Below, in pieces: positions 1-64,000 of a DNA stretch of 64,000 nt. Every line of letters begins with the position of its first letter. Within the stretch, counting starts at the first letter, position 1. Source of the DNA: Takakia lepidozioides (Eukaryota > Plantae > Bryophyta); the NCBI GenBank assembly GCA_030704615.1, contig CM060733.1, positions 19,654,001 through 19,718,000 on the forward strand. Direction: 5' to 3'. A program made the position numbers and the translations under genes. The notes under the pieces were generated by a model that was given only the letters and a program-made list of their open reading frames with translations, had not been told where the DNA came from and searched no databases.

Positions 1-5
1 CTTAC

Positions 6-2510
6 CCGGATCAGCTTGAAAGAACCCATTTGATAATGGTCTGACCATTTTTGCACTGCCAAAGTCGCACAGTTTCAGGTGCCCATCTGTTGTAAAAAGC
101 AAATTCTCTGGCTGCCACCCAAGGATGTAGCTGTTCATTGGCAAAGAAATTTGCGGTATAGGGATGAAAGAGTAGAGAGGAAAGCTTTGCAAAGGGCAAA
201 GAGTGATGTAAGCCCTTTATAGGCTTTCTATGTTGCTTGTTTGCTAACAAACAGATACCATAAGTGCTTCTTCAGGCTTCTTGCCCTCTAATTCCAGATG
301 CATCTTTCCCAACTGCACAAAAGAGCATTTCAGGAAAAATCAACTGATTCTGGTCTTGCTGGCACCATAGACGCTCTCTCTCTATAAAGTTTCTTTCTTT
401 CTTTCTCTGGAAGACTGATTCTATTCTTCCATTTCTGTAGTTCTAAGTTATTTTGGCCTCCCCGCATCAGTAATAGACTTATTTCTTCTAGCTTCTCCTT
501 CTCTCTGGATGTAAGTACATTTCTCTCTCTTCCTCGCCAACTAGTGTTTTCTCGTTAGTGGTGGGTTCTTGTCCTGGCTTACTGTTGACTTCATACAATT
601 CGTTCATTTCTTCCTTTCTCTCTTATTGAGGATAAAGCTGTAATAACCCAAATTGACCTGTAGACAGAAAACCTTTCAGCCTCGGACCATCAAGCAACAG
701 CTAGTCACAAACCAGAATTCGGTAGTAGAAAACACCACCAGGTGTGCTTAGCCAAGTGGAAAAAGTGCTCTTCTTTTTCCCATCATCAAGCAACCAGATT
801 CCCCAAAGAGGAAGAGCTTACCTTGAGATCACGGTGAATCACACCACTGTGCTTAGCCAAGTGGAAAAAGTGATCATCAAGCAACCAGATTCCCCAAAGA
901 GGAAGAGCTTACCTTGAGATCACGGTGAATCACACCTTGGCCATGAATGTACTCCAAAATGTCAATTATCTCTGCTGCATAAAACCGTGCATCTTCTATC
1001 GACATTTGTCCTTTCTGCGAAAAACATGAGAGTGCGGAACTCATCTTCCACATTTGCCATTACGGAGAAGACATCCATACAGTTGTGCATCTACCTGACA
1101 GGTTTTCAAACTAGGGCTCACTATGGTCCTTAGGAATGCTTCGTCTAGAGTGTGATGTTCCTCCTTACACGGCTGTTAAGACGTCCATGTGCTATGCCAA
1201 AAGTTAGTATGCAGGAGTACTGATCTACCAGGCTTAAATCTTGCCTTGTCCAGCACCAGCAACATATAAAACACAACACAAGACATGGCTTCAAGTAATA
1301 CATAACAAATGCATCTGGCAGGATAAGTTATCAGACAGCACTGGCACGGAACTTCACCATGCAGTTGTTCTATGAAAGTTCCAGGTAACAACACGATCTG
1401 TGTGCAACGCGTCACCACCATGGTAGTGCAGTCATCCCTGGTACCTAACATGTGCTTGTAGTAACTCTGCTTCACAAACCTAAACTTTGACTCAATCATT
1501 GTGATTGCCAAACTCAAAGTGGGCCATGATATCATAATGTGTCAAGCTTCCAGGGTGGACTGCCCCGACTCAGGATAACCATGCAGCTGAAAACAATGGA
1601 ACCCTTCCAATTTTAGAGGCTTGAAGAGTAGCACGGTTGTCAGGCTAAAGTGAAAAAGGCCACATGACCTCTCCACCACTCCAAAATGAAGTGACATACC
1701 CTCCTTATCTGGTCGAATAATTCCCCGCCATTGCAGCATTCAAGCCCCATGTCTGTGGTGTTTTCAAGTCAAGGGTTCTCATCACGGGCTGCACTCCAAG
1801 GCTTTCTTGGTTTGAACAATCAGCTATGCTTTTTCTCACAAGTATCATGCTTCTGCCCAGAACCACAATACATTATGGCCCAGCTTATTTAAGACAATTA
1901 CCAAACTATCACTAAGCATAAGGAAGGTCGTCAATCAATTGTGGCAAACCATCAAGTGAGAACTACTGTACATCCTAGAACTGAAAGAAATCTGGCTGTC
2001 TCAACAAGAGAGGAATAAAGAGGATACAAAGAAAGTATGTGTCTTGGAATGTGAAGTAGAGGCGGATTACACCTGGAAAATCGAGCTGGTCCAATATCAT
2101 CCGCTCCATCTTGACATATTTCACTTTGTTCTCTCGAATTATGTGTTTCTTGTCCATCATTTTCAAGGCATAGACTTCGCCAGTATCGTTCTGTTTGACT
2201 TTCACCACCTGCTTCCGTAAGGACTTCTTGTTAAAAGAAATCATTCTATCTCCACTATACACCTCCAGGACAAATATTGGTGCCCTTCTAGTGTATCCTT
2301 CCAGCTAGCTCTCATAACTGCAATTTGATGGTCCATGCAAATTGACGTCCCTCCCCTTTGCCCCTCAAAATTGTTGTCTTTGCCTGCTCTGTGTGTGTGG
2401 TGATGTCTGAATGTGGGCAGAATAGTGACAAGGGAACAAGGGTGTCATCCAGCAAAGGAACAGATTTTCTCGTTTGCAAGTGGTTGAAATAGACTTGATA
2501 GAAGACCTCC

Positions 2511-2597
<87 letters not shown>

Positions 2598-3037
2598 CGA
2601 ACAAAACCCTGAACCCCACAAAAGGGCTCCCAGCGTTAGTTTCCCGTAAGGTCAATCGCAGTAAGGCTATGGCAAGCCCATGATCGCAGGGAACGGCATT
2701 AGTACATTCTCTCTCCGACAACCAGTCCTACCCCTTCCCCTTTCTCAAAGTCAGTATTGACAGTCTCATGCATCCACCTCCACAGGATGAAGTGAATAGT
2801 GCGGATCTTACGTCCACAGTAAGGTATTCATTGGATTGCAGATTATCCTTTGTCCACAATAAGATTTGCAGTCGGGAAGGAAAGGCCAAGAGAGATGATT
2901 TCCTTTACCTTTGAGTACGATCCCAACCCCAACAGTTTGCCATACAAAAAGTCATTAGGAGTGACTGCTGCCTGTGGTGCGCGCATGGTTGGCCTCCCAG
3001 CCCCATTATTGCTGCTTCCATCCGTAGATCCAGCCAT
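6..3037 (-). CDS. PDK1: 3-phosphoinositide-dependent protein kinase 1, 5' part (gene continues off the left edge)
   Basis: Five in-frame GT-AG exons: 3037-2909 (MAGS...MRAPQ...[15 protein letters not shown]), 2208-2028 (VVK...[24 protein letters not shown]...RLYFTFQD), 1752-1700 ([18 protein letters not shown]), 1014-913 ([16 protein letters not shown]...IHRDLK), 111-6 ([21 protein letters not shown]). Matches the plant PDK1 kinase N-lobe and catalytic loop. Confidence 0.93.
743..936. repeat. Tandem duplication (~90-105 bp) of the PDK1 exon-4 3' end plus donor site
   Basis: tgtgcttagccaagtggaaaaagtg...atcatcaagcaaccagattccccaaagaggaagagcttaccttgagatcacggtgaatcacacc occurs at ~743-845 and ~848-936. 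Confidence 0.9.
2516..2593. repeat. (CT)n microsatellite in PDK1 intron 1
   Basis: Uninterrupted TC run of about 78 bp. Confidence 0.98.
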
Positions 3038-3956
3038 GTCTCAGTACTCGGATTTCAAACCACTTTCTAACCCTCGGCTATGAACGGGGTTCACGGCTAG
3101 TGGTTTGACTGATTACAAGAGCAGTGAACGAACCCATTCTAAGAGCGACAAATCCAATCAATCATTGGGTAGTTGAGACAGGCTGAGTGAGTCACAACGC
3201 CAACGAAGCAGGCAGTGTGCGCCTGGCAAATGCAGAAATCCAGAGAGAATCCGTCCATAGCAAGGAACCAGTTGACGGAGGAGCGAGAAGACACCCAAAA
3301 GAGAACAATGTATCATGCGGACTCAATTTCCACAACGCCAAGAAGAATGCAGCTTCCATGGAGGATTGAACAGACGGCATGCCCAATCCGCTAAGATCTG
3401 CTGAGATCGCTGACACAGGAGGAGCAGAGAGCTAGAGAGAGGGAGAATGGTAAACCAGAAGAGACAAGAATGGTGCCTTCAAAGTCCTCGAGTTTCCCCG
3501 TTACAGTAAAAGAAAAAGAGAACACCCCCACCATCCTGGTCCCACAGCAGAATACACAGACTTTCTACCAAGAGACTTCTCAAAAGCACATGATTTGCAG
3601 CTATCCCCACTTTGGCCCAAGGATTGCTTTCTTCCTTCCTTCCTTCCAAACACAAACACCGTTCCGAGTATGTGAATCTACTCTAACCTACTGCAGATTC
3701 AGCATTGCAGTCAAGGAGTGTTCCCCAGCCATGTGGTAGACATGTGGGAGTCATGGATTCGCTGCAAGAGCTCTGATCGATCACTGGGCGAGGCTTGCAG
3801 CTTCTCATATCTCCCTTTTTGTTGGAGATAAAAAGAAGCCACAAAAGGGGGAAAATTTCTATTTACATCAGCTCAATCCGACCAATATCCAGGACTCAGC
3901 CTAGTCATAATCACGCTTTATTAAAGTGTTGACCTCAAAACTATATTGACCAACAG

Positions 3957-4215
3957 TCAGTAGCTCAGTTGGTTAGTGCACTGAGGTGCTACCCAGATGC
4001 TTCTGGGGTCAAATCCTACTAATCTGGCGGGTGTGGTATCTTCTCCACCTTCCCTGGGCGGCGTCCCATATCTCAGCCGCCATGGCACGTTTACTGTGAA
4101 AGAGGTTACTTAGATATAACATCTATAACTTCATCGATGTATGTCGATCGTCACGACTCAGTTGGGTGGGTAGTGCACTGAGTGCCCCCAAGGTGATGCC
4201 GGGCTCGATTCCTTC
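3957..4215 (+). mobile_element. tRNA-derived SINE-like sequence, two degenerate heads in tandem
   Basis: A-box TAGCTCAGTTGG (3961) with B-box-like GGTCAAATCC (4007). Second head GACTCAGTTGG...TAGTGCACTGAG (4155) with GGCTCGATTCC (4202). No clean cloverleaf. Confidence 0.55.
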
Positions 4216-4787
4216 TACTTGCCCTACTTGAGTTGTGAGTGACATTATAGTATCATGATACTATCCAGTGTTTTCAGGATAAGTGGGTTTGTTTTTGTTT
4301 TTTTAGAACAGGGTTTTTTTAACTTTTATTTAATTATCCTGGTTAGCAGACTTTTGAACGACCCTTTTACCCTCCAGGTCCGGATAAAATGCTATTTGAT
4401 TTGAATTCTAACGACGACCGAAGGTCGGAACCTAGTTAAGCGTAGAGCAGGAATGGGGTGCCATAGTGCCATGTCATCGTCGCCACGTTTCGTAGCCACG
4501 TGTCATCGTCAGTTTTTATGAAACGTGACCGGTCTGCCCGAAAAAAAAACCGAAAAAAAACCGGGATAGGTGTGCGCGGGGAAGGGATGACGATGGCCCC
4601 GCGCGAGAGTGTTTAGCAATTGAAGAGTATTGTGCTTGTATACTTTGAAAGTGTTGATGATCGCAGGGATTTGTCCATCCTGCAAATGTGGGCTCCTGGC
4701 TCCTGTTAGTACCATGATTTGGCATTCTTCCTGATGTTTACAAGGTTCTTGAGAGTCAGCTTGGTCTTAGCAGACCGTGTTTCAATC

Positions 4788-5007
4788 TCTGCCTGCTCAG
4801 CTGCACCGTGGTGGTTCTCACAGACCAATCCGACATTACCTGTCTGCCTGCTCAGCTGCACCGTGGTGGTTCTCACAGACCAATCCGACATTACCTGTCT
4901 GCCTGCTCAGCTGCACCGTGGTGGTTCTCACAGACCAATGCGACATTACCTGTCTGCCTGCTCAGCTGCACCGTGGTGGTTCTCACAGATTAATCCGACA
5001 TTACCTG
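4788..5007 (+). repeat. Minisatellite, 4 x 55 bp, each unit containing a candidate 3' splice site
   Basis: Unit tctgcctgctcagctgcaccgtggtggttctcacag|accaatccgacattacctg at 4788, 4843, 4898, 4953; near identical. Confidence 0.95.
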
Positions 5008-5351
5008 CCTACAGACACAAGCAGCACACACAAAAGGTCCTTTTGGGTTGATGGTCAGTTAAATCCTCCATGGGTCATGACACAAGGTCAAGGACAATGT
5101 GGTGAGGGCTCCTTCTTCTTCAACCTATTTCTGCCTGTTTTTCCCTCTCATCAGACTCGGCCCTGAGATGCATATTGAATTCTGTAAGTTGGCTCGTTGG
5201 GTGGATATGTGGTGGTTTGGAGTGACTTTGACAAGTTACTGCCGATGTGGCAGCAGGGAAGTATCCAAAAACAGATAACAGAGATGAGGAGAAGCTTTGG
5301 AATGAACACTTTTCCGACCCCAGTCAATGGTGGGACAATGGAGACAAAAAG
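4989..5351 (+). other. Upstream exons of the PPR-DYW gene encoding OSB-type PDF-motif halves (exon A 4989-5101 with apparent frameshift; exon B ~5236-5351)
   Basis: Exon A: INPTLPAYRHK/(frameshift)/KRSFWVDGQLNPPWV...G|gtgag. Exon B: RDEEKLWNEHFSDPSQWWDNGDKK|gtgaat, phase 0, compatible with phase-0 acceptors at 5652/5653 or 5691/5692 of the PPR ORF. Both exons and the intron between them are homologous to 19479-19860. Confidence 0.7.
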
Positions 5352-5637
5352 GTGAATGCTTGTTGGACTACAGAGAGAAGCAGATGCAATTCAGAATTGG
5401 AACTACTGTAATAAGTAGGGTTGGGGTGTTTGCTGGAAGAACTTCACGCCGTCAGTGTCAGCTGCTAGCAGCAAGTATTCATGATTTGTAACTCTCAGTA
5501 AGAAATGAAGGATTAAAGTATATGTTGCAGGCCACTTTTGCTGTCCCGCACTAACCAGGGTTCATGTGGCTAATGATGCAATACCATGCAGATGTGCCGC
5601 CAAGTGGTCCTGTCAAATCACCCAGATTTCACAGAGA

Positions 5638-8600
5638 ATGAATACTTTTCAGGATGGACAGGATGGGAAGAGTACACTGTTGTTCCTACAGGATCCACAA
5701 TCAGCCTGGCTTGCAGGACTGACAGAGGAAGTTGGCAAGAAGTCTTCTGGTGTTTGTGGGGATGTGAGAACACTGTGTAAGGGAGGACGACTGAAAGAGG
5801 CACTGCACATTTTGAACCACCGAGCCATTTCGGTAGACCCCAATACTTACGCCTGTCTCTTGCATGAATGCATCAACAGGAGGGCGCTGGTAGAGGGAAA
5901 GCAAGTGCATGCCCACATTAAGCAAAGTGGATTCAAGCCAGATATATTCCTTAACAACAGCCTTGTCAACATGTATGCCAAGTGTGGGAGTGTGGTGGAT
6001 GCACGGCATGTGTTTGACAAAATGCCTGAGCGAGATATCTTTTCATGGAATATAATTATATCAGGCTATGTCAAGCATGGGTGTGGTAGGGAGGCTTTCA
6101 ACATCTATAAGGAAATGCAATCGAAAGGGTTGACACCCAACAAGGTCACTTTTATTTGTGTTCTGAATGCATGTGCCAGCCTGGGAGCACTGGAAGAAGG
6201 CAGAGAGGTCCATGCTGACATCATGAAAGTGGGAATCACGTCATACATAAATTTAGAGAATACCCTTGTTGATATGTATGCCAAATGTGGGAGTATAAAT
6301 GATGCACGTCAGGTGTTCAACAATATGGCTCAACAAAATGTGGTCTCCTGGAGTGCGATGATCGGTGGATATGCTCAGCATGGGTACAGTGTGGAGGCTT
6401 TCAAGATGTATGAGCAAATGATACAGAAAGGGGTGGCACCCAACAAGGTCACGTACATTTCTGTTTTAAATGCATGTGCCAGTGTGGCAGACCTAGAAAA
6501 GGGAAAAGAGGTACATGCTGACATCATCAAAGCTGGAATTGCATCGTACATAAATCTAGATAATACCCTTGTGGACATGTATGCCAAATCCGGGAGTATA
6601 AAGGATGCACGTCGAGTGTTTGACAAAATGGCTGGACGAAATGTGGTGTCGTGGAGTGCAATGATTTCAGGATATGCGCAGCATGGGTGTAGCAGGGAGG
6701 CTTTTGAGCTGTATGAGCAGATGATATGGGAAGGGGTGATGCCCAACAAGGTTAGCTTCCTTGGTGTTCTCAAGGCGTGTGCCAGCCCGGCATATCTGCT
6801 AAAGGGCATAGAGGTCCATGATCACATAATTCAAGCTGGAATTGTGCCAGACACTACTCTGGAGACTGCGCTTACTGACATGTATGCCAAATGTGGGAGC
6901 ATGAAGGATGCACACAAAGTGTTTGATAATATGGTGCATAGAAATGCAGTGTCATGGAATGCAATGATTGGAGGATATGCTGAGCAGGGGTGTAATACGG
7001 AGGCTTTTGAGATGTATGAGCAAATGATACAAGAAGGGGTCATGCCCAACAAGGTCACATTTATTTCTGTCCTCGATGCATGTGGCAGCCTATGTGACCT
7101 TGGAAAGGGCATGAAGGTCCATGCTGACATCAGGATAGCTGGAATTGTGCCAGATATAATATTAGAGACTGCCCTTACTGACATGTATGCTAAATCCGGG
7201 AGCATTAAGGATGCGCATCAAGTGTTTGACAATATGGCCCAACGGGATGTGGTCTCATGGAGTACGATGATTGCAGGATATGCTCAGCATGGGTGTGGGA
7301 GGCAGGCTTTCCAGATGTATGAGCAAATGATAGGGGAAGGGGTGATGCCTAACAGAGTCACGTTCCTATATGTCCTTAACGTGTGTTCGAACCTGGTAGA
7401 CTTGGAGAAGGGCAAACAGGTCCATGCTGACATCTCCAAAGCTGGAATTCTGCCAGATATCATTTTGGAGACTGCTCTTGCGCATATGTATGCCATAGGT
7501 GGGAGCATAAAGGATGCACGTCAAGTGTTTGATAATATGGGTAAACGAGATGTGGTCTCATGGACTGCAATGATCATTGGATATGCTCAGCATGGGTATC
7601 TTTGGGAGGCTTTTGAGATCTATGAGCAAATGATACGGGAATGTGTGACACCTGACAAGGTGACATTCATTTGTGTTCTGAATGTGTGTGCCAGCCTTGC
7701 TGTCCTGGAAAAGGGCATTGATGTCCATACTCACATTATCAAAGCTAGAATTGTGCCAGATATTGTTCTGGAGACTGCCCTCGTTGATATGTACTCCAAA
7801 TGCGGGAGCACAAAAGATGCCCAACAAGTATTCGATACGATGGCTAAAAGGGATGTGATCTCATGGACAGCAATGATCTCAGGATATGCTCAGCATGGGT
7901 GTGGTAGGGAGGCCATCCAACTATTTGAAGAAATGCAACAAGAAGGCTTGAAGCCTGACAGTATTGCATATATATCTCTTCTCTCTGCATGTAGCCATGT
8001 GGGCCTAGTGGACGAAGGCCATCATTATTTTGATTCCATGAGTCAACATCATGGCTTCACTCCTACAGTGGAGCATTTTGGCTGCATGGTTGACCTTCTC
8101 GGACGTGCAGGCCGACTGGCTGAGGCAGAGGACTTCATTAACAAAATGCCAGTCGAACCAGGTCCTTCGGTGTGGGGGGCCTTACTTGGTGCCTGCAGAG
8201 TTCATGGCGATGTGGACCTAGCAGAACGTGCGGCAAAATACCTTCTCAAGTTCAATCCACAGGACCCTTCCACCTATGTGCTGCTATCAAATATCTATGC
8301 TGCAGCTGGCAGGTGGGAGGATACAGCAAAGGTGAGAAAAATGATGGAGGAGAGAGGTGTCAAGAAGGAGCCAGGGTGTAGTTGCATTGAGGTCAACAAG
8401 GAGGTGCATACATTTGTTGTGGAAGACAAATTGCATCCTCAAATTGAGGAAATCCATGCTGAGCTGAAGAGATTATCTGGGCGGATGAAGGAGGCTGGGT
8501 ATGTGCCTGACACCCGCTTCGTATTACATGACGTTGAAGAGGAACAAAAGAAATTTTATCTTTGCCACCATAGTGAGAAGCTCGCCATTGTTTTTGGGTT

Positions 8601-8778
8601 GATCAGCACCCCCCCTGGGACGCCTATTTGTGTCATCAAGAACCTTCGGGTGTGTGGTGACTGCCACACAGCAACAAAGTTTATCTCAAAGATTGTTGGG
8701 CGAGCAGTTGTTGTACGGGATGCCAGCCGCTTTCACCACTTCCAAGGTGGGATTTGTTCTTGTGGGGATTACTGGTGA
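5638..8778 (+). CDS. PLS-class pentatricopeptide repeat protein with E1-E2-DYW deaminase domain (organellar C-to-U editing factor)
   Basis: Stop-free ORF 5566-8778 (first ATG 5638; the true 5' end is probably spliced). About 23 repeats, (L-S-P)x7-L2-S2, then WGALLGAC E1, PG box PGCSCIEV, HSEKLA, CGDCH and terminal DYW. Confidence 0.97.
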   Translation: MNTFQDGQDGKSTLLFLQDPQSAWLAGLTEEVGKKSSGVCGDVRTLCKGGRLKEALHILNHRAISVDPNTYACLLHECINRRALVEGKQVHAHIKQSGFKPDIFLNNSLVNMYAKCGSVVDARHVFDKMPERDIFSWNIIISGYVKHGCGREAFNIYKEMQSKGLTPNKVTFICVLNACASLGALEEGREVHADIMKVGITSYINLENTLVDMYAKCGSINDARQVFNNMAQQNVVSWSAMIGGYAQHGYSVEAFKMYEQMIQKGVAPNKVTYISVLNACASVADLEKGKEVHADIIKAGIASYINLDNTLVDMYAKSGSIKDARRVFDKMAGRNVVSWSAMISGYAQHGCSREAFELYEQMIWEGVMPNKVSFLGVLKACASPAYLLKGIEVHDHIIQAGIVPDTTLETALTDMYAKCGSMKDAHKVFDNMVHRNAVSWNAMIGGYAEQGCNTEAFEMYEQMIQEGVMPNKVTFISVLDACGSLCDLGKGMKVHADIRIAGIVPDIILETALTDMYAKSGSIKDAHQVFDNMAQRDVVSWSTMIAGYAQHGCGRQAFQMYEQMIGEGVMPNRVTFLYVLNVCSNLVDLEKGKQVHADISKAGILPDIILETALAHMYAIGGSIKDARQVFDNMGKRDVVSWTAMIIGYAQHGYLWEAFEIYEQMIRECVTPDKVTFICVLNVCASLAVLEKGIDVHTHIIKARIVPDIVLETALVDMYSKCGSTKDAQQVFDTMAKRDVISWTAMISGYAQHGCGREAIQLFEEMQQEGLKPDSIAYISLLSACSHVGLVDEGHHYFDSMSQHHGFTPTVEHFGCMVDLLGRAGRLAEAEDFINKMPVEPGPSVWGALLGACRVHGDVDLAERAAKYLLKFNPQDPSTYVLLSNIYAAAGRWEDTAKVRKMMEERGVKKEPGCSCIEVNKEVHTFVVEDKLHPQIEEIHAELKRLSGRMKEAGYVPDTRFVLHDVEEEQKKFYLCHHSEKLAIVFGLISTPPGTPICVIKNLRVCGDCHTATKFISKIVGRAVVVRDASRFHHFQGGICSCGDYW

Positions 8779-10829
8779 AACAAGCAATGTTCATGTAAGC
8801 CAGTGCATCTGAGAATGAGGGTGGAATGGTCATAATTTGTCATATAATTTCAAGAGAAATGGTGATGCATCTGTATGTTTGAAAGCGGAAGTCAGATGTG
8901 GACTGGACACCTCATCCGGACTCTCCGCAGGGCGGCCCAGACTCCGTGCAAATGGTCTCAGCCGGTTCACTGGTGATTCATCCCCAATGCAAAGTCTGAG
9001 AAAGCTTACGACATGCCTTCCATAGTCAAAAAAATTGCAATTAGATCGGCGAAAAAACACCATTGAGGGAAACTCTAAACCCAAAGGGCAGACCACTTCA
9101 GCCTTCCATCCCAAACAATCATCATATTCGCAAACAGGTGAAGATGCAAACAAAGCTGCAAGTGTGATCACAATAAAACCAGAAAAACGCTGATGAAATG
9201 CACCTAACGAACCATATTGGAAGTTGAGGGCAATCTGGCTGTAATCCGGCGCAGTCACAAATGACTTCATTGAAGAGAGTTTGTTGTGGAGCATGGGTGC
9301 TCAACCCTAACACCTTCTCCCTGGCAATCCTCAATAATGGTATCCCAGGCTGGTCTGGTCATATTGACGAGCAAAACCTTAACTCAATATCCACCCAAGT
9401 AGGTTATGCGCATGGCTATAATGTTCTTTCATATCAGTCGGGTATGGTTCTTCATACCATTACTCATACCCTTACTACATACATAGGTCTGACCACACCG
9501 ATTCAACACTGGTTACAATGTTTTTTTTTTGTTTTTTTTGTTTTTTTTACACCACGTTTATATACAACCCATGCACCAAATTTGCAATTTAGCATGTACA
9601 CCTATTATGGTGACTTGTGAACCACTCAAATTACTCCATGTAGATGAGGTCTATTGAAAATTGTTCCGACTACAAGAAGATGGGGCACATGAAGAGCTTT
9701 CCAATGGTACCTTGATCTTCTAAAGTGGTTACAATACCAAGTTCTGAAGAACAACCTGACTCAGGGTCAGTGTTTTTTTTTTGGCGAAAACAAAAAAGTA
9801 AAATAGAATATTCTGTCGTAAATTCCCAGCGCAAATTTTTATAATAATGGATGAAAGTACAAGGAGGATGATTCTATACAAATTTCAATGGATGAACAGA
9901 ATATATAGCTATTTCTTGTAAAACTTAATAGCCACTGAGCACTCGTGCTATTTTTCAGATTGTTTTAGGAAAAACCTCAGTCTGCCTGAGGTTCTTGTGA
10001 AATCTTGTACCGTCACCTTATTGGGTGTGTTATAAAGCTTTTAAGTACAGAGTTCATGATAGACAGACAGACACATTTTCTTGTTGTGGAGATGATAACA
10101 TTGATCTAGGTAGGGCCAATGGTGAAATCACCAAGGCTTGTCTCTCTGAAATTTTATACGATAAAATAAATGACAGGAATCTTTTCCAAATTATATGGGA
10201 ATGGGACCGGATTCCACTTTGTCAAGCATATTTGAGCCGGATGAGATAAGGTGGGTACTAAGCTCTCAAAAACTTGGATGGTTTTTTGTTTTTTCCTGTC
10301 ATTCCACCCAATAGCTGCTAAATTTTCTATTGAAAGCCTTGTAGCCATGGCAAGACTACCAAAATTCTGCTATAAAAGTTTCTAAACAGAAATAATAGCC
10401 AAAACATATATTTTGGCTAAACCCCTCCAATAGCCATAGTAACATTTCCGAAATATTTCATTAACCCTTAAACCACAATCACCATAAATAGCATACCTTC
10501 ATGGATAAGGGTATAACTTTTTAACCCCAATCATCCATGGGGATGAACCTTATACTTATGTGGATTATGTGCATATCTACTACATCCATGTCATGTCAAA
10601 AGTGTAGGCAATTTGACCATTGGAATTGGGAGATTATAACAAAATAATGTGCCCCAATTTGAAAAAATATCTTAAAATTGCATGGGAAAAATGGTTTGAC
10701 CACTAAATTCAAGTGTCGAGTTGAATTTTTCTGAGGCAGATGGCCTCCATAATATGCACCCAAGGGACTCTCTCCCCAAAAAGCAAACCAAATTCCAGAA
10801 ATTGATATAGACTCCTTTGTATGTTAAAG

Positions 10830-13800
10830 AAACTTTATCTTTATCGGCTAGGACTACGCTTATCCACCGAGTTAAAGCAAGTGTGTGAGGTGGTGGGGTT
10901 CAATGGGGGTTCAATGGCCTCAGCTTACAAACCTCCGGCAGACTACCAGTCAAATATATTCCCCATTGGAAAGGTGGGAAGTGTTCTAATGGCAAAGGCA
11001 CAAGGAAACAACTCCGTTTATTTGAGGCCATACCCACATAGGACATTGCCCCTGCACACCTGGTCATTTGCAAGGCCCGCTGCACAATCCCACCTGACCT
11101 ACAACCACAAATCACCCACTCCATCTCAACAACCCGCCACCGATCCTGTTCCCGCTGTCACACATGCACTACAGCGTTTCTAATCAAGAAGGAACAGGTA
11201 AGGCCAAGCAAGGAGCCACTGTTCCACATCACAATGACCCAGCGATACGAAACAAAAGAGGAACAATTAAGACGTGGCAAAGAGCCATTGTGCCACATTA
11301 CAATGACCCAGCGATTTGAAAGGCCAAGAAATAGTCATAGCCTGAACAATTGGTCACCCAAGCCAATCTACCCTGCTCTGAACATATCACTACCGCGGCG
11401 GGGTAGCAAGCAGAGCTCAGATGACCGAATAGAAAGAATAATGAACCACCAACAACGCAACAAGGTGTCGAGCGCACAGGTCCTCTCTGCTCCCCCTCAA
11501 TGCTGGGATCCAACTCACTTAGCCATATTCCCTAGCCACTGCTCTGACTGGCTTAACCACCCTCCAATTATTACAGCACTTCATCACAAAGCCAATGTTA
11601 ATCAACCCCCCATACACAAGGCTAAAAATTCCTGCCACTTACCTAACCCCCCTGTCATAACACAACGCCATATCTCAAATTGTATGTCCGACCCCCCAAT
11701 CAGGCTGCTTCTCCACGGCAGCTGGCAACCCGTCACCACGACAAAACGCCTCGTGCAAACCTGGCACCCAGTGTCCCAACAACAAAAATCCCAAACACCA
11801 TTAGACACACATCGCACAACCCGCCAGACTTCATGCATAGGGACATACAGTTTTAATCAACCCCCCATACACAAGGCTACAGATCGCCACCATTTACCTA
11901 ACCCCCTTGTCACAACACAGCGCCATATCCCAAATCATCTGTCTGACCCCGCAATCGGTCTGTCTCTCTACGACAGCTCGCAACCCGTTACCACGCCAAA
12001 GCGCTTCGTGCACACCTGACACCCAGTGCCCCAACAACAAACTCCCAGAACATCAATAAACACCCCCCTCTAGCATAACCCGCCAGACTTCATGCACCTG
12101 GATACACACGCCGACTTCATGCCCCTACATGCCGACCTCATACCCTTGCCACCTAGAACAGACCACACACCATCGTTGCCCTAATTCGCTATGCATACAT
12201 AGCTGCGCCAGAATGGTGAGCCCCTGCAATCTCGCGCACAAGCCCAGACAGTTTAGATACTCAGCAAGTAGATACAAACTCCCACAACCAGCCCCCCCAA
12301 CATTGCCTGTCGTCCGGCTGCAGCACCCAACCCCCACCTGCCAAATGGCCAAATTTGAAGCGCGCCACATGTATACCCCATGTGTGCGTTTGGGTGGATC
12401 TCAAGATAGTCGTTACATATTGAGGGGATTGGGGAGATGGTGATGATTAGTGAGAAGAGAAGGTGTTGTTTAGGGTATGCGTGGAGTTTATGAGTGACGG
12501 CAGCTAATGATGGGTTTTGGCAGGCAAGGAGCCCAAAAAAAGGCTATTGGCTGTGTGGGTTGGCATGTATTAGTGGAAGAGCTGCGGAAAAAGGGGAGGA
12601 AGTGGTCATTTAGGTGTTGGTATGCAGGTACCAATGAGATGGTATCTTTTTGGAAGTATAATTCATATCTTTCTTGATGGCCCGTCCGAAGTCTGTTAAT
12701 GATGTCGGTGATGGTAGGGGGGCCCGGATTTGGGTGGATGTCTCCGCAGCATAAGAGTGTAAGCTATGTGCATGCAAGTTTATAGGTGTTATGATGAGAT
12801 GGCGGGTGATGATAGGAGTGTTTGGATGCAAATGGTTTGTATCGGTATCTGCCATGTGGGCAATGAGCGATGAGGTGGTTTTTGAGTAGCCAGGGGATAG
12901 GGGTATTTGGGTGGTGGGTAGTGTGGGAAGCTATGGAGGGGATGATTGTGACGGTATCGCAACAGACATGGGTGGAGCTGGCTCCTTGGATGTGGGTGGG
13001 GGGTGTTATTGTGGATAGAGTAGCGTAGGATCCTGCTTGGTTGCCATAAGAGGGGTTTATTGTGGGTTGATGATGGGTGGGGGGGGGGCAGATTTTGGGT
13101 GGGAAAGAGGGGGGCAGGTGGGTGAAACATTTAATTGTATGAGTTTGGGCAAGGGTGTGGGTGGGAGTACCTTCATCTAGATGAAGTGACGGTTGTGGGC
13201 GGCTAGGGTATGGGTGTAGAAAATTACCTCAGGGGGTGGGATGTAGCATTTAAATTGCGACATGTGCATGCATGTTAGATGAGGCAGCGAGGCTATGCTT
13301 TGAGATGGGCGGAGCCTGGGTGTGGCGGTCCGTAGGTATGGTGCGTTTCCATGGTAAAATATGAGGGGGTAGGCATATGGGAAAATAGGGTGAGTTTGGT
13401 GGTAATTGACTAGGGGTTTATGGCTGGTGGTGAGGGAATAATTTGTAGGTTGTATGGTGGGGTTTGTGAAGTAAGTGCGCGGATGAAGGGTGTCTAGCTT
13501 GGGCATGGATGACGGGGACTGCGAGTGGATGAAGTGACAGTTACGGATGGAAATAGGATGAAAATAGGATGAAGTGACAATTAAGGATGAAAATATCAGT
13601 GGGCGGATGTAGTGATAGTTGCGTGGGTCGAGGGTATGAACGTAGATCATAATCACGAATCCCTCCATTTGCTACAACCACACCTAGAGAAGTCCATCAA
13701 ATATTAGGCAACACCTAGCGCACACATCTACAAACGTACAGGAGCATGACAACATCGCACTAAGTTCCCATTCCTCTCTAAAAATATCCTCGATGCAACC

Positions 13801-13900
13801 CTCCAAACCAAAACAGACATCCCCGGATACCAGCCTAGGCCCATAACATCACCAACTATCCCACCCCCACTGCACCCACACAGCCTCACCTGAACCTCAC
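10830..13900 (+). mobile_element. Probable 5' region (UTR/ORF1-like) of the adjacent LINE, with internal repeats and an inverted block
   Basis: Same strong C/A-rich strand bias as LINE ORF2 and contiguous with it; 69-bp and 255-bp in-frame duplications; the bias flips at ~12370-13660. No recognisable protein domain. Confidence 0.45.
11598..12105 (+). repeat. Diverged tandem duplication, period 255 bp (85 codons)
   Basis: ttaatcaaccccccatacacaaggcta... at 11598 and 11853; NQPPIHKA...PVTT.KR.V repeated in ORF 11234-12019. Confidence 0.88.
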
Positions 13901-16519
13901 AACTAGGCCCCCCTCGCAACACCACGCCTACCGTCCCCTCCCAGCGCGCGCACTCACTCTGCATCACAACATGGAATGTAGGTGCACTTGCCACCAGTAT
14001 TCAAAGCCTAATACATCTCACAGAATCAACCCCACCACACATCATTCTACTACAAGAAACTCAACTCAACACAAACAGCCCTAATGGCTCTTATATCAAC
14101 AAACTCATCCCAGATTACTACATGTTGTATGGCAACGCGTACACAACGACACAATGCCTTACCAGACGTTCCGCACCATATCACCCCACCCGGGGTGGGG
14201 TTGCTTTTGGTATCCTCCGAACACATCACTCTCCTAGCACCACAATCAAGGTCCCCGTCAACCCCCCTCTCCGATCGTACCTCCAAATCATCAAACTATT
14301 GTTACCTGCGCTTCCCCCCATCACACTTATACACTTATACATGTCTTCTCACGTGGAGGATACCCCCCTGATCCCTGATATATTACACACCATCTCTAAC
14401 ACACTCACCCAGAACTTAACCCACCCTCAACACTTTATACTAGCAAGCGATTTCAACGGGGATATTGCCCTCATGGGGCACACATACAACGGCACGCACA
14501 AAACCCCATCCCCATCAGACCATGAATGGGCAAAATTTACTCAATCACACCATCTCTGCTACATAACCGTCGACCACCACTATTCTAGACAAGGAGGGCT
14601 CAACTACTCATCTTTAAGCCTACTAGATGGTTTCTACCTCAAAACACACAATGAGATCCCAACTCATCTCAATAGTCATGTCCATCTCAACAGTTTATGC
14701 AACTCAGACCACTATCCTGTTTCAATAACTTTCCCATCATCTCTCATCCCCTTCACTATTCCGACCGCGCACGCCCCCCTACCCCAAGCCAGAATCTTAT
14801 CCCCACTCCCACAACGTAACATAGCCGCCTTTCTAAAACCAATGTCCTTGCACCTCACATTGAAGCTCTCAGAAGTACTTACAGAAACCAACCTAGTGCA
14901 ATCTCCAGAAAAAACTTGGCTAGAATCTGAGGTCATACTCACGACTTTCATGCAAGAAATGACCAAAAGCGTCACTCAACGTGCTCTGCCCCACCTGAGA
15001 TCCCACAAACCACACGCTCCCAGCAAAATGGTGGCTACCTCACCCGTACGCAGAAACGAACATGGACGTCACATCTCAACACATACCACATGATTAGGCG
15101 TGCCCTCACTACCATACCTACCACTACCACTATACACCCCGGAAACAACTGGAGAACGGATCCCCGCGTCGCTTGCTTAAACGCCCTCACCACTTGTCAA
15201 ACACTCGTGCCCCCACCTAATAACCCCCACGAAATCCCTAACTGGATAGTTGCTCTCTCCAAAATTGGGAGAGAGGCCAAGAAAGCCACATATAACATCA
15301 CCAAACAGAAAGTTGCCGCCAACCACAAAAAGTTTGTCTCCTCCTTTAATCAACTTCTCCATGATCACCCTAAAAAAGCCCACAAAGCCATCTTCAATCC
15401 CACCCTTAACCCACCTATTGATTGCCTCAAGCACCGGCTTGGCCACCTACTAACCGACCCAAATGATATCAACCTAGAAATATGGTCACAAACATCCTCC
15501 ACCTACACACCTACAGTTACCAACTGCTTACACCCCACTCTTCATACTGCCCATTGCATGTGTAAAGCTAAACACTACCCATGGCATGACATAGACGGCT
15601 TTTCAATAGACAACAGAGGCTCCTCTACAGATCGTATCCTCGATCTCTTCACAATCGATCTTTATGAATCCTGTCTCAAGAAACTATCCAAATCTAAAGC
15701 CCCAGGCCCTGATTCGATACCTAATGCTATACTTCAAGCACTAGACCCTCAACTCCATCACCTTATTTTCAAATTCTTCCAACTATGTTACAAACTACAA
15801 CGAATCCCACACACTTGGAAGCACAACCGTACAATTCTTCTTTGTTAAAAAGGCGACCCAATCGATCTTAGCAACTATAGGCCTATAGCGCTAGCCAATA
15901 CCATATACAAGTTATTTACCAGCACGCTCACCACAATGTTGTCAAGCTATGGCAAACAACACCGCATCCTAAGTGATCCCCAAGAGGGTTTCTGAGCTAC
16001 ACGCAGTACAACCCGGCAAATACAATACGTCCTCTCCGCTCTCGAAGATGCTAAACTTACAAAGCAAGATATATATCTCATATATATTGACTTTAAGAAC
16101 ACTTTTGGATCCCTAGACCACGCAAGATTACTCGCTATTATGAGTGACCTTGGATACCTCATTGACGCCGTCTGACTCATAGGCAACATCTACACCGGCA
16201 GTACAATTGAGTACTTTGGTGCATATTATGGGTCCACCCCACCTATTCCCATACTACGAGGTACTATCCAAGATGACACCTTAAGCCCCTATCTATTCAT
16301 TATCTTCCTGGAACCTCTACTCAGATGGCTAGCTCGTGGAAAGCTCGGGTATCAATACAAAACATCCTCAAGTGACATCTCAACTGCAGCATATGCAGAT
16401 GATCTCGCCATCCTTGCACATAAACCGCAGCACCTCAATCGACAAGTAACCAAATTATTTAGATTCAACCAATGGTCAGGCATGGAGCTAAGTCTGCACA
16501 AATGTGCTATCACAGCCGC
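13900..16519 (+). mobile_element. Decayed non-LTR retrotransposon (LINE) ORF2: APE endonuclease + reverse transcriptase, 3' truncated
   Basis: ITTWNV, ILLQET, ASDFN, SDHYPV (APE); KAPGPDSIPN, NYRPIALANTIYKLF, QEGF, YIDFKNTF, RGTIQDDTLSPYLF, AYADDLAI (RT). Several stops and frameshifts. Confidence 0.93.
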
Positions 16520-19095
16520 CCAACGACGCAATGGCGTGAGCGTACGCTCACGCCAGCTGACGTGGCGTGAGCCTGCACACACGCTGACGTGGCGTGAGCG
16601 TCATGTCAGCATGCTGATGTGGCGGTATATGATGACATGGCACTGTCCGTCATCTGCCACGTCACCATTAACATGCGCCGCCTATAACCGTGGATGGTCC
16701 TATGACCGTGGAATTAATGCAGGGAATCTTGCCTAAATAGAATCAAGACGAGCATTGAGGCCTACAATTGCAGCATCCAACAGTGTGCAATTACAAATGC
16801 TTGTTTCACTTTTACAATTACGAGGACGACAAAATATCCTCACAAAGTGTGCGCCATAAAGGCTGCCACGGGAAGACCTTCCTCCCTCCTCAAATAACAA
16901 TGAGAGTTAGGATCATCTTCAAAAGATGATTGTAGTGCATAGCAACAGCAAGACATGTAGACTTCGAACGGTGCAATGACAAATGTGCACTACCTTAAAG
17001 TTGTCACTCAGAGCTGACTCCGTATAGTTGGAGGCCATATCATTGCACAGCCGACGAATTGATGTGAATTACACATTTCAAATCATGGTCATCCACATAC
17101 CACATTACATAGTTCATGCTACCCATGTGTTGTATCCCGCTGCAAAAGAGTATCGACCTCGTTGAAACTCATAGTGGCCTGGTGAATGAAGTTGTCACGT
17201 TTGGGATCGCAAACCATCCTCCTCAAAAATATGAAATACAAATGTTTGCAGGGTATGAATTTACCTCTCTTGCCCAAACTGGTTGATAGCATATTCACAA
17301 AATCAGGACATGTGCAATTGGGGAAATTAGAAACCGTGATGTCGTAGGTCCTGTCATGAACAGCAGATGTGGAAGTGATGATTGTGAATACCCGACCATA
17401 TCCTGGATCGGGTACTTCCGTGGTGCTTCCAACACAAGCTTGGAGCATTCTTGCGGACTCCACTTTGCCAAAGTGTTCAGCGGTTGGAGGGAAACGCCGA
17501 ACGAGCTTTCCATCTCGTTTGGTTGGCCACAAGTCAGGATTTGCCGGGGGGACCTGGGAGGACGCAGAAGTAGTAGCACATGCATGGAGTTGGGGTTGTC
17601 TCGCAAGGGAAAAACCTGCCTCCTCCAGCATTTCAATCTCCTGAAAGCTGAGATGTGTTCCCACCTTCACGGGCCAAACGGTTGGACGAGTTGGCTTCAT
17701 CACTACGGAAGGACGCACAGTTCCATGCACACATCTGGCACAATCATCTGCGCAGAACCAGAACTTGTGGTTCTTGGCTTCTGGTTGACCGTATGGACGC
17801 ATCAAGCCCGTGAAAGTCGGAGCAGGAGTTCGGGCACCACCTCTGGATATAGATGAAGTGCACTTCTCGAAATTAGTTGCCCTGATCGCTGTACATTTCA
17901 CACAAGACCCTACACTTGTGCGTTCTATGTGCCAAACGTGGTCGGGGCATGCGGACTCAAGCACATCAAGGGGGTTGTTTCTCTCCTGCACCATTTCAGT
18001 GGCACTGTTTGATGTTGGAGCTTGCCGTCGTGTTGGAGGTTCCTCCACAATGGAGGTTCCGGACATGGAGCTGTCATGCAGGGGAACACGAGGCTTCGAG
18101 AAGTTATCACGGTCTGCCCTGTGGGAATCTGAATCCGAACCAGGTGGAGTGTTCAATTTCCTCTTACAGGAGCCGAATCTCTCCTCCCCTTCAAGATGTG
18201 GAACTCTAGAAACAAGTGGCGTTCCCTGGGCATACATGCTCACCGCCCGTGCTATCTTGATTGGATCCCCAGATCTGTTTGCAGCATGCAACATCAACTC
18301 CCATTTGTCCGGACCCTTGCCACCAACCCCACCTCGTAAGAAATCACGGTATCGGGTTTGTTGTTGCAAGGCACGTATCAAATCATCTGTTGTTGCCACA
18401 TACAAATCCCGACTTCGTTTCCAGACTGCTGCAACCATGCGTTGTGCACAGTTTCTGCCAAATTGCAAAATGGCATGTCCACCATTTCCTCAATGGACAT
18501 GTTCTGTAAAGAGGATAACCACACTTCAGAACAGTGCACAGGAAACAACATAAAGAAAGCAATGAGTCAAAAATATGGAAAGCAAATGTATGAATAAAGC
18601 ATGAAATAGAAGCCTCGTACCATTGTCATGGTTGCTCCCCACTGTCTATACCGGAAGTGCCAAAACGCCAGCCAATCTTCCAATGCTCTCATACTCTCAA
18701 GTGATGCAGCTCCAGAAGAGAACCACCAGGCACGAATTATCTGGAACAAAGTGTCCGCCTCCTTCATTGTTCTAGCATCTTTGTACTCTTTGCACATTTT
18801 ACGGTGCTGAGTCTGCATCTCTGGTTTGATGTCCGACTTTGTATGTTTTTCCAGAGATTGTGTCCAATGGAACAGACATGTACGCTCTCTTCCTGGCATA
18901 GGCACTTTTGGGTTGCCCGATCCAAAGACAATACGAACAGTATTGAAATTTGCTTGAGCACTATCCGCCATGAAACCTGCGAAATTTGGAGATGGCAGCC
19001 CATGACACGTATCAGGGAATTCCACATGAGCTTCTGGGATTCCGTATCCTCGGATTGCATGTCACAAACTGCAATTGTCATAACTCGTTGGTAGT
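16520..19095 (-). mobile_element. 5'-truncated Mutator-like (MULE) DNA transposon: transposase with SWIM zinc finger
   Basis: FMADSAQANF...RERTCLFHWTQS (MULE core, 19081-18620); intron; CNLAETVHNAWLQQSG then a frameshift near 18420; C-terminal SWIM YDITV...CTCPDF...CKHLYF (stop at 17119). GC-rich terminus at 16520-16680 with repeated GCTGACGTGGCG. Confidence 0.8.
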
Positions 19096-19478
19096 TTAGG
19101 GTCTAGTATTGGGTATCTAGTATTGTCATGGGCTGTGGATTATACTATGCTGCTTGTTTTCTGGCACGTTATCACATTGAGCAGCAGAAGATGCAATCAC
19201 GATTTCTGAGTTATTCCAGTGGGGATCATTGGGTCTTACCTTCAGTGCCACCTCATATGTACCTATATGATGCAAAAGTTATGCAGAAGCATTCCCAACT
19301 TCGTTCATGGTTTAATTCGGCTTGGAACAATTTGGCAACACAGAAATTCGGCCCTGAGGATATTTTCTTTAAGGGACATGAAGCCTGGAAATACTTACAC
19401 TGTTCCAAAGTCATTGGCACACCTCTCACCTATACGGCTAAGGAGTTCAGGACGGAGCAGGGTAGAGTTTGGGTCCAG

Positions 19479-20545
19479 ATTCATCCAAGAGGGCCGGATT
19501 TCAAGCTCAAGATTACCTATGATACCATGTGGATCCATTACTGCAAAAAACCTGCATGGGTAGATGGTCAACTGGAAGTCGCAGTAGCGGCGACACAATT
19601 TGATAAAACCAGGCACTGCTAATGAAGGTACATTCTTCAACACATTTCACCCTGTTTTTCCTTCTTATCAGAATCGGCCCTAAAATTCCATGTTGAGTTC
19701 TGCAAGTTAGCTGGTTAAGTGAATCTTTGATAGTTTGCAGTGACTTTGACATGATACTGCCAACGCGGCAACAGGAAAGTATCCAAAAACATGTAACAGA
19801 GATGAGGAGTAGCTGTGGAATGAATACTTTTCTGATCCCAGTCAATGGTGGGACAACCAATGCCTGTTACATTACAGAGGGTATCAGGTGCAATTCAGCA
19901 TAGGAACTAGTGTGATAAACTGAGTTGGGTATTTCCTAGAACAAATATAGGCTGTCATTATTAGCTGCAAGACAAGGATGTATGCATGATTTGTACAGAG
20001 GCAGTGATAGTTGAAGGGGCTAGAGTGTGGCTCCAGATTCATCCAAGAGGGCCAGATTTCAAGCACAAGATTACCTATGATTCCCTGTGGATCAATAGCT
20101 ACAAAAAACCTGCATGGGTAGATGGTCGACTAAAGGCAAGTGCTGCAGCTGATAAAATTAGGCACTTCAACCATGACCACAACTTCTGAAAGAGGATCAA
20201 GAGAGGGAGTCCACAATGCCTCTTTTGGCACTTCTGGGCATGTGAAGATGCTTTGTGAGGCAGACAGACTGAAAGAGGCTCTACAGACTATAAACCAAGG
20301 AGGCATTTCAGCAGATTCAGATACGTATGTCTCTCTCTTGCTTAAGTGCATCAAGACGAAAGGTCTCAGATCAAATGATGGGGGAAGGGGTGAAACCCAA
20401 CCACATCACGTTTTTGTGCATGTGCAATACATGTGCAAGCCTGGCACCCCTGGAAAAGGCAAAGAGGTGCATGGTTGCATCGCGAAAGCTGGAATTGTAC
20501 CAGATGTAATTCTGAACAATACCCTCGTGGACATGTATGCTAGTA
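19479..20545 (+). pseudogene. Decayed paralogue of the PDF-motif + PLS-PPR gene
   Basis: cag|IHPRGPDFKLKITYDTMW...PAWV (19479); RDEE*LWNEYFSDPSQWWDN (~19800-19858, in-frame TAG); cag|IHPRGPDFKHKITYDSLW...PAWV (20037); frameshift into LCEADRLKEAL...DTYVSLL..C; deletion; GVKPNHITF...GKEVH..IAKAGIVPD.ILNNTLVDMYA; then truncated. Confidence 0.88.
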
Positions 20546-23159
20546 ACTGTTGTTTGGATAATTAGTATTGTTTTCCTGATTGGTTCCTGTAGCAAGAAAT
20601 ACATATAGTCTTCACTTGGCACCAGCTTCATGAGGTGGGCTTACTGGAAGATGAATCAAGCTTGGAATTGTCAATCTGGATGGTCCATTGTTTTGTATTT
20701 TCTGCCTATGTCTTCTCCTTAAACCCTATGGTTAGGGGCACTGGTGTGGGCTGTTGTGTCTAAGAAGTTTGGACCAGCTTTGCTTGCTAGTCCAAATGGA
20801 ATTAAGCCTTGTAGGCTTATATTGTTTCTTTCATGAAGCTCTGCAAGTCATGCTAATTGCAATTAAAACGATTCTGCTATGGGGTTTTGTTGCAGTACTG
20901 AGATTGGATTTTTTTTTTTTTTCTCTTAGGGTTTGTAGAAATATTGGAGCAAAAGGCATCAGGGCACCCCTTAGAGAATGTCCCTGTGCTCTTGCCCCCC
21001 GACTCATGGCTCAGCCCTTTCCCACCCCCCTGTGAGTTCCAGTATCCACAGTTATGAATGCTAATTTGAAAGTAGTGCGCTTGGCATGCTCTGTTTGTCA
21101 TTGGCAGTTTTTAAAATAATTCCAGTAGTGATCTTTTGTGTGGCCAGATCATTCTCATATCCTGCCAAAGAACTCGCATATCAATCATGTAATAGATCTG
21201 AGAATGGTCTTTTACTGCTTTTGGGAGGGGGGCAGCCCACAAGAGAGACACCAAACGGGCCGAGTATGATAGCTGACGTAGGTCCTCATTTGATATGTGG
21301 CTTGTTGCTGGATGGGTATCTTTGTGGCACACACATACATTGTTTCTAACATGATGTATCTGCTGTAACTAGGTTGGCTACTATCTCAAAGACTGATGCC
21401 AACCAATAATAGATGGGTCTACCAGGGCTGCATGCGTAGTCAGGTCTATTTTCTACCCTGTTCACTGATCGTTGGAATCTCCAACACGGTCCCGTGTTAA
21501 GCCTCATGGCAATATGTAAGGGTTTCCCTTTTTAATAAATTCCCAGGGCCTCTCGTCCCTTTAAATAAATAAATAAATATATCATACATCAATATTTAAT
21601 TCATACATCAAGAAGTTCTACCAGGGCCTCTATATGAAGAAATAAATAAATAATTTTTTTCTTATGTAAAACATGTTTAAAATATAATTTAAATATGTGA
21701 TTAGTTCATTTTAATATAATATTTTAAGGAAATTTTGTACTTAAGAGTTTTAGGGTGGAGCCATTACGCGACTAGCCGCTTGTTATTTTAGGGCACTATA
21801 AATTCTGGTGTTTCTCCCTAACCCCCTTCAGGATTCACTGTCATCCACTGTCATCCATGAAATGTTGGTTCACGTCGTCGTTTAGGGGTTAAGGTATTGA
21901 GGTTTTAAAACTTAGGGCCCTGCCAAACCTGGCTGCTAAGTGGCCTGCTAAATAAGCTAGGTAGCAGCCGTTAACTGCATGGTGGTACGGCCGCAGCTGA
22001 ACGTTAAGGACCCCACTAATTGGTTAGCAGGCTCCTAGCAGCGATAATGACGAGTGACTCCTCCGACATTTAACAGCTCCTCCCCCCAAGGTGTTTAATC
22101 CCGGTCACCTGCCAAAAATCGGGCAGTTGTTGTGCTTGCGATTCGTCCCCCTCCTGCGCGCACCAAGGTAGGTATGCCCAGCTTCAGCTCTGTTTCCCTC
22201 TTGTCTCTCCCCTTCTCCCTCCCTGCCTCCTCTCTCAATCCTCCCTCAATCCCTCTCATTATCTTGTTGTTGTTGTTGTTGTTGTTTCTTTTTTTTTTTT
22301 CCTTTTTTTGGTTGGTTGTTTGAGTGTTCACGGGGTGGGTGGTGGGTGGTTGCACGGCAGGGAGCGCGGGGCGGGAGCGAGCAAGTCACCGCAGCAACAA
22401 GCCTTCCCAGCAGGTAGGCATCCCTCTCTTGCTTGTGGGACTGTATTTCGGAAACTACTGGGGATTGGCCTCCAGGTATGAATCCAAGCAGACACTTATG
22501 GACTGACAAACACACCTTGGTGAGGTATTTGATTAGTTCAGATTCAGAAACCTTATTTGCAAGACTCGACATGAACTGGGCAAAGTTTGTTTTTTGGTCA
22601 CTGATAAGGGCCCTCAACTGGTCATCAATATGACCAGGTCCTACTGGTTCAAGTTGTAGTGAATATGTAAGATCACCTTGACTGCCTTCACATCCAACCA
22701 CTGTTTTTTTGTAGTATTGATGGTTGCTGACCCCTTGCCAGTGTTGGAATCAAACTTAGACAGCTCTGATACGGGATTGCAGGTATCACTGAAGGCATAG
22801 GGATGTGATCTCATCTAAAGAATGCCTTGTGCCTTGAGTGTGCCTTGCCCTGATATGCTTTGACCACTTCGGTCTCACATGTGTTTGAGAGAGAGACAGA
22901 GCCTTCCTAAGTATAGCTGTGTACCAGTTGATGGTGGATCTGTGCTTGTCAGTTGCAAAATAAAGTTCTGCCACTTAATTTAGAGGGAAGCTGTTGTCAC
23001 ATCGTTTCCAGAGAGAGCACACATCGATAGTTCAGTGGTTAGGGCCTGATGATCGATACTCTGCGTCAATCCTTTCTCAGAGGGTTTGCTACATTGTCGA
23101 CTCTGCTGCAAGCAGCAGATTTCCTTGCTAATTTGTATAGAGGACTTGTAACTCAGTAG

Positions 23160-23530
23160 GGAAAATCCCCCAGTTGGACTGTGGCGGCCTTCAAAAAGGC
23201 AATTGAAGGTTATGCTGGTTCTATCTGCATCATTCTGAGAGACGAGAGACAAGAGCTATGTTTTCGGTGCTTGGGACATGATCTTGTTCATCACGAGAGG
23301 GTTCAGGTCTGGGACATAGGATTTCATTCTATTTCGATTGATTGGGTTTTGTGCATTGTTTGATTATCCAGACAGATGCAAGACAGCTAGCGGTGGATGC
23401 ATTTCGATCTTATGTACGTGCCTATGCTGCTCACCGTGGAGACTTAAAAGTCCATTTTCCAGGTCCGGAAACTGCATCTTGGGCATGTGGCAAAGAGCTT
23501 TGGCTTGCGAAGTGCACCAGTTGTGCTGAA
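23160..23530 (+). pseudogene. Fragment of DEAD-box RNA helicase (RH17/DBP7/DDX31-type C-terminal extension), frameshifted
   Basis: cag|[26 protein letters not shown]/(+1)/[23 protein letters not shown] at ~23372-23520. No helicase core motifs nearby. Confidence 0.75.
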
Positions 23531-23943
23531 GCCAAGCCCGCGGCCTCGGCGTTCATGGGTTAAAGCAAGCACGGACTGTGTCCAGAAGGGGTTGGGAGGG
23601 GAGGTCTCTCTCAATGTTTCAAGCTGCGCAAGAATGGTTTGGAGGTCCATCAGCAAGTCATAAGTGGGATAAGAGGCGAAGAAGGCACAAACATGGTGAG
23701 GTAAAGAAGAGAAGGATAAAGTGAACAATCTGCCCAAGGATAATGGGGCTAAGGGGCAAGGGCAAGGGTTGGCCCATGGGTGCTAAGCTGTGTCTGGCTT
23801 AAGACATCTCTCCTCCTCTCTCTTTCTCTATGCACACACAAGCATTGATAAGAAAATCGTCAGCTAGCTGGTGAAGCCACAGCCGCCAACCATGTGGACA
23901 TCCAGGTTTTGAATATGTGATTGAAGTAGCTTGACGTGTGCAG

Positions 23944-26900
23944 TGCTGAAGAGGGGAGACAGTCTGTGGCTGGCTCCTTCAAATAGTAAGCGATGGGGGG
24001 AGCTTTTCTTTCTGGCATACAGCCCGGTCTGGATTACAGTGTTACTCGGAGTTGTCGTCCCCCTTCGCCTCTATGAGGTGAAGAATCTCTTACATGAAGA
24101 AGTTGCTATCAAATGTTCTATCTCCTGTACTCTAGCAGCAAGCCTGATAATTTTGAGCTCACGGCTCCTTTTACTACTACTGATTATTCAGCGTCCAAAG
24201 CCTAGACTGCTTTTTGAAATTTTCAATAAAAACCATGTGTTATCAGTTTAAGATTCCAAGTCGTATTATATATGGATGAAACTATTGCAAATTTCAGAAT
24301 ACTTGGCACAGGACTGGGTGATGACATCTGCTACTTTGTTAAATAGTAGCATTTGGACATTCTGGGCTTACAAATCTCAGGACTGTGTAACCTATTCTCC
24401 TTTGTTTGCTTCTGTTCTTACCCTCGCCCGAAACATGAAGAGACAGAGATGAAGAGTGGGTTGGATGGAGAGGTCATGGAACTGACGGGTATCCAACTGT
24501 TTGGAGATCTTGGAAATGAAGACACCCTTAGCAGTATTGCACCATTTGAAGGGTGGCATTTTTTATTGAATCAGATCCTGATGGATGTATGCATGGGTGG
24601 ATGTGTTGCTCCTTTCCAGTACAGAAGTTCCAGGAGCTGGAGTACCTGCTTCTCGGTCTACTCACTGCAGCTCCTTGCATCATCTTCCCATTCTTCATTG
24701 TTGGCGCTGTATGAGCTCTCTGTTTGCCCTCTCTTTTGCAGTTGATCACTTGTCAATTTTATTACCGTGTTTCCTCATATATCTATCCTGCTCTGTGATA
24801 TGGTAGTCTCTACAAAAGTTTCATCAACTATCCTTTGAGTATGAGTACCTGTTTGACTGCCTAGTACCTGATAGGTGATTAACTGTGTGCAGGAGGATAT
24901 AAGAAGGCCCTGGTACAGACGCTACTGGTTCAAGGTCTGAATTCTACAGGCTGAATAGTTGAGCTGCTCCGTGCTTGTATAGAGTAGGTGACTGATGGTA
25001 ATGGATGTGTGCCTTGCACCGGAAGGTCTCATAGCGGCTGGCAGAAACTTACACAGTGAACTGTCCGGTTTATCCTTGTGCATTGGGATCATCCTCTCTC
25101 TGTCATGGGAGAGACTGATGCAGCTAGACAAAGAGTTAGATGCGCATGTAAGTTCAACCCTTTGTGACTGCAAAACTGATGTCAAAGCATACACGACAAG
25201 ACATAAGTCAGCCTGTTCAGGATGGAGTTGCATGTTCCAATCATAACGAATCTGGTCCGTAGTGGAGTTTTTACTTACTCTATCAGCAAATGTGATGTTG
25301 ATTGGCCTCATTCTAGCAGTACGTGGTGAGTGACATGTTCTCTTCTGTGTCCTTGAAGTTCATTGATAATACTGGAGCAATACTGCTTCTCATGATCAGG
25401 GATGCTGGATGCATGGGTGACAGGCCAATTTGTGGATTGCAATATTTGGATATGTGGGCAACTACTTCTGGACCCATTACTTCTATGTTGTGCTGGGGGC
25501 CACCTACACTTTCCCTTCCTATAAACTCAATCATGTGAGTGAAACCAGGAGTTATAAGCGGGACAAGAGAGCGAGAGGAGCAAAAGAGAGCTTTAGTATT
25601 CAGACACTCATTTGAGGGTGCTCAGCTATTGGAGCAGATGTTCGGCGTGTATATCTTGTGTGAAAAAACTCTAGGCATGGTCATATTTTAGTCTAATATG
25701 GTTTCCTCTTTCTGATTTATCATTCAAATGTAAGTTATTCTGCATTTACATGGATATATAACGTACTTACCAGCAATTTTAGCCTGATCCCCGTTTCTAC
25801 ATATTCCAGGTGCCCCTCACAACATTTTTCTTGACGCAGCCATACTTTCTTTTATACCACTCTGTCTCAAATATGACCCTCCGGAGGCTGAGGCATGCCA
25901 TTCAGGTCAGATCTGCATTATACTCCTTGGTGCAGTTTCCTTAGATTGGGAGTTAAAGTTGGATACTTCTGGATGGTTAGACTGGGTTTCATCTCCTGCA
26001 GGCATGTTCCCTTGACCTACTCCCGTCAACTTCAGGGACCGGGTTGGTGGGGGACACACCCAAGTGTCCAGTCAGTTCAAGGCAAGGCTTCAAGGCAAGG
26101 CACACGAGTCTTGATCTGTATATCCGAAGTTGGACTACTTGGTGGTTAAAAGTCAAGTAGAGTGGAAGTCTACCACTTAGTACACGGACAATAATACCCT
26201 TGTGCTCATGGGGTAGTGATATTCTAAAAGTGGTGGACGTTTTTCTCTCAAGTACATGGATCTCTCTCGTCTCTCTCTTTATAATTCCCTCAAGGGTTTC
26301 ATATTTTCTCAGATATTAAGGGGCATACATTCTAATTGTGAAAGTTCCTCAATGTGGCCATGTTTATGTGAATAATTGCAGCGTGTGCGAGGCCGTTTCT
26401 ATAGGTGGCTAATCCAGGCTGTATGGATTGTCATATTGGCATATGTAACGGCGTTGATGGAAGCTGTCACCATCTCCAATGTGAGTTATATTGTGTCTTG
26501 ATGGTGAGTTTGGTGAGCTTCTCAATGTGACTTGATGGGAGTTCCTCTCAACCCTGTGTAGATGTTGAGAGCAATGGCCTCCAAGACTACCATCAACTAT
26601 TCTGCAGCCCTGTAGGTTTACACTTTTCAAAAGTTTGGATGTGGTATCATTACAACTGGTGGGGTTGATTCTTTCTGCATCTAGTAGGGCATGCCGGTTG
26701 GGCAAAAGAGGCAGGCCACTAATAGGGCTTGGGGTGGATTGCAGTTTCCGTATTATGAAATGGTCGACCGCAAGGCCATGTACAAAGTGGGGTCTTTGTT
26801 CTACGCCTGCTACTTCATTGTCAGCTTTCCCATGTTCATGCGGTAGTGGACTTGCTCCCACCCTCTTGCTGTGATGACACCTTATCTGCAATCCTACAAT

Positions 26901-27448
26901 ATGCTAGCTCCCCAAGTCTGGCCTGTACCTGCATGCATGGACGTATCATAAAAGTTTAATAGGTGGATCACCAGGTTGTTTTGTGTGAAGCTTTAGGTCC
27001 GTTCACTATGAAACCTATGCTAATGTGGCTGAGGTTGTGTTTGCATGAAACCTTCCAACAAAGTGCCCGGAGCAGCCACTTACTGCTACCTTAGCCATAA
27101 TTAGAGGGTGTGGCAGTGAAAGCCCCAGTGTTGGTATGCTTGAGGATCTCACTATGTGCAATTTTGACAACTGTTTGTAGGGTGGACGAGCATCCTCACT
27201 ATGCTTGGACTCTAACACAAGTAGCAGTTGATTCATTGGGGGCTTCAATGCTGGTCACCATCATACTAGACCTGTGGCGAATTGTAATAGGTCCAATTGT
27301 GGATATACCATGGGCGGCGTCACAGAATGATTGTGCACAGTTCGGGCCCCCCTGGCTCACAACATCGTCCAACCCAACTGTTGTGAAGAACTTTGGACAC
27401 TTGTCCACTGTTTCTGGAAGACCAAACTGGAGTGTTCCTGAGTTATAG
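23944..27448 (+). CDS. CPI1: Cycloeucalenol cycloisomerase (cyclopropyl sterol isomerase); start-codon exon not resolved
   Basis: In-frame GT-AG exons 23944-24077 (SLWLAPSNSKRWGELFFLAYSP), 24625-24708, 24893-24934 (RYWFK), 25424-25534 (ANLWIAIFGYVGNYFWTHYF), 25810-25905, 26382-26480, 26745-26842 (FPYYEMVDR...FYACYFIVSFPMF), 27181-27448 (AVDSLGASMLVTIILDLWR). Confidence 0.93.
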
Positions 27449-28926
27449 ATTTCCTTTCCTGCAGGATCCTGAAGGGTTTTATCATATTTCTTGCTCTTGG
27501 TCTCCAGTGGAGGCCTTGGTAGCCTTGACATTCCTTTATGTCACACAAGTGCGCAAGAGCAGCAATTAGCTGTTGGGCCACCTGCAAGGTTTGTTTTCTT
27601 CATGGATGCAAACTGCAGGTGATGGAGGCTCCTGGCTCACCCATTTCTTCCAGAGCAGAAAGGTAGAGGCTGTGGTTTTGGGAGAACAATTGGTACTCAG
27701 TTGCAATGTTGTAGGAATGGTAGAGCAAGACTGGCACCCTTTTCAATAGGACTTTTGTGATCGAATCAAGTGGCAAAATGTCTATCTAGAAGTCATCAAT
27801 TGTAACTCTGTCCCTCAAATGGAGGAACCATTGGCAATTCTCTTCTCTAGATGCATTTACATAGACTGGGGCTCTTTTCCTGCTGATGAGTCTCAAATCT
27901 GGAATACAGATCAGAAAGCTGGGTGTGTGCCGTAGTAAACTTGCGATGAGTTATTGAACCCATACATCTGGCCAGTCAGGCAAGACGCCGCGCACTTTGA
28001 AACTATCATTGGTTTGACAGCTGGATGGAATCATAAATCTCTCCTTGGCTTCAGGAGTTGAGGGTGGAGAGGATTGGGGGGATGAGATGAGAGTTGAAGT
28101 CGGAAGCTGTACAGGAAGTTGGATGGAATTATAAATCCATCTTTGCTGCTGAAAGCCCTAACAAGAACTGGGGAATAGAGCACACATATTGGAGATTAGA
28201 GACACAGCCACAGCATGATTGACCCAGATAGATTTATTATTCCCGCAAGCATAGATGTGAGTATGTGCGTGCTTCCAAACTTGTCAAGCTATCAAATGGT
28301 GCCAATTGTAGATTTTCTTTTCCATCCAACTTTATATACAACTTTCCCTGCAATTTGGTTTCCATGGCTTCAATTTCAACTCCCAAGGATGATGCCAGAC
28401 TCAAACACGACTTTCCCAAGGACTCTGGAAAGTGCCACAGATCAAATAACTGGACACAGTTACCCCTTTCTGTAGTTGGGTTAGCTATGATGGGTGACAT
28501 CCAATGATCCAACATACACACCTCTGTGGCTTTGAACTTGTGCCCTAATCACTGGGCCATCCCTTTGTTGGATGTTGAGAGGTAACCGACCCATCACGTT
28601 GGCCAATTCACTCCACGACCATCTCGAGATCACAAAGAAACTCTCAGAAGGTTTTCTCATGAGCGTAGATCGAAGATAGAATGAAGTCAGTATTCTTATG
28701 AGACAACGTTGGTTGCACAGACACACAAAGCATGCATTAACAAATCAGATGTTTTTTTTCTGGCCTTGTACTCGTGTATTCATACATAGTCATATCTCAC
28801 AGTGGGCGGGGATAATGGGAGTTTGGATTTTATAAGTTATGCGCAGTTGGTCAGTTCACACATGGTAGATAGATTGTAATGGAGATTTGATTCCAGTCAG
28901 GGAGAGCGCGTGAAGGTGGTGCAGGG

Positions 28927-31900
28927 ATGATGGCGCCTTCCACTCAGTCTGACGCTGCTGGTGCCCTCGCAGGTATGTGTTTTCGGGGTTGTTGGTCTGT
29001 TCGTTGTTTGTTTCATGCTGATCTCATGATGGTAAGGAGGGCCTTTGTTTTCCTCCCTCTAATTACTTTACAAGTGGTACGTGTAAACCAAGAAAGCTCT
29101 CTCTCTCTCTCTCTCTCTCTCTGTGCATGTATGCTGTGGATACTGTGCCAGTAGAAAACTTTCATCCTGAAAGTTGCCCCCACCAAGTTGGCATAGTAAA
29201 GGCCTTTTTCCGGTCTCTCTGTGCTCTCTCTCCACCCCTGTGGCTGCCCCTGCTCTCGAGGAGCTCGTTTCCAGCCTGTCATCCTATTTGCTTAGAAGTA
29301 TGAAACACAAGATTGCAGTTTTGTCTCAAAGTAGGGGCTAGAGGACCGGGTTCGGTGTCATTTGCTCGGGCTCGTTATTTATGATTGTAAACGGAAACAT
29401 GCAATTTCTTGCACCCTACCCCTAGATGAAAATGTGTTGCTTGAGGTTTTGAAGATTTGAATGATTGTCAGTGCAGCTCGGACGAAGGTTGCAAAAGTTT
29501 TGAAAGCTGTGAGTGATGGCAACCTCACCATTTTCAAAGGTTGGTGAAATTTCCCATTAGCTTGACTACTGCAGAAGTCGCATCATGGTTTTTCCTCTTT
29601 GGCACAGTAATTTCCAAATTTCTGTCTGTGCGGCTGTTAGAGACCCATAAAGAATCAAATTACAAATGAACATCGGAAACTCAGGAACCAGTGAATTATG
29701 CAAAGCTCGAGGAAGAATTTTCTCCAATACTAAAAAGAGAGCTATGAGGTGGTTGGTGGCAGATGCGGCATCGTCTGTTGAGGAAGGGCAGGGACTGGCA
29801 AAAGCATTATGTGACTTGAAAGATGCCAATGGCCGAGGCTCTCTCCATTTTGCCGCCCGTGGTGGGAAAGATGAGCTTTGCAAGTACATGCTGGATGACC
29901 TGAGACTTCCTGTGGACCCCAGAGATAATGCTGGTATTGTCAGCATGCTTTTATAAGCTTGAGAAATTGGTCTATCAGAGTATCCCCCCAGCACCGATGT
30001 CCCTCCCTGCCCCTATTTTGTCATTCCCTGGGCCTCACTTGGACTGTGACATTTGCCTTTCTAGCTGGCTTTTTATCTTTCTGCTTTGTTTGTATGCCCG
30101 TGCCTGTGGTACAATGAGTCCTCCTCTTTCTTTCCCTTGGAGTTGATCGTGTCGCCTGGGGAGGGCACAGGCAGTGGCTGATAATAGGGTCACATGCATA
30201 CAGGCGATACTCCTCTCATCCATGCTGCCCGCCAAGGCCACTTTTCCACTGCTCAATGTTTGATCGAGCACGGGGCTGATCCTTCTTCCTCTTCAAATGA
30301 TCTTGGGGCAACTGCATTGCACCATGCTGCTGGAACAGGTCGGGCTTTCTACCCCTCCATCAATGTTCTTTTTGGTTGACTAGGTTTGTGGTCCGATCCC
30401 TAACTTGTCTGCACCCCAAAGATTTTGAACTGTGGAAGGACACCCTATTTGACTTTTCAGTATTCATCATGGTTTGTATTGTCTTGCACCATCTTAACAT
30501 CCACCCTAGGATATGTGCCCTGGACAACTTGTCCACCAAGTTTTCCAAATTGTTTTGAAGAGATTGAGGTAGTTCACGTTCTTGTCATGCAACAAGAATA
30601 TAGTCTCTGATCAGAGTATATGTAGGGATGGTAGACTCTGACAGGTGGATTCAAGCAAACTCTCATGTATGATTAATCTGCTGTTGTGTGATAGGTTCGG
30701 TCGAGTTGATACACCTTTTACTGAATAAGGGTTTGAGTGTGGACCATCCCAGTGCGGCTGGCTCACCATTAATTTGGGCGGCTGGCCATGACCACCCCGA
30801 AGCAGTCCAAGTCCTCTTAGAACATGGTGCCAATGTATGTTCTCCTAAATTTACTTTGAGTAATGTTACAGTGTATTTGTTATATACAGATATCTCAAGA
30901 CCCTTTTCACCTTTTTACATTGTAATTGATAGCTGGTGAAGTAGTTCTCCCAAAGATATCTAGATCTTATCACAGTTGGTTCATATAAAAGCGAGGCCTT
31001 CAGTCTGGTATCATTGGTTGCTGACACTTCAGATATATGTTGCTTGTAATTCGTGATTGACTCTCTAAGATACAAGGCTACAGTCATGTTTGGTCACTAT
31101 GTTTTACAAATTCTTTTTGGAACCAGCTTCTTTTTTCTGTATACATGTGCCCTACAATTTTTTTGTTTCTGTCACCTCTCAGATGTAAATTGAAGGAGTT
31201 TTACTCTGCACTTAAATTGATATGTTTGTCTCCTTCTGCAGCCAAACATAGGGACTGAAGATGAGGTGACCCCTCTACTGACAGCAGCTGCAGCAGGGTC
31301 TTTGGAGATTGTAGAGCTTTTACTGCAGGTGTGCACTTCTTTATATGTTGACAAAAGGGAGATGGTTCTTAGCACGATGTAAACTGCGTGCTTGTAAGGC
31401 ATGATAGCATACATTTGGGCACACCATCAGCTCAAGTCTGAGAGGAACGTTCGACAGACAGCCTAGTATCACAGCGTTGTAACTACATGGTCCTGGATTG
31501 AAACTGAGACAAGCATAAATGGAAATTACTTGTGTACTCAACTCAACCTGGAGTGTCATCGCGAAACTCATCACTAATAATCTGGGATACATATGGTTGA
31601 TCATTTGGGGTGAAAATACAGCTGTGGAAGACCAGTAGGGTGCATAGGCAACTTGCAATTTGTACCACCCAGCATGTTTTTAAGGAGTAGGAATTTCCCA
31701 GCCTCCAAATTGGATGCTGTTTAGGCTGTGGTGGATATAGGAACACATATCATGTGCCCTTTCTTGTCAACAAAGTTGGAAATCGTAACATGTAGGAAGG
31801 TGAAGCGTCCCGTGATGAGATTTACAGATTTGGAATTTTTTTCGAATCAACTGTCACATGAATAACCCCAATTCCTTCATATCTTATACCAACCCTGCTG

Positions 31901-34900
31901 CGTTTCTGCGCCCTTTGTGTAGTGTAAGAGGATCTCAATGTTACTACAGCTGAAGCTACACGGGCAAGAAAATTGAACTATTGCTGAAGCTCTCAGATTG
32001 TTTTGACATTTACAGGTCTGGGTTTTAGTTATGGTTACAGCTTTTTGAATGGTGTGGAAGCTCTCTGTTACCGAGAAACAGGGTGTGAGGCTATGCAGGG
32101 CCCTGGTACAAGAAAGAGGGACGCGGTGATAGGTTATTGTTCAGGGGTCCTTGGTGTTGGTTTTTTGTCTGGGTTGACAAAGGACTAAGTGTACTGGCCA
32201 GTGCAATGGCAGAATGGTGCAGACGTGAATGGTAGTGCTGGTGGGGGAGTTACGCCACTGCATGTTGCAGCTGACAAGGGCGATGAGCGTATGCTGGATT
32301 CTCTGCTTGCTGCGGGGGCTAACCCAAATGCTATTGATGAGGTAACTTTCGCTCTCTCCCTTTCATACCTATGCCACATAGATACTTCCTATCTGCTTAA
32401 ATGTTTTTCCTCGCCACTTCTATCTTTTGGCTTATTCATGCCCAGTGTATGTCGCTCTTAGGGTGATGAAATAAAATTCGCGTAGTCTTATTGCTCTTAT
32501 TAGTGAGCAAAGCTTTCTCTTCAAGATAGAGGCAGAGGGCTATGTTTTGCAGTCAATGTTAAGATGGACACACAACCTTATGTATTATGCAGGAAGATGC
32601 GAAGCCTATACAAGCTGCAGCATTCAAAGACAATCGAGCAATTATTGAGCGTCTTTTGCCCATCACATCTCCTGATCCATCTGTACCTGTGTGGACTGTT
32701 GATGGGCTACTGGCACATGCAGAGCAGTTGGCTGCTGAGGAAGAGGTAGCCTTACACTCAGGGGATGAATATGAGAACACTTATTTTAGATGGATCACCT
32801 AGCAACTGCTTGAGGTAACTTGCTTGATTAGACCGTTTCATGTTAAGGACACGCTACTATTTTATGGAAGGACCTATTGTATTATTGACGGTCAAATATG
32901 ATCTAGTTCCACAAGGGTTTTTTTCTGTGATGTGTTTTATGTCAGGCTGCATATCGGCGTGAGGAAGAGGAGGATGTGAAGAGCAAGGCAGCCAAGACAG
33001 AGAAACCTAAGCTAGTTGAGGCATGACTATCACCATCCACGTGTTATGTGTGCTAGCATCTTCCTCTGTCATCTTCCCCAATTCCCCTTACATTTTTGTC
33101 CGGTATTTTTCGGATGCTTAATGTGAAGGTCATGTGTCGCCCTGGCTTGATGCAGCCAACTTTCGCTTGGGCTTTGTCTGCCACGCTTTATGAATTCGTT
33201 TAAGAAGTTTCATGTTGGGTTTTATGCTGGACACGGTCTGACATCCACAATTGACGACCAACAGGGAGTTTAGTGTTTTCATGAGACATTTGTCCCTCTC
33301 CTCCTGGTTGTTGCAACTAGAACCAGTCTGCTTGAAGTAACATGACAGTGTAGAATGATAGGAGCTTTATTATCGACCTTTCTAAGAGGGACCTCTATAT
33401 GTACTTCGAAGAGTAATGTCTAACCTGCTTCAGTCAACTTGGAGGGGAAGGTATGATATGTCATGTTTGTTTACTCTATGGTTAATTAGTGTCTTTCCTA
33501 GGTTTATGTTTTCATGGTTGTTTTTGGTTGAAATCTTACAGGTTACACCTGACATGAAGCTAGAAGCATTCGAAGCAAAGGCTAGAGGAGATGAGGCATT
33601 TAAGAAAAAAGAGTACATGCTTGCAGTAGATGCCTATACACAGGTCCCTCTCCCTCTCTTCTCTTCTCTTCTCTTCTCTTCTCTCTCTCTCTCTCTCTCT
33701 CATCCTGGGCCCAGAAGGCTACGGCAAACAATGTTAGACACACATGTTTAGAGCAGTCTTGACTTTATCTCTACTCTGGACTGAACTTAATTGGGTTTCA
33801 ATGTTGTTCAAGTGTTGTACTTTCATGTTATCGCTGCAAGTGAAGGACCAAGTCCGGTAAACCTTAACCATATGCTTGGTGTGTTTCTAGTTCACTTGCT
33901 GAATGGTTTAGGTGTGCTGATGACAGGCTATTGACATGGACCCCACCAATGCAGCACTGCTGACCAATCGCAGCCTGTGCTGGGTACGGCTAGGACAGGC
34001 AGAACAGGCACTGGTCGATGCCAAATCAGCTCAACAATTAAAGCCCGACTGGTCTAAGGCCCGCTACCGTGAAGGTTCAGCATTGCGACTTCTCCAGGTT
34101 GTACTCATATTTCTGTTTATTTACCCCTCTCTCTCTCTCCCCAGAAGTCCAGAAGAATTGACCCTGCTAGATGAAGCTGACCTGGTGGTTGTTTTTTTTC
34201 CTAAATCCGTGGTGGATGCCCCAAGACTGTCCAATGAAAGTGAAGTTAGGTCCTTGAACTTAATTCCAGTCTGTGACATGGGTGAGGATGATCTGAAGGG
34301 CCTACCTACCCTCGGCACTAGACTGAATTTTAAACTCAGGGCCTACCTTTGAACAATAATCAGATGCAGAGAGGAAAAAGGAGATTGTAATTGCACCATG
34401 TGCAGGCAGCCTGAAGACAATATCCACTTTGTGATACATTGTCCGGGGTATTCTTACCAGAGAATGACCCACTTCAGGAACATCAAGAACATTGTTCCTG
34501 CACCTCTGCTCACCAACTTCGAAAATCTCGAGGCTGAGCCTAAAGCCTCCTGTTGGGGTCTAATTGCTGGCAGCTCACACACAGCAGATCGACGCTTGTG
34601 TGAAGGGCTTTAGAGAGGATATTTGGAAAGCCCAAATTAATTGTTTATACCATTGTGAGTCCCATCACCGGAGTGCACAAAGGTAGTGTCTGTTCCCTCT
34701 TGTTCCTCCCGAACTGGGCGCAGGGTCTATGGCCACAAGGCTACAGCAAACGTCTTATGAGTACATTCTCTCTCTCTCTCTCCAGATTGACTGTCTAAGA
34801 ATGCTACATTGTCAGCTGTCCCACAGCAAATTAAACTCAGAAGTTCGACCCTTCCGTGGTTGGAGAGCTACCTTAGACATTGGTGGTTCAATGATGGGCT

Positions 34901-36246
34901 CAGGGAAGACAGTCAAGGATGGGGTGGGCAAGGGTCTAGAATAGGACAATGTCATTGGGCCTTTTTCCGAGGATGAGCATGATTCCAACGGCAAGCGGCT
35001 TATCAATTGCCTGGAAGAGCTTCAGCTTTTGACCTTGAATAATAGCTGAAAAGCAGACTCTTTGCAGTGGATTTGTGAAATATTCCAAACTGGGGAACGA
35101 TCCATTGAGGAATATATAATAGTGGGTAAGGAAGCGTTTCCTCAGTGTGCCAAATTGTTGGTTGATAGAACAGATATTGGTAACATTGTCTGGACAGATC
35201 AAATGGTGTATTCTTAACACCAAGATCCGTGAAACGTTCTATTCGAAAGTGGAGCATAGAAAAACTGTGGGGAAGAGGTCAAATTGGAATTTGTCAAGGC
35301 CTCGAAAGAGGCTCTCCCACGCTTTATCAAATCCCTCACCACGGTAAGTCCCACTACTGGAGTGAGCCCCTCACAAAGGTAGTATTCTCCTCTTTTGCTC
35401 TGCCCAAAGTGAGCGCAGGGTCTATGGCCACACGGCTACAGCAAACATTGTCTTGTGGGTACATTCTCTGATAGGAGTTACCCAATTGTACTCCATGAGA
35501 ATTGGAGGCAGAAAATGATCCAGGGCAGGGTCCTTTGTCTTTGAGGACCAGAAGTGCTTAGCAGCTTACCTGCATGAAGCATGCAACTTCTGTGAAATGT
35601 TCTGGGTTTGATTTTTCTATAGTAATGGAGGTTCTGCTGGGTTCTTTGGTTTTGTGTTGTTGGAATCTTATGAATAGTTCAATTGCTCTAACTAAGTGTT
35701 TGTGCGTACCTCTTGCAGCGATTTGAGGAAGCAGCAGATGCATTTTACTCGGGGGTTGTACTCGACCCAGAAAATAAAGAGCTGATTGATGCTTTCAAGT
35801 AAGCCCTCTTTTATACCATCTCTCACACAGACTTGTGTGCACTCAGCGTATTAATGCAAGAAGGCCCAAGCAAATTGGAAGTAAATTAGAAGTACCACTT
35901 TCTGTGGAGCTGAGGCCAGACTGTGTGCACAGGTCCTCCAGACTTTCCACACCCACACAAAGGCAAGGTAACATAGTAGCAATGAGAACGAACCCCCTTT
36001 GTTCTTAAGAGGGTCCATTGTTAAGTTTTGTCAACCTACACTTCAGCAGAGCCAGCAAAGAAATAAAACTTCATATTTTCCTCTTTGAATGGTCTAACAG
36101 TCCTTTGTTTGGTTTATTGACATACTTTCCTCATGGACATGTTTTTATATGATCGTTCGGATTTCATCTTTCACTCATATCTTAGGGATTGCCTCTCTGG
36201 CAGGGAAGCAGTGGAAGCTGGAAAAAGGTTTCATGGGACTGCGTGA
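28927..36246 (+). CDS. Ankyrin-repeat + C-terminal TPR protein (similar to Arabidopsis TPR10-type ANK-TPR)
   Basis: 13 in-frame exons: 28927-28972, 29477-29539, 29763-29933, 30204-30338, 30695-30834, 31242-31328, 32213-32341, 32593-32745, 32946-33020, 33542-33643, 33927-34097, 35719-35798, 36204-36246. ANK motifs (GDTPLIHAA, GATALHHAA, TPLHVAA) and TPRs (AKARGDEAF...AVDAYTQAI...NRSLCW...REGSALRLL...RFEEAADAF). Confidence 0.92.
34140..35469 (+). mobile_element. Two tandem truncated LINE remnants in ANK-TPR intron 11 sharing a 3' tail
   Basis: CTMC...EDNIHFVIHCPGY (LINE C-terminal zinc finger) at ~34393-34450; DSNGKRLINCLEELQLLTLN (endonuclease-like) at ~34981-35040; shared tail gcgcagggtctatggccac(a/-)ggctacagcaaac...gtacattctct at ~34718-34770 and ~35413-35469. 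Confidence 0.7.
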
Positions 36247-37922
36247 TGGTCCTCCGAGAGTCGGGGTGGATAAGCATGCCCCACCAGAACAGAATTTTGA
36301 GTCCCATGGCATGGTTACAACAGTCTTTGACTGCATGCAGGAAGAACTTTCTAAGGAACCAGTCATGGAGAGATAAATCTATTTTAGGTCACGGATTCCT
36401 GTGGAACTTCAAATTGTAGCTAGCTCTATTTCCCAAAGGAAAGGAGATACTTCTCTCAGAAAAAGCTGTTGACCACACAGTCCATGACAATAGTGGGAGG
36501 TACGAGCTCCAATAGCTTTGTATGACTCTGACAACTTAGTAGAGTTTACTTAACAGTGGTTCTGCTGTCAGAAATCAGTATTACTGGACCACAAGCTTGT
36601 TCTTGCTGGCTCTTGATTCGAACATTTAATTGCAATGGATGTTATCTGTGTGAAGGATTGACAACTACAACTGATGTGCCAGCTCGGCCTGCTAACCCAT
36701 TTTGTGGCATTCACAAGTGTCGAAAGTAAATGGAGTTCCATTACCAATATTTTGTGAGAGGGTGTGGATGGCGACCCTAGTTTATGAGTCCCAACTTTGT
36801 GGACTCCAATGTGCATACACAGACAAAACACATTAGAAGAACTGTTTAGAAAAAAATATTGCCTTGTGCTTATATGTAAATGTGCTAAGTCGAGGGACAG
36901 AGAGCATCTTTTCCGTCTTTTGAGGATTCCACGTACATATCTAGAATTTCATGTTATTTTATCAATCTAGTTTTCGTTTTTGGAGTCGCAGTCACAAACA
37001 GAGTAGAGCTCTGAGGACACCAGCTAGTAGGAAAGGATGTGGCGGCGCGAATGCAACATAAGGTTGGTGTTTGACTTTGTTGAGATCAGTGTTGAGATCA
37101 GCACTCGTCAAGGCTTCCAGGATAGCTGAAACAACGTTGACGGAGATCTCGGTTTTGCTGGGTCCCAGTCGGTACGTTGGTGGCTACTTCAGTCGACCCG
37201 TGAAATCTGACTCCTTGATGGGTCATTCAGACACAATGGGTCCGCCTTTTAGAGTGATTGAAGTAGTTTCTTGTCTCTCTCGTTGGCCCCATCAGATTAT
37301 AACCCCATGGCTATCTACATTGGCTTTGTATGCAGTAGCGGTGTCTCCACTGAAGCAGCACTTGAACCTGATAAGCTCCTGACGTGCCTCTGATCTGTTT
37401 GGACCTAGTATAGATCTGTAGTTCAAATCCTCTTTTCTTTTACCTGAATTGCTGATCTCAAGATCATCCCAAGTATGGGCCTTTCACCTTTTGTAAGCTT
37501 GTCAACAATTGGTGCGAACTGCAACACTTCCTAGACTCTCCTTCAACTTATCGTGCATCACTTCCTCAATTCCAGGTTTATATCGTGTGCAGTTTTCGTC
37601 CACACCTAACCACAGACCTGCCAAATTTCATTGGACTTTCACATCATGGGCCCTTTGGCCAGAGCTGATCAGCGGGCGGTCAGGCAGGTGCAGGGACCAG
37701 CGGGCGGAATCAAAGTTGACCACGGATCAGGGCCTTAGCTGATTTTTTCAACCTGCGCCTCTAAGACAGTATATATTTGGGTTACATGGTGTGCGGCAGT
37801 CAAAACTTTCGATGAAAAGGAAACCCTGTTATTCTTGTCCTGCGCAGTAGACTACAGAGCTCTAGATAGGTCGGAAAGATATGTAAATCGGAAAGAAATC
37901 TTTTCACATGGTTAATGCAGAA

Positions 37923-37985
37923 GAAGGCCTCGAAGGGAGGGCGTTCCTGGAATCACTCCAGAAACGCCCTCCCCTCGAGGCCTTC
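37923..37985. repeat. 29-bp inverted repeat (hairpin) directly upstream of a TATA-like box of the P450 gene
   Basis: gaaggcctcgaagggagggcgttcctgga-atcac-tccagaaacgccctcccctcgaggccttc, two mismatches; tatacataaat follows at ~37989. Confidence 0.85.
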
Positions 37986-38473
37986 CCCTATACATAAATG
38001 GATGTGGATTAGCCTCCCTCACCTTGTTGTAGCTCCAGTGTTGACGATTGACGATCGAAGGGACTTATGCAGGCACACCACGAGAGCTAAGACTTCCTCG
38101 CTGACGGTCCTTGGGGTTCTGAACTGCACTTAGATCTGCAGTCGGATCACTCTCACTGCACGGAGGAGGAGGAGGAGGGGTCCGACGTGAGACTTTTGGA
38201 AGTTTGCTGCTATTGTCTTTTGTTGTCGACATTGGTTACTTCTGTACGATCTCACTGCAGTTTTGTACAGTGTTTTCCCAGTGTCGTTCCCTTTCTTTTA
38301 CACTTCATCTTCTCTGCAAGTTGTGCTGAAAGACCCGTGAGCTCTGTTTCCTGGCTCTGTCGTCAATTTGGAGTGTACATCTCAGTACACCAAGAGTTCG
38401 ACGTCCACTGTGTACGTTTTTTAGAGTGTAGTGTAGCGTGCAGGCCCCAGGGCGTCTTTCTTTGGGGAGCGGA

Positions 38474-40192
38474 ATGGCGATGAGCGACCTGCAGTGGGGA
38501 TCTCCAGGTCTAGGTGTGGTGATCGCAGCCTCCATCATCCTCGCTGCGTCGCTGGTCTATTTGTGGTGGCACCATCCCTTGCATGGCAAGAACTCGGGTG
38601 CCAGAGTCTACCCTTTGGTCGGAACCTATCTTGAGATCATGATCAACAGACACAGGATTCATGATTGGACAACAGATCAGATCAGGAAGGTTCCGAACAT
38701 GACCATCAGAAATATGAGGCCCGGTCTCAAAGGGCTGTGGATCACTGCAAATCCCGAAAATGTCGAGCATATCTTGAAGACCAGGTTTGACAACTATCCG
38801 AAAGGACCAAGGAATCAGCTGATCTTGGGTGACCTTTTGGGAACCGGGATTTTCAACGTGGATGGTGATCTCTGGAGACTGCAAAGAAAAATAGCCAGTC
38901 ACGAGTTTAAGCAGAATTCGTTGCGTACTTTCACGACGGCATCGGTGAGAGCAGAGATCGATAGTAGGCTTATTCCCATCCTTAGTAAGGCCGCTGATGC
39001 TGGAACCTACGTTGACCTGCAAGATTTGTTCTTCAGGTTTGCATTTGATACGATCTGCCAGCTTGGATTTGGTGTTGATCCCGCTTGCCTCGATAGCTCT
39101 CTACCCGATGTGAAATTCGCACGGGCTTTTGCTGATTCAACTGCACTTAGTCATGCTCGGTTCTACAGCTATCCTTTCATCTGGAAGACAATTCGAGCTC
39201 TTAATATTGGGACCGAAAAGAAGCTGCGTGAAGCTTTGTCGAGGGTGGATGAATTCGCCATGTTCGTTATTCGTACACGCAGAGAGCAGCTCTCCCAAAA
39301 GACAGCAGCAGGTGACAAGAGTGAGCATCTAGACCTACTCTCAAGGTTCATGGGCCAGGTGGCTGAGGAGGAAAAGACCTTGGAACAAAGAGCGTCGCGC
39401 GAGAAGCTGGAGATGTGCGTCACGGATCTTGAGAAACAGAGGCAGGACCATACCAAAGGGGAGACTTACTCGGATTTGTTCTTGAGGGACATTGTGATCA
39501 GTTTCATTCTGGCAGGGAAAGATACAACATCATCTGCTCTTGCATGGTTCTTCTGGTTGCTCACCTGTACTCGTCGAGTGGAGGAAGCCATTCACGCAGA
39601 GATCATTGACATTCTGAAGTCTAGAATTTCAGAAGACTTAAAAGGAAAATCCATGATCAGCGAAAGTGATGCAAATGACACAGTGGTGAAGGGATCTACG
39701 GATGGTAAGAGCAGTGATTCTTTCACTTACGAGGAGCTGAAGGAAATGCACTATTTGCATGCAGCTGTTACAGAATCTCTCAGGCTTCATCCACCTGTTC
39801 CGGTGGATATGAAACTAGCTTTGGGACCAGATATATGGCCGGATGGCACCAGAATTCCCAAGTCAGCAAGGGTGGCTTTTCATCCTTATGCAATGGGCAG
39901 AATGGAGAAACTATGGGGCCCAGATTGCCTTGAATTCAAGCCAGAGAGGTGGCTCAAAGAAGGAGCCTTCGTCCCAGGCAGTCCATACAAATTCGCGGTG
40001 TTCCAGGCAGGCCCACGTTTGTGCTTGGGCAAGGAAATGGCCATGATTCAGATGAAGTCCATTGCTGCTGCAGTGATCCGTGAGTTCACCGTCTGTGTTC
40101 CTGAGGGCTTCAACCCAACCTACGAGCTGGGTCTGACAATGCGTATCAAGGATGGTTTGCCTGTCACAGTGCACCGCAAGACCCGCGTCTAA
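38474..40192 (+). CDS. Cytochrome P450, CYP86 clan, CYP94-like fatty-acyl omega-hydroxylase; intronless
   Basis: N-terminal TM helix, TANPENVEHILKTRFDNYPKG, GIFNVDG, I-helix SFILAGKDTTS, ESLR (ExxR), KPERW, heme FQAGPRLCLG. First ATG at 38474. Confidence 0.95.
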   Translation: MAMSDLQWGSPGLGVVIAASIILAASLVYLWWHHPLHGKNSGARVYPLVGTYLEIMINRHRIHDWTTDQIRKVPNMTIRNMRPGLKGLWITANPENVEHILKTRFDNYPKGPRNQLILGDLLGTGIFNVDGDLWRLQRKIASHEFKQNSLRTFTTASVRAEIDSRLIPILSKAADAGTYVDLQDLFFRFAFDTICQLGFGVDPACLDSSLPDVKFARAFADSTALSHARFYSYPFIWKTIRALNIGTEKKLREALSRVDEFAMFVIRTRREQLSQKTAAGDKSEHLDLLSRFMGQVAEEEKTLEQRASREKLEMCVTDLEKQRQDHTKGETYSDLFLRDIVISFILAGKDTTSSALAWFFWLLTCTRRVEEAIHAEIIDILKSRISEDLKGKSMISESDANDTVVKGSTDGKSSDSFTYEELKEMHYLHAAVTESLRLHPPVPVDMKLALGPDIWPDGTRIPKSARVAFHPYAMGRMEKLWGPDCLEFKPERWLKEGAFVPGSPYKFAVFQAGPRLCLGKEMAMIQMKSIAAAVIREFTVCVPEGFNPTYELGLTMRIKDGLPVTVHRKTRV

Positions 40193-40602
40193 CCCTACTA
40201 CTACAACCCTACTACTACAACTGCACTTGGAATCGGGGAGTACGAGCAAATAACAACACCGAGAGCTAAGCATTGTCTCTTATGTTGGGGTTTATTTTCT
40301 GTTTTTCTGTTTGTTGGTTACCTTGAAAAGAATATGTACACTTTGTTGATTGTGGTGGATTAGCATGGACGCATGTACAGTTTCATGTTTCATGGTTCCG
40401 AGACTGAACAGTGCATCAGCTGCATGCATGCGAAGGATCGAGCTATGGACTTCAACTCGACGTTAATCCTTCCTCCTTAAGAAAAAATAAAAACAATATT
40501 TACATTGATTCAACGATTGGTCCATATTACTTTATTATTTCAGGTTTTAGTTATTTAAATTGATTAAATGATGATGTTAGAAATAGCAATATTGTATTTC
40601 AT

Positions 40603-40750
40603 GTATCCGGATTGACAATATATAATTACTCTATAACCGCCGGATATTATAATCTGAATATCCGGACTTATCTGTATCCGGTAGATTCTTAAGAACTTCT
40701 ATCATCCGGTGGAAATTCAGATAATATTAATATCCGGATCCGCTGGATAT
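40603..40750. repeat. Cluster of ATCCGG/CCGGAT motifs, likely subterminal repeats of a non-autonomous DNA transposon
   Basis: At least six (T)ATCCGG/CCGGAT copies in ~150 bp of otherwise AT-rich DNA. Confidence 0.45.
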
Positions 40751-43700
40751 ATAGATCCATCTCTAATTTGGCAAGGACCCTCGACCTCGCGGATATTAAT
40801 AAAAGCTAATAAGAACGGCCCAACACACTGGTGGACACCTTTGTGACACCAGTCCGTGGATTGAACCCACAACCAGGTCACGTGAAGGTATGTGGCCATC
40901 ACTAGGCTACAACTTGGTTGTCAACTGGTTGTGGATATAGCAGCTGCAGCTGCAGGGGAGTGTTGCAAGTATAATTGCTGATTTTGAGTCCTGCAATAAC
41001 TGGTGTTCTGGATCGCTTATTTATCCTTCAAACCTGTCATGAAGTTTTATGAGGTGTGGCATACGACCTCCACAGTTCTTGAAAGAAAATCCCCTAGAGA
41101 TTATGCTTGTAGTAGAGAGGGAGCGAAGACAGGATGACGATGTCAAGGTTACCATTCTATGATCAGAAGCCAAGCCTCACCCATGAGGGAGCAAGTTGTG
41201 TGGGTACTAAGTAATGTTTGTAGGATAAATTTATCCTGAAGCCAAGTTGCATTGACAAGGTGTTCACTTAGCTCTTTTCATATACATTCATGAAGGAAGG
41301 ATAGATACTTCATCGACAAAATGAAACATAGATGATGAACTCTAGCTAGAGATTACGATCTGGACAGATAGAGGGTCAAAATGTAGGTGTTCAAAACTCC
41401 TATTCTCCACTCCTAGCTGCAACTTACCGAGTGCGGAGTACAAAGCATTGAGAAATTTTCTGTATTACCTGAGCTGGACTCTATTTCCTACCAACTTTAC
41501 GTCTCTGGTGCGGTGATGTTCAAGTTGTCTCCTGCTGAAAATTATTAACAAGTAAATGTATGGATGGTGCCCCTAGTTAATAATGTGGTTGGATGCTATT
41601 CTGGAAGGAAGAAAGAGGGAAGAAATATCTATAAAACTGGCTGGCGATGGGGACATCCCTCTTTGTCGCTGAGCAGCCTACTCAACATTTTGTTAGGGGC
41701 CCACTGGTGTACGTACTTTGCATTGGCGATAAGATAACTCAGCCTCTCACTCGCACTACCTCATCCACTCAAAATATTTGAAGTTTTTTTTTTTGCTTTG
41801 GTTTATAGTTATACATGCGTTATGCCTGGAATACACGACAACTTTCGATGTGGACATGTTGTGTAGAAAACATTTGCCTCATCAGCTTGGTCATCAAGAA
41901 AGCCTGCAAGGTGCTTTACTTTATAACATGAAAGTGAGTTACACCAGCTGGAAGTACAGTTAAGAATTGTGTCAAGCTCTCTCTCGCAAACGGAGGAGTG
42001 CAACTGCTAAGAAGCTGCGGTGGAAGAGGTTACATGATGCCTTTCACGCAAATCACCTAGAAGTAAAACTAACTCGATCCGTGCCGATCTGTTCTGAATT
42101 CCCAACTCTGAATGGCTTCAACAGTACCGTATGCAGCACCCGGAATACGCAGTAGCAAGCCGTTGAGGAGCCCGCGTTCATATCTGAGAATGTTTTTAGA
42201 GCTGCCCGGGCAAGACAGTGGAACGAATGTGTGTTCGAAACGCCGCGCGTAAGAATCCATGGATGAATTAAAAAAGGAAATGGAAAGTATGATGGCCCAC
42301 TGAAAGAGCCACAAGGGGTCCGTCGAAATTATAGCGAAAGGAGGAAAGGAGGGCACACCATAAATTAGTTGGAGGGCTGTCGGGACCCGTGATGTTGAAT
42401 GGGCCCGTCCGTTCGCGGGGCCCTGCCTGCCACCACAGCTGCGTCCATCCACATCACCGCTCTCCTGCGATGTCAACCTCACTCACGGTGTTATCACTAT
42501 AATTTCAGTTACCGGCCTATTTTCCGGGTCCGACACGTGTGTGCCGCAGATTGCACTCAGTGAGGAGAATATTTAATATTATATTAGTAGATATAATAAT
42601 ATTATTAAATACTATATTATATTACTTCGGGAGGCGCCTCGGAAGTATGGACGGCCACGATGCACATGTCGCTATCACCATCGCAGGGCTGCAGTAAGGC
42701 AGGTTTCACCTTTGTTACAACATCAGACACGTGCAAGCGTCCGTATGGGTGCAGAGAAGTCAATCTTGGTTGTTTTTACTGGAGAGCATTTGGTGGCAGT
42801 GTATATTGCTGCGGCAGGGTCCCTCGTCGTCTGTATGTTCTCTCTGTCTCTCTCATTTCCTTCTGCGATGGAGCGCGAGTGAGTTCACAGGCTGTGCAGG
42901 CCTTCGGAGGAGTAGAGCATTAGAGTCGTTTGTTGATGCAGGGTGCGCTCTCTCTCATATTCACGGGGAGCCTCATATTGGCGCAGACAGGTGGCTTTAC
43001 TGCTCTCTCGCCTCATGTCAGTTAGAGTATCTGTCTCTCTCTTTCATTCCCTTTTCTCTCCGTCTCATTCATTCTTTGTTGAGTCAATTATTTCCTGTTG
43101 TGATAGATGAAAGGTGGAGCGACAGAGTGTGCTGGCTCTACAGGCCGGCTTCTCAGCAGTAGATCAGTAGTTTTAGGTGGTGGGGTGCTTTCGTACCATC
43201 GTACGAAGAGAAATGAAATGGTTCTTTATGACGTCCGCGGAAAGCTCATACAGCTTATGGGACAAAATGGAAAGAAAAAAATGAGAGAAAACAGGAAACC
43301 AGAGTCAGAGACAAGAACTATTGTTCAAGTGATGGTCTAAGGGCAAATGCCTCGTGCAGGTAGGCTGCCAAGCATTTCTGATCTTCATAGTGAAAGACCT
43401 CAGTGAGAGATTGGGTTCCACTGAATAGACAATGGACTTCCCACGGATCTCATAGTATAGAGGGCAGTAGAAGAAGAAGTGTTCTTCAGTTTCAATTTCC
43501 TGGGTGCGCCCTGTGCAAGCTGGACAGAGGCGGGAAGAGAGTGACGTTAATGTCCAGTGGCTCGCTCTCCCTCATGTCACTAGAAGCGTCTGTCTGCCTA
43601 GAGCTCTCATTTTTTCTTGCTGCCTCTTTCTGGGTAGAGTGTAGTGTAGAGTGAAATGTGAGCGTTTGCTAGTGCTGTAGGAATATATTATTATTAATTT

Positions 43701-45083
43701 CCTCGTTTAGGAACCTTGTAACACTTGGAGTGGCTTCTATGCAGCTGGCCCTCTCATAGTAGTAGTGTGACAAGCTGTTTGTCCGTCTTAACTTCAATTC
43801 CTCAAAGTACTTAGGAGGAGCGGTGTAGTAATTTCAGTGGCTCTATTGTATGTTCACTCCCTCAGGTCACTAGAGCGGAGGTGGCTCAACACTGGTGCAG
43901 TCCAATTCAGTAAAAGTGCAGCAGTTGTATCTGTCTCCGCTATCTTACACCACCTAGAGGAGGGCGATGGTGTAGTTCTGTAATAGATTTTCAAGTGCTG
44001 ATCTCTTCTTCTTCAACTCACCGCCAAAAGTTGTGGTGACCTTCTGTAAGTCCTATCACCTTATGCTCTAGGTTTAACAGTAAAAGAGAGTCATGTGATT
44101 CGTAGTTCTTTTCAGACCGAAATTTGAGTTTTAATGCATCTATAAGCAGAGCTGCTGCCTCAAGGCTCAGGGCCAGATGTAAGCTGCCTCACTGCAGTAC
44201 ACCAAGTATATATGTAGGAATGGGAGTCCTATACGTATTTTTTGCTAGTGCTACTCCATGATATATGAGCCTCCATGGTCTACCTATAGGGAAGATTGAG
44301 TGGTCTGCATAAAATCTCACAAGTAATTGTGTTGTTGTAGAGCCATGTAGCCTTGTCGAAATCACCTTCCAGTGTTTTGTCCAGTGATTCACTGGACCTA
44401 TAGATTCTGAAATCTGGGAGGCCTCTGTCACTTAGGACTTAGGAGGATATGGTTTCCAGCCTCAACCTCTCATATCTAAGAGACATGTTGACAACAATTT
44501 TTTTGTGTCTATGCCTAAAAGCAATCTTCCAGTTAGTGAGGATGCCACCTTTGGACTTTCCAAAACAGGCAACCTACGACTGTTGCTAGAATTCTAATTG
44601 ATAGGAATTCTAGATATTGGTAGCAGCTTGTTGTTGTTGAGGTGAGGGTCAACCAACCTTTGGAAGATATAATTCCGATAGCTTAGCACCTGCTGTCCAT
44701 TCGTATATATGAGCGATTATCAAAAGCCTACGCCATCTCTAAGGGCGTAGGTAGCTCTTTTCTGATCTCGATTGGAAGCTCGCTCAATAAATTCTTTCCT
44801 TGAGCAAACATGTAAGATTATTAAGTAGGTGACTGGACAGTGACTAGAGGACTTAAAACCTTAACTATTAACTGAACCGAGAGAACTTAAAACACTTGAG
44901 AGAGCCTAGGTAGGTTCATTAAACTAATTATAAGGCCAGGCCAGACTTTACCAGTGTGACCTCCAAATTACAATTCAAAGACAATTCACCAGAAGTAGTC
45001 CAAACCGACGGGATTGTCTCTTAAATATTTTGAATTGAAATGTGATGCATATCTTTTCCATTGGCAGGTCCTATTACTCTGCC

Positions 45084-48000
45084 ATGAATCTCAATGAGAC
45101 TCCTGCCGAGGACAAAGACTTACAGGATCAAGACGTTGTTGAAGGGACAGAGGATCTTCAAAGGTCTCCTACGGAAACTCTTTTGGATTCTAGAAGGGGA
45201 ACGATCCCATACTATCAGCTTTACCCGGTTTCCTTCCCTATTTCTTTCATACTTCCGGGAGGAACTAGATCTCACGATGACTCTGGGGAAACAGCCACAA
45301 GACTGTACTTATCTGGTGATCAGCATAGTACATACGGCAACCAGGCTCCAAACTCATCAAGGGCCATTAATGAGCTTCAGAACTCCATACCACTAGATGT
45401 GAACTTGGCTATTCCATTAAGCTTAATTAACATGCAAGATGAGCATCCGACTCAGCAAGTGGAACCATCAGCAACTCACCCATTTTTTGTGGCAAGAGAT
45501 ATTAGGTTGAACGTTTATGAAGGGGAGGACAATCAAGCTTGTCAAAATATCAGATTATTTGGACACACTTTTCACATCAATATGGAGGCACCTAGCATGG
45601 ATCAGGCAAAGGAAGAGATGAGACTTGCACAAGGATTTGACCTGAACTTGCATGAGCCCACCCAAGCTCAAGCTCAAGATGGAGGGATCAGAATATTTGG
45701 AAGCAGATTGGACATGGACATGGATCATGAGGCACCCGACATGCAAGCAGAGTCTTACCAGAGACAATCTAATTCGATTTCAACTCCACAAGCCATGACC
45801 CTGCGTTTGTTTCCCAGATTTCGCCCTATCAATTTGGGCGGAGCAGGTCCATCTATTCTTCTTCCAGTAGCTAATTATGAAGAGAAAAGTCTTGATTGTA
45901 TGGTGAATGAGGAGAGAAATATGACTCAATCTGAGATAGCAGAATCTGAATCTCCAAAATCCCGTATTGATCAGGCTCAAAATGAGTGGGAAAGAAGCGG
46001 CATTGCAGTTGAGCCAGCTCAATCTGGACCTAAAACAACTTCCGAGAAAGAAAACTTGGAAGAAGCCGATCTTGATGTAGGAGGTCTTATTTTAAGTGAA
46101 GAGAAACATAAACTTAGGGCCAAGGAGAAGGGTAAGGCCATACTGGTGGATGAAACCGCTGACGATGCAAGTATAAACCAGACTGCGAATTTAGCCTCCA
46201 CCAGCTATCTATGGACCCCTCAAACTGATCATAATTGGAACTCAACAAGGTCAAGAGATTATTCGCAGCTCACGGACCCGGGTACGACCCCTCCCAATAT
46301 TGATCAGATAATGTGGGAACAAGGGCCCCACAATCCTCCTGTTTCCAATAATTCAGATCTCCACGCCCAGAATTATAATCGGAACGTTCCTACAATAGAA
46401 CCGCTCCAAGAACCACGGAAATTTAAAGATCTTCACCGCAGATTGGGGCCTCCACCAAGGAGCTCCCGCTATAGGGGAGTCACTCACTACCGACGAACAT
46501 CTCGTTGGGAATCTCACATATGGTACGTGCCGTTACACATTCCTAATATGTACATGAAAATGATACCTTCAACTGGTTGACAAATGTGACTCAATATGTG
46601 TTAAAGTCTTACTCTTACTATGATGTTATACGTCTACATGGACACTTTGAATATTGAACTTACTTGAGTGGATAGTATGAATGCTTGAGTAGAATTTGGA
46701 AAGAGCTTTGTATATCAGACACGATCTCCTAGCTGAGGCAGATGGAATTTAGATGACCTAACTTTTGGCCATAATTTGGCAGGGGACTGGATGGCACGCA
46801 AATATACTTGGGTGAGTACTATTCATTTCAATACAATATAGGTCACATCTCAAATGTCGACATAGATGTGACATGGTCAAATAGAATGTTGGTTCTCCCA
46901 CCTGGGATAACTTGGAAGTATTTTTGTCTTGGGCTAGAGGGTTAGCTCTTTTCAATCCTCTACTCAAAAAATGTTTAATGTGTAATGTTTAGCCCAAGAT
47001 GTTGTAACTGCATGTAGTGCCTCGTATCTTGCAATCTCGGCTCTCTCATATCATGGATCATATGATTTGAACAACGTTTCTTCTAGACCCTAGTTTGAAG
47101 GCTAATATAACAGTTTGATCGATCTCACTATTACAGGTGCATCCACCACCAAAGAGGCAGCCGCCAGGTACGTATCCTTATTCAAGGGGTGGTCCCCTAG
47201 AAAGTACTTAAAATTGTTGAAACGGTTGCAAATCACATGGCATCTTAGGCAAGGGGAACATAGGACCTTAGGGATCAGGATCAAACGTAATTGCAAAGTA
47301 TACTCTTCATGTGCAGATTACTGTGAACGAATTAAAGAATCAGGGTTTAGCATCTGCTCTTAAGTTTTGCTTCCCAACTGTTTGAATATATCCATGTGTT
47401 TATTGAAAGAGATTATACTAATGCACATGATTAATTGGGTAAACTAAATCTTACACTTGCTGAAAATTTCTAGAGTGCATTGTTTCTAAACTTTAACTGA
47501 TTGCATGTTCAAACTTATACCTGAGTTAGGGCACACGACTTAGCGGCTATTTTGTTTCGGGGGCTAGGAGCCCAACTCAACTTCCCAAGAGAGGACTATA
47601 CCGATGAACTTCGCAAAGTATGTGTATATTCTAGCAGTCACAAACCTTTCATTTTGTGTCTCACAAAAAGTTGCTCGAATCAAGAGGAAAACACGTAAAT
47701 TCTAGTGCAAGGTACAAGCAATCCTCACTTGACACATTAAAGCTGATTCTGGGGTCTATTCCATTTTCCTCAGCTTTGAGCAATATTTCTTTTGCATTGA
47801 TGTTGTGAAGTGGCTCTAAGCTCATGGAAGATCAATGCCCCTCTATCTTTGTCTATATGTTTGTGCTCATAAGCATGTTAACAGTCATGTGAGTTGTCCC
47901 CTCTTTGAAGAATAATAGAACGGATACTTCATTGTAAAATGTTTATTGATCATGAGAAAATGGTTGTGGACAGCTGGAAAAGCTTTCACACAAGGCGGTT

Positions 48001-51000
48001 GTGCTTTATCTTAGGCGAGAGAGTAAAGGACCGGGCGCAATTGTTTTGTACCCTGGAGTGAAAATGGACCCTCACACTGGCAAATATTATGCAAATTACA
48101 AAGCAAACCCAAGAAGGAAAGAGTAAGTATTTTCAATTGAACTCATGACAACTTGTTGAGATGTATACATGTTCACTGTATAGATGTAGATTCCATGTGT
48201 TTTGCACTTGTAATGCTTCATGATTTCATAGCAGTGAGCAACATCGACGAACTTAGAACTTCATCCCTCTAGATTTTGTTTTTTGTTTCTACAGTTTAGT
48301 CCACACATCCAAGGACTTCGCATGAACTTGCACACTTACTCTCACAGATTCCACTTCATAATTCCATGTGTATCTGGTTCTCACTGTGTTTACAACTGCT
48401 TAAATTTCTTTATCAGGTCCACATGCTTGGGAATGTTTGACAGTGAGGAAGAAGCTGCTCAGTGAGATTCCTACACTTAAATACTCCATTCAAATGGCCA
48501 GACTGGCTCATTCCTAGGTGTTGCTTTGTTTGAAATGCCAAGTTTTTCTTGCTTTCATATCGAGGACGTAGGGGCATAGAGAGAGAATGTTCACCCCATT
48601 ATCCACTCTAGTTGGCGATTGTTATTAAAATATCATATGTATGGTGTGTCAGTGGTAATTAGCTTGAACTTGTTTCGCAATGTTTCTCTTACGTGATGAG
48701 TTAGGCAGAGCTTTGTAAGAATCTTCTTTGTTGTTTCTGCACAGTGCTATTGAAGTGGAAGCGGTCAGGCAAGGTAACAGGAATTTGGTTGACTTGATAT
48801 CTAACACCCGCTTGGTGCGAGGGATACCCTCTACTGCAGAGGAAGAAGAAATGGGTATGTTCTATATACGAATTACAGATGTCACGACATCAACTATTCA
48901 TAGCTTTAGCTTAATTCAAATTTATGCATGTATACAGTGTAAAATCCAGATAATTGACCTTCTTAGTATCTTCTATCTTCTATCTTCTATCTTCTTAATT
49001 GTTTCTACATGGCAAAGACTAGGCTCAAGATCATCTAGAGTATTGATACTTACGTGACCACTGAGGAATACTTAGGCAGCATGCTAATTAGAATGTGGTC
49101 CCCCTTGGTCGCGTAAAAGCGATCATATTCAAACGGACATAGCAATAAATTTGCCATATTGATCATAGGTCCACTATGAGAATCTATGTATTTACCTACC
49201 CCTGTTCACACTCCTTAAGTCTTGAGGACCTCTCCTCAAGACTTAACGGGAGGACCGCCTATGTCCAGCTTGCATAGGGCGCAGCCAGGAAATTGAAACT
49301 GAAGAACACTTCTTCTTTGACTGCCCTCTACTACGAGATCCGTGGGAGATTCCACTGTTTATTCAGTGGAACCCAATCTCTCACTGAAATCTTCCACTAT
49401 GAGGATAAAAAATGCTTGGCAGCATACCTGCACGAGGCCTTCACCCTTAGGCAATGGCTAGAACATTAGTTCTTATTCTTGTGGTTTTGTTTCCTCTCTC
49501 ATGTTTTCTTCCATTTTGTCTCATAAGCTCTATGAGCTTTCTGAGCTTTAAAGCACCATTTCATTTCATTTCATTTCTGTTCTCAGATATTGTATTACGT
49601 ATTCTAAAAGAAAGAGAGTCTCATTGTTATCTTAAAGGAACTGGATGGTGGGATTACATCTTACAGTATTCAGAGGGATTGTCTATTGTACATAGAATAC
49701 TCAGCTGATTTTACTCATTACTGCAACAGCTCCGCAACAATCTGATGTAACGGACGAGGACAATGAGGACAATTTTGACATACCGATCAGCCCCACGTCA
49801 GCTCGTGGGAAAAGACCTTGGAAAAAACCAAGAACATTGCTAGGTAAGTTGTCATTGATAAGTCCAGATTTGCAGTCTTTCTCATTGGTTTTCTGCATGT
49901 ACATAGGATGTACAGGAGATGTACATATGAATCACATTGGTTTGAACACATTACAGTGAAAATCTAAGGAACCAAGATAGTTGAGAAGAATGTATGATAT
50001 TAAATCTTGAAAATTTAACATAATTGCTGCAAGTTTGAGCCTTGAGGGTGTGCAGGTGTAGTATACAATCCTAGTGTTCCTAGCAGTTCTACCGCCCCCA
50101 AAAATCCTAGACTAGAGAAGCCTGCGAAAAAGTCTAAGCTGACGGGTATGTATCTCATATGTTTGCTATAAAAATGAACAGTTTGGAGGTTCAACAACTG
50201 GGTCACTTATGTTCAAATATCAGCTCTTCTAAATTTATGCTTATAAGAAAATTAGGAGTTTGCCTAAGTTCAAGTTTAATCAATTATTCAAACCAAGAAT
50301 CTATAGGATTCTGATTTTGTAGGAATGTGAGCGGTCTATTTCTTCCACGTAGATGTGGACAGTAGTGACCAATGACCACAGAGTAGTTACACAGATCGGT
50401 AGAAGATTTGAGAAGGCAGAAGAAGGCACATCTGAACAAACTAGTAGCTGAACAGTGCGTGATCTCATGGAATTCGGGAGTAGGACTTAAATACGTGCCC
50501 CTTCCTTGAGGATAGCAATAAAAATGTAGGAGTTATGAAGGAGGTCACCGATACCTACTCCCTACCTATTCCCTGATGACTATAATTTTTCCTTTGAGTG
50601 TGTGCAACTATGTTGTTAGTAATTAGGTTGTTCCGAAAGCTTATAATTTAACTCGTGCTATTAGCTGAATCTTGACTTGTCCAGGTGTGGAAGTGAATAT
50701 GCAAGCCAACCTAGAAACTCTACAAATTCCCTTGCCGCCATCCATGATAAGTAATACCCAAATAACGTCAGCTGCAGCTGCATCACACCTTATGCAAGGT
50801 ACAATGTTCTAGAGCATCTAGTTCAGTCTTGAAGCTACCACATGTGATTATACCGTAGACTTAAAAAATGCTAAGCTGTAAATGAAAATTAGCTAACAGA
50901 TCAAAGGCTGCAGAACCCTTTAATGTGCCTGCTAATTCCGAAGGGTTTGCGCATTTGGAGTCTCATAATTTAACTGATTGCTTGTATAGATGTGGAACTA

Positions 51001-51549
51001 AAACGGTCATCTACATCCACCAATCATGAGAACGATGGAACTGAGCGTTGCAAAATCGAATTTAAGGTAAATAAAGAGGTTTCTACCACAAACGAACAGC
51101 AGTTGCAGGTACAATGTCTTCCCGAGCTCCCAGAGCAAGTGTGACACTGTATGATGTGCTCCTGTGAATTGAGGTTGCTGATAAGATTTCTGGGTATATC
51201 GTCGAGGACAAATCTGTCGTTTCAAGATTATGTTTTTCTCTTCAAAATTTGTTATACGCTTTATTGCTAATTTTTATGATTTTTACCTGATTTGTAGGGT
51301 CTCCGGGAAACACACACTCGCGAAATCATGCAGGGGAATACCTCAGAGCTAAACACTTTGGTTACAGATTATTCTACGAAGTTCGACCAGCTCGTAGCAG
51401 CAGTTGCAATATTGGCTCAAATGAGACCTCCAAGTCCCGGAACGCTCAGGACGCTGGAAAACACACCATCTAATTCATCTTGTGAAGGACAAGGTGGGGA
51501 CATGACTGCCCACGACGCACACACATCACCGTCTGGTGACCAGGGCTAA
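45084..51549 (+). CDS. Divergent euAP2-lineage AP2 transcription factor (one recognisable and one degenerate AP2 domain); 3' exons tentative
   Basis: Exons 45084-46522 (...RRLGPPPRSSRYRGVTHYRRTSRWESHIW), 46783-46811 (GLDGTQIYLG), 47137-47167 (ASTTKEAAAR), 47530-47617 (AHDLAAILFRG...LNF..EDY), 47974-48122, 48417-48461 (CLGMFDSEEEAA) and 48745-48854 follow the euAP2 intron pattern. Further phase-compatible exons at 49730-49843, 50056-50145, 50685-50798, ~50900-51110 and 51298-51549. Confidence 0.8.
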
Positions 51550-52566
51550 CCTCCTGCACTCGAGGGTAACAGTCGCGCATTCAAGTCCCTAAGATATTAA
51601 TGGACCTTGTCGAAGTCCAATAGAAAATTATTCCATCTATAAATTTCCCTCATTTCTACTCAATGTACGTGTCCTACCCTACACAAACCCACCCTACTAT
51701 CTGGCACATGTCTAATCTGAGCCCACCATTGGCTGTTCCAATGGTGCGCCTATTTTTCTCCCTTCCATAAATTAAACATTATCTCCCCCCCAATAGGGCC
51801 CACCCTCGAAAGGAAGGAGGCCGCAAGGCTAAGTGGCTCTTAGTTACGCCGGCCTAGTCTCTCTCTCCCCTCTCTTACTAGGTGTCCCTCCAGCCCGGGC
51901 CCACCTGTCCACTCATCAAGCCCCCCTATTTCCTCTCATCTGGCTATCCTTCCCCTCTGTTTCCACGTTTCCACCCGCCCCTCCACTTGGTCATGCCACC
52001 TTCTTACTCGCTGAAATTTTGAAATGAAACTTAGGGATACATATTCCCTCTATGTCCCTATGCATTTTAGGATATGATTCCCTTGTTGAAGTCCCTAGAC
52101 TATATATATTTCTCTATCTATTTCCGTTTGCATTCAAGTCACTTCACTCCTTGAAACTAGAATATAATTTCTCTCTATATTTTCCTATGTATTTAATGAT
52201 ATTATTTCCCTCATTAAAGTCACTAGACCATTTATTTCCTTATTTATTTCCCTCTGCATTCAAGTCCAGCCTATGACATAACTTCCCATTCTATATATCT
52301 GTAATCCACTCCAAAGGAAATACCTCTTCATGAGAATATATAGATTATATTCCCTAGGTGACCTATTTCCCTTCTAAATAATAGGGAATAGTCCAAAATG
52401 CAAATTTCCCCACAATGTGTGAGTATGTCACCTAGGGACTTATAAGGGAAAAATAATAGTTTTCCTCCTAGGGGTTGAGTTATAAACTCTCGTGTGATCT
52501 ATGCTGGAGGTTACATGTGTGTGCTTTATCCGGCCACCAAAATCTACATGCTTTGAATGCTTAGTT

Positions 52567-53085
52567 TGCTGTCGTGCACCTAAGCATCGTGCCACAACAT
52601 ACATCGCTGTCCAACCACGCTTCCTAGCATATAGTCCTAGAAAGCCACACCACAATGATACGAAAATGATGAAAAGAGGAGAAACCACTCTATCACGTTA
52701 TATAAGTCAAGCCAATGACATCTTTGCTAAAGGACTCCACCTCTATCTCAAGTACTAGAGCTATGGCGGCGAGAGAGAGGCCTCATGAGGCTCGACTAGA
52801 AGAAGACGAGCCTGCCTACGTCTCACATGGAGATAACCTCCCCACGTCCCAAGTAAGGTTCGCCACCTCACTTGGCACATGGAACCAAATGAAGTCCCAA
52901 TGCCAACAAAATACAAATATAAATGTATAATGTCCTAATTAGTTAGAAATAACTATTTCTAACTAATCACAAACAAAACCATGACAGCTGTCGTGCACCT
53001 AAGCATCATGCCACAACATACATCGCTATCCAACCACACTTCCTAGCATATAGTCCTAGAAAGCCACACCACAATCGCCCCCCTA
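52567..53085 (-). repeat. Polypurine tract and candidate 3' LTR of the Gypsy element, with an ~88-bp direct repeat
   Basis: On - strand AGGGGGGCGAT then TGTGGTGTGG at 53073, with a possible end ...GTATCA at 52656. The first ~88 bp recur at 52567-52655. Internal 14-bp hairpin at ~52938-52967. Confidence 0.55.
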
Positions 53086-53089
53086 GCTG

Positions 53090-56000
53090 GTGATTAGGTC
53101 CCTCTAACACCAGATAGTTTGCAAGTATCCACCCCAATAAGATCATCGTTTGGTCTTCAATCGCACAAGTCCCAACACCTGAAGTCGATAGATCAAGAGG
53201 TCGGGTGCAAACGTAGCCCCATCGTTAGTCGCCTTCATGCAATCCATGATCTTCAGTTGAGTATCCATAGCATTGAAGCCCAGACCTTGGATCACTTGTC
53301 CGCCTCACCATTATCATGCCCACTACCTCTGTCCAAGGCATTGTGGACACAACCATTCTCCGATAGGAACCTCCTCAAGTGGTGGTGTCAAGCATCCCAT
53401 GTGCCACCCCCTTGAGCATTTGTCACACACCAACATGGTTGCGGCGCCACCAGCATACCCACATAGCATGCAACGCAACCCTACAAGTACCACTGCAAGG
53501 TTGGGATCTATCCTCTCATCCACATGTGGAAGGTGACATGGCGCACAATTGCGCACATGGTCCTTCCATACCATGCCATCTCGACCCTCCAGAATCAACA
53601 CTCCTGAAGGCAACACCTCCCTGACCCTTATAATCACACGTCCTGCTGTGACATCCAAGGTTGTAGGTGCTGTCTGCTGCAGATACACATAGTCCCCAGG
53701 GTAGAAACGCCGAACACTTGGCCGATATCCCCCTCCGCATATAGTGGCGTACCTCAATGTGTCTCGGTGTTGGACAATAGCAAGGTTCTCAAAAGCCATA
53801 GGCATGACTGTCTTGAACAACTCTGCCCGCTAGGCACATGCTTGTGTCCACACATTCGGATCATCAAGGTTGAGAACTATCGCCGCTTCCCTGCAAATAG
53901 ATGCAGGCAAATCCGGCTCTCGGCCGAAGAGAAGAAAATAAGATGAGAATGAGGCAAGTGAAGCTTGTTTGCTGAACCTATAGCCCATAGCTAGCCAAAG
54001 TAGCTAAAGGTCCCAATCTCCTAGGTGCGTCCCTTCTGCAAATCGTACTTGCACAAACCTCTCTTGACTGTCTGAACAACTCTCTCCGCCAAGCCATCAG
54101 CCTCGGGATGATCCCGAGAAGTAGTGCGGTGATCTATCAAGGCTTGCTCACACAAAACCTGAAACTCCCCCAAGAGCTCTCTCCCCTGGTCCGTGAGTGC
54201 CTCGGCTAGAGCACCAAAATGGCTAAGCACTCAATCTAAGAATGCATACGCAGCCCCCTCACTTGCCTTGTCAGGCAATACCACCAGTTCAATCAATTTG
54301 GAGAAGTGTTCCACCATCACTAACACATACTTGTTATGACGAATCGTCAGTGGCAATGGGCCTGCGATGTCAAGACTCCAACGATAGCCCAAACCCATAA
54401 TGGGTAAAGGATGCAATTGTGGAGTAGGGGCATTGAAAGAAGCCCGCACTTTATCACACACCATGCACCTTGCCACTAACTGTTGCACATCCGTGTGCAT
54501 GCCCCGCCACCAATACTGCCCTTGCAGCAAACTATGAGTGCGCCGCACCCCAAAATGTCTCTACTCTTCATGGGCATGGCGTACCAATCGCGCTCGTTGT
54601 GTTGGATGAGGCACAATCCTCACTCGTCCATCTTCCCATACCCGAAGTAGATTTGTCCCCTCCCACTTGAACCTCTTGGCTCGTTGTAGGACCCGATCCC
54701 TCTCCTTAGCAGTCACACTGGCTGCTGTCTCCCCGGTACAAAGGTATGCCAACACTGCTGCATCTTCATGCACATCCTTAGCACCACCAAACTCCTCACT
54801 AGTCTCTGGATCGTCATGCACGTTATCTACATGACCAATCGCATGGGATGAACTAGTTTGAGCTCCCATTGCTAGAATGCACAAAAAGGCCGATGCATGC
54901 CATCCTGGCACCATCTCCTCATCTATCTCACCATGCCACCGAGCTCCAGTATCATCATGCTCGCTCGTGCATGGATTACGACTCAATCCATCTGCATCCC
55001 GATTGACAATATCGGTTCGATGCACCACCTGGAAGTCGTACTCTTGAAGCATAAGTGCCCACCGTGCAAGCTTCCTTGTAAGTTTGTCTGACTCCATCAA
55101 CCACTTCAATGGTTGGTGTTCCGTGACAAGGGTGAAGAGATTGCCATAGAGGTAGCATCTGAAATGTGCCACTGCCCATACCGCAGTTAGACACCCCTCT
55201 TCATAGGAACTATACTTCGCCTCGGCATCATTGTTCGAGCGGCTAGCATATGCCACTACAAACTCCCTTCCCTCATCATCCACCTGTGTGAGCACTGCTC
55301 CAATCCCCAGCATATTCCAATCCGTATGTAGCTGGAAAGGCCGCCCCCGAATAAGCCGCCTCAGAATAGGTGCATAAGTCAATCGAGCCTTGAGTTCATC
55401 AAAGGCTTCCTCTCGCTCTTCCTCCCATTGCCACTCCTAACCCACCTTGGTCAACTTGATAAGAGCCTTTGCAATGCCAACACCACCTGAAGGTGTCTCT
55501 CATGCTCCTCAACCGTAGCACTAAAGACGATGATGTCATCAAAGTAGCACCGAGCAAAGTCTAGCCCCGCGAGAATCCTGTCCATGATCCTCTAAAACTC
55601 TGTAGGAGCATTCTTCAACCCAAATGGTAAGAACCGCCATTGGTACAAACAATCATTCCCATGTTGGTCAATCCCCCAGAATGCCGTCTTTTGCTTGTCA
55701 GCCTCTTTGATTGGCAACTGGTGGTAACCGGATCGCAAGTCCAATGTGCTAAACACCTTTGCATGCCCAATGGCATCAAAGATCTCCTCTGGAGTTGGCA
55801 TGGCATATCTATCGGACTTAGTCTGACGGTTCACAGGACGATAGTCCCCACACATCCTTCTTTCTGTCCAATTGCCATAGATATCCTTCTTAGCTGGCAT
55901 CACCGTTGCCGAGGCATACTCCCCGCCTGACAACTCAACCAATCCAGCTTCGAACAACTCCATAGTCCGTGACTGGATCAATGACCTTTCCATGTCACTG

Positions 56001-57680
56001 TACCGGTAGGGCCTTCGAAAGATTGGCGTGTCACTTGCCAAATCAATACGAATCTCCTGACCCTTCAAACCGAAAGCAAAGCAATTTCTATAAGCCCTTA
56101 GAAATCGCTAGATCCTTCGTCTCTCTCCTTTGATGACTGTAGGTCCAACATCTGGTTCCCAATTGTCCTCAGTGACTGCAACCTTGGGTACACCAGGCTT
56201 GGAGGTAGGAGACGAATCCTTTGGTTGCTAGATAGCAACTCATGCCCATACTTGCCACAATGCCCACACTGTAGTTGTGTAGGCTGTGCCTGTGCCGACC
56301 CTTTGCCTCTCTCCGGGCAATCTCTCTTAACATAGGGTCCTCCACAATCCCAACATGTCACACCCGACTGTTGTTGGTCTGAGAATGAAGGAAGTGACCT
56401 CTGCAATTGAGATCCTCTCTGTCCTTCCCTGGGCTTCGCCTGAGCCCCCTTGTTGCCTTGAGCACGTTGGGGTAGTGATTGTTGTTGGCTAGGAACCCCA
56501 CTTCGTTGTGTCTCCTTACCAAACCCCACTATGACCACTCGCTCCTCCACCATATTGAGCTCTATCCGTTCTGCCAGCAAAAACACATTTGCTAAGGTGG
56601 GTTGGTCCACTTGTAGGAGAGTTGCATCCCGCACCCTTCTCCTCAGCTCCTTGTCCAATATCATATACCAGAATTGGACTGCTTGAGCTTCCGTAACCCC
56701 TTGGGTCCTCCGCAATTTCTCCGTTCTTATCCCCTGGTAGTTTCTCGTTAACTCTTCGAAGAACTCCACAACTTGGTTAAAGGCAGGCACGGGTGCTGGT
56801 GCTGCAGCAGGAGCTTGAGTAGATTTCCCAACTCCGTCTTTACTTGTCCCACTACTAGTGCTTGCAGTTGGGGATGTTGGTGTAGCCACCTGGTGTCGCC
56901 GTTGCCCTTGTGCCTCTAGTGATGGAGATATAGTCAGGTGACCAATATTGTCGCCACTCCTCAATCTCTACCTCATTTCCCCGCCTAAACTCATAGTAGT
57001 CATTTATAGGCGGCCCCTCAAGGTGCTGAAATAGCCCCTTCCACGCCATAAAAGGCGTAAACAATTGTGGATTGTGCATCTGCTGCAAATCATACCAACT
57101 ATCAAACTCATGTATGAAATCATCAAGCTCGATGGTGCCCACAGCTCCAAAGTACCGACGTGGCCCCTTAGTAGCTCCATACATTTCCTCCATTGTATCC
57201 CACAACAATGGCACAGGAATGGCTTGCACCCCCAGCGAAAATCCTTCTAACTCTGAGTCTGAACCTTCCTCAGAAGACACTGAAGGTGAAGATAGCCTAA
57301 ATCGCACACCTCGTCTTGTATACCCACTAGTATCGCTGGTGCTCGTACCAGCACTCTCCTCAACAACTGGTGGCACCTCCGTGATGAAAACTCACACTCA
57401 AACCGGCTATCAGCTTGTCTCTAATCCCCCTTTCCACAAGGTAACCGGGTAGAGAACCTGTTGCGGCTTATGGTTTGGAATACTAGGTTCATATTCTGAA
57501 CCTGCACCTGCACCTGCATCCACCGCAGACACTCCTATGGTCTGCTGGTCATCAACCTAGCCTCACCATAAGAGAAACAATGATGGTCTGCTGGTCATCA
57601 CCCCAGCCTCACCACCGACAGCACGCTCTAGGATTGGCCAGCCACAATATTTCCGGCACAACCACCTATAAAAGCAAGCG
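53090..57680 (-). mobile_element. Decayed Ty3/Gypsy LTR retrotransposon: gag - (deletion) - RT - RNaseH - integrase - PHD finger
   Basis: gag with Zn knuckles CWDC...C and CGHCGKYGH (57376-56240); RT RMCGDYRPVN, FSTLDLRSGYHQ, LPFGLKNAP, YFDD (56068-55500); RNaseH FQLHTD...VVAYASR...KLARWAL; integrase YWWRGM..C..C, WSLD, TDQG, GLAER; PHD at 53472-53338. Many stops. Confidence 0.95.
53338..53472 (-). other. PHD finger (C4HC3) at the integrase C-terminus
   Basis: CMLC-x11-CDKC-x4-HMGC-LTPPLEEVPIGEWL-CPQC in ORF 53820-53323. Confidence 0.93.
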
Positions 57681-57689
57681 TCCAAACCA

Positions 57690-57997
57690 AATTAGCATGG
57701 CATTTTTGAAAGTCCAAGTCCACTCCTTGGGGTCGAATTGCAGTTCTGCCAGGGGTCTTCCCAGCACCCATAGGAAGGAACTCTCTGCCAGCCAGGTACC
57801 AGTAGGAATGGATGGATCTGGCTCGGGGTTCATGTCTTTTGTGGGGGAGCTCTAGTAGTAGACCCTTATCGGTGTATGAGCAAACAGTGGAATTCGTATC
57901 GAGTCTCTACTTTGAAGGGACAGGATCATTGTTATAGGGTTAATGTGGAATAAGAATCCAACGAAGCAATCATGTAGCCTGTCCTTGATAAAGAATA
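57690..57997 (-). mobile_element. Probable displaced 3' continuation of the LINE at 59283-61490
   Basis: Reads ...TWLAESSFLWVLGRPLAELQFDPKEWTW, resembling the post-RT region of bryophyte L1-type ORF2 (from memory); unrelated to DNMT or gag. Confidence 0.5.
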
Positions 57998-59282
57998 CTG
58001 ACGAGGGGAAGCTCATGAGTGTAAGCAAGGCCGCACGTGGCTGCCCTACTCGATTGACCACTGCTAGAGGTGGACGGTCATCATGTCGCACCCTTTGTGG
58101 TTGCCTCCCTTGGTCCAAAATGCCCTCAACCGTGAGATTAGGTGGCCGTTGAATGGAATCATATGCTCTCTTGAGCAGTTCTGGTGGTGCAAGATTGGTC
58201 CACCACAATCGAGGTCGATGCGCACGTGATCCCACCGCTGCTGCATCCAATAGCACCGCCGATCCAATCCAAGACCGCACCTGATGCACACTGGCCATAA
58301 CTCTGGCCCGAGAATCCCCCATAAGAGGAACATTTTCTAAGATATAGCCTAGAGGTTGCACTTGCCTCGTCTGCAAGTCCCGCAACACTCGCAACATCTC
58401 CTAAAACAAATGCGATCGTGCATCATACAAGCCATTCCCATGACATGCGGGAGAGTCTCCTTGGCAAGGCCATCCGGCTATCACCAAGTCAATGGAACCA
58501 TGCCGCTCCAAATCATCCGCCCCCAGCAAGGTAATGTCTGCTGGCAAGGCATTTTGATACCCTTGAATTGCTGAGAGAGGCAACAATTCAAGATACTGGT
58601 GTGTGAGCAAGGTAATGTGGCGCATGGAAATACGCCGAGCAATCTCATCCTTCTCCACATACAAGTACTTGGGTACTTTAATCCCTGCTTGCAACACTCC
58701 TGCAAACCCAGTGCTCATGCCTCCAAACAGGTCTAGCAAACAAATCCCTGAGTCAGGTGGTTGCCAGGTAATGGGCACTGTGTCCAAAGGAGCTAACTCA
58801 GGAGGTCCAGATGATGTCACTGAACTCCCCTCATTCATCAATGGAAAGGCCTCCTGCCATGCTTGGTGCACACACTCGTCTGCTACTCGATGCAAATTCC
58901 CAACCGTACCCCACAGTGGAATATGCACAGGCACATGAGGAAGCAAATCAGCCTTGCATACCAATTGTTTGTCCTCATCAGGTGATGGCCTATCATCTGC
59001 ATGGCTATTGCCCTCCAAGAGCTCACCACCCCTGAGAATGCAGCCAATGTGGGCATCATGTTCCTATGATCCACCGCTACATTCCCAATAAACCGCACTA
59101 GGAGCAGTGCACGTCGGCTATCTCCTGACTACCATTCCAGCCTGTAGGATGTCGTTTCCTCCCAAAAATCCAGAGTGAATCCTATGGGGTATAATACCGC
59201 CCCACCAACAAGCACATCATAAGACATCGCGTCCGTAACAATGGCTTTAGCTCTCATGACTGAGCCCTCCGTAGGATGATCA
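57998..59282 (-). pseudogene. Retropepsin C-terminal half followed by DNMT3-like C5-cytosine methyltransferase (retrotransposon-borne, disrupted)
   Basis: AIVTDAMSYDVLVGGAVLYPIGFTLDFW (protease C-half, ~59245-59160); frameshift near 59020; motif I LLDLFGGMSTG, II YLYVEKD, IV IDLVIAGWPCQG, GLYDARSHLF*EMLRVL, VI YILENV, VIII LLDAAAVGSRAHRPRLWWTNL. Truncated before motifs IX-X. Confidence 0.92.
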
Positions 59283-61490
59283 GAAGACCAGAAGTTGGTG
59301 TTGGGTTTAACATGACCTGCTTGAAGAGTTGGGATCCAGGTAGAGGGGATGGAGTCTTTAACGATTTGGTAACCATGATATAGTTTGGCCCTTCCTACTT
59401 TGAGAACTAAGTGTTCGGGCTCATGAAAGCCCCGGCTGTTCCATAAATCATTAACTTGGCTGATACCCTTCCTGTCCCAGAAAGACCAGCGATGCGCCTG
59501 CGATTTTTGCGTGAGAGAGGGGGGTTGTCATTCAAGAAGATGTGTTGTCTCAGTATTTCCTCATGGCTCTATGGTTCCGATTTTTTGAGGAAGGGTCTCA
59601 ATCTCCCCCAGGCTTGCCATATAGAAGACCATAGAGATGATCCAGGCAATTTAAGTCTGAAGCCTTGAAACACCCACCTAAAGGAGGGGTTCCACTGGGA
59701 GTTTTTGAGGGGGGACGAAGCCTGATTGTGTCCTGCCACCAAGAATTTCCACCAACCCCCCTCCGGACCGAAGAATCTGGGCAACCATTTACCTAGCAGT
59801 GCTGATATTTGCGTGTCTGGGTCTATAAGGCCCAGCCCCCCCCCCATTTTTTTGGGGAGACAGATCTGCTTCCACGATACCTGCGGTCTTTTGCGATTCA
59901 AGGAGCTGGTTTGTGCTCCTCAAACAAAGTTCCTGAGAAGAGCTCTGATCTGTTTGGTTTGTGAAGAGTTGGGCCTCCAAGAGGATGAGAAGAACCAAAT
60001 CCCTGCCGAGTGGATCTGATTTACTGCTAGCACCCTACCAGTTATTGAAAGGTGTTTGGAACCCCAGAAGGTAAGTTTTTTTTTCAATTTCGCTAGAGTG
60101 GGTGCAAAGCGTTGCTCATCCGTGAGGTTCACTCCATAAGTATAGCCCAGGTAGGTCGTTGACTGACCAGGTCTCAACCATGAGAGGCCCAGATTTGATC
60201 CCCAGGTAGGGTCTGTCCCTATCGTGGATCTGGACAGATCCCCGGCCAGGATTGCACAAGTCTTGGCCCAATTAACCTTAAAACCGGAAGCCTAACATAA
60301 CGAGTCCAGTGTTTGAGAGGTGTTGTGAAGGTTTTCCGAGGAAGCTTGCAGCATGAGAAGAGTGTCGTCCACAAACATCGAGTCTTTGACTTGCGCTGGC
60401 TGGTTGGTATGATAATTGGAGACTTGAAGGCCTACAATGTCTGTGTTGTTTTCTAGCATGTATCCCAGGGAATCTGCGACGAAAAGAAATAGGAATGGAG
60501 CTAGGGGGCAGCCTTGCCTGACAGATCTCTGAAGGGGGAATGGTTTAGAGAGCTGGCCATTAATCATGACCCTACTAGATGAGTTCTGCAAAAGAATGCT
60601 AACCCACTGGCAAAACAATTCTGGAAGACCGACCTTAGTTAGGGTTCCTAGTAAGAACGACCATTCCACCCTATCAAAAGCCTTTTCAAAATCAAGAAGC
60701 AGCAAAGCTATAGCTTGCTCGGTTTGTAGGGCATAGTATGGAGCTTCCTGGGCTAGAAGAAGATTGTCCATAATGTAGCGACCTTTTATGAATCCTGTCT
60801 GGTTGGGCCTAATCAATTTAGGAAGTAGGGGTTGTAGTCTTAAAGCCAGAGCTTTGGCAATGATCTTATAGGCTACGTTTAAAAGGGTGATAGGTCTGTA
60901 GTTAGATATGTTCGTGCGGTCTCCTTTTTTGAAGAGCAGTGTTACCACTCCTTGAGACATAGAGGCAGGCATTCGCGCTATCAGGAAGATATGATTCGCC
61001 ATGGAGAGGAAATCTTTTGAGATATCCTTCTAGAGAGCCTTGTAAAACTCCACGGGCATTCCGTCCAGTCCCGGAGATTTGCCGTTATGCAGCTTGGAGA
61101 GAGCATTCTCGAGCTCCATGTCTGTGAATGGGCCTTCCAGGGAGGCAGCTAGCTCCTGGGTGAGCAATGTTGGAGTGGATTGAAGGCAGTGATTCTAATG
61201 GGGAGATGTTGCAGTGTGACCTCCGGAGAGACTACTAAATAAAGATTCAAAGTGTTTGCCTGCTAAGCTTGCCATGTGTTTGGGAGAAGAGGCGGATATA
61301 CCCGAAGGCTGGTCAATCAGTTCAGTGATGTTTTGAGAAGCTCTCCGCAGCTTGGATTTTTTGAAGAAATATTTGGTCATCCTTTCCCCTTTTGTAGACC
61401 AGTTTATGCCTGCCTGAAGTTTGAGTTTTTGTTCATGGGTAGACTGAAGAATCTCAAGGCTTTCCTTGGCTAGGAGGTAGGTCATGTATG
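59283..61490 (-). mobile_element. Decayed L1/Tx1-type LINE ORF2 (RT region), 5' truncated
   Basis: W..KGERMTKYFF, GKSPGLDGMPVEFY, NYRPITLLNVAYKIIAK, LDFEKAFDRV, VRQGCPLAPFLF, FVDDT, YLG, LSITGRV, VSWKQICLPK..GGLGL. In-frame stops. Confidence 0.94.
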
Positions 61491-61740
61491 TGTGCTCATC
61501 ACATCTAGTGGATTCTACTCTAGATTGACATGCTGAAAGACATTTATGAATTTATTTATACATATTTTACACTTCCAAAAGATCAAACAGAAAATATGCT
61601 TAAAACTATCTATTGCAATAAGATAGACATATTATTTTCAAATTCTGTGAATAATTTTATAGTATATGGATTTTTTAGTATTTCTAATAATACAAACATA
61701 TTTTCAGGCAATAAACAAAATATCTATCAAATCCATATGA

Positions 61741-61976
61741 TATATATATATATATATATATATATATTCCAAAAAAAACGTAGCAGCGAAAGCCCACAAA
61801 TTCAGGCCCTAGAAGAGGGGGAAAAACTACCCTATTTCATTATGGGCCATGAGACCTACAGGACCATCAACACCCAGGCATACCATCACGAACAATCCCA
61901 CACACGGTGCAGGATACCAGGTTCGAATCCTGAACCACCAAGGCGACACACTGTGCACTTACCAGCTGAGCTACTA
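61741..61976 (-). mobile_element. tRNA-derived SINE-like element with T-tract and (TA)n tail
   Basis: - strand TAGCTCAGCTGGTAAGTGCAC (A box)...GGATTCGAACC (B box), ~135-bp body, T8 run, then (AT)n at 61741-61767. Head resembles 3961-3982. Confidence 0.6.
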
Positions 61977-61984
61977 AATTTTAT

Positions 61985-63780
61985 ATTGTGCCACGTGGTG
62001 CAACAAGAAGAGGCTCCGCCAAATAAATCAAAAAATAAATAAAATATAAGTTAACAAAAATTAAAAAGAATGGAGTTTTAAATTGTGCCACATAGTGCAG
62101 TGTGGCACTCCGCATAATGTTGCCACGTGGCTCAGCGCGAATAGGCGCAGCCAGGAAAATATGTTTTACATTTATTTTTTTTAAAAAAGAAAATGAACTA
62201 TTTTCTATCGCTGGCGGCGCCCCGCGAGTCCGCCACGTGGTTCAAAGCAAAATAGGCGCCGCCCAAAAGTTATCATTAATTAATTAATTAATTAATTTTA
62301 AAAAAAATAGAAAAATAAAAACCAAAACGATTTTCTATCACTGGCACATGGAGGTTCTACGCAGCGGGAAGCGGACAGGCGCCTGCTACAAAAAATAAAA
62401 AATAAAAATAAAAAAGAAATATATATATATAAAGAGAAACCAAAATAATTTTCTATTGCATGACGGTGCCGTCCGATCTCGCCAAGGGGCGGGACGTGGA
62501 CAGGCGCCGCCCGAAAAAGGTCAAAATAAAATAAAATAAAATAAAGAATAAACCAAACCCATGTGGCTACGACATGTGATTCTGTCACATGGCGCGACGG
62601 GGACAGGGCGCCGCCATATATATATGAAGAAATCTTGGTTTGTGGATGGGACGTTGGTTGCGTCCATAATGGTGCACACATGACATACCATTATGGTGCT
62701 CCATAACTATGTTTTTTCTAAAATTATGTAAGAGGGTCACCCCATATGTATACTCATTTGCAACCGCCGTCTAAACTTGGAGTGGAGAGCAAACTGGAGT
62801 ATTGGCGCGAATGTCAACAACAAGTGTGCTTTCAGGTTAGTATTGGGGGTGTTGCGTACGCAACAGCTTGTAATTTGCATTGTGGATTTTTATTGTTTTG
62901 TGTTATGTCGTTATACGTTATTGCAATAAGGAGAATATAAAAAAGGAAGAAAGAACATCGTCGAACATATGGGTGTAGCATGCGCAACACTCCTAGTCAA
63001 ATGAAAAATTAATAGGAGTATAAGAGTAGTTATAATTTATAAATACATAAATTAAAAAAAACCCAAAAAAAAAACCAAAACGATTTTCTATGATTGGCGC
63101 ATGGCGGTTCCACCCAGCGGGGACGCAGACAGGCGCCGCCCGAGATTAAAATTTTAAATTTTAAAATTTATAATAATAATAATAATAAACCATGTGGCTG
63201 CACCACTTGATTCTGCCACATGGCGCGACGGGACAGGCGCCGCCATATATATGAAAAGATCTTGGTTTGTGGATGGGACGTTGGCTGCGTCCATAATGAT
63301 ACACATACGACATATCATTATGGTGCGTACATTATGGTGCTCTATAATTGCGTTTTTTCTATAATTAATAGTGGTCATTCTTTTTTGGTTCCTATATAAG
63401 AGGGCCACTCCATATGTATGCTCATTTACAACCGCTGTCCAAACTTGGAGTGGAGAGCAAACTAGAGTACTGGCGCGAACGTCAACAACAAGTGTGCTTT
63501 CAGGTTAGAGTGGGGGTGTTGCATACGCAACAGCCTGTAATTTGCGTTGTGGATTTTTATTGTTTTGTATTATGTCGTTATACGTTATTGCAATAAAGAA
63601 AATATAAAAAGGGAAGAAAGAGCATCGTCGAACATATAGGTGTAGCATGCGCAACACCCCTTGTTAAATGAAAAATTAATAAGAATATAAGAGTAGTTAT
63701 AATTAATTAATTATTTATAAACAAACTCAAAACGATTCTCTATTTGGCATAAGGCAGTTCTGCGCGGCGGGATGCAGCAT
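61985..63780. repeat. AT-rich compound tandem repeat (~670-750 bp units, ~2 copies plus partial) with GC-rich GGCGCC/CCACGTGG subrepeats; probable non-autonomous transposon
   Basis: aaacttggagtggagagcaaact at 62773 and 63441 (period 668); aaacgattttctat...ggc block at ~62325, ~63078 and ~63730. Confidence 0.85.
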
Positions 63781-64000
63781 AAGCCTTTTATACTGGTGGA
63801 ATGTAGGTAGGGTGGTAGGTACTATTTGATAGGTTTGTATTGTGGGTGAATGTAGGATTGACTGGACCTAAATGGACGTTACCGACACAGTTTTAGATGA
63901 CTGCAATTGATGGTGTCATCAATTGAATTTGAATTAACTCATTAAAACCAGCAAATATATATGTCATTGGATTCTTAGCTTCAATACGCACCCATAACAA

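Follow-up and report, generated by a model that had tools for sequence, protein, structure and literature searches.

A Ty3/Gypsy family that carries its own DNMT3-like C5-methyltransferase (MTase) is present in mosses and liverworts, which extends to these plants a kind of element so far described in algae. The window, i.e. the complete stretch of 64,000 nucleotides from Takakia lepidozioides analyzed here, contains two dead pieces of this multi-copy family, and its relatives display the order gag–protease (PR)–MTase–reverse transcriptase (RT)–RNase H (RH)–integrase (INT)–PHD finger. Since 2018 it has been an open question why a transposon should encode a transposon-silencing enzyme, one obstacle being that the hosts known for such elements, dinoflagellates and Klebsormidium, are difficult experimental organisms. 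Marchantia, a genetic model, contributes at least 14 annotated gene models to the family, so that the question can be tested there; these gene models may also be miscounted as host methyltransferases. As the family has no paired long terminal repeats (LTRs), standard LTR finders would likely miss it, and its two end forms suggest that it integrates in an unusual way.

Layout of the two pieces in the window

All features described herein lie on the minus strand, along which the order is LINE, PR-MTase, LINE, gag and RT-RH-INT-PHD. A degraded LINE, consisting of RT and C-terminal region (59285..61550; Pfam RVT_1 at 61029-60295, E 1e-30), hosts the PR-MTase piece (59283-57999) and continues behind it at 57702..57997, where contigs cover 57702-57917. 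The piece is thus situated upstream of gag, within the LINE and outside the gag-pol copy. It starts with the C-terminal half of a retropepsin-type protease of the Gypsy family (59027..59283; tblastn, 48% to residues 695-782 of Marchantia Mp_4g09160) and, after a frameshift near 59025, proceeds into the DNMT3-like C5-MTase (57999..58748), which comprises motifs I–VIII and part of the target-recognition region. Because contigs of sample S1 join 57997-58000 directly to 59285 and skip the piece, it is regarded as an insertion into the LINE; no contig bridging its assembled junctions was found among the matches listed. The piece is likely filler DNA captured in break repair. A LINE-MTase chimera as a family was rejected, since other LINE copies skip the PR-MTase piece.

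The gag-pol copy begins with a leader, truncated at its 5' end, and a gag that contains zinc knuckles (56241..57701; tblastn match 57193-56242; contigs with loose ends at 56241), and the 5' repeat A1 has no match in it. The gag homology breaks off at 56242 and is directly followed by the pre-RT linker; hence, this copy lost PR and MTase by a deletion, which sets the 3' limit of the gag region. Downstream follow an in-frame stop, TAG CAA CCA, as a predicted readthrough signal ahead of RT (56222..56230; RT frame, CAR YYA consensus from PMC2754532), RT and RH with stops and internal deletions (54993..56107; Pfam RVT_1, RT_RNaseH), the integrase zinc finger and core, also with stops (54024..54560; Pfam Integrase_H2C2, rve), and the integrase C-terminal region with the PHD finger (53326..53829; Pfam PHD, E 8.5e-11). 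A polypurine tract (53076..53084) precedes the 3' split direct repeats (52570..53075), which are arranged as B1 (53075-52989), A2 (52986-52657) and B2 (52656-52570) and contain an 89-nt direct repeat of 97% identity. The B1/A2 junction forms the palindrome GACA-GC-TGTC, and B2 terminates in CA.

The initial annotation had assigned the MTase to the gag-pol element of the window. This assignment describes the family layout correctly, but not the placement in this copy, where the MTase is a displaced piece in a LINE. Its other observations on the window were borne out: the C5-MTase on the minus strand is real, it lies behind a retropepsin C-terminal half, it shares its strand with RT, RH, integrase and PHD finger, and the copy is dead by its stop, its frameshift and the loss of motifs IX–X. 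The window copy is therefore functionally uninteresting in itself. In run X1, summed contig depth was 74,000-194,000 in MTase bins, 150,000-540,000 in gag/pol bins and 400-1,000 in LINE bins, a pattern compatible with a high-copy family, although depth is no copy number. A PPR gene of the PLS-DYW type and a P450, both in the window, are land-plant markers.

The methyltransferase domain and its family

The window MTase exhibits the motifs LFGG (I), GWPCQ (IV, with the PC intact), ENV (VI) and RAHRPR (VIII) in non-permuted order, with the catalytic Cys codon at 58466-58464 and an in-frame TAG at 58403-58401. Motifs IX–X are absent from it. They are kept in most relatives, as judged from the Gly of GQAMD in 66 of 80 metagenome loci (13 loci are not covered there), and the SAM-binding motifs I and X are likewise retained in relatives. 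The domain is intronless, being collinear in the window and in the loci, as had been claimed initially. Homologs reach 67% identity (E 1e-109). Among solved structures, DNMT3A is the best match both by profile (E 2e-17) and by a fold search with a predicted model (pLDDT 58.6; E 6.5e-12); the profile scores are 66 bits for DNMT3A, 35-43 for DRM and 24-26 for HhaI/HaeIII. By sequence, phage MTases match equally well or better (28-31% over about 200 aa, E to 1e-15; phrog_116, E 8.5e-24). Pfam PF00145 weakly matches the N-terminal piece only (E 0.0027, below cut-off), and the Atlas feature search returned generic C5-MTase clusters.

Between diverged lineages, the MTase is under purifying selection. 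The dN/dS is 0.13 for the window against the loci (22 unsaturated pairs) and 0.20 for 157 pairs with dS>0.6, the deep dS values being near saturation, and rises to 0.59-0.75 among close, decayed copies. In close copies the MTase is under weaker constraint than RT, with 0.64 versus 0.38 at dS 0.3-0.6 and 0.59 versus 0.41 at dS 0.15-0.3. The catalytic Cys and the motif VI Glu are kept in 112/112 classified tree sequences, and the Cys in 79 of the 80 loci, a count that is partly circular because the scan pattern included WPCQ. Together with the motif VIII Arg, these residues are nearly invariant across sequences just 30-40% identical. The Pro preceding the Cys is replaced by Glu in 11/34 and 48/78 distant homologs.

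The order gag-PR-MTase-RT-RH-INT-PHD, postulated in the initial annotation together with persistence into embryophytes, is present in gene models of Marchantia, Sphagnum and Calypogeia and in metagenome loci. The complete set including zinc knuckles (ZK) occurs in 15/80 loci, some of which represent one locus present in two assemblies, and in locus L030 every domain that it contains lies in one frame. The 23 long homologs include 14 Marchantia gene models, one from Calypogeia and one from Sphagnum fallax. Unspliced Gag-PR-MTase proteins have 1230-1730 aa and terminate 54-172 residues past the MTase. In some algal-type relatives the MTase is continuous into RT without a stop or the domain is placed in Pol, and in chlorophyte elements the homologous domain lies between RH and INT. 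The DDE integrase and the order gag-PR-RT-RH-INT, as well as the polypurine tract, TG...CA ends and a short target duplication, identify the family as Ty3/Gypsy.

In the midpoint-rooted MTase tree, whose sequences do not include host DNMT3, DRM or a phage outgroup, the window MTase clades with bryophyte sequences (support 0.999) and lies on the same side as the Klebsormidium MTases (support 0.857). A small RT+RH tree of 10 sequences after filtering agrees with it. No vascular-plant, Physcomitrium or hornwort protein is named among the MTase homolog matches, which is weak evidence of absence, and viral contigs gave one weak match among 33 candidates. In runs X8 and X9, which are RNA only by conjecture, contigs cover 58628-59281 at <90% identity and stop short of the catalytic motif. 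CpG o/e is 0.51-0.56 in the element and 0.48 in the window, which says nothing on self-methylation.

That the window MTase is a one-off captured fragment of a host DNMT3 or part of a LINE-MTase element, as its location within a LINE and apart from gag-pol might suggest, is highly improbable. A Gypsy PR half is attached to it in the family spacing, other LINE copies are without the piece, it groups with Gypsy MTases in the tree, and DUF3444 is absent from 32/32 homologs scanned. One-off host capture, which the initial annotation had named as the outcome that would speak against it, was rejected on the bryophyte gene models and on the 75/80 MTase loci in which a further domain of the element shares the strand of the MTase (PR in 62, RT in 54).

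Stop codon, element ends and the proposed mechanism

An in-frame stop lies 33 codons ahead of the RT reference start in 50/53 loci, and the MTase thus closes the Gag-PR frame. The stop contexts are TAGCAACCC in 32 loci, TAACAACCC in 15 and single variants in 3, about 49 of these 50 loci being one close family; TAA is the stop in 16/50. The stop is followed by CAA, with CAA CCC in 47/53 loci. This commonest context departs from the CARYYA consensus for stop readthrough (PMC2754532) at the last base, and the consensus is matched fully only in the window, L030 and L032. Gene models running the MTase into RT (P0062, P0065, P0079, P0054) omit the stop-bearing stretch.

The ends differ from the paired LTRs presumed in the initial annotation, which were rejected: B lies upstream of A1 in 0/25 5' ends, and the 3' ends consist either of B-A-B or of a single B. 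The elements hence take the forms A...B-A-B or A...B with TG...CA termini. The layout A1...B1-A2-B2 is found in L046, L065 and L073, and the 3' repeat layout of the window recurs in these three loci as well as in L011 and L041. Among eight relatives with both ends, the 4-bp target duplication is exact in six, has one mismatch in one and an eroded end in another. No primer-binding site was evident past A1 on inspection by eye.

In the reading that we favor and consider rather probable, the first frame encodes Gag-protease-methyltransferase, and RT, RH, integrase and PHD finger, in frame past the conserved stop, would be translated by readthrough. The MTase would thereby be produced at Gag levels, presumably be packaged into the particle and, if active there, methylate the new cDNA before integration. 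From the stop ahead of RT, a Gag-level enzyme in the particle is predicted, which points to the cDNA as substrate; self-methylation by the family is our inference. The benefit may be a cDNA resembling host DNA or a quiet state pre-set at the new site. High expression is not required everywhere, given the algal-type relatives with a continuous MTase and RT or with the domain in Pol.

That Pol is translated from an RNA of its own, produced by splicing or by separate initiation, with the CAA past the stop being incidental, is unlikely. The ATG located two codons past the stop in the main family, the imperfect CARYYA match and the TAA in 16/50 loci would fit it, but this ATG is missing in the window and in L030, which favors readthrough over re-initiation, and both TAG CAA CC and the reading frame persist between families with synonymous sites near saturation. 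The domain could also serve the Gag particle by binding nucleic acids or modifying RNA, or divert host silencing factors as a decoy, in each case without methylating cDNA; the inactivity of the Klebsormidium domain in yeast, as given in excerpts of PMC5890265, the weaker constraint relative to RT in close copies and the change from PC to EC in many distant homologs point in this direction. The near invariance of the Cys, Glu and Arg of motifs IV, VI and VIII and the retention of the SAM-binding motifs argue against it, and we regard it as fairly unlikely. Quite improbable is an active MTase that targets chromatin at or after integration, either the insertion site or, as self-restraint, older copies in trans, with the integrase PHD finger as guide. 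Both options are discussed in the same excerpts, and the PHD finger at the integrase C terminus and the MTase directly ahead of integrase in chlorophyte-type elements would suit them; in this lineage, however, the stop leaves the MTase with Gag-PR, and the protease would likely separate it from integrase.

A wider picture, beyond the favored cDNA reading, is possible but rather doubtful: an ancient green-plant Gypsy lineage extending from chlorophytes to liverworts and mosses that loads each particle with hundreds of active enzymes of DNMT3-like type, encoded at the Gag-PR end ahead of a leaky stop, and that integrates from one-LTR and two-LTR circles opened by integrase at the internal palindrome (CA-GC-TG) instead of from linear ends. 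Part of the host methylome may, in this picture, have been written by its enzyme or derive from it. Circle opening at CA-GC-TG, if true, would account for both end forms.

Comparison with known systems

A literature search retrieved MTase-carrying Gypsy designs described in algae only and no land-plant report. Among retrotransposons with a C5-MTase, SymbioDIRS-Dnmt3 and SymbioLINE-Dnmt of Symbiodinium share this cargo with the window family and differ by a tyrosine-recombinase or LINE backbone; the excerpts of PMC5890265 describe them as independent captures and report de novo CG methylation in yeast by the related domains of SymbioDIRS-Dnmt3. EpiLTRs and DAM-LTRs (excerpts of bioRxiv 10.64898/2026.05.21.726589) are similar in being LTR elements that encode methyltransferases as well as chromatin readers; in contrast, their DNMT is sister to DNMT4 and an adenine MTase is carried. 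The same excerpts name "streptophytes (Gypsy-DNMT3)" and contain no mention of Marchantia, bryophyte or land plant. Chlamydomonas Gypsy elements with a PHD finger, such as Gypsy-7a_cRei, resemble the window family in this Gag-Pol feature, but have paired LTRs and no MTase in the figure legend (bioRxiv 10.1101/2022.06.16.496473). In non-flowering streptophytes, host DNMT3 enzymes such as PpDNMT3a/b possess the same DNMT3-type non-permuted catalytic domain; according to the excerpted text (Yaari et al. 2019, PMC6453930), they carry a C-terminal DUF3444, which the scanned window-family homologs lack, and host plant DNMT3 is a multi-exon gene, unlike the collinear MTase of the family.

The closest system is KnitGypsy-Dnmt3 of Klebsormidium nitens (de Mendoza et al. 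2018). Per the excerpts of PMC5890265, it resembles the bryophyte family in its Gypsy domains, its intronless non-permuted Dnmt3-like domain under purifying selection and, on the Klebsormidium side from a figure legend, its DIRS-like repeat layout. Its domain gave no methylation in yeast, a result that its authors call inconclusive. The host described here is a land plant, and the MTases are about 37% identical. The Klebsormidium domain is placed in the Pol ORF with RT, whereas a conserved stop lies in between in the bryophyte family; A...B forms without terminal redundancy and a 4-bp target duplication are not mentioned for KnitGypsy-Dnmt3 in these excerpts. The K. nitens protein KFL_013780020 is a Gag-ZK-PR-MTase that terminates 10 residues past the MTase, like the bryophyte proteins. 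Because the Gag-PR-MTase layout is common to both, the window family likely belongs to the KnitGypsy-Dnmt3 lineage (PMC5890265).

A rearranged copy in Takakia

A C5 cytosine methyltransferase (MTase) domain with the motifs LFGG, GWPCQ, ENV, and RAHRPR is encoded on the minus strand (58748–57999), behind the C-terminal half of a retropepsin-type protease (PR), as the initial annotation had read it. The copy is indeed dead: a TAG interrupts the MTase in frame (58403–58401, minus strand), a frameshift separates it from the PR half (near 59025, minus strand), and motifs IX–X are absent. Reverse transcriptase (RT), RNase H (RH), integrase (INT), and a PHD finger share its strand (56107–53326), as claimed. 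The MTase does not, however, lie inside this gag-pol copy, since the PR-MTase piece (59283–57999, minus strand) sits upstream of gag within a LINE, which spans 61550–59285, resumes at 57997–57702, and is followed by leader and gag (57701–56241) upstream of RT-RH-INT-PHD. Contigs from three runs of one sample connect 57997–58000 with 59285 via about 25 intervening nucleotides of other sequence; these joints skip the PR-MTase piece and, thus, reflect other LINE copies without the insertion. The gag match stops at 56242, the pre-RT linker follows immediately, and loose contig ends occur at 56241; hence, the gag-pol copy, whose 5′ end is missing, has deleted its PR and MTase. The MTase piece in the MTase tree and the pol piece in an RT tree of only 10 rows are both basal to the same relatives and are, thus, assigned to one family. 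The PR-MTase piece may have been captured as filler during break repair. The window copy is a real, dead, and rearranged copy of a widespread family.

The remainder of the window contains an intronless PLS-E-DYW PPR gene (5509–8778, plus strand), an organellar RNA-editing factor with very regular 303-nt repeats, a fragment of a PPR paralog (near 19700–20560), and an intronless cytochrome P450 (38432–40192, plus strand; Pfam p450). The PPR gene and the P450 mark the host as a land plant. A second degraded LINE comprises endonuclease and RT (13894–16736, plus strand). Frames at 17119–19061 (minus strand), which resemble a SWIM zinc finger only weakly (E 0.006), are likely a MULE-type transposase relic. 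Inverted repeat arms (43240–43533 and 49255–49541; 83–93%, ∼6 kb apart) enclose a gene at 45039–46580, whose frame end resembles what we take to be an AP2 domain start; Pfam gave no hit in this frame. An AT-rich tandem duplication with units of ∼630–750 nt lies at 62300–63711.

Domain order, range, and phylogeny

The window MTase matches 55 proteins of similar length (named are three from Calypogeia, two from Marchantia, three from Sphagnum, and one from Riccia) and 23 longer ones, including 14 from Marchantia and one each from Calypogeia and Sphagnum fallax. Marchantia layouts are Gag-zinc knuckle-PR-MTase (Mp_4g09160) and PR-MTase-RT-RH (MARPO_0091s0058). A metagenome scan led from 207 candidates over 129 coding matches to 80 loci, several being one locus in two assemblies and all chosen by MTase, so that MTase-less copies are uncounted. 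Another element domain accompanies the MTase on its strand in 75 loci, the other five being contigs of 1.1–2.2 kb; PR occurs in 62 and RT in 54. With the full order gag-PR-MTase-RT-RH-INT-PHD in 15/80 loci and homologs in Marchantia, Calypogeia, and Sphagnum, the proposed persistence of this family into embryophytes is supported. Nearly all metagenome copies are decayed; their stops chiefly replace Gln, Arg, and Trp, the pattern that methylated cytosine is expected to leave upon deamination.

A profile search yielded 110 long proteins. Among them, the layout is Gag-PR-MTase in Klebsormidium nitens, with 10 residues left behind the domain, and Gag-PR-MTase-RT in Closterium; in two chlorophytes, Chromochloris and Monoraphidium, the MTase domain follows RNase H. 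A large Gypsy Pol group (proteins P0155, P0197, P0076–P0078, and others, with Chromochloris and Monoraphidium named) has a homologous MTase downstream of RNase H and ahead of integrase, in which EC often replaces PC; this arrangement was not found in the literature searched. A representative library contributed 378 proteins at E<1e-30; among the best 150, 139 are new (75 RH-MTase-INT, 15 PR-MTase, and 49 unclassified). The MTase tree (FastTree, midpoint-rooted) comprises 148 sequences picked for coverage and 319 columns, with no host DNMT3 or DRM included. Herein, the window MTase clusters with Marchantia, Sphagnum, and Calypogeia (support 0.999), all but two PR-MTase types lie on the Klebsormidium and Closterium side (0.857), and every RH-MTase-INT type falls on the opposite side.

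Element ends and the stop before RT

Paired LTRs, anticipated around PR-DNMT-RT ORFs, were not borne out, with block B upstream of block A in 0/25 5′ ends examined. Elements start with the 340-nt block A (TGTCATG) and finish with block B (87–115 nt), which begins after the polypurine tract and terminates in CGACA. The 3′ end is B alone in 11 loci and B-A-B in six of 16 with sufficient flank, the window among these six. Six of eight relatives having both ends exhibit an exact 4-bp target duplication, seen with both end forms. Several full-length A...B elements (loci L019, L022, L025, L032, L034, L053, and others) lack terminal redundancy, yet are bounded by TG...CA and flanked by 4-bp target duplications. 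B meets A (B|A) in a palindrome, CA-GC-TG. If B-A is the true LTR, A...B could represent a circle with one LTR and A...B-A-B a circle with two, each opened at B|A; A...B could arise equally well if the two B copies recombined.

An in-frame stop lies 33 codons upstream of RT in 50/53 loci covering the RT N terminus, in the contexts TAGCAACCC (32), TAACAACCC (15), and TAGCAACCA, TAACAACCA, and TAGCAACTC (one each). The other three are out of register, deleted, or, in the divergent locus L076, accompanied by a nearby TAG TAG CCA; the window has TAG CAA CCA in the RT frame (56230–56222, minus strand). The tobacco mosaic virus readthrough signal is CAR YYA after UAG, ∼10% efficient (PMC2754532, in part). 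Unspliced Gag-PR-MTase proteins terminate 54–172 residues past the MTase, and gene models linking MTase to RT leave out the stop-bearing stretch. Judged from sequence, Pol would be made by stop readthrough. Against this, the commonest context departs from CAR YYA at the sixth base, most of the loci are one close family, and an ATG lies two codons past the stop in the main family (absent in the window and locus L030). Production of Pol from a separate message, which concerns the stop only, is considered unlikely.

The enzyme and its possible role

The nearest solved proteins are DNMT3A/B/C, next DRM, and next bacterial enzymes; the structure predicted for a relative (P0002, pLDDT 58.6) best matches DNMT3A. 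Phage MTases match the family by sequence at a similar level, so that the DNMT3-like assignment is tentative and the donor may have been eukaryotic or prokaryotic. DUF3444, the C-terminal mark of host plant DNMT3 enzymes, was absent from the 32 homologs scanned. All 112 classified tree sequences (36 of 148 being unclassified and uncounted) retain the catalytic Cys and the Glu of motif VI; in 59 of these 112, Glu replaces the Pro that precedes the catalytic Cys. Between diverged lineages, where saturation is near, MTase dN/dS is 0.13 and 0.20; among close copies, it is 0.59–0.75 and exceeds that of RT (0.38–0.62). In yeast, the Klebsormidium domain gave no methylation, a result that its authors did not regard as decisive, and those of SymbioDIRS-Dnmt3, the Symbiodinium DIRS counterpart, were active (PMC5890265, in part). 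The most likely route, given moderate confidence, is that Gag-PR-MTase would be the abundant product, Pol would arise by readthrough, the protease would release the MTase within the particle, and the MTase would methylate cDNA during its synthesis. That the MTase is a non-catalytic module appears doubtful, and that it modifies chromatin where the element inserts, rather improbable.

The literature searched, which excludes most subscription journals and the main supplement of PMC5890265 (which could bear on domain order and range), describes such elements in neither land plants nor chlorophytes, and mentions neither the stop before RT nor the end forms A...B and A...B-A-B. The covered parts of PMC6453930, PMC10952607, PMC9477723, PMC11982613, and bioRxiv 10.1101/2022.06.16.496473 report no land-plant or chlorophyte elements of the Gypsy-Dnmt3 kind. 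PMC12344493 and bioRxiv 10.64898/2026.05.21.726589, apart from their supplements, mention streptophytes and leave land plants unnamed; PMC5784723, as far as covered, lists five Marchantia DNMTs, none of the Gypsy-MTase kind. KnitGypsy-Dnmt3 of Klebsormidium nitens combines DIRS-like repeats with Gypsy domains, according to the Figure 4c legend of PMC5890265. The present family is a new land-plant addition to the Gypsy-Dnmt3 elements, with two features of note: a putatively leaky stop and split or absent terminal repeats.
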